From Schmidtea nova (lineage: Eukaryota), in the NCBI GenBank assembly GCA_044892505.1, contig CM097882.1:361522001-361585646 (forward strand): a DNA stretch of 63,646 bases, written 5' to 3'. Under the pieces are notes generated by a model. That model had not been told where the DNA came from and ran no database searches. It worked only from the letters and a program-made list of their open reading frames with translations. Both the position numbers and the translations under genes were made by a program. Of the stretch, positions 1 through 63,646 are shown in pieces. Positions within the stretch are counted from its first letter, which is position 1. Each line of letters opens with the position of its first letter.

Positions 1-960
1 CTAGGCCAAATCTGTCTTGGAACGATATGGTGTTGAATCCAGTTGTCCTTGATATGATTTTCCTTATGTTAGATTTTATTGCACTGAAAACACTTTCGAT
101 AGGATTGAGGAACGGGCTATATGGAGGTAAATTTTCAATGAAGTTATTCCGAGATAATGCTCCTCCATGAATCGAAGCATTATCATGGATGAGGTAATAT
201 CCCGAGCCATTTAATTTGGATGTTATTTCATCTATAAATAACTGATAAGAATTCTTTTTGAAGGATCCGACCATTAATTAGTGGTGAACAGGTCCTTCGA
301 TAATAATAGCGAGAGCCAATGACATGTTTGACCCTCTGTTGCTTGGAACTGTTGCATACAAGAGTTCAACTTGTTTCTTTCTTCCAACCGATTGGCTTGT
401 CCAGGTGTTAAAGCCGCATTCGTCGATATAAATAATTTTTTCTTCATTCCATGCTTCTTCTTGGAACCTAGTCACGTATTCCATTCGGATTTGTAAAACA
501 CGCTCCGAATTTCTAGCAGCGATACATGGCCTGACTTTTTTAACTGATATAAGACTATTTTTCAAAAATCGAAAAATCCTCTGTGTTGATATGTTACAAT
601 CTTGTGTATTTAAGTAATTTTTCATTTCTATCAGATTTGCAAAATAATTTTATTCTTCATAATCTAACAGTTTGTTTCCATTTTCTTCGGAAATCTTTGA
701 TTTGCTGCCACCGATTTTCCCTTTTGATATAAAGCCAAATTTTTTATATTTAACTACTATTGCTTTTATTGTGTTTTAGTAATTCCTAACAGTCTGAATA
801 ATTGAAAATAATCCTCCCCATTTTCCATGGCATTCGCGATTTTGACTTTGTCAGCTTCTGAAATTCTGTTACAATATAACCTTTTTAAAATTTTAATCAA
901 TAAAACCTATTTTTTTCTAGTTTTTCTTTCCAAATCAAGCCCTGTAGAACTTGGTTGCCA
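1..960 (-). mobile_element. Tc1/IS630-like DDE transposase pseudogene (runs off the window start)
   Basis: ORF 278-625 contains IIYIDECGF (first D). Downstream minus-strand frames give DNASIH and LPPYSPFLNPIESVFS. An HTH-like N-terminal region lies at about 700-960. Stops and frameshifts are present. Confidence 0.8.
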
Positions 961-1018
961 TTTATTAAATGATATTCTATAAAAATTTTGATTTAATGAT
1001 ATATTAAAAAAAATAATA

Positions 1019-1205
1019 TTTACAAATTTAGCTGGTTGTTTTCATGAAAGTTTAACGTGGAGCCTTCAGAAATATCAGAATTGCTATAAAAATTTAATTT
1101 ATTTTATAATAAAAAAAATAATTTTTACAAATTTGGCTGGTCATTTTCCCGAAAGCTTAACGTGGAGCCTTCAGAATTATCGGATTTGCTATAAAAGATT
1201 TATTT
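1019..1205. repeat. Two diverged tandem copies of a ~105-bp unit
   Basis: tttacaaatt.gctgg...ttaacgtggagccttcagaa...ttgctataaaa occurs at about 1019 and again at about 1123. Confidence 0.7.
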
Positions 1206-1409
1206 AATTATTAAATGAAAAAGAAATCTTACAATATGCCCTCTTGAAAAATATTTTTTTCCAAATATTTTTCTTTAAATTTCATTTTAAAAATCGATAA
1301 AAAATAATTAATATGAAGAAAATATTAACTTTTTTGTGTGCGTAAGATTTATTATTGAATGCTAGTGATTGATTAGATTTGCACTCATTAAAAATTTGCT
1401 TGCAGTTTT

Positions 1410-1850
1410 TACTATATAATGCCTTTTGTGGTTTACAAAGTTTTTCTATCTTTTTTGTCTACCACATAATAAAATATGTTAATCAATGTTAACACACCGA
1501 TAACACACAGGTGAGTGTTTGGAGTTTCTATAGTATAATTTAATTTTGTAATATAGGAGATGCTGCTCATCGTTATACGGTGTAGCAGTAAAATCAGGAA
1601 GGTATGTGTTACAGTAATTGTAGTCATAGTAACATTCAAAATTAATTGCCTGAACACGCACAGTACTTTTTAATTTTGCAATGTACTTTCATCTATACAG
1701 TATCACAAGAAAACATTGTACATACACTTAAAATTTATCTATTTAAAAAATGATTTACAAAATAATAACAAGAGACAAACAAGTAGTGTTTAAAAACATT
1801 GTATGAAAAATAAATAACATGTCGGGTTCTTACGAAATTGTCAAGGGTTT
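1410..1850 (-). repeat. Dispersed repeat, possibly a piggyBac-like relic (second copy at 23490-23655)
   Basis: Shares ccgataacacacaggtgagtgttt...catcgttatacggtgta with 23490-23655. A caaggg-tttaa end near 1845 resembles a TTAA-CCC terminus. Family assignment is weak. Confidence 0.4.
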
Positions 1851-2049
1851 AATATAAAAAGTTCGTACAAATCGATATAAAATTTCAAGTAATAATAGTT
1901 AGTTTAATAATATATCAACAAATCTTTGGTAGATTTTGAAATTCTACTTGATTATTATTCATAATGACAATGTCAGAAATATGTAAAAAATAAACTAGAG
2001 ATGGTATAAGGACATAAATGCTATTAACACGTTTACATACATTGGTTAC

Positions 2050-3563
2050 AACTTCGAGACTTGTTTGATTATAATAAAACAAGATATTTAATACAAAATT
2101 ATGTTGGGCTGTTGGAATCGAAAATAAATTTTGTTAAAATTCATCAAAAGGTAAATATACACAAAAGGAAACAAATTCAAAATACACGATAAAACATAGG
2201 TAGTAAAATAACACAAAAGATTATAAAATACTAAAGTATAAATAGTAATACTACGAACCACATTCCATAAGCCGGTCGAGATATGATTAAAACGATAGAA
2301 AAGAGGCATCTCGAAAGAGAGCACACAATTTGAGCGCAGGTCGGATTTACACACGAAGGAGCGCACGAGAATTGAATGAAGAAAATCAGTGCTTGTATAG
2401 TTAATACGAAAACATGATTAAAGAATAAATTTGGTATTAGAATAAAGAAAATAATTTATTAAAAAATTATAGAAAAATCCCCATTGAAATATCGTAAAAA
2501 TAACATTGTTGAGAATAAAAATAGATTTGAAATTCAATTTGATTGTTTTAATTAATCAATTAAATCGTCAAAAAATGGATACTATTAAACATTAAATGGA
2601 TTCTATTAAACATTATTTAATAGAATTGAAAATAATTAGTTAGAAAATAAATAAAATAATTTATAAAATTAAATTTACAGAAAGTAAATAAATAATTAAA
2701 TATTAAATTATATAAGTTAAATATTAAAATTAATAGATAAATTAAAGTTTTACATTTTATTTAACAAACAGAATGCGTAAGCGTCGTTTAGAAGTAGTAT
2801 AAATATGCGCTGAAAAATCATAATTAAAGTAGTGTGAGCTAAATCACAATTTCAATCAAAATTCACGGTGAGTGATTCTACCAACCAGCAACAGTCATTG
2901 TATTTGTTCAGTCGAGTTGATCGATTTGTAAGTAAGTTTTATTTTTTGTGTAATGTGTAATTGGATGTTTTCATAATTTTTACTTAATAAACATTTGAGA
3001 TATGATTTTGAATTTACGTGTTAAAGGATTTCCCGTTTTACACTCTGCTCATAAAATAAATAGATGCGCCCTGGTGGTGTAATGCCATCAGGGTGATAGT
3101 CGCACTGCTGGGGATTCTTTGGAATTTAGCGGTTGTGGTGAGAACAAACTAAACTTTATTGACAATTAAATCTTGGGTGATGGGAAAAAGCAAATTAAGC
3201 ACATAATTGTATAGAAAACCAATGGAGGTTAAGATGGGTTATTTGTATGTTTTTGCGAATGCATAAGCGTAGTTCTAGGATAGAATATGGCGATAGAAGG
3301 TTAAGATTTATTCATGTGATAGGACCGTAAGGTAAGTAGATGCGTAAGTCCTTCTATCGGCAGCGGGAACCCGAAAGAGAAAATATAATGATAAGTAGTT
3401 TCGGCAACGAAGCTCACCTACTCACTAGATTCTCTCCACCGTGTACAGTACCAACATAGTCAATTAGGGAATAACTATGGGTATACTAGTGTTTTAGGTT
3501 AAATTTATGATGGGCTATGGGTTGTATTAATCTCTAGTGTCAATAATAATTTTTATACCAACA
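2050..3563 (+). mobile_element. Long LTR-like repeat 'LTR-A', copy 1 (solo; left end approximate)
   Basis: Homologous to 18280-20099, 36141-44119 and 44965-47000. TATA-like gtataaata lies near 2795. Conserved tgcgtaagtccttctatcggcag block. Conserved 3' end ..ccaaca at 3563. Confidence 0.65.
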
Positions 3564-3602
3564 CCAATAACATCCAGCAATTATAATTTGCGTCTTCTGC
3601 AT

Positions 3603-3641
3603 AACACTGTTGAGATACAAAAAACTCGAAACTAATCTGCT
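3603..3641 (+). ncRNA. Degenerate minimal type I hammerhead ribozyme motif
   Basis: CTGTTGA-G...CTC-GAAA-CTAATC-TGCT; a diverged direct copy of the 3983-4020 motif. Confidence 0.45.
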
Positions 3642-3982
3642 ATTGGGATTTTGCATTGGGGATCACAAAACTTTACCTTTTATTATTGGTTTCTTTAAAC
3701 AAACAGTCATCCGACAAATATTTTTAAAAAACATTTCAAGTGATAATTAATAAATAAACCTAAGGTGGTTGGCGTGCTTGCAAACAGTTTCTGCATTTAA
3801 CTAATTACTAGTGCACAGAGGCGAATATGATGTTCATATGCCATGTTTGACAGTTCACAGATTATCTGTAAGACTTTGCATATTCAAGTGATCGAGTGTA
3901 CTAGGAAAACTTTTCAATAAAGTTGTTTCAACTTTGTTTTGTACTTACCTAGCGTGACAACCAATCTTCTCATCTCCTGCAC

Positions 3983-4020
3983 AGCACTGGTGAGAGTCAA
4001 AAGCTCGAAACTAGTCTGCT
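3983..4020 (+). ncRNA. Minimal type I hammerhead ribozyme motif (Penelope/retrozyme-like), core A6>G
   Basis: Stem I AGCA/TGCT, core CTGGTGA, stem II GAG(T)/(G)CTC, GAAA, palindromic stem III ACTAGT, GTC cleavage triplet at 4014-4016. Confidence 0.7.
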
Positions 4021-4357
4021 ATTGAGGTTTTGCACTGAGTATTAATAGTATTTTTTAAAAAACAGTCATCAAAAAATTGTTTTCTAGTTATTTGATATCT
4101 AAATTTTTACAATTGCTTAATAGTTAATAAAGATCTAATCTTTTAATCATATCCGAATAATTTCAATGTTTTCATTAATTCTAGTCCATTTCAATATATT
4201 TAGAATTCATTAGTTCCGACAGTAATTTTCTAATTTTGAAACGTAGAAAAATATTTAAATTTTTTTTTAAAAATTACAACTGAAATGTCAATAAATAATA
4301 AAATTAGATTTCAACTTATATTTTTAATATCGATCGTTGTATGATTAAAATATCTTC

Positions 4358-4648
4358 ATGCCAGCTAAGAAAAATAAGAATGCTGATAAAAAGACTGATA
4401 AAAAGTCCGCTAAAACACCAGATAAAAAATCTTTTAAAAGCCTATTAGATAAAAAAGATCTTAAAGCTGTTGAAAAGAAAGAAAAAGATCTACCACCTTT
4501 GCCAACTAATTTAACTGCCGAACAACTAGTTGAATTCAAGGAAGCATTCGATTTATTCAATGAATCTGAAGAGCCTAAAATACCAGCAGCATCTGTGGTG
4601 ACATTAATGAGGAAATTGGGCCTAATGCCTAGTGAGAATGAAGTTATG
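4358..4648 (+). CDS. Calmodulin-like EF-hand protein, exon 1 (Lys-rich N-terminal extension)
   Basis: LTAEQLVEFKEAFDLF matches calmodulin helix A. GT donor at 4649; 44-nt intron 4649-4692. Confidence 0.85.
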
Positions 4649-4692
4649 GTAAAACTGTTATTCGACTTATAAATATAATATCAAAAATTTAG

Positions 4693-5004
4693 GAGATTAT
4701 TGAAGCATTTGATCCGGACGGTACATTATTATACGATGGATTAGCTTATGAACATTTTTGTTGTGTGGCTGCTAAAGTTATTGATCAGGTTTACACAGAA
4801 AACGACATAATAATTGCTTTTAAAATATTCGACAATGAAGAAACTGGGTTGCTTCATGTCGACGAAGTAAAAAGAATCTTACAGAAAATGGGTGATCCAT
4901 TAACCGTTGAAGAAATGGATGCACTAATAGACTCAGCTGATATCGATGCCAATGGCAACATAAAATACGTTGAATTTGTCAAGGAAATGATGCTTGAATT
5001 TTAA
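4693..5004 (+). CDS. Calmodulin-like EF-hand protein, exon 2
   Basis: tttag acceptor; phase-0 join reads NEVM|EIIEAFDPDG. EF3 is DNEETGLLHVDE and EF4 is DIDANGNIKYVE. Total 200 aa. Confidence 0.85.
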   Translation, partial: EIIEAFDPDGTLLYDGLAYEHFCCVAAKVIDQVYTENDIIIAFKIFDNEETGLLHVDEVKRILQKMGDPLTVEEMDALIDSADIDANGNIKYVEFVKEMMLEF

Positions 5005-5723
5005 GATTGTTTAATTACTCAGGAATAATTATTCAATTAAATAACAATAAAAATAAGTACTTTTTATTAATCATACATGATAGATTGACATTTGCTTGTT
5101 TCGCAAAATTTATTATACAGTTCTTTTACAATATTACAAATGCATAGTTATAAAGAAAAAAAATCTCTATCATTATTATTCAGTCTAAATCATCATTCAC
5201 AACAAAATCTACATTCACAAAACTGTCGAAGGCATTGTTCTAAAAAAATATATTCAAAATCGCAATTATAATTAAGAGGTCAATTTTCAAAGATAGTTAA
5301 ACAAATATTATCAATTTTATACACGAAATTAGTGTTTTTAAATTGTTATAGTTTATCATGTTTTTGATAAACGAAATCAGGAAAATATATAAAACTCGAA
5401 TTAAACAAACTGATTTTTGAAGAATATTAAAATTTGGTCGCATACAAAATCTAAATAATTTATATACAAATTACAGTTTACAAAAATTAAAATCCAATCA
5501 ATATTTAGGCACAATTTCATAAGAGTACAAAACCATCGGAAAATTAAACAATGTTGGAGAATATATATATATATGTATATTATATCGGGTATATCTGTAT
5601 AGAATTTACAAAACTATCACAAAATTACTCTTTCAAATAATGTTGTCATTAATGTCATCATTATCGATCGTTGTCAAAATATAAATAAATCGTTGGCGTT
5701 ATCATTTTTCTCAAATCAAATTG

Positions 5724-8700
5724 TCAATTCATCCACCGTCTACAGTTTCTCGCTCCACACAAACACGGAATTTTATCATCTTTCCCGTCATCCAAGTCAA
5801 ACTTGTAATCATAGGTCAATTCTTCTCCTTTCTCAATTTTCCTGTTTGATATAATAACAATATGGCTCTCTTTTTCAAAATCCAACAACTCCGTAAAACA
5901 ATTAGGATCACAGCAATGATTGATATATCTCGCCAAATCCCCGGCTCTGGTAGCATCGATAACCGTTGATGGGTCAAGCCGAAACATGTAAATCCCTTGC
6001 TTCTTACTTTCGTATTGTTTCTCTCGGATGTTAGCCACTTCATTGCGAATCAATTCTCCCACATACTCTATGATCATTGTACCTTTTTCGAGGTCTTTAG
6101 CCGCATAAAGACCGAATCCCTGAATTTTAGATCGCTTCAAAACGACATTGAATTTCGTTTCGAATTTCAATTTCCGATATTGCTGCCATTTGCTGCTGAG
6201 AGTTGTTTTGCTGTTGCTGTTGTTGTTGTTGCTGCCGTTGTTGTTGTTGAATAGATTTGAATTGTCCTGATTTTTCGCCGCTGTTGCCAGCAAATTCCTC
6301 ATGAAATTCGGTGACTGATGGATAGCGGGCTTGTGGATGTGGCGATAGAGTTTCACAAACGGTTCCGTTCGTATCGATCCGCTCATGTTAACCGGCAGTG
6401 GCATTTGGACAATTAATTGCATTTTACCGAACTTGAAAGCGTAATCGTTTAAACTCTCCAGCCCCGGCAACGACTCGATAGCCCTAAGCACGTGGGGTTC
6501 CGTTAATCCGTACAGATCTTCGGCTTTGATATGTTCCGGGAAAAACTTCACAACTCTGTGCGATTTTCTCAGATTCGAGATTTTCGTGAGGATTTTTCTC
6601 CAGGTTTCCGAACAAGACGACCCGAAATACGACTCGTTTTCTAGATTCTCGTCTTTTGCAGTCACTTTGAATAAAGGCATTTTTTGGTCTTTATCCATCA
6701 GGATTTCACACTCATAAACCGATCGAGTATTGATTACCCGGGACGACCAATGGATCCGGTGAGACTTGAATCCGGTCGGATAGACGTGGTTGAGATTGTG
6801 AAAGTTCCCCGAATGGATTTGGTGTGGAAGCAATTGACCGATTGAAAGAACAACGAGAGAACCGATTCTCAGAAAGAAATTCTGATCCTCATTATTGATT
6901 GTTCCTGCAACTTGGGAATATTCGTCTCGAGATATGTAGACTCGTCGATCGACATTTAACGTGGTTAAATGCGGACCCAAATCTTTTGTCTGATGCAACT
7001 GGCAATACATTGCTCGATCAGCAAAAAACAAGCACCCTTTTTCTTGAGCACAAGGCACGTGATATTTCAATGTACAACGGGGATAATAGCAAACGATCCC
7101 GGCACCGGATTTCCCACACGAACTGCAAATCGATTTCAATGAGGCCTCAAACGACTCGGGAACATTGTTCAGTGCTCCGCATTGCATTTCGAATACATTG
7201 TTGCACCAGAGAGCGCAATTGATGTGTAACCATTTGTCGACATCGAAACAGAGCAACCGACCGGAACCGTTTTCCGGTAAATCTCCAGTCCGATGGCACA
7301 GTGAACAAATCCGTTTATCGATCGGTCCTGTTTGCCGCAAAACGGATTTCGATTTTATTGATAATTTCTTGAATTGCGATTCTGATATGATAGATGTGCT
7401 CATCGGTTCCGGAATTGGATTCGAATGGAACACGGAATATTTGCTGCCTTTGTGGATTTTCTGCGGAGAAGATTTCAATGATGGGCCACTGATGGAGGCC
7501 TTTTTTTTCAGAAGCTTATCATTGATGAGAGCACCTAATCGTTTGGAGATTTGTTTGGATTTCGATATGGATCCTTGAACGATTACCGAAGCGTCACACA
7601 TGTCCTCCCCGACATAAATGCGCTGATCCTTGAGATCAGAACACTTGGTAGTGTTGTTGTTGTTACTGTGATTGTCATCATCGAGTGCTGAATACTCCTG
7701 TTGGCAGGATTCATCACAGAAACTCAGATCTCGATATTTGATCCGATCACAGAGCTGATTGGAATAGATCAATTTCTGATCCGGTATTAATTTGTCACAA
7801 TTTGCACATTTCAAGCAAGGCTTATTGAGAAGTGCTGTTGATTTGTAGACTTTTTCTGAATAAAGAGGAAGCTCGGTTGATTTATCGATTGATATGAGAT
7901 TATCGAACGGTTTCGTTGTAATACTGCTAGTGGACTCCAATTTGTAAACCGATGTGTTATATCGTTCACAAATCTCTCTGGGAATCGAATTACTGACCAT
8001 ACTGTCTTTGTCAATAGCGATTTCCCCACCGCGAGTCGTTTCTTTAAATTCAACTGAATTATAATCGATCCCCAATACATCGGTAATGTTTCTCACCGTT
8101 TTTTCAACATCATCCGGCGGATTTATCGTGAAAGTCATCAACAATTTCTCTCTTGATTTGCTGTTATTACTATTATTGTTATTATTATTTGATTTCATTT
8201 GATCATTGACCGGTTTACTGACGATCTCACCGGTTTCCGAATCGATAAGCGTGTTTTCGGGAATCTGTGGTTCGGCCGCTGTGGAAACCGATGAATATTT
8301 ATGGGATATTTGAACACGGGAGATTCCAGTGGGACGCAACAACGATTGTGCATCGGGTTTGCGTGTCAATAATGACGACGACGACGTCGACAACGAGGAT
8401 GACGATGATAAATCCGCATGATCGAATTTGAGATAGTCTTTATTCGGACAATGGAACACCGACAATTGCGGAGATTGGTTGCGATTCGGTGGATAAAGCA
8501 TTTCCAGATTGGGACCGGCAGATAAATTGACAGTCGGCGATGAAATAGGATCACAATTGAATACACTGAGATAGTCGAGTTCATTGTTGCTCGGAGAGGG
8601 CACAATTAAGCAATCGATATCGTCTGATTCGCGCGCTGACAGCAACCCACCTTCGGGAATACTGACATTGATATTCTGGAGAATGAAACTGTTTTCCGAA

Positions 8701-10244
8701 CATCGACTGACACCGAGATGGATCGGATTGATTTGAGGCATTGCAAATGGCACTCGTTTGTATTTAACGCAATTGTCCTGCAGCTGGGCGATATCTGAAC
8801 ACTGTGTTGATCGTTGCTTGCAGCCTAGCGGCGCAAGAACTGTCAAATTGTTTTTTATTCGCGGCTCATGGACTAGTTTTCTGAAATTCGGTTGTCCTAA
8901 AACCTTAACCATATTCTGTTGACATCGTTGCAATGGATTGTTCGATTTGTCATGATAAATAGGCTCATTCGATAATTTCTGTTTTTTGTTTGTCGATTTC
9001 CCCACAGATGAATTTCGACGCTTGTTTGTTGTCGATTTCACAGACGACTCTAAATTTGAATGTAACATTTCATCACTGAGATTCGGTTTCTGGTGGATTT
9101 GGCAATTGACGGAATAGAAATCGGATTTCGGAAACGATTGAGCGAGAATGTTTATGTTCGATTTGACGTCATTTGCGATTGGTTTGTTGTCAGTGGGATT
9201 CGAATGAAATTGCGGATGGATGAAATTAACAGAGGAAATCGTTTTGTTGTTCTGTCGAAACATTTCCCCGTGGCGTTGGAGTGGAATGTTATTGTTTTGA
9301 ATTGTCAATTGTACAAGTGGATTTTCGGAAATCTGTGACAAAATTGGTGATGACATTGAGCTTGACATTTCCAAACTGTCCACAGTTTCGTGAATTGAAC
9401 GAGAAACGACGTTTTCTCGAGATTTAATAACACTGAGAAACACATCTTCATGAGGATCACTACTGAGAGCTTTAATGAGGACCTCCTTGATAACTTCTGT
9501 AATTGTGTCACGTGTTGATTCATTGATATTTGTTTGTACAACTGTAATAGGATGAGGAGTAGGAACAATAGTAGCAACTGGTGTTGTTGTTACCGATTGA
9601 ATAACTTCTGTAGAATCTGTAGAAAGCGGTAGAAAATTTACATCTTTTTTATCTGGAGATATTTCTTTTTTAATTGCTGATAAATCGAGTTTTTTCTCAC
9701 TCAGTGGAGAAGATGATATGATATTTGAAGAATGAGCTTTAGTAATTGCATTTAAATGAGGTGGAATTGTCGATGTCAGTACAGGATTGTCTGGCACTTG
9801 CGCTGGTAAAACCTCCTGAACGAGAATCGTCAACTGATTGGGTGCAGCTGTAATGTCACTTGAATTGTCATTGCTGTTGTTTAAACACTGTGAAGTTTTC
9901 ATTGTTAGATTGCGTTTATATTGCTTCTTATTTTTGTTGATATTTGAAGTAAGGAGAAATTTATTAAATTCATCACTTTGATTGTTGATTGTAGCATAAC
10001 AATTGTGGGCAATCGAACTCGGTATAGTTTGAGCATTTTTTAAGTCGTTTGTCGTGTTGTTTTGATATTGTCTGTTGAAATTCACTGACGAATTGCTATT
10101 ATTATTATTATTAGGCACAATGGTGTAGTTTGTGGTTTTATTATTTGAGCCGATTACAGTACATGGAAATTGAGCCGATGAAATAATATTCGGTGATGCC
10201 AAATTCGATATAAAATACGGTTGCTCACTTTGATTTTGTTCCAT
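5724..10244 (-). CDS. trr: Trr-type KMT2C/D (MLL3/4 C-terminal half) histone H3K4 methyltransferase
   Basis: 1506-aa ORF with C-x2-C..FC-x2-C Zn motif, extended PHD (CSLCHRTGD..WLHINCALW), FYRN (RIGSL..IGQL), FYRC, WIN-like GSIRTE, SET (RYINHCCDPNC, ELTYDYKF) and post-SET (CLCGARNCRRWMN). Confidence 0.93.
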   Translation of the reverse strand: MEQNQSEQPYFISNLASPNIISSAQFPCTVIGSNNKTTNYTIVPNNNNNSNSSVNFNRQYQNNTTNDLKNAQTIPSSIAHNCYATINNQSDEFNKFLLTSNINKNKKQYKRNLTMKTSQCLNNSNDNSSDITAAPNQLTILVQEVLPAQVPDNPVLTSTIPPHLNAITKAHSSNIISSSPLSEKKLDLSAIKKEISPDKKDVNFLPLSTDSTEVIQSVTTTPVATIVPTPHPITVVQTNINESTRDTITEVIKEVLIKALSSDPHEDVFLSVIKSRENVVSRSIHETVDSLEMSSSMSSPILSQISENPLVQLTIQNNNIPLQRHGEMFRQNNKTISSVNFIHPQFHSNPTDNKPIANDVKSNINILAQSFPKSDFYSVNCQIHQKPNLSDEMLHSNLESSVKSTTNKRRNSSVGKSTNKKQKLSNEPIYHDKSNNPLQRCQQNMVKVLGQPNFRKLVHEPRIKNNLTVLAPLGCKQRSTQCSDIAQLQDNCVKYKRVPFAMPQINPIHLGVSRCSENSFILQNINVSIPEGGLLSARESDDIDCLIVPSPSNNELDYLSVFNCDPISSPTVNLSAGPNLEMLYPPNRNQSPQLSVFHCPNKDYLKFDHADLSSSSSLSTSSSSLLTRKPDAQSLLRPTGISRVQISHKYSSVSTAAEPQIPENTLIDSETGEIVSKPVNDQMKSNNNNNNSNNSKSREKLLMTFTINPPDDVEKTVRNITDVLGIDYNSVEFKETTRGGEIAIDKDSMVSNSIPREICERYNTSVYKLESTSSITTKPFDNLISIDKSTELPLYSEKVYKSTALLNKPCLKCANCDKLIPDQKLIYSNQLCDRIKYRDLSFCDESCQQEYSALDDDNHSNNNNTTKCSDLKDQRIYVGEDMCDASVIVQGSISKSKQISKRLGALINDKLLKKKASISGPSLKSSPQKIHKGSKYSVFHSNPIPEPMSTSIISESQFKKLSIKSKSVLRQTGPIDKRICSLCHRTGDLPENGSGRLLCFDVDKWLHINCALWCNNVFEMQCGALNNVPESFEASLKSICSSCGKSGAGIVCYYPRCTLKYHVPCAQEKGCLFFADRAMYCQLHQTKDLGPHLTTLNVDRRVYISRDEYSQVAGTINNEDQNFFLRIGSLVVLSIGQLLPHQIHSGNFHNLNHVYPTGFKSHRIHWSSRVINTRSVYECEILMDKDQKMPLFKVTAKDENLENESYFGSSCSETWRKILTKISNLRKSHRVVKFFPEHIKAEDLYGLTEPHVLRAIESLPGLESLNDYAFKFGKMQLIVQMPLPVNMSGSIRTEPFVKLYRHIHKPAIHQSPNFMRNLLATAAKNQDNSNLFNNNNGSNNNNSNSKTTLSSKWQQYRKLKFETKFNVVLKRSKIQGFGLYAAKDLEKGTMIIEYVGELIRNEVANIREKQYESKKQGIYMFRLDPSTVIDATRAGDLARYINHCCDPNCFTELLDFEKESHIVIISNRKIEKGEELTYDYKFDLDDGKDDKIPCLCGARNCRRWMN

Positions 10245-10656
10245 ATGGTAAAAAAATGTATTAATTTCAATAACAATTTATGTTTAATGTTAATCTAAAA
10301 TAGTAAATAAACTTTTATATATAGAACAAAGATAAATAAATTGCAATACTAAATTCCGTTATCAATTTATAATAAACCATCAAACTTTAAAAAAGGACTT
10401 TAAAATGCATAACATGACATTTAAGATTTACTTTTATGGTAAATTATCATGAAATATGGAAATTAAATTTATTTAATTATCAGAAATATGTAATTAGAAA
10501 ATTATTAAAAATGAAAGTTTTAGAAAAATTTAAATCGCCATAAGTATTAAATTTATAATTGTTGATAAACAAATAATTTATAAACAAAACGAGTTTATTA
10601 GCTTTTTAAAAATAATTTATATAATAAAATTTAAATAAATTTAAAAAAAATTCAAG

Positions 10657-10792
10657 TTAAACTTTATTATTTTTTTTCAAAAGATCAAATCTTGGTTTTT
10701 TAAAGTTTTTATTGTTGCTTTCATTATTCACAGACAGGAATAACTCCTTTTTAGACTGATGCAAAAAAGAATATATTTGATTAGCTAGGTTC
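10657..10792 (-). CDS. ERCC4: XPF/ERCC4 exon 9 (last)
   Basis: Phase-2 join LQNK|NLANQIYSFLH (end of HhH2); TAA at 10657-10659; 42-nt intron 10793-10834. Confidence 0.8.
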
Positions 10793-10834
10793 CTAAATAA
10801 ATCTAAATAATAATTTTATTAAATAAGCAATTAC

Positions 10835-11010
10835 TTGTTTTGTAAAATTTCATAAATATCGTCTTCTGTAAATCGCAATAAATCATGAAAATTATTAATT
10901 CGCCTTAAAAACATGCCGTGATTTTTCCACGTAATTCCAGGTATTTTCAATAAAGTATCTATCACGTCTTCGTTCATTCTATTTTCTTCGGAATATAATG
11001 ACCCATTAGA
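10835..11010 (-). CDS. ERCC4: XPF/ERCC4 exon 8 (HhH domain)
   Basis: DTLLKIPGITWKN resembles human DFLLKMPGVNAKN; 41-nt intron 11011-11051. Confidence 0.85.
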
Positions 11011-11051
11011 CTTTGATTAAAAAGTAAAATATAAAATTATTAAAAAATTAC

Positions 11052-11269
11052 AGTTGGTAATTTGTCTTTCGATGGTTCTGGACGACCAAGCTTTAAATCT
11101 TTAAATAACTCCACAGTAGCATAGGGACTATGAGACCATAAAATACGAAGTTTCGGAAAGTGAATTGTTAACAAAGTAAGTTTTGATATAATATCATTTA
11201 TAGTGACTTGTTTAGAAATTTCATTATTTCCAATAAACAAGGAAAAAGTATTTTTATGATTCGAAGACA
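11052..11269 (-). CDS. ERCC4: XPF/ERCC4 exon 7
   Basis: [35 protein letters not shown]; 40-nt intron 11270-11309. Confidence 0.9.
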
Positions 11270-11309
11270 CTAAATAAAATAATTAATAGACACATATTAT
11301 TAGTCATAC

Positions 11310-11493
11310 TTGACGTGGAAGAACTGAATTCAATCAATAGAATAGATAATGGATAATACCTAGTCATTGACGCGCATTGACTATACAGCCTACCATTATG
11401 TAATGATCCTATAAAATCATTGATAGATTTTCGTTCTACGCATATATGTGGTGCTAAGATGTAATCACCAACATTTATGGTAAGAGGTTCAAT
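11310..11493 (-). CDS. ERCC4: XPF/ERCC4 exon 6 (nuclease catalytic core)
   Basis: [40 protein letters not shown] contains the GDY..ERK nuclease motif. Not in the supplied ORF track. Confidence 0.92.
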
Positions 11494-12039
11494 CTAAAAA
11501 GGCAATCACTTAACCGATTCTTTTAAGTTCATTGAAAGATATTTTGTAATGAATATTGGTGTTTCAAAAATTTTAAATAATCGTGGAAAATTACAAAGCA
11601 TCATATCATTTCTACCTATATACTAATAAATAAGCTCATCCGTCACATTAAAAACAAGTATATTTATAAATGTATAGTATATATTTATTCTGTGATTTAC
11701 ATTTTAAATATTTACAAAACGGGACTGTTTTTATATGAGTCATTTGGGTCACTTATTAAATTTCAAATAATTAAGAAAATTTAATAAAAATACTTTTTAT
11801 TAGTTACAATTTTAATAATTTATGTTTTTAATATATTAAAATAATAAGGCAAAATATCAATTAACGCGTATCGTTAATAAAGAACCGGAAACATGCTTTT
11901 AAAATTTTAATTATAAATACATATTTTTATACTTTTATAATATAATTATATACATATATTAAATTTTTTATAAATAGGTAATAAGTTCCTAGGCTCACAT
12001 AGAAATAATAGTTAGTGAAAGTAAATTAATTATTATCGA

Positions 12040-14340
12040 TATAAAGGAAGATGAAAGTTTCTAAAAATTTTAAAGTTATTTACAAAATAGTTAAAATGGG
12101 AAATAGAAAATTCACAGAGGATTTTAAATTAAAAATTTAAGGAGAAAAAGTTTGAAAAGGATTGGAATGATTGAAATGGGAGAGGCTGTAGAAATTGTGT
12201 ATAGCAAGCTACAATTACTAGTGTAACAGTAATGATGAAAGAAGGAAATTTCGAATGTTTATTAGAAACCGGGACATGAATCAACGTAATGAGTGTGAAC
12301 TGTTTCAATAGGCAAGGAAGGCAACAATTGACGAGGAGCGACGATAAGTTAAAATGCGCAAACAAGATTAAGATGGATGCAATATAAAGAACAATTGTGC
12401 AAAATTTTTCTAAGTTATAGTCATTGCGACTGGAAAAGTGACACCAAGTTCGATTGGAGCTGCGGATATACAAAAAGTATTCGGGTATAGGCTGTCGAAA
12501 AGGAAAGATATCGAAGCCAAGAACTATATTTGTAACAATGAAGCAAAATTCAGCAAACAAATAAAGGATGGAGAACGGTTGACGAGCGTCTTGGAACATC
12601 TAAAGATTAATGAAGATAGCAAATTAAGGGAAATAATAACGAACATTGGAAACGTGTTCATGTCGGATAAATGCGATAGTTAAAAGAGGTGAACCGATTA
12701 ACATAAAACCATATCGTCAACCATTAAATTTGGAAACAAAGATTGAAGAATACAAAATTTTTATTAAAATGGAATTGCAATTCCCTGTGGAACACGCCAT
12801 TAATATACATATGGAAAAATGATATGAGGCTATGCTTGGCTTTCAGACGGCTGAAGGCGGTAACGGAGTGGCGGGCATTCCAAATGCCAAATAAAGACGA
12901 GATGTTGAATTTGTTAAGAGGAGCGATGTTTTTCATATCAATAGACCTAGGTAATACATATTACCAAGTTGAATTAGACGAAGAATCACAGGAGAAAATA
13001 GCCAACGAAGAACTCAACCAATAACGGGCAATACTGTTTCCAAAGAATGTCGTTCTGAATTGCAGCAGCACCAGTTAAGTTTAAGGAAATGATGACAAAT
13101 GTTATTGGCAACATAAATGGGGCAATGGTGTCGAGAACTACATGTGAAACGTGTGTTTAGTTTCAGGAGACTCATGAAGATCGTAAGAAAAGGAAGATAA
13201 AGACTAGATTATTAGGCTCGATTAGAGAAGATCAACAAGGAAACTTGGAAGAAGGACGAAAGAAGAAAACGATGATACCTAATAATGAGATACAAGAAAT
13301 AATTCGAGAAAACACGGACTATTGTGTCATGATGGAGTTGCGAAGATAGCCAATTATATGAAAGATAGATATTTTGAAAAACGTCTGGGGAATCAGAATC
13401 AGGAAGTTGTTCAAAGTTGCGAGATTTGTCAAAATAGGCTATAACAATAACGAAGGAACCAGTAAATAAACTAGAATTGACCGGAATGCTCTAAATTATA
13501 TTCGTGGATGTATGTGGAGCAATACAAGAAACCAAAGGACTTAAGAAGTACATATTGGGCATAATAGACTAATATAATAAGCATCAGATCTTGACAGCCA
13601 TAAAAAGACAAGACGAAGAAACAATAAAAACAATTCTCAAAAAATTGATTTTGAAATTTGGTTGAAAGTTGATTGTGGGAAGGCATTCGAATCAGAAATG
13701 ATGAAAGAATTCACAAATAAGCTAGACATCTGGTTATGTTTTTCGAGTCCATACAATCACCAAAGAAATGAACCGATGGAAAGACAGTTTGAGAATTGAT
13801 AAATGCTACTTTACAGGACAGAAGGAAGACGGGTTGGTCAAAGATACTCCCAAAGTCGAATTCACATTAAATGCAACCAAACAAAAAACTACACGAAAAT
13901 GCCCAACAGAGATAGATTTTGGAAAAAAGATTAACAGGTAAAGATAGTACATGTCCTAAGAAAAACATATAAAAGTAGAACCGGGAGAACGAACAAAAAG
14001 AAAATTCAATGTCGGAGAAGACGTGTTAGTAAAAGTAGAAAACGCAACAAAATCTAAAACAGATAAGAGGGACCATGCAAAGTGATCGAGAAAGTGCATG
14101 ACAGGCGATATATCTGAAGAAACGAGAATTATAAAAAGATCGAAAGAAACATGGAAAAACTTTAAGAATTTCTTAAGAAAGGGGATATGAGGAAAGCTGG
14201 AAGTTTCTAAATAGTTCAAATGAGAAATTGAAAATTCACGAAGGATTTTAAATTAAACATTTTAAATGGAAAATTTAAAATAAAAGAATATGGTAAATTT
14301 GTATAAACATAACAAATGAAAATCAGTTTAGTTTTTCATT
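12040..14340 (+). mobile_element. Internally deleted, decayed Ty3/Gypsy LTR retrotransposon
   Basis: RT remnants (PYRQP; DLGNTYYQVELDEESQEK) and integrase remnants. Direct repeats gaaaattcac..aggattttaaattaaa at about 12105 and 14230. PPT-like aagaaagggga precedes the 3' copy. Ends are approximate. Confidence 0.8.
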
Positions 14341-15035
14341 ATTATTTTTATTGAATAAATTTTATGGATTTGTTTATTGATTCTCAATTCAATTGTCAAG
14401 TTTCGAAGGATGATAATCCTAACAATTAACAAGACAGACATGCTTGATTTATTTTTCAGCACAACCTCCACCAACACTGACGAACTTTCTCCAACGGTAC
14501 ACCATTGACATTTCGAAGAATACTTGTCCCTTTTCCTCAAGAATTTTTCACATTTTCCTTCAACTCAAGCTTTGAAATAAAGATTTACCCCTCAAATCTT
14601 TCTTTAGGTAACCGAACAACCAAAAATCACTTGGTGCAAGATCTGAACTGTATGGTCCAACTAGACAAACCCACATTTTACTACTGCTTCCTGTATTCGA
14701 TAAGATGTGTGGGTTGAACCGTTGTCATGGAGCAAATAGAAGCTAATGATCAATATGTTAATAAAAGTAGTAACCAACGATCAAATAATCAAAGAGGAAA
14801 AATTAACAGTCGAAAGCGAAATAATCGAAGAAATGAAAAAAGATAATAGTAGATCAAACTGTCACGGAAACAATTCACAAATTCACAATACAGATGAACA
14901 AGAAAGAGGATAAGAAAAAAATAAGAAAAAAGACTAACAAAGACACAACGGCGACAACCAGTATGAAATAGAAAATAGTACAAACGTTGAAAGAGACAAA
15001 TACACTTAGAAAGCAATTGTTTCAGAAATAAACTA

Positions 15036-15077
15036 TGTATTAAATGCAAAATAAAAGAACATACAAATAAAGTTTGT
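15036..15077 (+). mobile_element. Isolated CCHC zinc knuckle of a decayed gag
   Basis: CIKCKIKEHTNKVC fits C-x2-C-x4-H-x4-C and is followed by a decayed second knuckle (GKDGNLTRDC). Confidence 0.45.
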
Positions 15078-15379
15078 GGAATTCAAGATTTCGGAAAAGA
15101 TGGAAATTTGACAAGAGACTGTTGGACGTATAAGAAACAACAAGAAAATTAAAGTTAAAACGCAAGACTAGAAACGAGAATATGGCAACGAAAACCAACG
15201 AACAGAATCAATACAAACTCTTTGACTTATTACCTTTACTTTCTGACACAATTCATTCCAAACAATCGAAGTCATAAAGTCACCTAAGCATGATATCGGC
15301 TTATTTCCAAACGCCCTTCTAAGCGCAATATCCAACTGTTTTTAAACTGGACTGCCACACTTTCTCCATATGGCCTCTG

Positions 15380-16795
15380 ACATTCCCGTAACCGATGCAC
15401 CTGTATCCCACAACATCTTAATCACTATTCCACAGCATTGAACAAAACTCCACCACCTTCCATCCGTCTTCTTGAACATCATAACATTTCGGTTTTCTGT
15501 GTTCTTCACATTTTATTCAACGACTCCACAGACGAAATGTTTGCCATGGAGCGTATCTCGTTTAAAGGACGTTCTTTGTTATTTCTTCTATGACCTCCTG
15601 TAATCGATCCTATTTCATTTACTTCAGATTCCGACAGGCCATCATTCTCAAGGTCTTCATACGAATACATCAGATTTCCTAAATCATTCTCTTCTTAAAT
15701 ACAGTGAATTTTTCTTGTATTATTACTTCTTAATAGAGAGCAATTATTAAAAAAATGGTCACTTTTACCACATATTAAACAACATTTGCTTAAAGGACAA
15801 TTGTTCCGAATATGACATGATTCACCACAACAGTAACATTGACGGAGTTGTAAGGATCGCAATTCTGGTTCCGGAAACCCTTTCGCTTTGTTGTAAACTC
15901 ATCTTGCAATATGTTTCAAAGAAACCATAGGCCTACTGGGTCTCTCATTAACCAATGAACTTTCTGAACTTCGTCTTCTTTCAGTATAATGTTGCCTATT
16001 GCCACTTTTGTCGTAATTTCATTTTTTACTGACATACTGGTTAGTCTCTGGGACTGATGGTCTCATCGCTGGTTGAACATTCTGCCTTACTGGAATTTTA
16101 TTTCTTGTTACCGATGCATACGACGATTGTTTCCTATTATCTGCAAGTGCAAATATCTCTCTGATGTCTTCTGTATGTAAATTATTTTCAAAGTTTACAT
16201 TCATTTTCTCTATTTCTGTGAAAGATACTTTTGGGTTCATTGCAATTGCATCCTTAACTTTTTCTGAATACATAAGTATTGTTACAATATCCTTGACAAT
16301 CCTGTCTTCAGCTTGATTTGAGGAAAGAACTTCGCGTACTAATTTCCTCACTCTGATTATAAAATTTTCGAACCTTTCGCCCGATCTCTGCCTTATCAGA
16401 CTCATGTCTTCGATATTTTGTAAAAAACTTTTGGATTTTACATATTTTAAAATAAACCAACCTTTTACCTCTTGATCTGAAGCCGGAGTCTTAAGTGTCT
16501 CCTTAAAAGTCATCCATAGCTCTTTTGCATCTCCATGTAATAAAAAATTGAACGCTGCTCCTAAATTGAGCGAATTTATCGTCACAAATTCTTCAATAGA
16601 TTCAAGCCAGTCCTTTGCATTTTCTTCTTTTCCTCCAAAAAACTTCTTTATCACTGGGTAAATCGAATCTTGAATATTCTTTGGCAAAGATTCGACAATT
16701 TTCTGCCCTTGTTGTGATCTCGTAAGAGCTGCGATTTCGGCGTGGTTACCAGTAACATTTCCATTATTAATCATAATATAACACGTTATTTCCAA
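15380..16795 (-). mobile_element. Ty3/Gypsy gag-protease relic
   Basis: 258-aa capsid-like ORF 16019-16795. After a frameshift come two knuckles, CYCCGESCHIRNNC and CLICGKSDHFFNNC, and a protease motif VVDTGASV at about 15390-15415. Confidence 0.8.
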
Positions 16796-18049
16796 AAATA
16801 TATTATATATAAAAACTGCAATATTTAAACAAATATTAATCTAAATATCGTCACTTGGTCAAAGTGAAAATAACCAAATTAGTTTGCATCAAGATGATCC
16901 AAAAATGGAACAAGACAAAAAATGTACCAATATACTTCGAGTCTAAACAAAAAAAACATTTAGCTTCCTAGTGTACTAAAACAAGGAACCACGAGATTAT
17001 AAACAGAAACAAGGAAAAATAATTAAACCAAAGAAACCAAAATTATTGAAATAAATGGGTAACCTTAAGAAAAAAAAGACAAGAACCTGATTGAAGAAAA
17101 TAGGATTAAAGATAAAGAATTGGTTAGTATACTGCGAGTAACTCGAATCAAACAGCTCAAGGTTAATGATAAATCTACGATAAATAAATTAAGAGGTGAA
17201 CTACAAACAGCAGCGCTATTGACATGTTAATCGAAATGGGAAAAACCAGAAAGATAAAGAATCAGCACCAGAAAACAATGTTGAAAAAGAAGAAACTCTC
17301 ACCAAAAACGAGGAGGTGATGGAGTGAAAAGTAAGAAAAAATAAAGCGGAAAAATTGTAAATAATGAAATAAATTCGATGTATTCGTAGCAATATTCATA
17401 GTAGAAACAGATAAAACCCATGAACCAATAATGAGGCGAGTATATGTAATGTATACGTAGTTCAAAAAAATGGATTAATAAATCATCAAAATAATCGATC
17501 GAAAAATTCTTAATAATCGAATATTGAGCCAAAATTCTCAAAAGAAGATCAGTCTAATCAGATTAGAAGACAGATCAACCAAAAAAATCAAAGATTCAAT
17601 AATAGAATCACAAACACAACCATATCATGTTCAATCAACGCGACAAGAATACCCATATAACAGTACGGAAGTCCTCCAAATTCAGAAAGAATACTATAGA
17701 ATCAGAACAAAACTCTGATAAGTAGACATATTCACTCTACCAAAATGGAACCAGAAGAAATAATGTAAACTCTAAATCCTATTGATAAAATAGTTATTAT
17801 TTTATGAATCCAAGTATCCCACGAGGACAATGTAGCTAAAATCTGTACCCAGATAATAATCAACAGTCAACCTATACATTCGAAAATAGAATCAAAAGAC
17901 AAAGAGACAGAAAAACAAAATCCTAACAAGATGAACTGATCGAAACGTTAAAAAACAATATGTATTTGAAATTTATTTGAATTATATATGTAATTGATCG
18001 ATTACCATAAGTAACTGCTTGTTTTTATCTTGAACTTAATTTATCATTC

Positions 18050-18051
<2 letters not shown>

Positions 18052-18106
<55 letters not shown>
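18052..18106. repeat. (TA)n microsatellite
   Basis: Directly visible. Confidence 0.95.
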
Positions 18107-18110
<4 letters not shown>

Positions 18111-18279
18111 TTTATTATATGTGTATAGGATATTGTTTTTGTAATAGACTATGACGTTATTGGTCATATATCTAAGTAGATTGCGAGACGCAATTTTAAC
18201 GGGTCTTAGAATAATGTTGGACTGACAGTAACGGAATTTTTTGATTGTTTAAACGCGTAGAAAAATACATATGCATCAC

Positions 18280-20099
18280 CAGAAGTTAATACAAATAATA
18301 CAAAGTAAAGACATAACTAAGAAGATCATTAACCTTCATTAAGTAAAATAATAAACGCAAGAGATTACAAGAACCAATATAGTACACATAAAAATAACAT
18401 TTTATAAGCCTATAAAGGTAGGGTAAATGTTGACAAACATACATCTCAAAAGAGAGCACATTATTTGATTGTAGGTCAAATTTACATACGAAACACCGCA
18501 AGCAAATTGAATGGAGAAAGCTAGTATTAAATACGAAAAAGTATTATCAAAGTATAAAAATAATACTAAAATAAAGAGAATAATTTAGTATAAAATAAAT
18601 AGTAAAAATCCTCATTAAAATCAGAAATATGATAAAATAAATTAAATTAGATTTCGTTGTTTTAATCAATCATTTAATACTCGCTAACGCTCAGGGTGGC
18701 ACGACAATGGACACATACATCGTGTTAGTAAGTAAATGAGAATAAATTAAATATTAACTGTAATTGGTTAATTATAAAATGAATCATTTAAAGTGTAGGT
18801 GTGGATCGAAAATCTAATATTTTCTGAATTTCTCTACGCATAATTCACATTGCGAGTATGAGAAATTCAGCACACCAAACATGAAACCCGACAGCCGAAT
18901 ACGTGGATGTAAACAAAAATTTAGTATAAATTCGACACTGAAATCATTAATTCAATTTCGTTCTTACCAGCCAAGAACACCTATTAAGCATAACTCTACG
19001 CAAATTTTGTGACTGATGCAAAATCAGTGAGTAATTTTTATGTATTTGTAACAGTAATTGTAAGTTCATTTATTTTGGAATAAATATTTTAAGCTGTTTT
19101 TTTTGCTTATCCTTTAATTGTCTATTTTGTGACTCAGATGATTCCTCATTTATGCAAACTGAACTTAGGTTTGAATTAGAGAAGAAACTTCAGTAGCTTG
19201 AAATAGCCATTGAAGTTTCTTTCCTATTTGATGATCTGAGTGTGGCAAGATGGTGGCATAGTTGTCAATTAAAATCAGTTAGGAAAGAAATCTGCAGTGA
19301 TTCGAAAAGAGTCAAGGTAAATTCCTTTCTTTGTAGAGATCATGGCAATGGGTCCTGCTCGCATCCATCGTTAACAGGATCGTACAATATTTTATATTAT
19401 ATACATCAACTTCTTGCGTATTTGGATAAAGGAAACTTTGATAATATTTTTATCCTCGTTGAAAGCCCGAATCCTAAATAGTGTAGTGATTTTAAATTAT
19501 GGGATCCGGAAATGATGTGGGATAAAATAAATCCAGGAAAATTTTGCCAGGAAAAAGATCCCTGAAAATATTTTTTAAAGGTCAACAGAAAGAAAACTTT
19601 TGGGATTTGAACAAAAAATTAAGGACATATCCCTTGTCGTGGGGTTTTTGTTCGGCGGGCATGTCGGAGTGTGTGTGGATTTGTGAGATAAAGCTTGCTG
19701 TCAAATAAAAGATTAGATTATCATTTCAATTAACAGATAACAATTTCAAGTGACAATTTTTATTTTGAATTAAAAATTTTACGCTAGATATTATTATGTG
19801 ATTTTCTAGAAATGTATGCATCGATAATTAGACGAACCTTGAGAGAGTGATTGTGTGCGTAAGACCTTCTATCAACAGCTATCCTATACCCTCTATCCGA
19901 AACGAGAATACAGTGAGATTTAGCTTTGGTAACGAAGCTCGACTGTCTATTGGTTTTCATACCACTGTATACATTACCAACAAAATTAAGAAAGAGTAAT
20001 TATGGGTACACAAGTGAGGTCATCGCCAGGAATCACGAAGGTGCCAAGGTTATTGTAACCGTAGAGACAATGCAATTAAAAACCACATATACGCTCACA
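18280..20099 (+). mobile_element. LTR-A copy 2 (diverged, with internal insertions)
   Basis: catctcaaaagagagcac..atttgattgtaggtcaaatttacatacgaaa block at about 18443-18495; tgcgtaagaccttctatc block at about 19856; end similar to the other copies. Confidence 0.55.
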
Positions 20100-20129
20100 C
20101 AATCATCATCACGCATTTGTGATGTAAAG

Positions 20130-20620
20130 TGAAGTCCCTGAACGAAGCACGGTCGTCAGCTTCTCTTTAGGTAATACCCCTTCTTTACAATTTCATCAAA
20201 ATTGGAATATGTAGAGTATCATGAGTGTCTCATTTTTTGTCACAATATTTTCCAGAAAGCCTGGTCCAATGAGATCCAATATGAAAAAGTTATTTTCACA
20301 AGGAAATTTTTGTCTATCCATCATCGCTGTCGTTACACACAGTGGAAAAAACCTGTTACACAATTGATCCAACAAAAGTAGTATTGCAAACATCTAGTTT
20401 TACAGACAACTCCATTTATGTGATTTTCACATTCTTTGACACAATTTCTTTCAATTTTGCAATGTTTTCTTCATCAATTTCTAAAGGACTTCCACTTTTT
20501 TGACTGTCGAAAACACTTGTTCTACCAGATTAAAACTACCAAATTCAGTTATATTTTGATACTCTTAAAGGAGCCTCTACTCCATGTTCCTTTTCAATCT
20601 GTTGAATAATTTCCTTTTTA
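20130..20620 (-). mobile_element. Mariner transposase remnant
   Basis: SVFDSQKSGSPLEIDEENIAKLKEIV (HTH linker) and FLENIVTKNET (degenerate IVTGDETW). Confidence 0.7.
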
Positions 20621-21369
20621 CCTTTAAAAACAGTATTACGCTTCTAAATTCTAATGAATCAAAAAAAATTTTTATTCGTCGAATAACTGAAATTAAATAT
20701 TATATTGTATAATATTATTTCTTAAATTTACACAAACAAAAGTCAATACATATGAAAACAACAAGAAAAGCGAAATAAAGAATAATTTTTTATTTTATTT
20801 GAAAAGTATAAAATTTATACTTTTCAAATAAAATTTGTGAACTAAATTGTTTTAAACGAGTACTCTGTATTCTAGGAACTTCAAGATTTAATAGACAATA
20901 GTTTTTCTGTATTACTTTTTTAAAAAAATATATAATTGTTTTAAAATCCATAATTAAAATTTTAAAAATGTGAAATTTTTGATTTGACTGCGACACGTCC
21001 GAGTACAATTGCGGCACACCGGTTGCGGAGCACTGGTTTTATATGACCAGTGCGATGTTGTATTTCATGTGTTTCATACCAAAATGCCACATACCATCCC
21101 ACAAATATTATTTATTGATTATTATAATTAATAATTAAATTATTTTTATTGATTCATTTTAATTAATTCATTTTAAATATTTCCCAATTATCTTATTTTA
21201 AGTCGGAACACCGTAATAATAATTTGTGAAAACGTTTATAAAAAGCAATTTTCACTAAAAATAATTTTTATTTGGATTGCTACAGAATTGATTGAATAGG
21301 AATGTGGTAAAGAGGAAAAAAGTTTATGGATCTTTGGTTTATATTAATATCATTTAAACAAGTTAATAC

Positions 21370-21567
21370 CTTAAACCCCTTTTTATGCAATAAAGCTGGT
21401 AATTCACTGCGAAATTCTCGCATGTCAACTATAACATTTGCTACAATATTATCAGAACCTCCAATACGACTGGATGTACCATATACAGATTTTTGTACAT
21501 CATAACACATTTCTGGTAAAATTAAACTAGCTTTGGATTTGATTAAATACTCAAAGGCTTCTTTTTC
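21370..21567 (-). CDS. ERCC4: XPF/ERCC4 exon 5
   Basis: EKEAFEYLIKSKASL...VIVDMREFRSELPALLHKKG; GT donor at 21369 opens a 9876-bp intron. Confidence 0.92.
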
Positions 21568-21609
21568 CTAAAAAAATTAACACAACATATAAGTAGCGTA
21601 AATCAATAC

Positions 21610-21948
21610 TTTTCTTAATGCCGTTAAATATTTTTGCTCTTCAATTGAATTTGAATACATCATGAAGTAAATGCTGATAATATCTGGTTTATCGGAGCAC
21701 ATCAACTCTGCTTGATAATTCTCAATTTCTCTAACTTCACTCAGACGAGGATCAAATAAAATGATGCGACGTGGATCGTATTTGCGAATTAAATGATGAA
21801 GTTTAAATTTCGGAGATGAAATGTAATTTTCACCACTCCCTTCAGATATATAATGAATAATGATGTTTGACTCTTCAACAATGCAACAATTATTTTCTAT
21901 TACTATTCCTTGAAATTCTTCCGTTTCTTCTGGAAGTACAGAAGAAGT
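21610..21948 (-). CDS. ERCC4: XPF/ERCC4 exon 4
   Basis: KYDPRRIILFDPRLSEVREIENY...IYFMMYSNSIEEQKYLTALRK; 42-nt intron 21568-21609. Not in the ORF track. Confidence 0.9.
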
Positions 21949-22469
21949 CTAAATTAAAAATATTGGACATAATAAATTCTTTCCCTGTAAATAATAATAA
22001 AAATCTTAACAGTTTTTAAATCTAAATTTAAACATCTTTACAATAATGCACATTGTACATTTCATAGCACTTAATGCAATTAAAGTATGTGAAAAGTAAT
22101 TAAAATCTTGATAAGTGCATTAATGTTGTAAACTTATATTCAAAGGTAATATAAAATAAATCCTTAATAAGTCAACTTCCTTTTCTTGAAAATGTATTTA
22201 AATTAACATTTAAAAGATATTTTATGAACGAATAACTATTTAAAAACTCAAAATAATAGAATAACCACTATATTGTTACCATGTTAAAATAAAATAGTGT
22301 TATTTGCTGAAAATTAGTCAAATTATTTAGAAACAGCCATCAAAATGTTATAATTTAATGACTATTTGATAAGTTTTACTGGTGTTCTCTAAAAATAAAT
22401 AATTTCGTAAATTTTCGAAAAAAATGGATCAAAAATTATAAAAAATATAATTTCTGATATATTTATTAG

Positions 22470-23160
22470 TAATTACGAATATGGTACGGTTAACTTGTTC
22501 CGTATTATTCAAAACCTTTTTACTCTAGACTTGAAATTTCTCGAAATTCGACATTGTAATTAAAGGTGAAATGTTATCTGATGATAGTCTCAATTTGTTA
22601 GCGTTTTATTTGAGACTTCATCAAGTTCAAGTATCATCTTATTCAAGGGATGCCTAAATAGAATATTTTATTAACAAGATATTTAATATTTTATATATCA
22701 AGAAATAAGTAATAGTTATTTGTTTTCAGTTCATGTTTGCTTCAGCATGAAAAAAATGCAGCATTTTTCTTGAATCATATAATTATATAGAAGTGAAAAA
22801 ATTATGGATTAATATTCTTTAACGAAATAAGGCTTCAAAAATCCACTAACTCCGTCAATTGTGTCATCGATCGGTTAAACGAGAACACGTTTTCCAGAGT
22901 TGATATGTGGACACGGTTTCACGGAATTAACATTTCTCAGTCGAACATAAAGATTTTTCCTCACACATCTATTTACTCTTATTTACTCATCGGAATGTTT
23001 TACCCAATAACACTCTGAATAGTTGAAACTTATTCATTTATTTTTTTGACAGAAATAACAAAATTGTTGTCATCAACGGGATCTCCGACGAATAATCTAT
23101 TCGGTTTGGCTTTGTTTCGTAATATTGCAATTTTGAGATCATTGTATTGTTTAAAGTTAT
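22470..23160 (-). pseudogene. Decayed VCP/p97 (CDC48) N-domain fragment inside XPF intron 3
   Basis: NDLKIAILRNKAKPNRLFV, MNKFQLFR, VNRCVRKNLYVRL, KPCPHINSGKRVLV*PIDDTIDGVSG parallel human VCP [61 protein letters not shown]. Multiple stops and frameshifts. Confidence 0.7.
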
Positions 23161-23489
23161 TAATCAGAATGAACTTTTTCAAATCGAAAACTTAAAATTT
23201 CCATCAAGAAACATTTATTTACTTAAAAAATCAACTCAATTCAAAAAATTCCTTCTACATAACACAAAAAATCCAAGAACACACACAATAGAGCAATCAA
23301 ATACACCGTATAACACAGGATAACGATTTCTAGGATACTGGTTGGTGTTTATGTCAGTGATTTATTTATTATAGAGTAAGTAATTTTAATAATAATTATT
23401 TGATTAGTATTTTAACATAATTTTGTAGATATTTTTTTTTTTACACATACAGTAAGTATTTAATACTGTATACATTAACAGTCTGCATT

Positions 23490-23655
23490 TTCTACTATGT
23501 ACTGCCTTTTTGTGGTTTACGATTTTTTCTACATTTTTGTCTATCACAAAATAAAAGGTGTCATTGATTCCGATAACACACAGGTGAGTGTTTACAATTT
23601 CTATATTATAACTTAGTTTTAAAGAAGGTGGTATTCATCGTTATACGGTGTATAA
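23490..23655 (-). repeat. Second copy of the 1410-1850 dispersed repeat
   Basis: Shares ccgataacacacaggtgagtgttt and catcgttatacggtgta. Confidence 0.7.
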
Positions 23656-23887
23656 AAATTTATTTTTTAATTTTTTGCTTCATGTGACTGAATCACTGGG
23701 TAAAGTAGATGTGGCTCTATTAAATTTTATACCAATTACTGTATATGCAGTGGTCGTCCTTGACAGTGATATTGAAATTCTAAATTTTTACCAACAATAT
23801 TTTATCATTTTTCTAAAATGTATTAAGTAATAGAATTGTATTTGTATTACCTATACACATGTCTAGTTTTGATAAGGTACTCTAAAA

Positions 23888-24575
23888 CAGTGGGCTTGAG
23901 TAAAAATACTGTGGGCCTGGAGAATGAATTGGGTCCGTGGTGGGCCCGAAAAATTTAATTTGAAATTTCTGAGAAAGTTAGATCTTTTATAAAAAAATTG
24001 GTTCTATGGAATTTACAATTGCAAAAGAATGAGTTCGCATTTTTTCCAAATTTTGGCAGAACTGCACTTCCTGCTGACTCAATTCATTGTTTCACCAACC
24101 ATTTGTCAAGTCTGAGAGAATACATGACAAGAAGTTTTACTGATGTAATTGAATTAAGACCACCCAAATAGATTATGAATTTGAATGATTTTGATGTATT
24201 CATTGAGACAGATCTGAACACTGTTATTGCTGCTGAAATTATTGATTTGAAGGATAACCATAAGCAAATTGAAAAAATAAATAAGGAAGGTTTAACTGCT
24301 TGGTTACGAGTGAAATCCGCGCAACCGTTGCTTTATAAAGAAGTGTTGCTTTTCTTGCTTGCATTGAGCTTCGAGGAGATCTACGCCTTAGACTAAACCA
24401 ATCACTTAGGATTGAACTTGACACTTTGGTTGGGCGCCATCAAGATCCAGGAAGTCATTGAACGTTAAATAAAGTTACATTTCTTAAAAATCGTGTCTTT
24501 TAATGTGAAAGTGGGCCTGGGATTTTAGCGAACAAAAAATTTGGGACTGAAAGTCAAAAAGGTTGATAAACACTG
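23888..24575 (+). mobile_element. Non-autonomous hAT (Buster-like) element
   Basis: cagtg...cactg ends. Perfect 8-bp TSD CTCTAAAA (23880-23887 and 24576-24583) with central TA. Contains a hAT dimerisation-domain remnant (IIDLKDN..WLRVKSAQPLLYKEVLLFLL). Confidence 0.85.
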
Positions 24576-24999
24576 CTCTAAAAGATTTTAGCTTAGAGAT
24601 TTTACAGTCGAAAATCTTTCTTTAAGAATAAAGTAAATTATGTAATATTACATTACGTCACATATTATTAAATATCTAATAATTAGCTTTTTTAATTAGA
24701 TAGGAGAAGATTCAACCGGCTTATCTTGGACTCCCAGACTTGTTATGACTGATAAAGCTGGCTATCAGAGCAGCCAATGTGTTAAACAGTAAATATAGTA
24801 TAATGATTCCCAAACTTTTGTGATCCATGACACATTTTTAAAAAATTATTTTTTTACGAACGACTTAACTATTAAAAACGCAGTCTAAAAATGAATAAAA
24901 CACCCCTTTTACTTTTAATTTTATTAATTTCCTTGCAAAATATAAACCTATCTATGAAATTTAAATGAAGCATTGGTTTAACAATAAATAAGCCAAATA

Positions 25000-25003
<4 letters not shown>

Positions 25004-25044
<41 letters not shown>
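25004..25044. repeat. (TA)n microsatellite
   Basis: Directly visible. Confidence 0.95.
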
Positions 25045-25046
<2 letters not shown>

Positions 25047-28000
25047 CATATAGACTCTTATATAGACTCTTCATATAGTCTCTTAGCTTTATATATTTGT
25101 TGGGTTTTTAGAGTTTTGGTATAAATTAATTTTGGTTCTGATTCCTAGTATCCTTTAGATAATAACAAAAATTCAACATATAAAAATATTTTTGACAAAT
25201 AACAAATTCTCTTTACAACTTCGATACAAATATGTTCTTTTTTGGATATAGAATACTAAGGATATCACTCGTAAAATCTGATTGACATGAAATTCACTAA
25301 GTTTCACTTCTTCGACCAACTGAAAAATGCGACTGAAATGAGTTAATTTAAATACTAAACTAAATCAATATAGGAAAAGAAGGAAACCCAGACAATAATT
25401 TACTTTTGTCATGCTACAGGTTTTCCCTTTTAACTTTGACAAATAATTTTCCAACTTTTCCAATCTGACAATTTGCTTCTTTCTCAACAATGATTGATGA
25501 GATAACCCTGATGATTAATGAGATCAATTAATTAATTAATATTTTTGCTCTAGCTCTTCCCAGGGATCCTAATTAATTTAAAATCATTTTATTCGTTTTC
25601 AACTTTCAATTTGCCATCGATTGCCACTTTTCCCTTTGAAAAAAATTTTTTAACCTTTTTCAAAATTTACTTAATGATTAATTAATTTCGCATTTCTCTT
25701 TAATTTTGTGTTATTATTTATAACCCCAACGTATTTCATAAGTTATTTCTTTTATAGTAAGAGTTTAGATCATCAATAAAACATTTTGATTAATTATTAA
25801 GACCAAATAAATAAAGAATCTGCTTTTATCTACTAATACAAATATATTATAAGTAGAAATAGTAATATCAAAAGTGTCATCATTGGGCTTTTCTTACTGC
25901 AACATATTTTTGTTAATTATGTTTGAGAGTTTTGTATATTTTGTGACGCGTCGATTCTTTGCATTGTTAGCTAATGACAACCTGGTAACCATGCTTTAGC
26001 TTAATTAGTCATAGAACATCTATCCAAAAAAGAAAATAGTGCAAAGCAACGGGAAAACGGGATATAAAACAAATTCAACTTTATCTAAAAATAATAGACC
26101 ATAGGAGTACATATTGATTTTTACTGCACCTTTTAACTACGGTAAATTTGAGATGCAGAACAAAACTTTCGTAATCACTTCGACTTTCGTCAACTAACAT
26201 CGATTTAGTATCCGGATTACCGAATCGTAGTAAAAACAGAATTTATAAACATCACGAAAAACGTTGAGCGAAAAATGTTACCTTCTAATTGAAAATGATT
26301 TACAATTTTTCAGATAATCATCTTAAAAATTTCTACGAGATTAAATTTACACAATACAACTGAGACAATACTAATAATTGAGATCAACTAAAATCTATAA
26401 TACAAGTTTTCTATAATTTAATACTAATTGGTTTGACAGATGGTGAATAGATAGCAACGAGATGTAACATCCAAGCTCACTCAAAACCATGTCATAATCG
26501 TTCCAATGAACTGAGCAAATGATTGAATGTCAAGTAGCAGATAGCTCAACAATTATAATATCTATTAAAATTTGTATTCATATTAAGATCAACGATAGAA
26601 AACATATAGTACATATAGTATGGAGCACGATTACTGATTCTTAGCAGGTAATGAAAGATCCTTGATTAAATTTTGCTTTTTTTAATTTTGGGTTTTTTTG
26701 TTTTAAATAAGAGCTTTTTAGTGACTTGGAATTGAATTTGAGATGAGTCTAGGAATTCTTTTGGTAAAATGATCAATAATTTTTGAAGATTTGAAAATCA
26801 ATCCCGATAAAGTCCAGATGTACTACAACGGCAGTTGCAAATCGAAATAGAAAGCGGATCACTTTGTGTATCCCAAATTTTTGTCACTGAAGAGTTAATG
26901 ACTACATTATGATATCCTTAAATTAAATTGTTGTTGTTACACTGAATCTGAATTTAATTTCTGTTGTTAAATTTCTTTTTCGTGTCAGTGCCACTAAACG
27001 CTTGTAAAACGTAAACAAGCAACTTGTGAAAATGATCATAATAGTATGTCAAATTTGTGAATAATATATTGTGACTTCGCGTTGGGACGCTTATGGTGAA
27101 AGGACTTTACTTTCAATTTTGTTTAGTACTTGCCTTCAAAGCTTACGTTTACAAAGATTTATACCGGATGACCGCTGAGTGAGACGATTGAAATTGATGT
27201 ACAAGGAAGCTAATCCAACAATACAAACTAGTCTGGTCTAATTTTTTAAATTTTTTATATCGTACACTATTTCATTTGAAGAGTCTTGATGAAAAATAAC
27301 TCAGTTAAAATTTAATTTAAAGGCAATCGAACAATAGAAAGTGGTCTCTCACGAATATTAGGAAATACGACACACGACCGAATTCGCTGAAATTTTCAGT
27401 TTAATACTATTTTATTTTTAACCTTCGAGTACCGAAACCTCGAAAATGGGATCGGAAACCGATGTGGGTACAAATGTATCCCGCGTAGTGTCGTGAAGGT
27501 TAATTAATTGCTGAACACAAAAAGGTTTCAAATAGATTTATTGCAGAGTTATTGTTTTAGATATTCTACAAGTGATTTTTTTTGTTACACTAGGTGGCAT
27601 AAGTTTGCAATGATACTTCACGACCTGGTAGAGCAACTAGTGTTGCTCATTGCTCCATGTCAGAATTTTAATAAGGTCAGTTACCAGTCTAACTGGCTAC
27701 TCAACAGTCATTAACAACCTACACAGTATGAACCATTCTGTGTGCAGCACTGTAGTCCTTACATTTTGTGGTAGACACCAGAGACAAAAAAACCGGTTGC
27801 ACATGCACTAATCCAGTTTCTCATAAGGAGCTAAAGAATAAGCCTTACGAATTCACAATAGTCCCCGTACGACAGAACATATTCTATTTGTTTTTGAAGG
27901 TTTGGGATTAAAGTTATATTTTCCCCAGTGTAGTAAAACAATCACTGTCATTAATGTTGCTATCAAGAGCATCAAACCTTAAATTGTCAATGAAATCCAA

Positions 28001-28418
28001 CTGGTATTTCAGTCAAATAAACAGCTCAACTTTAGATCGCTTCGAAACAAAGAATGCATCACACACGACATTAATCCTCGTCACATAAGAGATATGTGAA
28101 ATAAATGAAGAAAAAAATTTGAATAGAAAAATTGGCCAGGTTAATGCAAACAAATTAAATCTACCCAGTTCCATCCCAAGACGATGAAGCAAATTCTAGA
28201 AAAAACCGACTAAACAGCGCAGATCAAGAAATTCATTTCTGCAGTCAACATTAAGTTCTTTGGGCAATCCAAATTTCAATATCCAGTTGTTTCCTGATAG
28301 TTTTCTCATCCTGCTTATTTATGGCTGTTAATGAAATACACTTACTGTAGTGGTCATAGATAGCGCAGATATACTTTTCTCTATTGAATGTTTCTTTAAA
28401 TGGCATGCAAATTTCCAG

Positions 28419-28419
<1 letters not shown>

Positions 28420-28464
<45 letters not shown>
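28420..28464. repeat. Compound (TA)n(TG)n microsatellite
   Basis: Directly visible. Confidence 0.95.
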
Positions 28465-28466
28465 AT

Positions 28467-30070
28467 CAGTGGCGTTTCCTGGTTGTGCCTTCAAGGTATT
28501 ATGCTTAGGAATTTGAATACCCAAAATAATTAAAATAATAATAATAATTAATTAAGAAAATAATATTAGACAAACTATAATGTTTATGCTGATGAAAATT
28601 CGATTTTAAAAATATTCCAAAACTTTCCGTAATACGTACATCAATCTTTAAATTAAACAAAAACACTTTAACACTATAATCACTCCAAAGTTTACCATCA
28701 TTCTTTAAAAATGAAGTCCGCTCTTCTGGATTATTTCACGAATTTTGAAATCACATCATTGTGAAAGGATTCTTTCGCTTTTAAATCAAATATTAGATTT
28801 TTTGGATAATGTCCATTATCATGTCCATTACCTAGGTGGCAGATAATACCCATAACATTGAATTTAAAATTATTTATTTATAGATCTATTTATTGATTAA
28901 TTTAGAATAAAAACTATGAAAACTTCCAGAATATAGATGTTGCTTTCTGTGAGAAATATGACAGTATCTCAGGTTATTACCATTCTTCGCGCCAAAGAAT
29001 TACTGAAAAGAGCAATGAAATGTTCTTGTTGTGGTGAATTAATGGTAGAAAGAGAAAGAAAAGACAATATTGATGGTGTTTCTTGGGTTTGCTACAGCAA
29101 AGAATGCCCTAAAAAGAAAACCACAACAAGCATAAGAAATGGGTCTTTTTTCTCAGATTTTCGTTTATCACTAGCTGATGTATGGACTTTGGTGTTAATG
29201 TGGACCGAGTCTGTTCAGGTTTGTGATGCCGCCCACAGGTTTGGAATAAACAGGAAGTCTGTGAGTGCAGTATATGCAAAGCTTCGAGGGCTTGCATCGA
29301 AATATTTACTTACAGATCCTATAAGACTTGATGGGCCTGGTATTGTCTGTCAGATTGATGAAAGTCTCTTTTGCCACAAACAAAAGCATAATAGGGGAAG
29401 GGCAGCTGAGACTCAAAGCTGGGTGTTTGGGATAGCTGATACCAGCACAACCCCAGCAAAATATTATGTGGAAGTGGTGCCTGACAAATCTGCGAACACT
29501 CTCTTGCCAATAATTTCTAGAGTATGCCGCTCGGGACCAGTTATTTATAGTGATAAATAGGCAGCATACAAGAGAATAAATCAAAATTTGGGGCTTGTAC
29601 ACGAAACCATTAATCATTTTTTGAATTTTGTTGATCCTGATTCAGGTGTGCATACCCAAAATATAGAATCTCTATGGGCGCAGCTGAAAATGAAAATAAA
29701 GGCCATGAAGGGGATTCGTGGAAATCAACTTCCTCTTTTCTTAAATGAGCTTGTGTGGAAAAATAATGCACAAGCAAATATTTTAATTTATCTTGTTTGT
29801 GTGATGAAAACTCAATAAATCATGATTTGGTTTATTTATGTTTTCATAATTGAATAAAACTAATAGAATTCTTATTTATTATTATTTAGGTGGCAGATAA
29901 TACCCATGTATCTTGTAGGTGGCAAATAATGGACATGATCCGTATTTTCAATAGACATCAAGACTAACCCGTGAATACGTTCTTGTGACATTGTACTACA
30001 AGAATAACTTTTAATTCGTTTCAGTACTGAAAAACTTCGTCCTACCGGGACTGTAGTTGATGGCATTGAC
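28467..30070 (-). mobile_element. hAT (ZMYM1-type) transposase 3' remnant, split by the Merlin insertion
   Basis: cagtggcgt terminus at 28467. PSTTVPVGRSFSVLKRIKSYSCSTMSQERIHGLVLMSIEN lies on one side of Merlin, and DVISKFVK*SRRADFIFK continues on the other side. Confidence 0.7.
28804..29941 (+). mobile_element. Merlin/IS1016 (ISXO2-like) DNA transposon
   Basis: TIR ggataatgtccattat / ataatggacatgatcc. Transposase 28937-29818 with Zn finger CSCCG..WVC, QIDESLF, WVFG and HTQNIESLW; one in-frame TAG at 29558-29560. Confidence 0.9.
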
Positions 30071-30335
30071 AAAATTAAGTTTGTAAGGTTTACTCATTTC
30101 AGAAAATACCTGGCACATAGGAGATTGAAATGTTTAACAAAGCAAAAATACAGTTGTTTAGAGTGATTGTTAAATTGTTTTACATGCTATTGTTATATTA
30201 CAATACAGAATGCATTTTTAATGATTAACAAAAAAAATTCATGTGTACAATAATAAAATATTTAGAAATAGAATAAAAATCTTAAAAATTGTTTAGTCGT
30301 TCGGCGAACGACTAGAACCTCTCTAGAAAAAGCCG

Positions 30336-30338
<3 letters not shown>

Positions 30339-30417
<79 letters not shown>
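30339..30417. repeat. (TA)n microsatellite
   Basis: Directly visible. Confidence 0.95.
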
Positions 30418-30419
<2 letters not shown>

Positions 30420-30420
<1 letters not shown>

Positions 30421-30760
30421 GGTTCTGTTACCATAATGTACCTTGACTCGTTTTTCGATTATTTCGTTAGTATTCACATGATTTACAATTATAAATAGTT
30501 GATTTCACTTTATTTGTCAAATCTTCCATATCAAAATTATTTCGAATGTATTTTGAAACATTCACTGTTCCAACATGACATAATAATAAATGTGTTTTCA
30601 TATTCATTTCACGTCTATTAATTGCTGGAATCAATATTTTATTTTCTTTTGTGTAGATAACATCATTTCCTAATATAAACTTTTTGTTTATTTGTTTCCT
30701 TATTTTATCATTAATTTCGTACAATTATTACAATTATTATTTTATATTTTAATACTTTTA
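30420..30760 (-). mobile_element. Ty3/Gypsy integrase HHCC zinc-binding fragment
   Basis: KILIPAINRREMNMKTHLLLCHVGTVNVSKYIRNNFDMEDLTNKVKSTIYNCKSCE; truncated by the (TA)n tract. Confidence 0.75.
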
Positions 30761-30889
30761 TATACCGACCCTTTCCTATTACAGTTTAATAATATTTTTA
30801 ATTTGATAACTCTAGAAACTTAAAGTATCGGATTCTTTTGAAATATATGCAGAATCTTAGTAATTTATGTTTAATAAAATATAAATTAC

Positions 30890-31125
30890 CGGTTTAAGAA
30901 TTTTTGTCTTTGTAACTTTACCAGTTTTAATATTCAAGTGTTTTCGTAAACTCTCATTTAAAACATTTTTTGCTCCGGTGATTGATAGTTTTGCTAACAA
31001 AAGTGCTGTGACTTCTTTTCCCACAATAACTAAAATTTTACGAGCATTTTCTTTAGGTTGCTTTTCCTTTATCCGTTTCAATATATCGGTAAATGCATTC
31101 CATTTTGGCGGTATTTCTATATTTA
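30890..31125 (-). CDS. ERCC4: XPF/ERCC4 exon 3
   Basis: Phase-1 join ASE-L-NIEIPPKWNAFTDILKRI..KILVIV resembles human LVLESNPKWEALTEVLKEI..QVLIC; tttcag acceptor and GTAATT donor. Confidence 0.85.
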
Positions 31126-31659
31126 CTGAAAGAAAAAATATAAGAAAAAATGCCCAATATTTACTACAGTTATTACTGACCGTGGTGATATTTATAATAA
31201 TAAGCAAATATCACTGGTTAATAAAAGATAAATGGATGCAAAAAATTTGACGACTAATAAATAATCAAACTGATAAACATAAAAAGCAAAGTAATTAAAT
31301 ACATAGAAAGAACACGAAATAAATTTGCAAATAGAAATGAAAGCCGCAATACAAACATTTTGTATAAAATTCTAAGTATGTTCAAATCTTTAACACAGTT
31401 TTTATCAAAAAAGAAGAAATGTAAAGATTAAAAATTTAAAAATTATATTAAAATGTTATCTATATCAGAGTGAAAACTAATTCATAATAAATTCTTGATA
31501 TTTCAAGCGTATTAATCAAATTTGCATAACGTTGTCTTACCCACTTTTCTCCAATAACTAGATCAATAGTAATAGTTAGAAGTTATGTAAGGTTTTTGAA
31601 GCCCTTCTCAAAGTTAGACACATGGACGGGTTACACAAATAAAATTCAATTAAGAAATA

Positions 31660-32160
31660 AGAAATAATATAAAATAGTGGTTTTCTGGTAGTAGCATTAA
31701 TTAAATATTAAAAATTAAATGACAAGATAACCCTTTACTACAAAGTTTTATTGAGTGAAAATCTTATATCAGTTGCATAAATTTGTCAAATTTTGCATTT
31801 GTTGAAAGCATTATTTTTGGGTTGTTAATAGATCAAAACGCATTTTAAAAAATATATTTAAATCTTGCTACATATGATAAAAATATATTTTTTATGATCA
31901 TAATAAATTTATTAATTATAAGCGTTATTATTATTATTTGTAATTAATTGTTGTTATTAATATTATTAATTATTATTTTTTATCGTTTATAATATATATT
32001 TTTATAAATAAATGAATTGAAAATCTTCAACCAAGAATACTGATAAATTGTAATAAAATGATCTTGGCTAGATTATGCATTTAATTATGCAAATTTTCAA
32101 TTATTACTCAATACAAATTCGTGACAAAGGCTTTAAATTTTAATAAATAATAATTTACAA
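31660..32160. repeat. Diverged foldback-type element with AT-rich interior
   Basis: Left arm (ccctttactacaaagttttattgagt..gcataaatt) is an imperfect inverse of the right arm (..actcaatacaaattcgtgacaaaggct). Related to the arms of 33241-34492. Confidence 0.45.
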
Positions 32161-33468
32161 TATTATTAATAATATGGAAATCATAGAATAATAACAGTAA
32201 TAATAATGTTTTAATATTTTTAATAATTTCTAATATTTATAGCATCAAATGATGATTATCGTAAAAACGTGTTTTATTGTTGTGACAAATTCCAAGGCTT
32301 GTTTAATGTTCTTCATTTCTTAAGCCCGACCACTACCTGAAATTTCGTCGCAGAAGATTGGAAGATGTCATCTCTCTGAGTAAGGGTTACAAGATAAATA
32401 AATCTATCTTCGTAGTTCCTAAACGGATTAGAAAGAGATTTACGAGTTGGTTGTATAGGAAAAGACGTTTTTTCTTATGCCTTCCCTCTAGATCAGTGGT
32501 GAACAAACTAAGGCCCGCCTAACAATTTTATGTGGCCCGGTAATGATTTGGATACAAGTCCGTTTTTGTTTATGATTGTCATGTTCTGATGTCCAAAACA
32601 AAACAAGAATTATGGGAAGTTAAGACTGAACTATCTTATTTCAAGCCAATGACAGGAATGTTTTAAAAAGTGGTTATAAAAACTATGTAACTCTACTCTA
32701 CAAGAAAAACAGGTGTGTTTTTAATAAAGTTTTCACTCCTGTTTTCTTATTAGTGAGGGTTCGATATAACAATATGGATAATTTATAACCAATAACACCT
32801 GGTCAGATAAAGAAGGATATTGAACCTAAGAGAAGATAATAAATGAGTTTTAAATTTTTAAAAATTGATTAAATAAACCTTTCTATTTAGGAAGGGCTTT
32901 AAAATATATAAAGAGTGGGAAGAGTAACAAACACGAATAAAATAAATAAAAGATTTAACATTTAAAAATCAAACCTGGGAGAAGCACCTCCAATGTCAAA
33001 CACGAGACGGGGTACAGCAGATATGATTATTGTTATCAATGTGCTTATGGGGCCCACTTAGCATATGACAGATACCAATGCCGCCCTCCGTTAAAAAAAG
33101 TTTTCCCACCTCTGATTTTGATAGTCCAGAACGAATATCGTAATACTTTACAACGCACACGAACGAATTAGGATCCTCTCAATACTAGGCATTGTTAAGG
33201 TGTGGGTCAAATCATATAAAATGGTGATTTCTTGGTAACAGCATTAATTAATTAATAAATAACAAAATAAGCCTTTGCTGGAAAATTTTTTATTAAGTGA
33301 AAATTTTCGATTATAAAATAATCCTTATCAGTCTCTAATTCAGAATATAACTGGAATCTTCTTCGTGTATTGCTGTTTCTTTTTTAAAGAAAATAATTAA
33401 TACCGATTATAATTTAGACATCATACATATTGGTATCATGATATATTGGAACCAAGCACAAATAAATC

Positions 33469-33955
33469 TTTGTTACGACTTTGCTTCCTCTAAATAATCT
33501 AGTTTGAGTGTCTTTTCCCATTCGTAAAAATGTTTCCATTCTTTAGATTAGAATCCAAAAATCTCACTAAGTCCTTCAATCGGTAGTAGCGACGGGCGGT
33601 GTGTACGAAGGACAGTGACGTAACCAGTGCAAGCTAGTGAATTGCGCTTACTAGGAATTGCTTGTTCATGTGAAATAATTACAATTCAACATTGCTCGAC
33701 TATTTTTAGTTAGAAAATTCGTGGTCCTGTCAATGTAGTGCGAGTGCGGTCCCGGACATCTAAGGGCGTTACAGACCTGTTATTGCTCTTTCATATTGCC
33801 GAACGCTATTTATCCTTCTAAGAAGTGACAATTTACAAAGATTTATATAAATTCACTATTTAGAAAGTCGGAGTCTCGTCCGTTAATGGAATTAACCTGA
33901 CAAATCGCCCCACGAACGGCCACGAACCAACCACCGAATTAGGACAGAGCTATCA
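33469..33955 (-). rRNA. 18S rRNA 3'-terminal fragment (pseudogene)
   Basis: Minus strand reads gatagctc..gatttgtcaggttaattcc..gagcaataacaggtctgt..cccttagatgtcc..gtacacaccgcccgtcgctactaccgattg..aaagtcgtaacaa, with many substitutions and deletions. Confidence 0.9.
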
Positions 33956-33958
33956 GGT

Positions 33959-34176
33959 AATCTTTTACTTTACCGGTCCCAAAATTATTAAGATAATATA
34001 TTATTAATATTATTAATAATATTATTATATTATATTATTTATTATTATTATTATTATATTATTAATATTATTAATTAATATTAATTAATATTATTATTAA
34101 TATTATTATGATATATTATTAATATTAAGAAATTAAGATAATATATTTCTATGTGTGACCGGTAAAGTAAAAGATT
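33959..34176. mobile_element. MITE-like insert with a perfect 20-bp TIR
   Basis: aatcttttactttaccggtc (33959-33978) and gaccggtaaagtaaaagatt (34157-34176) flank a nearly pure A/T interior. Confidence 0.75.
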
Positions 34177-34742
34177 TTAAAAATATAAAAAAATTATTAA
34201 TATTATATTATTAAATTATATTATTATTATTATTATATTATTATTATTATTATTATATTATTATTGTATTATTATTATATTATTAATATTATTAATTAAT
34301 ATTATTATAATATTATTATAATATTATTAATTAATAATATTATTAATTATTAATTAATAAACAGCAATATACGAAGAAGATTCCACATATATTCTGAATT
34401 AGAGATTGATATGGATTATTTTATAATCGAAATTGTTCACCTAATAAAAGATTTTGCAGCAAAGGCTTATTTTGTTATTTATTAATTATTTTATTACTTA
34501 ATATAAAACATTTATAATAATAATATTATTATTAATTAATGATAAATCTAATATAAAAGAAATTATTAAAATATATTAATAATCATAAAAATTTCCCTAA
34601 AGAGAGCTTATGCACAAATCGGACCAATAACCGTTAATATTTCAACGTAAATAATTATATTGGTTAATATAATTATTAAACAAAAAATATTTTTATTTTC
34701 GAATAAAATAATTTATCATTGGATATTTATAAAAATTATTAC

Positions 34743-35019
34743 ATTCACTCGCAGTTACTATTTTCCGCCAATCAACGCTGACATCCTTAAATAAACGCAA
34801 TTTAGCACTATTAAATAGCTGATTTGCTGCTCGTAAAGTTATCCAATTGCTTTTCCCGGATAGTGCATTTGATTTCATTGAATCGAGTACAATAAAAAAA
34901 CTAACAGGATCTTGTTCAATTAAAATATGTGTCAAGCGTCGCATATCTCTAATCTCATGAATTAACTGGCGACTTTGTCGACTTATCTGACTCCAAATTG
35001 GTTCAAAGTAAATCCTCAC
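34743..35019 (-). CDS. ERCC4: XPF/ERCC4 exon 2
   Basis: VRIYFEPIWSQISRQSRQLIHEIRDMRRL..QDPVSFF resembles human [23 protein letters not shown]; 41-nt intron 35020-35060. Confidence 0.9.
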
Positions 35020-35060
35020 CTATTTCCATTTATGACGATAAAACAGAGAATTTCAATTAC

Positions 35061-35816
35061 CGTTCGATCAAATAGATTTGTCATTGCATTTTCTACAGTC
35101 AACTCATCACTGTCAATGAAAACATTGAGAATTTTCAATTCATTTAGCAATTCCTTGATAATATCGAGCAGAGAGATCTGACACGATGTGCTGTGTTGAG
35201 TGATTTCCAGCATAATTTCATGGATGTTTGGCTTACAATTATTGAGAGTTGTAACAACACTCAAACTGAACCTGGGCCATAAATAGACTTCTCTAACGTG
35301 TAAATTCATCATCACACGATCTAATGTGGAAAATCCAGCACTTAAACCCAAAGGATTATCACTAAAAGCTTTAACAAAACCGTTTGGATTGCTTTCTTTG
35401 AATAGTCTTAACGCAAAAGCCTCTTGACACGCTTCAGTAACTTTGTGACCTTTGAACACCAAAACTCCTGAAACTAGAGCCCCAGGAATGCGCCCCATCA
35501 GATAATCAACTATCAATATCTGACTGGAAATGAAAATCAGACCCCCTCTTTTATATGTATTTTCATGAGTTTTAGTTAAACATTCAGCAGTTATATGAAT
35601 TGGATCATGAGGGACACTGTCCTGTTTTAGTTTCTCTACATAATACTTTGACTCTTCCATTGAGGCATTTATCACTAATACTAGTACATCCTCAATGCAG
35701 TAAAGCTTAAGAAAACTATAAATTATTTTTTCAATTCCCATTCCTTTTCCAGATATCAGAAACGTGTTACCATTATACATATCGATTATCATTTCATTTT
35801 CATAATCTAAGAGCAT
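35061..35816 (-). CDS. ERCC4: XPF/ERCC4 exon 1 (inactive SF2 helicase-like domain)
   Basis: MLLDYE..GGLIFISSQILIVDYL..CQEAFALRLFK..GFVKAFSDNP..LWPRF; ATG at 35816. Confidence 0.92.
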
Positions 35817-36140
35817 TTTATTTAATATTATTTTTGTAGAGTATAAATGATTCAAAATAAATCGTAAAATTCAATTGAAAATAAATAATTAACAATTGTC
35901 TTTAAAAATATGAATATTTAAACAATTACGTAAAATTTGATATTTATTTTTATTTTACGTAATATTATTATTTTAAGTAGTTTTTTTATGTATAAAGTAA
36001 TTTTTCATTCCTTTTTTTAATATTTTAATTATTTTTTGTTAATAGTTCTTTAAATAGAGATGATTGAAATATTTTTAATATTTTGATAAATGATTTGGAT
36101 TTACTTTGATACATGTCATAAATTTTCTTGACCATAAATG

Positions 36141-36609
36141 TGTTGAGCCCGTACCTTCCTCGCCTTGTTTAAATAAAACGATAATAAAAAAGGTGGCAAA
36201 GTATTCAAAAAGGATTCAAATATGAACCAAAATAATTAAGAATAATTAACGAAAACGACCAAAGTACAAATAAAGTACATAAAATTAGGAATCTAATAAT
36301 AACCCATGCAAAGTGTTGGGCTGATTGAAGAGAGGTTCAATTTTTGTTTAAATACCTCAAAAATTAAATGCATACAAAAAGAGGAGAGCTAAAAGCGCAC
36401 GATAACCTATAAGAGCATTAAACAGATAAATAGCATAAAAGCATACAGGATATTAAAGCATAAATACTTTAATAAGTCAGTCAAGTTAGGGAGAAAACGA
36501 TAAAAAGATGCATCTCAAAAGAGACCATGCAATTTGAGCGCAGGCCAAATTTACATACGAAAGACCACACAAAAATTGAATGGAGGAGATCATTGCTAGT
36601 AAAAAGTAT
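36141..36609 (+). mobile_element. LTR-A copy 3, 5' part
   Basis: Starts TGTTGAG and carries the catctcaaaagaga..aatttgagcgcaggccaaattt block. Breaks off at 36609 and resumes at 41885. Confidence 0.7.
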
Positions 36610-36961
36610 TGGTGGGTTGTTGATCGTCAATATGACCTTGACGTTACCATGGCTCGTATCAACAACTCAACATATAAAACATTGAAATAACCATCTTGTT
36701 GCCCGTCACTAAGTAACGTTGGTAATGCAACAAATGGGTGGGTATTCGCAATCAGTGAGCGTCGTCAATACGAAACTATGATTGACCGAATATCTCCTGG
36801 GTCCAAGGGCTACCGATAGAAGGTTTAATGCCCATTTTGTCCCTTTAAATTAACCGCTCTATCGTTGTGGATTTTCAATACGAGATCTCCATTTGAATAT
36901 TTTCGCTAAACCGTGATTCATTTATAAATCAATTAATTTATTTGATCTCTTTTATTTTTAT

Positions 36962-37615
36962 TTATATCAAACAAACAAATAGAAAAAGCATAATTGAAAA
37001 CTTATAATTGTAACATAAAACAACATTTATTACAGGATCAAATCTAATGTGCGTACTGGTCAAATCAATGTTGAAATCAATGATTTTCGAGGCCTCTACT
37101 ATCAACTGGCCCAGTACTCGCGCTTCTTGGCGACGCTTATTCCTGGCTCTTGCTCCTTTACTGGGCCTCCATCGCTTTGGCTTGGTTGGAGCTGCTGCTG
37201 CTGCGATTTCTTCCTCCACTCTCACCGGGAACAATTCCTGAGGTGGAGGCTGAGATTTCGGTAGTATGGCCGAGATGATGCCACTGTCTACCCTTAGTTT
37301 CTCATTCACGAGCTCCTGTTCTCGCATTGAAACTCGACACGCCCGCAATCTCATTGCGTCTTCGGAGGCTTGTTGAATGAGTAGTTGATTTTGCTTTTTT
37401 AATCGATCTACTGTTTCTTTGACGGACCATGTCGCTTCCATTTCCCGACAGCGGGCCCGAAATTTCTCCATTCGGCTAGTCATCAGCTGGAGTGCGTCCG
37501 CGTTGGACGATCCTTTGGCTTCCAGTTCGACCAAACGGGCGTCGACCTTCTTATTGTGCTTTGCATTTTCGAGCAATAACTTGTGCACTTCCTCAAGCTG
37601 TTGCATTGGATTCAT
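36962..37615 (-). CDS. Orphan coiled-coil protein with a basic (Arg/Lys) C-terminal patch, 217 aa
   Basis: Open ATG-TAA frame, visibly GC-richer than its flanks. Heptad-like N-terminal half, then PKRWRPSKGARARNKRRQEAR. No family recognised; the 3' end may be intronic. Confidence 0.6.
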   Translation of the reverse strand: MNPMQQLEEVHKLLLENAKHNKKVDARLVELEAKGSSNADALQLMTSRMEKFRARCREMEATWSVKETVDRLKKQNQLLIQQASEDAMRLRACRVSMREQELVNEKLRVDSGIISAILPKSQPPPQELFPVRVEEEIAAAAAPTKPKRWRPSKGARARNKRRQEARVLGQLIVEASKIIDFNIDLTSTHIRFDPVINVVLCYNYKFSIMLFLFVCLI

Positions 37616-38639
37616 TGCTAAAAGTATTCAAGCATTTTAATACATATCGAGAATGGTTAATGCACAATAATTACAACATTTATCATCATACGCGAAGATT
37701 TAATTAGTTCATTTGTTATTACAATAAGTTAAGGAGCTCTCACATAATCGATCGCGAGTTTTCCATGGGTATGCCTATCAAGCCTCAATTCGGGAATCGA
37801 AACGAAAGAATCTTTTATCAACACGTATTAGCTCTTTCTTATCTATGTCTAAATGCTTATTTATTTCAGAATTTCGATTTTTTCTTAGACCTTTTCTCTC
37901 ATTAAAATTCTGATGGAAATTCTATGAATCTTATTTTAAAATTTTTAAGAAATTTATCTTTAAATTTTCACCGAGGTATTAGCAACGGTATCAATATAAG
38001 CTACCTAAATATTGAGTAAATTTAATTTAATTATTATCTATTAATTCCCAACATTTTCTATATTTTCAGATTTTAAATTAAATTTCATTTTAATAAATTT
38101 AAATCGGATCAGGATACCCCTGAAAACAACGCTGTTCCCCCGTAAAAAAAGAAAACTATATAAACGAGTAAGCAAAATTCCTTGATTTCTATTGGGTAAT
38201 TTCTATTAAAACAATTTAAAGTTTATATTATAACTATTGATTTTAGATAGTTATTTTTAGGCAGGAGATTTCCCTCAAATCAACTGAATACACTGGTAAT
38301 TTATTCTATTTCGTTTATATAACAATATTTTCAGGACTTAAGCCTCAATATCAAGTTAACGAGTCAAGGGAAATTACCAGGGTAAAGATCTTCCACCAAA
38401 AGATAGCAGATCTCGAAATTTATTGTCTGAAAATTTTATGCAAAAGAAAAATTGAAGAGAATTCGAAATGCAGTTAGCAGAAGTGGTGATAAAATTTCAA
38501 TTCAATCAACAATGTCATTTCGTGGCTTTTCAAAATAAAATTTTTCTTCTATAACTACCTATTTCCTGATTGTGTGAATAAAAAGAAATTTCTCTTTTCC
38601 CTTGCCATAATACGACTTAACCCTTATTAGGAAATTTGG

Positions 38640-39540
38640 ATTACATTATTGAAATATATCTCCGTTCCAAATATTCAAATGAAGCAATCTGTCTCAGACT
38701 CCAGCACCGAGAACTCGATACTCTCCTCTTGGAAAATGGTCTTACACCTTGGTTCCAGAAGATTTTCCACGATCGATAATGGTTGGAATTTATACTTTAT
38801 TGGATCTAATTACAAGAAACTTCTAAAATAAACCATCTCTATTGTTAGTACATTATATTTAGTTTATTCTTATTTTAAGTTGTTATTTAATAAATTTTCT
38901 TAGATTAAGTTTATTCTTATTTCATTTTAAGTTGTTATTTAATAAATTTTTCTCCTTTTTATTTTACTTTTTCTCTCGTAATAGTGCTTGGGATTAGATT
39001 AGTGTATAAGTTTGGCGATTTATAACAACGCGTTTGCTTTAATTTTTAGAAGGATGGTTTGAATGTGGATGATGTGGGCGTTTTGAGTGCAAGTTTGTAG
39101 GTATATATACCCTGTTAGGTCTATTATGGATACCTGTCTGTGTGATCGTATGTGTTTGTGTGTTGATTAGAATGTTGGATGGAAAACGAATGATTTATTG
39201 ACGAGTGAGGTGAGGTAGAATGATTGAGTGTAATATTATTATAGGTTTGGCTGATTTTATTGTTATCGTGTTTGCGTGCGATTTTTAGGATGGGTGACTG
39301 AAAACGATTGAGTGCTTGTGAGTTTGACTGGATGTATGATGCCAACTAACATAACTGTGCAGATTTTCTGTATGGATTGTTTGGGTGTATGTTGCTAATG
39401 ACTGTTATTGAGTGATACGGTGAGGTCTATGTATATAGTAGTTTGAATAGATGTTGCTTGTGATATTAGTATGGATGATGTTATTGAGTGGTATGGGTGT
39501 TGTCACTTGCAAATAGGGTTCTGGGTGATTTTAGGGGGTA
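38640..39540 (-). mobile_element. Highly decayed Penelope-like RT/GIY-YIG remnant
   Basis: C/A-biased minus strand with YIDLTVSLNN, NLHSYVSW..HP and PILKIARKHDN, echoing PLE FLDLTI..YL...S.HP..SQ.LR..RIC motifs. Confidence 0.4.
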
Positions 39541-41119
39541 TTTTATAAATAATATAGACATGATATATAAATTAGTTTCTTTAAATTAAAATAATAATGT
39601 AAATTTTATAATTTCCAAATTAGACTAGTAATAGTAAATTAAAAATTTTTGTAATTTTTCAATTAAAATAATAATAATAAATTTTTATGATTTCTAAATT
39701 AAGATAGTAATAATAAATTTTTATAATTTTTAAATTAATAATAATAATAATAAAATTTTATTATTTCTAAAATAATAATAATAGTTTTTACCATTTCAAA
39801 TCTATGATTATATATCAGCTTAATAAAAATTTTATAGTAAAATTCTCAGCTTGAATTTTTTATATTATAAATATATATATAAAATTTAAGATTTTTTCTT
39901 TAATTTACATTTCTTGGAATTATCATAGGAAATAATATTTTATAACAGTTTTATAATATTTCACAATTACAATTATATTAAAATTTTTCTAATATTGAAG
40001 ATTTGAAGTTTAAATTTTTTGCAATTCTTTTTCTGGATCCTTTCAGTTATTTGATAGAATTTTTTATAAAATCAAATAAATAATTTTTATGCTAAAATCA
40101 AGTACCTAAAACTAAACTTGCCACAAAATGTAAAATTTAAAATTGTCGTAACTAAAATAAGATAAAATTCATATAAAAGATTTAAATTATCTAATAATAT
40201 TCTTCGTCAAAATTTCCCACAGGGTTCGAATTTTTTACCTAAAAATTCATAAAAATCATAATCTTTCCATTAACAATTCGTCGCTCCTTTACCTAGTTCA
40301 TTATTTAATAAATGGTTTTTGATTGAGCTGTTTTATTGTTTTCAGATTCCACACATGATGAATTCTAATAAGACGAAAAAGTATCTGTGAAGGCGAAGGT
40401 GAGTGCGAGTCTATTATATTTAGTAATGTAGTGCCTATTTTAGATCTCAAGACATGAGCTGGATGAATTTATGTTATGTACGAATTGCTTATGTAATGTA
40501 GTATAAATATTCTATTATATTATAATAAAGATCATTAATATAAAAAATCCTTGCTCTTGGCCATACCACGATTCCCCAGTTGGGATGACGTGATTATGGA
40601 TGTATGAGCCTCACCTTAAAGTGGACAAATGGGCTGGCCGATTACCAATCAGACAACGATCCACCCAGGCTACTAACAAATCCGCACAACGCAAGGCTGG
40701 ACGAATCGTCAGAAGATATGGGAATAAAAAAAAATTTATTTTCCGTATATTTATTTATATAAATGCTTAGATGAAATTTTAATTATATTGGGAATTTGTG
40801 AATAATAGTAAGATCAACAAAAAAAAATTTTAAACTGAATTGAATAACATATGAATTAAATATTTTAATAATATCATAATAAAATATTAGCATTACATAA
40901 TCAATAAAAATAAAATAATGAATACCATATCAATTAACAAAGTGCGAGGAATGGGATGATCGTCAGGCATGATGATTGACGATCCCAAACCCCAACAATA
41001 AAAAAAATTAATCCTTACATTCGCCAACTCCGGAAAAGATCTTCGAATTCGCACCAAAATCTTTTTATAGAATAGTCGATTTTATCTTCTTCTTCCTTAA
41101 TTCTTTTCCTAGAAATTCA

Positions 41120-41201
41120 AAATTCTGCTCCAAAGAATTTTCTCCACGGAATAAATTAACAAATTCTACTCCAAAGGATTTTCTCCACGAAATAAATTAA
41201 C
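41120..41201. repeat. Two tandem copies of a 41-bp unit
   Basis: aaattctgctccaaagaattttctccacggaataaattaac followed by aaattctactccaaaggattttctccacgaaataaattaac. Confidence 0.85.
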
Positions 41202-41884
41202 AAGTTCAAAAAAATAACAAATTCTCTGGAAAGTTTTTTAAAAAATTTCTTACAACAAATTCTGATTATTGCCATTTTGATGGCGGTATATATACCATCG
41301 ATTTTGCGTTATCTTCACTAGTGCAGTAAAACAATTTGTTCTAGAATGTTCTTTTTAATTTTTCTAAATTAATTCTAATGATTTTCCGAAAATTAAATCC
41401 ATATTTTGTGTAATAATTTTTTATAAACCACAAATAATTTATTTTAATTCAAAATTTTTATTTTTGAATCGAAATTTGTTCGATTTGATTTAATTTACGA
41501 TATTTCGATCAATATTAGTTCTTTTTATTATTAAATGTGAAATTTTGTGATAAAATCTCAATTTTAATTTTTCTGCACGGATGGTTTATGACAAAATTCT
41601 GTTCTTTATGGACATTTTCAATGGGTTTTCAGCCTATTTCTAACTTTCAAACGTTCTTCCTTTGACGACTTTTAATTTTTCTCGAGGTTTCCATGTAAGG
41701 ACTTGCAGATTCACAGCTAGCGCGTACTCTACTGGTTAATGTGTTTGAGTCCACTTTATCTTTTGGTGTTTCTCGCTTAATCACTTTTGGTTTTTAATGA
41801 AGGTTTGGGTTAAGCTTGAATCTTGCGCGTTCTCTACTTATGGGTTACTGCTTTATTAAAACAATTTGCAGTTTTTGCCCAACA

Positions 41885-44119
41885 GTATGATCATAAAATA
41901 AAATTGGTATTATAATGAAGGTAAAAATTTATTAAAAATTATGTAAGAAATCTCCATTAAAATATCGTAAAAATAACAGAGACTGGGATGAAAATAGAAT
42001 TGAAATTAAATTTGATTGTTTTAATCATTCAATTTATTGGGTTCTGGGGTTGTTGGTGAAGTGGTAAAAGTTACCAAATATCTGACTCCGAAGCGTGCCT
42101 TTAATTGACCCCAATTCACAATTCCAATGACACAAATTTTATTTTATTATTACAATGATTTACACAATCCAAAATATCACGATCAATTCAATACCTCTTT
42201 CGACAATTATACGAGCCTATTACGACACTTCGTGAAATATAGCTCAATTGTAAAATGTCTAGAAAATAACAACTACTAACCACTGACTTGGATTAAATAC
42301 TGGTAATTGGTTTCGATCGTTTCCGCGCGTTGACTTTATTCTTCAGTCAATATTCTTTTGCCTTTTAACTTCTCGTCTGCTTGGCTTCCTTTGTATTTGC
42401 AACACAATTTCTATTTCTGCAACTGATTGAATCAACAAATTTCTTTTTGTATATCAAATTTCTCCTTTCGTATTTTAAACTCGTTTCGTATTTTCCACGT
42501 CAATTTTCAATTTACCTCTGGTTCAGATTTCAATCTTTTTTTTGTCAATTTCAAATTCTCCACTAAATCTTGTCTATCGCAATTTTTCTCTCCCACAACT
42601 TCTGTCGAAAGTTTTGTCTAAAATTCTTTTCTAAAATTCTTTCTAAAATATTCTGACTGCTTCTGCTGTCTCTCTCCTTTTATATCTCGTCAAATTTTAT
42701 GGCACTAGAGATAATTTTGTTTTTTGCATTTTAATTTCCGGCCATCTCGTGTTTCTCCCCAATTGCTGTTTTTTCTATGACAGCTGTATAGATTATTTTG
42801 AATTTCCCTTTTTTTCCTTTTTGAGCCGTCTTTTATCCGCTCTCCTGTTATCTGACAAGCTGTCAGAATTTTATTTTACAATTTGTTTTTGTTTTCGTTT
42901 TGAAAATTCCTTTCGCGTTTTTGTATTTATTAAATAGGAATGACCTTTGTTTTTGATCTCTTGTTTAATCCCTTTTGTTTGTTCCCAACTTCTCATCTTT
43001 CATTTCTTTTTATTTCCGTTTCTTTTTTCGTGTTCCCATTGACCATCTCCTTTGTCATGACGATTTTCCCACAGGTAATTTTATTATTTTTATATTATTT
43101 TGTATTTTAGGTATCCTCAACAAATTGACGCGCGCAAAAAGTTATACATACATTGTTTAATAGAATTAAAAAATAAATATTTAGAAAATAAATAAAATAA
43201 ATTATAAAATATTAAATTTACAGAAAATAAATAAATAACCATTTATTAAAATAATTAATTTAAATATTAAAATAAATATGAATTAAATTTTAAATATTCT
43301 TGTTTAAAGAAACACAATGCGTTGGTGTCACAAAAAACAGTATAAATAGAAGCTGAAATACTATAGCTTTTAACTAGAACTAGAACTAAACTTTAACTTT
43401 AACATTAACTTCTACTTTTGCGGACGAACGTTTTGTTTTTTGATATTCATTCTACCAGCCAGCACCAGTGTCAATTGAATTTGTTCAGTTTTTTTGGAAT
43501 GATACACTTCGTAGTTTTCTATGTTTTATTTTGTTATTAATGTTATATGTTTTTGTAATCATTAAGTTTGATTTTGTAATTAATAATAAATATTTTTATA
43601 TCATAATTTTGTTTGCTCTTGCTCTGTTCAAATAGTTTTTTCCGACTAAACTGATTTCGTAAAGAGATCATGTTAGCTACCAAGTCGCAGATTTCAGAAG
43701 TGTCTGATCTTCATTCTCGCAGAGGTGGAATGTTGAGGCGGCATCACTGAACTTGATTTATATAGATCGACTGGTGTAAAAGAAAACTAAGAAAGTACAG
43801 GGGCTTGTCATCCAGATATTTTTTGGGGGAAATAGATGGAAAAATTCATAAATTTAGAGGATCACTTAGAGTATAAGGTAATGATGTGCGTAAGTCCTTC
43901 TTTCGGCAGCAGGATTCCGAAAGAGAGGACACAATGAGGAGTAGTTTTGTCAACGAATCTCACATGCTCACTGGATTCTCACCACCGTATACATTACTAG
44001 CATAGTTTACCAAGGAGTAACTATGAGTAAACGAGTGAGGTAGTATTAACAATATTCATGATGGTGAGTGGGTTGCCATATACACTGACAATAAAATTTT
44101 AACAGCCCATACACCAACA
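41885..44119 (+). mobile_element. LTR-A copy 3, 3' part (interrupted by solo LTR-B1)
   Basis: Matches copy 1 from about 2420 onward; TATA gtataaata near 43340; tgcgtaagtccttctttcggcag block near 43887; ends catacaccaaca. Confidence 0.7.
42035..43122 (-). mobile_element. Solo LTR 'LTR-B1'
   Basis: TATTGGG...CTCAACA termini, 4-bp TSD AATT, homologous to 46049-46908; TATAAAAG on the minus strand. Confidence 0.75.
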
Positions 44120-44964
44120 CAAGGTAAAAAACAATAATGCAAAATATAATTCAATAAATCGAACCGTGACGGCCAAAAATAGAGAAAATTCATCAAAATT
44201 CATTATGATGCCAAAAAAAGGTGACCAAAAAGAAAAATTAACTAAAAAATGTTCAAAAATTATTTATTTCATTCAATCAAAAATAACAAATTAAAAGGAA
44301 ACGATTAGCTTGCTAAACAAAGAAGGATGGCAAAATGATTGGGTGGCAGTTCCAATTGGCTGACATGCCCCACCCAAGCATAGAAATAAATATATAAGTA
44401 GAGCTCAACAATAACTCGATCGACATATTCTTTGCGACATACTCTCAATCACATATTTTAATCATGTTTTTAAAACTTTACCTTTTGAGGAATCATTGAA
44501 ATTATTTGCAAAGCTTTTGTGATCTGAAGTTTTTTTAAATAAACTTTCAAAAGTCATCACGGAAGAAACATACTAATAATACAAACAATGTCATCAGTTC
44601 TTAACGGAAGAAAATTGGCTCGAATCATCCACCATCTGAGAGAATGAGAACTAGTTCAACTCCCGTTAGATTCAATATGGGACCCTAACGCCAAAGCAGG
44701 GTATTGTCGCATCTACTACGCACCCCAGGCAACTCCATCAGAGTAATTAAGGTTCTGGACCAATATGTAAGAATAATATTTGAACCAATAAAAATTCCAA
44801 AAAAAAGATCTCAATCCTCACCCAATGAAATTATGAGATTATGAAATTTTTAAATTAGTTTAAATAGACAAAGATAAAACTTTCAATTAACTTGCTATGG
44901 TAATCTTAATAACATAGAGGAACTTAACAAAATTTCATTTGCCTTTAAGATAAATTAATAGATC

Positions 44965-47000
44965 TGTTGGTGTATGAGTTGTTAAATTTTGTAGTTGCTA
45001 AGCATTACTGTAACCAACACACTTTTATGAAAATGCTAAATATTATGACTCATGTACCCATAGTTACTCTTTCGTAAATATGTTGGTAATGTACATGGTG
45101 GTATGAAAATTCAATGAACAGGTGAGTTTTGTTGCCAAAACTACTCATTGTATTCTCTCTTACGGGTTCCTACTGCCGATAGAAGGTATTACGCACATGA
45201 TTACTTTCTATTTCACAGGTCCTTACTTATCAAATTATATCTCTCTATAATGTTGCTTTATTCTATCTAGCGTCTACATACTTTTATCCTTCCTTAGCGA
45301 GTACAAAAAGCATCCTACACACAATGATTCTCTCCAAAATTACTGTGGCATTTCTTCTATATTTTCAAAATTTTTGTTAAATATACTAATTATGCTTCGC
45401 AATTTTTGGACAAGGTCTACTTATATTTCTTAATCCGATCTTCTCCATACTTTGATTACTATGTTTCTCCCTATATTTAGAGCTGGGTATGTCCACAAGA
45501 CTTTTGTCAAGAATGTTCCACGTACTTGAGACTCACAAAGTCATTGAGATGCCTCGGAGATTCGGTTTTATTCAATTAAAACCATTTGAATGAGAGTGTC
45601 TGAATACGAAATAAAACAAAATTATACATTCAAAATATTTATTATACATTACAAATGAACCTTTAATTACTAATTACACAAAACATAAAATATACTTGTC
45701 TGTTCCTGTTTACAATTTAACAATAAGAATGTTCCGATACAACAATGTTGGCTGGTTGTATGATTAGAAAAATTCACAACCATTCGTCTGCAAAAGTAAA
45801 TATTAAGTTATGCTTTTAAAACGTCTATCTATACTAAATTTTGAAACGCAAACACATTCTCTCACCAAAATTATGACTAACTAGATTTTAACTGTGCATG
45901 CTTCAATAATTTATTTTACAATTTATTAGATAATATTAATTTTTAATTAACTTTATTTATTTTCCTAACTAATTCTATTTAATTTGCTAAAATGATGTGT
46001 GTGTCCATCGTGTCGTTGTATTAGGTGATATAACGCGTTTATTGATTGTGTTGGGTTATTAGTTGTTGGAGAAATTTAAAATTTGCTAATTAATTCTCTG
46101 ACTTTAAAGCGTGCTTTATCTGATCCACAAAACAACAATTTTCAGATGATATAAACATTTATTGATTATCAGTTGATTACATAATTTACAATTCAACACC
46201 AGAATAGGCAAATATGAGTGAGGAATAGCCCTAATGTATAATACCTAGAATACAACAATCACTGACCACTGATTTAGATTCAATAATTGACAATTGATTT
46301 CGGTTGTTTTCGTGCTTTAACTTGATACTTTATTGACTCTTTTCTAATTCTTGTTTACTTCGTTCACTTGATCTTCTAAATACAAGTTCTCTAATAATGT
46401 AACTCTAATTTATCCAAGCTATAAATTTTTCAAAATCTAAACTTCTCAATCTAATCTTCTGATTCAACTACTGTGGCTTTCCCTTTTATAGTTCGTCATT
46501 TTCTGGCTCTCAAGATAAATTTTATTTTCCCGTTCTTGACTCATGCATACTTCACATTTTTCTCCTAGCTCCCACATTATCTTTGACATTTGTCAAGATA
46601 TGCCGGTTATTCCGTTTTTTTGTCTGTATTCCTGATATCTCTGAAAAGCTGTCAAGATATTATTATTTTTTATTTTTTTTTCAAATTTTGGAATTCCTTT
46701 CTGTTTTTGTACTTGTTAATTATTAATGACTTTTTCTTGCTTTGTATTTTGATTTCTTTTATTTTGTAAATATTTCCTCATTTCTCAATTTTTTACTCTT
46801 CCGTCTTCTTCTCCAAGTTCCAAAGGATCGTTTCATTTACCCCCCCCCCCCCAATTATTTTATTTATTTATGACGTTATTTAATTTTATTATTTAGGTAT
46901 CATCAACAATTGATTAAAACAATCAAATTTAAATTATTTCTATTTTCATTCTTATCTCTGTGATTTTAACGACATTTTAATGGGGATTTTTCCATAAATT
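44965..47000 (-). mobile_element. LTR-A copy 4 (inverted; interrupted by solo LTR-B2)
   Basis: Reverse-complement end tgttggtgtatg at 44965; reverse-complement tgcgtaataccttctatcggcag block near 45175-45197; reverse complement of the aatccccatt..tttgattgttttaat block at 46913-47000. Confidence 0.7.
46049..46908 (-). mobile_element. Solo LTR 'LTR-B2'
   Basis: TGTTGGG...ATCAACA termini, 4-bp TSD ATTG (46045-46048 and 46909-46912). Confidence 0.85.
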
Positions 47001-50000
47001 TTAATAAATTGCACAAATATATCGGATTGCATTGTGTTTTTCTATTTTACGTGATATTTTATTTTCCTACTAAAATTCAGTCTGTGTTACTAATCAATCA
47101 ACTTTTCGTTAAAAAATAAAATAAAAAAATCTCAAGCGCTATGTGAATATGATGTTTGTACCATAGCAGGATCTAATTCTATGGTAACCAAATAACTACT
47201 GTCTGACCAATAGTTACCCGTCGTAAGAAACTTTGGAAATATAACTAATGTGTAAAATACTCGAAAAAAGCGAGCACTGTTACCAAAACTGTAATTGATC
47301 GAATAATGTCTATAGGTTCAGGAGCTGTCAATAGAAGATATGTGTGCATTTCGATGTTCGGTCCCTTTCTTTCACTTTAATGCTTTAACTTTCTATAGTT
47401 TATTTGTACTTCTGTTTTAACCTGAGAAACTGTGAAAATACATATTGATTTGAATGTAACTATTTCGACTTTATCAGTTATAAAAAATAATGTATTAGAT
47501 GCTAATCTAGCTTAATGTTAAATAGTTACCTACAATATTTTCTACTGTTAATTCATTAAATTTCAAAACATTTTATTTATAACGTCATATTCATATTAAA
47601 TTTAGCCTGTAAGTCACATAACGCCTGGAAGCCATTTTAAGCAAGATTTTTACTTGAAGTTCCAAAAATCTGAATTGGAACGTTTGTCCTAATGTACAGA
47701 CTTTTTTTCTTAGTGTGTGAAAGGCTTCTTAAATTGACATTGTTATTATCTTCCTGAAATTTTCATACCAAAAATTATTGATTTTGTAGACGTGTATTCC
47801 TTTTCACACGATGAACAACTAAAATTGTGAACTTGCTATGTATTGTCATCACATCTGTTAAATAAATCTATCCGGACGATCTGCTCTGGTTGATCATCCC
47901 ACATTAGATAGATCAACACTATATAGAAGTTATGCTCTGTTAAACAGATGAGTTTGATTGGTTATTTTTAAAGCATTTTAATGATTTTTCTATATCTTAG
48001 CTATGCCTATGGTTGGTTTGGTAATCGATTATTGTGTTTAATGTTTCATTGATTTACACATTTTGCTTTTAGTCTTATGTTGGTATTAAAATTTTGTTTT
48101 CTTTTAGCTTGGAATATTGATTCCATGTTTTATTGGATGTTTATTCTATTGTATTTCAAAATCTGTTTAAAGCTTTGTTATAATAAAAAGTTTAATTTTA
48201 AGTTATTTTGATTTTTATAAAATTTAACAGATAATAATAAGTTAATAATGTTGAATTTTTCGCACTATTCCTTAGGAATTAAGCTTCTAAAATGATAAGC
48301 GAGCTCTAACTTATTCATAAGATATTATTCCTTTAAAATTCTGAGGACTTGTTACTTCATTTTCTTGGCTATATGATAATTTTGAAATATAATTGCACCT
48401 ATCTTTGCTAATCGCTTCACATGACTTTGTATGGTTTCCATTCTTAATATAATATGTCAATTGTTGGATCAGGATCTTACTATTAGATTGTTTCAACACA
48501 TGTTCTATTTGTTGTAGATCTTGAAGTAATTGCTTCGTTCTCACTTTTACATCTCTATCATATCTTTATCATTCATTGTTGACATAATTTCACAAATTTT
48601 ATAGCCATGCATGTCCTCATATTGAAATATAATGTATAAATTCTGATATTTAGACGAAGAATTAACTAGAACAAAGACAAAATAACTTCCACTTAATGAT
48701 AAAATATTTAATATAAAATTCCTGCCGATAATCCTCTGGTCATTCTCTCACATCGACGTGAGTATGAGGCTAGGTTTGGATATTGCATCAACATCATTGG
48801 GTTAAAGAGTCCACTCTAAACTCATGAACCCACACTGACGTATCTGCATCGCAACAAGCTGAGATACCACCACGAGTTATCGACTTGGAAGGCCAAGAAG
48901 AATAAAATAAAAAGATAAAAATTAATGTTAATGCACCTAGAAAAATGCACGTTTGAAAAATCTTTATTTTCCCATGAAATAGCAGATAATAAATAACCGG
49001 TATATGGATCAGTGCCAAATAAAAATAACTAGGATGAGCAAAGTTTAAAACTGAAATAATTTGTATGCACAGAATGACGCCGTCTCTCCAAAATTTTGAA
49101 CAGCGATGGACCTCAAAAATTCTGTTTCTCAAGTGTAGAGAGTTGTCCTTCTTTTTTAGTAAGCTATTTTCAAAATTTACAGAAAGAACGTTTATTCTTT
49201 GTGAAAGTTTCACAAATCCTCAAAAGAGTGTTACTTTTTTATGAAAATTGCATCTATATTTACACTATTTTCATAGCATTTAATTAAATTGAAGCAGTAA
49301 AACAAATCTTTCTGGAATGCTCTTTCTGCTTAAATTTAATTTTATTTAAAAAGAAATATTTTATTTTTAATAAAATAAATTTATATTTATACATAACATC
49401 TTTATTCTTTACTTTAATAAATTTTATTTTTATCAGAATTTTATATTTTATATAAATTTTAACTACTTTATTTTAATTTTTACGATGTACTTTTACATTT
49501 TTTTTATTTATGCTATGAAAATTAAGACAATTAATTATAAAATCATTGAATTTTTATATTTACCTTATTCTTTAATGAGTTTTTTGTTAATTTTTTTGTT
49601 AGGGTTTTTTCAAGGTTACTTCTTGCTCTTGTTCAATTTAAATTTCACCTTTGTTTTAAGTAGGTAGATGTGCCAGATCTGAACCACTACCCCTGTGTGT
49701 ATATGACATAATCGCTCGGACTTTACATAACAAACATGATCATGTAATCATTACATAATGCTAGAGTTTTACATAGTACATAGGTTATTACGTAACAATT
49801 CTCGGGCTTTTCCTCAACACACGAGCTATGGCATCATAATAGCGTAATCGTGATCAATGGTCAATGTCGTTTCGGGGTCGAGGTCATTGTGTAATCGGAG
49901 TCAAAGGTCAAGGTCATTTTTTTGTTTTATTTTTAAATTTTTGGTGCAATTTTTTAATTTAACCACCGTTTTGTTTAATTAAAGTAAATTAATAAATTTT

Positions 50001-50289
50001 TAGAGCAATTTACAAAGGTTTTATAGTTTTAAATATTTTTTTTATAATTATTTTTTATTACAATTAATATTTTATAAGTATAATTATTTTATTTAATATT
50101 ATTTTTCATAATTATTTTTATTACAATTACAATTTATAATTTTTTTATAATTTTTTTTACAATTATTACTTAAATTATCCAATGTAAAATTATTACAATT
50201 ATTATTATTACAATTATTTTTATTACAATTATTATTATTATTATTAATATTATTATTAATATTATTATTATTATTATTATAAATTGGAT

Positions 50290-63646: not shown

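What the first reader, a model, noticed from the sequence alone, without database searches (positions are those of the whole stretch)
36610..41884. 5.3-kb TG...CA cargo element with a 4-bp TSD that splits LTR-A and encodes no transposase
Seen: LTR-A copy 3 stops at 36609 and resumes at 41885, with GTAT duplicated. The insert begins TGGTGGGTT and ends GCCCAACA. Its left end also matches, in inverted orientation, a second internal terminus ending CCCCAACA at 40997: about 35 bp of similarity (gatcgtcaat...tgacg), plus shared cctgggt and gcccattt.gtcc.ctttaa blocks further in. The cargo is an orphan ORF, a PLE relic and tandem repeats. Established: TGT...ACA ends, long TIRs and 4-bp TSDs typify Gypsy-integrase-derived Ginger/TDD DNA transposons and LTR elements. 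Inference: a non-autonomous or composite element mobilised in trans. It is the third TG(T/G)TGGG..CAACA element to land in LTR-A in this window.
Basis: partly seen in the sequence, partly recalled or inferred. Interest (0 to 1): 0.7.

Follow-up and report, generated by a model that had tools for sequence, protein, structure and literature searches.

The report
Oversized solo LTR with nested inserts
The 5.3-kb insertion is real, but it looks like the leftover single terminal repeat of a retrotransposon, swollen by internal sequence and holding one intact, unexplained small gene, rather than a new kind of cut-and-paste cargo transposon.

Summary
The insertion is confirmed. Both GTAT copies map onto the single GTAT of uninterrupted LTR-A copy 2, a paralogous empty site. 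The Ginger/TDD reading fails: the ends share only 6 of 7 inverted bases, against 40-270-bp TIRs in Ginger.

Read on the minus strand, the element is polarised like one LTR. From 41884 it runs: TGTTGGG, an A-rich 5' part, TATA plus initiator (41294), a long interior, an AATAAA cluster, then a 3' block homologous to the LTR-A 3' ends (z 5-12). A diverged relative at about 47130-49819 carries both ends (z 18.5 and 6.0) around an unrelated interior. The 40997 match is real only over the last 41 bp and has no target duplication.

The orphan ORF (217 aa) is intact and has one distant unnamed homologue (E 1.7e-4). No transposase was found, and Pfam does not support the PLE relic.

Best reading (0.55): a Gypsy-type solo LTR. 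Whether its interior travelled with it or arrived later is unresolved. It is a new member of a known kind; the in-LTR gene and the repeated targeting of LTR-A are the open points.

The parts
36314..36609 (+). LTR-A copy 3, 5' piece (target), begins TGTTGGG
   Evidence: 206 of 280 aligned bases identical to copy 1
36606..36609 (.). Left TSD copy GTAT
   Evidence: maps to 18541-18544 of LTR-A copy 2
36610..36616 (-). 3' att-like end (reads CCCACCA on the sense strand; 6 of 7 to the YNYAACA consensus)
   Evidence: consensus from PMC3601003 passages
36610..36890 (-). U5-like 3' block, homologous to LTR-A 3' ends and to 47139-47368; ends in a hairpin
   Evidence: z 5.1-12.1 against 4 of 4 LTR-A copies, z 18.5 against 47139-47368; profile of four LTR-A ends finds it at E 2.1e-4; hairpin z -2.8, 1 of 200 shuffles
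36937..36962 (-). Three AATAAA signals, the first overlapping the ORF stop codon
   Evidence: function inferred
36962..37615 (-). Intact 217-aa ORF: predicted long helices (probable coiled coil), Pro/Ala linker, Arg/Lys-rich helix
   Evidence: 0 of 1000 local shuffles give a frame this long, GC3 0.51; homologue P0001 at E 1.7e-4, 34-36% identity; model pLDDT 67, pTM 0.29
37618..37625 (-). Splice-acceptor-like site just before the ATG; candidate donors at 41018 and 37743
   Evidence: sequence only; splicing inferred
38047..38053 (.). Unpaired CCCAACA; possible 5' end of a 1444-bp minus-strand unit, no TSD partner
   Evidence: about 1.4 expected by chance on the + strand of the window
38054..38999 (.). 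AT-rich interior, unassigned
   Evidence: no Pfam family
39000..39540 (.).
   Evidence: composition; no relevant Pfam family
39580..39800 (.). AT-rich minisatellite, similar to arrays near 34000-34600, 50100-50290 and 58370-58480
40930..40997 (+). Second 3'-type terminus (CCCCAACA) with hairpin; its partner end could not be fixed
   Evidence: 33 of 41 to the left end, 2 of 2000 shuffles; ATAA|TG candidates at 38776 and 39594 are no more than AT-rich chance would give (my estimate about 3)
41260..41295 (-). TATA box and TCAGAA initiator-like site, shared with the inserts at 42035-43122 and 46049-46908
   Evidence: downstream 36 of 46 identical to 42595-42640, 0 of 500 shuffles
41296..41884 (-). 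U3-like A-rich 5' part starting TGTTGGG (7 of 7 to the TGTTRNR consensus)
   Evidence: first 400 nt are 44% A, as in 5 other units (44-51%); homologous to 49173-49653, z 6.0
41885..41888 (.). Right TSD copy GTAT
41885..42034 (+). LTR-A copy 3 resumes
   Evidence: 122 of 147 identical to copy 1
18541..18544 (+). Paralogous empty site: single GTAT in LTR-A copy 2
47127..49819 (-). Diverged relative carrying both end regions in the same order and orientation; its 3' terminus and TSD are missing and its interior is unrelated

Best explanation
36610-41884 is one long terminal repeat lying on the minus strand: a solo LTR of a Gypsy-type (Metaviridae-like) retrotransposon family related to LTR-A. Steps: (1) An integrase joined TG..CA ends into the 5' part of LTR-A copy 3 and duplicated GTAT (shown as TSD plus paralogous empty site; the enzyme is inferred). 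(2) What integrated was a full-length two-LTR element whose coding body was later lost by LTR-LTR recombination, leaving one LTR and no enzyme genes (inferred; no full-length member was seen). (3) The LTR's own promoter at 41294 points into the interior, and its poly(A) signals at about 36950 close a transcript that can splice onto the 217-aa ORF (motifs shown; transcription inferred). (4) The interior between about 38050 and 40997 is a patchwork that includes the 3' end of an oppositely oriented LTR-type relative. It either inserted afterwards or was already part of an enlarged LTR; these data cannot decide. The ORF product is most likely an oligomerising, nucleic-acid-binding accessory protein of a mobile element (helical N-terminal half plus a basic motif conserved in P0001). 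That function is inference, at about 0.4.
For: TSD and empty paralogue. The inverted match at the ends is 6 of 7 bases and nothing beyond (703 of 1000 shuffles over 60 bp and 366 of 500 over 300 bp score as well). That fits the roughly 7-bp LTR SIR consensus TGTTRNR..YNYAACA (PMC3601003 passages). The order att, A-rich part, TATA/initiator, AATAAA, conserved 3' block, att is the LTR layout in that paper. The left end is homologous to all 4 LTR-A 3' ends. The strict TATA..TCAGAA motif occurs 4 times in the window, 3 of them in these elements on their sense strand, against 0.42 in shuffles. The relative at 47127-49819 pairs the same two ends; only 2 of 68 window comparisons exceed z 4, and they are the two end regions. 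No PPT-like site and one weak PBS-like site were found inside. The neighbouring units have 4-bp TSDs and no PBS or PPT, as solos would. LTRs of 1.9-6.5 kb are known in Ogre (PMC6431247 passage). The host carries Gypsy-like integrase, protease and gag relics (all below curated cutoffs).
Against: No member with gag-pol between two such repeats is in the window, so 'LTR' rests on anatomy alone, and that holds for LTR-A too. The strict promoter motif was tightened after seeing it. The looser pattern gives 20 hits against 8.5 in shuffles, many in TA microsatellites, and it misses LTR-A copy 1. The right-end match to 49173-49653 is AT-rich (287 of 451), and the terminal 100 bp alone are not significant (60 of 1000). 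The relative lacks its 3' terminus, a TSD and the ORF. The promoter side resembles the 42035 insert while the 3' block does not (z -0.8), which hints at a chimera. An intact ORF next to unrecognisably decayed interior sequence does not fit a simple story in which everything inserted later. A 217-aa ORF between promoter and poly(A) site is not a standard LTR feature.
Confidence: 0.55

Rival explanations
1. Chimeric or internally deleted LTR retroelement. The 5' part (41884 to about 40998) comes from one LTR and 38053-36610 is a second, 1444-bp LTR-type unit carrying the ORF. They were joined by template switching or recombination, and the ORF is an ORF3-like accessory gene expressed by splicing.
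For: 38053 reads TGTTGGG on the minus strand and gives a unit of LTR-A length (1444 versus 1462 bp) with its own candidate donor at 37743. The promoter side matches the 42035 insert while the 3' block matches LTR-A. ORF3s are typically expressed from spliced messages (PMC5408684 passage).
Against: The two supposed LTRs are unrelated (27 of 100 and 32 of 100 shuffles score as well). 38053 has no TSD partner. About 1.4 CCCAACA are expected by chance on the + strand. Its first 400 nt are less A-skewed (A 0.39, T 0.33) than the other 5' ends. The relative at 47127-49819 shows the same pairing of ends, so the pairing recurs.
Confidence: 0.2
2. One reading: a non-autonomous or composite Ginger/TDD-like DNA transposon that carries cargo and is cut and pasted by an integrase-like transposase in trans.
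For: 4-bp TSD, TG..CA ends and no enzyme. Conserved ends around a variable interior in two relatives. The left end matches 40997 in inverted orientation at 33 of 41. An intact ORF beside decayed sequence fits carriage of pre-decayed cargo.
Against: Ginger1 has 40-270-bp TIRs and CCGG/CCGT TSDs; Ginger2 has about 50-180-bp TIRs and prefers RTATAY (PMC2836005 passages). Here the inverted match is 6 of 7 bases, the TSDs are GTAT, AATT and ATTG, and 36610-40997 has no TSD. The inner blocks are not significant. The ends are asymmetric in an LTR-like way.
Confidence: 0.15
3. Coincidence: unrelated fragments lie between two pieces of LTR-A, and GTAT on both sides is chance.
For: The interior is a patchwork and no second full copy lies in the window.
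Against: Both GTAT copies map to one GTAT in the uninterrupted paralogue. att-like motifs lie exactly at both junctions. A relative shares both ends.
Confidence: 0.03

Closest known systems
Solo LTRs of animal Metaviridae (Ty3/Gypsy), with the LTR anatomy of Benachenhou et al. 2013 (PMC3601003, passages read)
   Same: About 7-bp TGTTRNR..YNYAACA ends, TATA/initiator, AATAAA, better conserved 3' portion, no enzyme, short TSD
   Different: 5.3 kb long, with an intact ORF between promoter and poly(A) signals and a patchwork interior; no gag-pol-bearing partner seen, so the clade is unassigned
Ogre giant LTRs (PMC6431247, passages read)
   Same: LTR length of 1.9-6.5 kb brackets 5.3 kb; extra ORFs of unknown function
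   Different: Ogre is a plant lineage and its extra ORFs lie in the internal region; no sequence link was tested
Ginger1 and Ginger2/TDD DNA transposons (PMC2836005, passages read)
   Same: TG..CA termini and a 4-bp TSD
   Different: No 40-270-bp TIR, no integrase-like transposase, TSD not CCGG/CCGT and site not RTATAY; ends are asymmetric
MMTV sag, an ORF inside an LTR (PMC9412291, passage read); bdelloid ORF3s (PMC5408684, passages read)
   Same: An accessory ORF in or next to an LTR; spliced expression for ORF3s
   Different: sag lies in U3 and ORF3 lies between pol and the 3' LTR; this ORF lies downstream of the promoter and abuts the poly(A) signal; no sequence similarity found

Membership tests
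Ginger1 DNA transposon | TIRs of about 40-270 bp | tested here: not met
   6 of 7 terminal bases, nothing beyond
Ginger1 DNA transposon | CCGG or CCGT/ACGG 4-bp TSD | tested here: not met
   TSD is GTAT; definition
Ginger1 DNA transposon | Gypsy-integrase-like transposase in the family | tested here: inconclusive
   none in the insert; other family members not available
Ginger2/TDD DNA transposon | TIRs of about 50-180 bp or more | tested here: not met
   the 33-of-41 match involves 40997, which has no TSD
Ginger2/TDD DNA transposon | 4-5-bp TSD with 5' TGTNR termini | tested here: met
   4-bp TSD; the 41884 end reads TGTTG; the 36610 end reads TGGTG, one mismatch
Ginger2/TDD DNA transposon | Preference for RTATAY target | tested here: not met
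   site context AAGTATGA; single site, and a preference is not absolute
Gypsy/Metaviridae solo LTR | Short inverted repeats TGTTRNR..YNYAACA | tested here: met
   7 of 7 and 6 of 7
Gypsy/Metaviridae solo LTR | TSD flanking a single repeat, no PBS or PPT alongside | tested here: met
Gypsy/Metaviridae solo LTR | Promoter followed by AATAAA on one strand | tested here: met
   TATA 41294, initiator-like 41265, AATAAA 36962/36956/36942; motifs only, and AATAAA is common in this AT-rich DNA (21 in the insert)
Gypsy/Metaviridae solo LTR | Same repeat found as a direct pair around gag-pol with PBS and PPT | not testable with these tools
   needs the host genome; none in the window
Gypsy/Metaviridae solo LTR | RT/integrase phylogeny placing it in Gypsy rather than BEL or Copia | not testable with these tools
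   no linked pol; the 4-bp TSD favours Gypsy from recalled knowledge only
Non-autonomous two-LTR element (LARD/TRIM; definition recalled) | Two near-identical direct LTRs with PBS and PPT | tested here: not met
   no direct repeat pair; no PPT-like site
Penelope-like element (interior relic) | RT and GIY-YIG homology | tested here: inconclusive
   no relevant Pfam family in the frames scanned; decayed relics can escape Pfam; no PLE library was available

The most novel reading that the evidence does not exclude
The whole 5.3 kb is the native LTR of an animal retrotransposon lineage whose LTR is itself a spliced, one-gene transcription unit. It encodes a previously undescribed helical, arginine-rich protein family (with P0001), carries captured sequence from copy to copy, and belongs to a set of related families that integrate site-selectively into the 5' part of LTR-A.
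Probability: 0.15. Interest if true: 0.65.

Novelty: new member of a known kind. Interest (0 to 1): 0.3.

Why it matters
As a solo LTR with nested debris it is ordinary, and it mainly corrects the annotation: one polarised LTR-type unit, not a TIR transposon. Two things would matter if they hold genome-wide. First, an intact protein-coding gene between an LTR's promoter and poly(A) site means every solo LTR would be a self-contained expressed gene, and the protein family is undescribed in the libraries searched. Second, two related elements hit different LTR-A copies within 1-5 bp of the same position in opposite relative orientation, which suggests an integrase that targets another element's LTR. 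Caution: a reported bias of LTR elements for LTR targets in maize was later judged a small-sample artefact (PMC2774510 passage), and here n is 2-3.

Tried and rejected
Long TIRs between 36610 and 41884: none.

Element 36610-40997: no TSD; inner blocks at chance level; none of 7 profiles of family ends finds the 40997 terminus itself. The best was a hit at 40910-40983 with E 7.6.

Direct LTR pair 41884-40998 against 38053-37167: no similarity.

Left boundary of the inner element: 2 exact ATAA|TG candidates and 16 near-TGTTGG starts were listed, none convincing.

Known RNA family in the insert or in the conserved 3' block: Rfam gave 6 matches in the window, none there. A consensus fold of 6 copies was weak on both strands (-4.0 and -2.7 kcal/mol), so a ribozyme or tRNA-like element is unsupported.

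ORF relatives: the word-based search gave 0 of 345 candidates and the longer-protein search 0 of 7998. The P0001 search returned only itself among 92 candidates. Pfam gave 2 sub-cutoff coiled-coil matches, PDB none, PHROGs and NCBIfam none. The ESM Atlas best score was 0.87 with recognition 1552, which is uninformative. There is no second ORF copy in the window. The cluster membership and names of the ORF and P0001 stayed unchecked.

No fold search or complex prediction was run, because the model is low-confidence helices (pTM 0.29).

Interior of the 47127-49819 relative: no Pfam family in 12 of 12 frames. Interiors of 8 units: only 1 of 28 pairs was clearly similar.

A literature search on a guessed host species gave 3 papers, none useful; the host is not identified. 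Searches for in-LTR ORFs, LTR-targeted insertion and giant LTRs found the MMTV, maize, bdelloid and Ogre/Burro precedents but no description of this arrangement. The library lacks most subscription journals and Repbase, so this is weak evidence of absence.
Full report
Context. The window is AT-rich (about 29% GC). It carries a SET/FYRN/FYRC gene and a tektin exon, so it is most likely from a ciliated eukaryote, probably an invertebrate animal (inference). The host was not identified. LTR-A is a repeat of about 1.46 kb with four copies: 2102-3563, 18215 to about 20099, 36314-44119 (interrupted twice) and 44965-47010 on the minus strand.

The insertion is real. LTR-A copy 3 stops at 36609 and resumes at 41885. 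I aligned the two flanks separately to the uninterrupted copy 2. Both GTAT copies fall on its single GTAT at 18541-18544. Against copy 1 the two copies map 10 bp apart, which is an indel in that copy. A chance 4-mer match is about 0.0075.

The ends are not long TIRs. 36610 and 41884 share 6 of the first 7 bases in inverted orientation and nothing beyond; 703 of 1000 shuffles score as well over 60 bp. In the passages I read of the Ginger paper (PMC2836005), Ginger1 has 40-270-bp TIRs with CCGG/CCGT TSDs and Ginger2 has about 50-180-bp TIRs with an RTATAY preference. Neither is met. The passages read of PMC3601003 give the LTR end consensus as about 7 bp, TGTTRNR..YNYAACA. The insert read on the minus strand fits it at 7 of 7 and 6 of 7.

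The two ends are different and polarised. A profile built only from the four LTR-A 3' ends finds 36872-36717 on the minus strand at E 2.1e-4, and at E 7.3e-12 when the 47120-47420 copy is added. Pairwise, the left 300 bp score z 12.1, 5.1, 10.7 and 10.4 against LTR-A copies 1-4 and z 18.5 against 47139-47368, each 0 of 300 shuffles. They score z 2.5 (7 of 300) against the 40997 end, and -0.8 and -0.4 against the two other inserts. The right end is A-rich on the minus strand like five other 5' ends. It has a TATA box at 41294 followed by TCAGAA, as do the inserts at 42035-43122 and 46049-46908. The strict motif has 4 hits in the window against 0.42 in 100 shuffles, but I tightened it after seeing it. 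The loose form has 20 hits against 8.5 and misses LTR-A copy 1. Three AATAAA signals lie just before the 3' block; AATAAA is common here (21 in the insert). The order is att, A-rich part, promoter, interior, poly(A) signal, conserved 3' block, att. That is the layout of a single LTR.

A relative pairs the same ends. 36626-36875 matches 47143-47401, and 41202-41664 matches 49173-49653 (287 of 451, 0 of 100 shuffles), collinear to a TGTTG terminus at 49819. Of 68 sliding comparisons of the insert with 47000-50000, only 2 exceed z 4, and they are these two regions. Against this: the terminal 100 bp alone are not significant (60 of 1000), the match is AT-rich, and the relative has lost its 3' terminus and TSD. 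Its interior is unrelated and lacks the ORF.

The 40997 terminus. The match to the left end is real but short: 33 of 41, 2 of 2000 shuffles, best of 3660 windows. Both ends form a hairpin (1 of 200 and 11 of 200 shuffles), which inflates the match; the same-strand comparison also gives z 3.5. The inner blocks are at chance level (257 of 2000). 36610-40997 has no TSD. I read 40997 as the 3' end of a related, oppositely oriented unit inside the element. Its other end could not be fixed: the two ATAA|TG candidates are no more than AT-rich DNA would give.

The ORF. 37615-36962 on the minus strand encodes 217 aa. None of 1000 local shuffles gave a frame that long. Its GC3 is 0.51 against 0.29-0.42 for three other coding frames in the window. 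A search of 1.84 billion representatives gave one hit, P0001 (157 aa, E 1.7e-4). It is 34% identical over 134 columns and shares the basic motif near the C-terminus. P0001 is unnamed and lies on a 638-bp contig. Pfam, PDB, PHROGs, NCBIfam and the ESM Atlas gave nothing usable. The model is long helices with a disordered linker (pTM 0.29). An acceptor-like site precedes the ATG and the stop overlaps the first AATAAA, so the ORF is placed to use the element's own signals. The last 20 or so codons run into AT-rich sequence that P0001 does not cover. My best guess is an oligomerising nucleic-acid-binding accessory protein; this is inference.

The rest of the interior. No transposase, integrase, RT or endonuclease family appears in the six frames of the insert, so 'encodes no transposase' holds. 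The PLE relic is not supported by Pfam. By eye 39000-39540 on the minus strand resembles PLE RT motifs, which is recall and was not tested.

Mechanism. Shown: one integration with a 4-bp TSD, LTR-type asymmetric ends, family relatives, and an intact ORF. Inferred: an integrase made it; the integrated form had two such repeats around a coding body; recombination left one. Open: whether the interior arrived later or was already part of an enlarged LTR. LTRs of 1.9-6.5 kb exist in Ogre (PMC6431247 passage), and an ORF inside an LTR exists in MMTV U3 (PMC9412291 passage). The chief rival is a chimera of two LTR-type units joined near 38053. It is weakened by the missing TSD there and by the recurring pairing of ends in the relative.

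Targeting. The other two are 72% identical to each other and have perfect TSDs AATT and ATTG. They map to copy-1 positions 2558-2561 and 2553-2556 (or 2557-2560, given a 4-bp indel), in opposite orientation relative to their LTR-A hosts. They are therefore independent hits within 1-5 bp. LTR-A covers about 11% of the remaining window, but such inserts are easiest to spot when they split a known repeat. A similar claim in maize was later judged a small-sample artefact (PMC2774510 passage).

Literature basis. For PMC2836005, PMC3601003, PMC5408684, PMC2774510, PMC9412291 and PMC6431247 I saw term-matched passages only, no whole texts and no supplements. All other papers were seen only as search listings. 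Searches found no description of this arrangement; Repbase and most subscription journals were not covered. The association of 4-bp TSDs with Gypsy clades, the LARD/TRIM definition and the XPF and calmodulin labels are recalled, not from a call.

Verdict. Observation largely confirmed, interpretation redirected. It works like, and probably is, a solo LTR of a Gypsy-type family (0.55); it is not a member of Ginger1 or Ginger2 by their TIR definition. Novelty: new member of a known kind. Interest 0.3. Most novel reading: probability 0.15, interest 0.65 if true.

Noticed in passing
window 42035-43122 and 46049-46908: Two related LTR-type units (72% identical, perfect TSDs AATT and ATTG, shared TATA..TCAGAA) sit within 1-5 bp of the same position in different LTR-A copies, in opposite relative orientation: possible site-selective integration.
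   Followed up: partly
window 47127-49819: Diverged relative of the insert with both end regions; it abuts the truncated 5' side of LTR-A copy 4 at 47010, lacks its 3' terminus, and has a 141-codon stop-free frame at 48794-49219 without a Pfam match.
   Followed up: partly
window 3335-3500, 19850-20020, 43882-44040, 45040-45198, 36690-36846, 47200-47350: A block of about 160 bp is conserved among six units while the sequence upstream of it is not; it holds an internal CCAACA-like motif about 100 bp from the end. No Rfam match and no convincing consensus structure.
   Followed up: partly
window 33243-34600: Two SSU rRNA fragments (33470-33598 and 33754-33979, minus strand) lie inside an inverted repeat (33243-33402 and 34341-34494, 87%) beside an AT-rich minisatellite.
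   Followed up: no
window 12050-14424: Decayed Gypsy-like pol (Integrase_H2C2 E 4e-5, rve E 0.0044) between short direct repeats unrelated to LTR-A.
   Followed up: partly
window 14450-16840 (minus): Gag-like open frame of 273 codons (Gag_p24_C E 3.8e-4) followed by a broken aspartyl protease (E 0.0018); no LTR linked to it.
   Followed up: partly
window 28937-29560: ISXO2/IS1595-like transposase frame (E 2.1e-6), as in Merlin elements (label recalled).
   Followed up: no
window 5724-10277 (minus): Single open frame of 1517 codons with ePHD, FYRN, FYRC and SET domains, an MLL3/4-type histone methyltransferase by recalled architecture.
   Followed up: no
window 35016-35870, 34693-35019 and 21577-21948 (minus): Exon-like frames that look like one XPF-type gene split by an intron of about 12 kb full of repeats; the label is recalled and Pfam gave no hit for 35019-35870.
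   Followed up: no
window 58234-58359 and 59862-59967: A 126-bp palindrome with a partial second copy; its sub-threshold mir-31 Rfam match (37 bits against a cutoff of 51) is probably just the hairpin.
   Followed up: no
window 25098 and 54013-54515: Further TGTTGGG starts; neither shows significant similarity to the family ends and 54013-54515 has no TSD.
   Followed up: partly
window 1401-1584 and 23484-23652: A 185-bp dispersed repeat pair at 76% identity, unassigned.
   Followed up: no

Follow-up and report, generated by a model that had tools for sequence, protein, structure and literature searches.

LTR retrotransposons that are guided to their targets by a host factor with near-nucleotide precision are established mainly in yeasts and amoebae. 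Another kind of precision is found in Tx1-type LINEs, which use a sequence-specific endonuclease in order to insert site-specifically, and in one orientation, into other transposons. A Sap1 site is conserved in the LTRs of Tf1/2 of Schizosaccharomyces pombe, and Tf1 insertion can be predicted from where Sap1 binds (PMC5371812). Nested-insertion hotspots as such are known in kind: insertions in the human genome cluster at fixed positions of the target repeat, MER1 inserting in either orientation at positions 154 and 160 of MIR3, with hotspots for the LTR-class MaLR elements as well (PMC2836564). Here, we compare these systems with a 63,646-nt stretch of Schmidtea nova DNA (the window), in which two related elements, B1 and B2, interrupt two copies, H1 and H2, of another repeat, A, at nearly the same site.

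The initial annotation had described B1 and B2 as homologous solo LTRs that point the same way on the chromosome, inserted separately and about 5 bp apart past a shared motif of oppositely oriented A copies, upstream of the TATA box of A. The coordinates and flanking duplications of both elements were recovered exactly, contigs of empty copies agree with them, and the geometry was borne out in each respect (Table 1). B1 and B2 agree in 612 of 837 columns (73%) when aligned on the same strand, with a global alignment score of 304 versus -244 for the reverse complement; the controls reached at most 16 (30 block shuffles) and -8 (52 random window segments).

Table 1 Positions of the nested repeats and their signals in the window.
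Feature	Position	Length	Strand	Remarks
B1, likely solo LTR	42035..43122	1088 bp	-	AATT duplication at 42031-42034 and 43123-43126
B2, likely solo LTR of related subfamily	46049..46908	860 bp	-	ATTG duplication at 46045-46048 and 46909-46912
B1 signals	TATA-like box start 42684; AATAAA 42340		-	longest ATG ORF 56 aa
B2 signals	TATA-like box start 46490; AATAAA 46334		-	
C	36610..41884	5275 bp	.	TG..CA ends, GTAT duplication; inserted in H1
H1, whole A copy carrying C and B1	36314..44119		+	TGTTGG..CCAACA, flanks AAAG/CAAG
H2, A copy carrying B2	44965..47010		-	3' end at 44965; 5' part traced to 47010
A0, uninterrupted A copy	2102..3563		+	site empty; motif 2543-2552
A18, uninterrupted diverged A copy	18215..20099		+	site empty; motif 18657-18666; right end approximate
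Invariant motif TTGTTTTAAT in H1	42016..42025		+	adjoins B1 site
Invariant motif TTGTTTTAAT in H2	46913..46922		-	adjoins B2 site
TATA-like box of H1	43341..43347		+	224 bp downstream of motif, B1 left out
Conserved 3' block of A	43878..44046 (H1, +); 3335-3500 (+); 19848-20020 (+); 45040-45205 (-)			predicted RNA structure

TRIMs (short for terminal-repeat retrotransposons in miniature) carry two terminal direct repeats. Neither B1 nor B2 contains a self-match and hence such a pair of repeats, and B was not classed as a TRIM. Both elements look like solo LTRs of the Gypsy type, judged from their termini, 4-bp duplications and promoter-like signals; these features fit the solo LTRs proposed earlier, but a full-length parent was found for neither A nor B. 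B2 has TG..CA termini at both ends, and B1 fits at its right end and shows TA instead of TG, a single change, at its left end. TGTNR ends are a Gypsy pattern (PMC2836005), and a duplication of 4 bp is the value given for the Gypsy group of Drosophila (PMC3276498). On the minus strand, AATAAA lies downstream of a TATA-like box that starts at position 439 (B1) or 419 (B2) counted from the 5' end, and pattern matching gave no such arrangement on the plus strand; the signals of B are pattern matches only, and AATAAA is frequent in the AT-rich DNA of this region. ORFs within B do not exceed 56 aa, no primer site or purine tract was seen adjoining B, and B has no similarity to A. The host motif is absent from B1 and matched once, with two mismatches, in B2. 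By self-BLAST, the remnants of gag, reverse transcriptase and integrase genes elsewhere in the window show no tie to B or A. For XPF, the best match is 44% identical, and the named matches ranking close to it come from animals. A scan with a pattern of the B ends gave one match in viral contigs, which is unrelated to the window by BLAST, and none in metagenome contigs.

The host repeat A also looks like a candidate Gypsy-type solo LTR. Its four copies in the window are 54-69% identical to each other. H1 exceeds its local match and is split by a third element, C; with C and B1 subtracted, it measures 1435 bp. The ends TGTTGG..CCAACA are present in H1 and A0, and the flanks agree at 3 of 4 positions in H1, those of A0 and of A18 failing to match. 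The 5' end of H2 was looked for and not found. For the conserved 3' block of A, there was no match in Rfam, and the corresponding pattern scan gave no match in viral or metagenome contigs. Element C lies 146 bp upstream of the B1 site and has no terminal direct repeats; its ORF of 217 aa on the minus strand gave nothing significant in Pfam (best E 0.013) and no Atlas match above 0.87.

In host orientation, B2 duplicates CAAT at +1 to +4 past TTGTTTTAAT and B1 duplicates AATT at +6 to +9. Thus, the insertion points are 5 bp apart, both lie 1-9 bp from the motif on its TATA-facing side, and the two elements are oppositely oriented relative to A. Since the duplicated bases differ, this points to the position rather than to the target letters. 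The spacing at the site is identical in the two uninterrupted A copies, and in each host the site used by the other B element shows the same spacing, so that neither host bears an excision footprint. The opposite orientation, the different duplications, the 5-bp shift, the lack of a footprint and the mere 73% likeness of B1 and B2 together argue for independent insertions. Shared descent, local hopping and misassembly of the nest are unlikely. Insertion in mirror symmetry about a hairpin at the site was also considered and rejected, as both insertions fall on one arm.

The motif TTGTTTTAAT is the longest run that is invariant across the four A copies (10 bp) and lies inside the top 20-column window of their alignment, in which 16 of 20 columns are invariant; when the uninterrupted copies are aligned alone, this window ties for the top (18/20). 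When four window segments were drawn at random, a shared 10-mer of this kind turned up in 2 of 2000 trials. A 19-mer form of the motif, with up to three mismatches allowed, has four occurrences in the window, all of them within A, and B is present at two of them. In all four copies, the motif lies upstream of the TATA box at a distance of 216-259 bp. That the insertions fall at the best-conserved motif of the host lends support to a site preference. ARAGORN gave 0 tRNA genes, and none was found in an Rfam scan; targeting of the tRNA-gene type (Ty1, Ty3) was dismissed because no tRNA gene adjoins the site.

Our leading explanation, which we hold tentatively and at somewhat below even chances, is that two insertions of a likely Gypsy-type LTR retrotransposon family took place independently at a probably preferred, non-exclusive site, beside a conserved motif in the part of A upstream of its promoter, and that each element was likely left as a solo LTR. 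Integrase would have made both insertions, and later recombination between the two LTRs of each element would have removed the internal part. The motif may be a putative binding site of a host protein that serves the promoter of A itself; this protein, or open or bent DNA beside the motif, could then place the two-fold symmetric integration complex of B to within a few bases, in either orientation and on the side facing the TATA box, as Sap1 does for Tf1. Such events would provide B with a harmless landing site and break the upstream region of A. By analogy with Tf1 and Sap1, guidance of the hotspot by a protein is likely. A more far-reaching version, in which an animal Gypsy-type element has its integrase tethered by the transcription factor driving another LTR family, homes to the conserved enhancer motif of that family, lands within one helical turn in either orientation, disables the promoter of a competitor and gains a safe harbour, appears quite improbable to us. 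Weighing against the leading explanation are the small number of events, two, and their post hoc selection out of a very large scan, as well as the excess of B-like read depth, the absence of other A-B junctions among the joints listed, the position of C off the motif, the palindrome present at B1 and absent at B2, and the rarity of LTRs as targets of nested elements in plants, all of which are detailed below.

A real hotspot could also be intrinsic to the DNA: the integrase of B might favour short targets that are rich in AT, palindromic or bendable, which the A consensus happens to match well at this place, without any tethering protein. We regard this as unlikely overall, though a serious candidate. 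The target of B1 is a perfect 8-bp palindrome, TCAATTGA, a weak hairpin (-2.7 to -4.6 kcal/mol) can form at the insertion site in three of the four A copies, LTR target motifs in Drosophila are AT-rich and palindromic (PMC3276498), and the human elements MER1 and MaLR cited above use hotspots as well (PMC2836564). The B2 target, however, shows no palindrome around its duplication, AT-richness is nearly all that the two targets have in common, and the status of the site as the best-conserved part of A is left unexplained. A chance near-match, in which a very abundant B lands in AT-rich, non-genic DNA with an abundant A, is in our judgement improbable. A accounts for 10.8% of the available window, A and B are both high-copy, and, since C landed within A 146 bp from the B1 site and not at the motif, the AT-rich region as a whole may just be open to insertion. 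Given one B in an A copy, the probability that a second one lands no more than 5 bp from the corresponding site in the remaining three A copies is 5.9e-4, or 1.7e-3 with AT-rich sites only. These values speak for the leading explanation; both are post hoc for two events picked from a very large scan, and a probability near 1e-3 recurs when many windows are scanned. Among the 15 of 734 joints listed, six represent empty sites and none joins A to B at another offset or orientation, which favours coincidence. Against this stand the joint chance for the placement of B1 and B2, 6.4e-5, and the identity of the site with the top-conserved host motif.

The initial annotation had gone further and proposed that one retroelement parasitises the other. 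While the site preference was strengthened by the conserved motif, parasitism specific to A was weakened by read depth, by empty A sites and by the nearby insertion of C, and we rate it as very improbable that the integrase of B homes to the A motif with most B copies residing there. It is true that both B copies in the window occupy the site (2/2), that A is undercounted by reads assigned at 80% likeness since its subfamilies are only 54-69% alike, and that, as a weak hint, a C end and no B end is present among the 24 of 8074 loose ends listed. At this 80% threshold, however, B-like depth exceeded A-site depth 2.9- to 49-fold in all 24 run-by-position ratios, and empty A sites were present in all four runs, which represent at most three samples of one study and of which one, X1, is possibly that from which the assembly was made. 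B is therefore probably not confined to A, and most of its copies probably lie elsewhere or in A subfamilies less than 80% alike. Lowest of all, and hardly probable, we place the view that B is a non-autonomous Ginger-like DNA transposon, or that copying of one insertion was followed by inversion or local hopping, or that the region is misassembled. TG..CA ends with 4-bp duplications fit Ginger too, but the inverted ends of B, like those of A and C, measure only 5-6 bp compared to terminal inverted repeats of 40-270 bp in Ginger (PMC2836005). The divergence of the hosts (65%) and of the inserts (73%) is similar in size, which favours copying of a single insertion, yet there is no excision footprint and each insert retains an intact duplication of its own. 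As to the assembly, among the 32 of 56058 contig pieces listed none spans the whole stretch and one of four B junctions is bridged, namely the left junction of B2, by one contig without differences; on the other hand, the stretches 43458-43897 and 44037-46100 are covered by contigs that show 0 differences. Joints across each insertion were found in contigs of all four runs, and the empty forms listed are as long as they should be if the duplication is absent.

Two independent insertions at a preferred site of A, our leading explanation, share with Tx1-type LINEs the fixed place in another mobile element and differ from them by integrase-type ends and the use of both orientations. We found no published report of an animal LTR family that targets the LTR motif of another family, in a search of mostly open-access literature. 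Like Gypsy-group elements of Drosophila, B has an AT-rich target and a 4-bp duplication; in Drosophila, short ATAT/TATA sequences are preferred on the duplication (PMC3276498), whereas the two duplications of B differ from these and from each other. Nested LTR retrotransposons of plants (PMC6911290) resemble our case in the nesting of LTR in LTR, in similar pairs of both orientations and in a weak palindrome preference, but LTRs are described there as not commonly targeted and similar pairs lie at least 50 bp apart, compared to 5 bp, inside an LTR-like host, for the B pair. The clustering at fixed positions of the target repeat is common to B and the human hotspots, for which counts are large and sequence motifs are held responsible (PMC2836564), whereas B offers two events at the most conserved motif of its host. 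If the preference is weak, the locus is one more nested-insertion hotspot of this already described kind; if an animal element does insert beside a 10-20 bp motif of another LTR family, it would supply a motif that can be tested, a candidate for the tethering protein and an instance of mobile elements competing with each other. There is also a likeness to Tf1/Tf2 and Sap1 (PMC5371812), where a Ty3/Gypsy element is also directed upstream of promoters by a host DNA-binding factor with a conserved site that is present in LTRs as well; in that system, both the factor and its contact with integrase are known, and it is mainly host promoters that are targeted, whereas for B the factor is putative, the target is the LTR-like repeat of another family and the host is an animal.

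The initial annotation had placed two homologous elements, B1 and B2, pointing the same way on the chromosome, in oppositely oriented copies of another repeat, A. Both ends and the flanking duplications were reproduced, and B1 and B2 aligned over their full length in the same orientation with 612 of 837 columns identical and a score of 304, far above controls (30 block shuffles reached 16 at best and 52 random segments -8). Their hosts are indeed A copies, that of B1 (H1) on the plus strand and that of B2 (H2) on the minus strand; they lie tail to tail, with 845 bp of near-single-copy DNA (44120-44964) between them. In host orientation, both insertion points follow TTGTTTTAAT, an invariant 10-bp motif of A: the duplication of B2 occupies positions +1 to +4 after it and that of B1 positions +6 to +9, in agreement with the shift of about 5 bp noted initially. 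In two further A copies the site is empty, with identical spacing.

Coordinates of features in the window
Feature	Position	Strand	Remarks
B1	42035-43122		AATT copy on each side
B2	46049-46908		ATTG copy on each side
A copy, empty	2102-3563	+	
A copy, empty	18215-20099	+	
A, conserved 3' block	3335-3500, 19848-20020, 43878-44046	+	
A, conserved 3' block	45040-45205	-	
C	36610-41884		5275 bp; TG..CA ends; GTAT duplication; 146 bp upstream of B1 site
ORF in C	36962-37627	-	217 aa; no significant family match
SET-domain gene, KMT2-like	5724-10277	-	1517-codon unbroken frame; PHD-, FYR- and SET-like domains at end; identified by eye
RT-like piece	12728-13024	+	weak Pfam match
Gag-like frame	16019-16840	-	273 codons; weak Pfam match
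ISXO2/IS1595-type transposase remnant	28937-29818	+	interrupted by stop codon
Two degenerate 18S rRNA pieces	33470-33979	-	Rfam RF01960; adjoin XPF exons

A single insertion copied later would have preserved orientation, offset and duplication, and a cut-and-paste hop would be expected to show as a footprint where the other insertion point lies. Since B1 and B2 differ in all three respects and the spacing at the other offset equals that of the empty copies, they are independent insertions, as initially argued. Misassembly, named at the outset as a possible refutation, is unlikely: B1 and B2 are too divergent to be mistaken for one another, and a separate duplication flanks each of them. Contigs of four sequencing runs (at most three samples, one study) were mapped to 41400-47500 at 80% likeness. 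Those of run X1, which may itself be the source of the assembly, matched 43458-43897 and 44037-46100 without a difference, their depth (38-41) being that of single-copy DNA, and one of them crossed the left junction of B2 by 52 bases; for the other three junctions, no crossing piece was among the 32 listed of 56058. Among the 15 joints listed of 734, six skip B1 or B2 and represent empty paralogues, the letters inserted there matching the site without duplication.

Identity among the four A copies is 54-69%, and TTGTTTTAAT, the longest stretch unchanged in all of them, lies inside the top-conserved 20-column window; in the empty copies alone this window shares the top rank with two others, so the conservation is not an artefact of picking B-carrying hosts. 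Such a 10-mer was common to random quadruples of segments in 2 of 2000 trials. A 19-mer form of the motif occurs four times in the window, always within A, with B present at two. It lies 216-259 bp upstream of the TATA-like box of A, in line with the initial placing of the insertion points upstream of that box, and conservation and a maintained distance together suggest, from sequence, a candidate protein-binding site. For the 3' block of A, a consensus RNA structure was predicted in which both partners differ at 8 of 44 pairs (none of 500 shuffles as high), the structure being built from the same four sequences as tested; three of four copies show a hairpin capped by a GNRA-type loop, and the block has no Rfam match and single-sequence z-scores on A's strand of 0.10, -1.54, -2.19 and -0.05.

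B1 and B2 have TGTTG-type ends with an inverted repeat of just 5-6 bp, and a minus-strand TATA-like box at an equivalent position with AATAAA downstream; neither an internal direct repeat nor an ORF above 56 aa was found in them. A 4-bp duplication is described for the Drosophila Gypsy group in PMC3276498. Ends and duplication length are also those of Ginger transposons, but the 40-270 bp inverted repeats reported for these in PMC2836005 are missing from B. Ends, signals and duplication together make B a likely solo LTR of Gypsy type; pattern scans of viral and metagenome contigs turned up no parent element. A, a repeat of 1.4-1.9 kb with TGTTGG..CCAACA ends, is plausibly a solo LTR, less securely so because its flanks agree at three of four bases in H1 and in neither empty copy.

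H1, the host of B1, includes the A fragment at 36314-36609 and is a single copy interrupted by a third element, C; minus C and B1 it measures 1435 bp, near the 1462 bp of an empty copy. C, in which no terminal direct repeats were found, may be a giant solo LTR. Its right end has very high depth, and 80 contigs of run X3 exit there into diverse sequence (agreement 0.43), so C occupies many other sites. A short terminal hairpin (36610-36672) was noted by eye. The likeness of H2 to other A copies ends at 47010; a different repeat follows (47010-47500), whose ends were sought and not found and which could represent one more insertion into this upstream part of A.

The window is AT-rich, animal-like and repeat-laden, and also holds tektin exons and an XPF gene, 44% identical to its best match, so the organism had no close relative in that search. 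A very AT-rich tract follows the 18S pieces up to about 34600. Decayed retroelement remains lie at 12100-16840, without a link of the RT-like or gag-like pieces to A or B. No tRNA gene was found near the B insertion sites.

Of the DNA available, 10.8% belongs to A. If one B is taken to lie in A, the probability that another falls within 5 bp of the homologous site is 5.9e-4, or 1.7e-3 when the null allows AT-rich sites only, and the joint chance of both insertions is 6.4e-5, values to be read knowing that the pair was picked from a very large scan. This selection speaks for coincidence, but the fact that the site falls at the top-conserved motif lowers its likelihood, and we regard it as improbable. 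A DNA-intrinsic target preference is somewhat less doubtful: the B1 target is a perfect 8-bp palindrome, but that of B2 is not palindromic. Our best, still tentative, reading is a non-exclusive hotspot in A: a putative host protein would sit on the conserved motif and direct a symmetric integration complex to a point a few bases away on its TATA-facing side, whichever way the element is oriented. This follows the example of Tf1, for which Sap1 binding predicts insertion and whose LTRs hold a conserved Sap1 site (PMC5371812).

Of the proposed targeting of A by B, the precise site at a conserved motif held in two events; exclusivity probably did not. In each of the 24 run-by-position ratios, B ends were deeper than adjoining A, by factors of 2.9 to 49. 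Part of the A depth derives from empty copies, contig depths when summed do not measure copy number, and A subfamilies less than 80% alike are uncounted. None of the 15 joints listed of 734 linked A to B at a different offset or orientation. B ends were missing, with the C end present, among the 24 loose-end rows listed of 8074, which is a weak hint toward exclusive targeting. A dedicated parasite of A seems quite unlikely. Least probable of all is a DNA transposon, shared descent or misassembly, given B's short inverted repeat and the differing orientations, offsets and duplications.

The pair of insertions beside a conserved motif of the host is real and precise, and rests on two events. Our literature searches listed no report of an animal LTR family targeting a motif in another family's LTR. 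In plants, according to PMC6911290, LTRs are infrequent targets, and the positions in similar nested pairs differed by at least 50 bp, so that the 5-bp precision of B1 and B2 inside an LTR-like host is unusual. The kind of event is nonetheless already known, since hotspots within a target repeat, as proposed here for B in A, are described in PMC2836564, where human MER1 elements sit at MIR3 positions 154 and 160 in either orientation.
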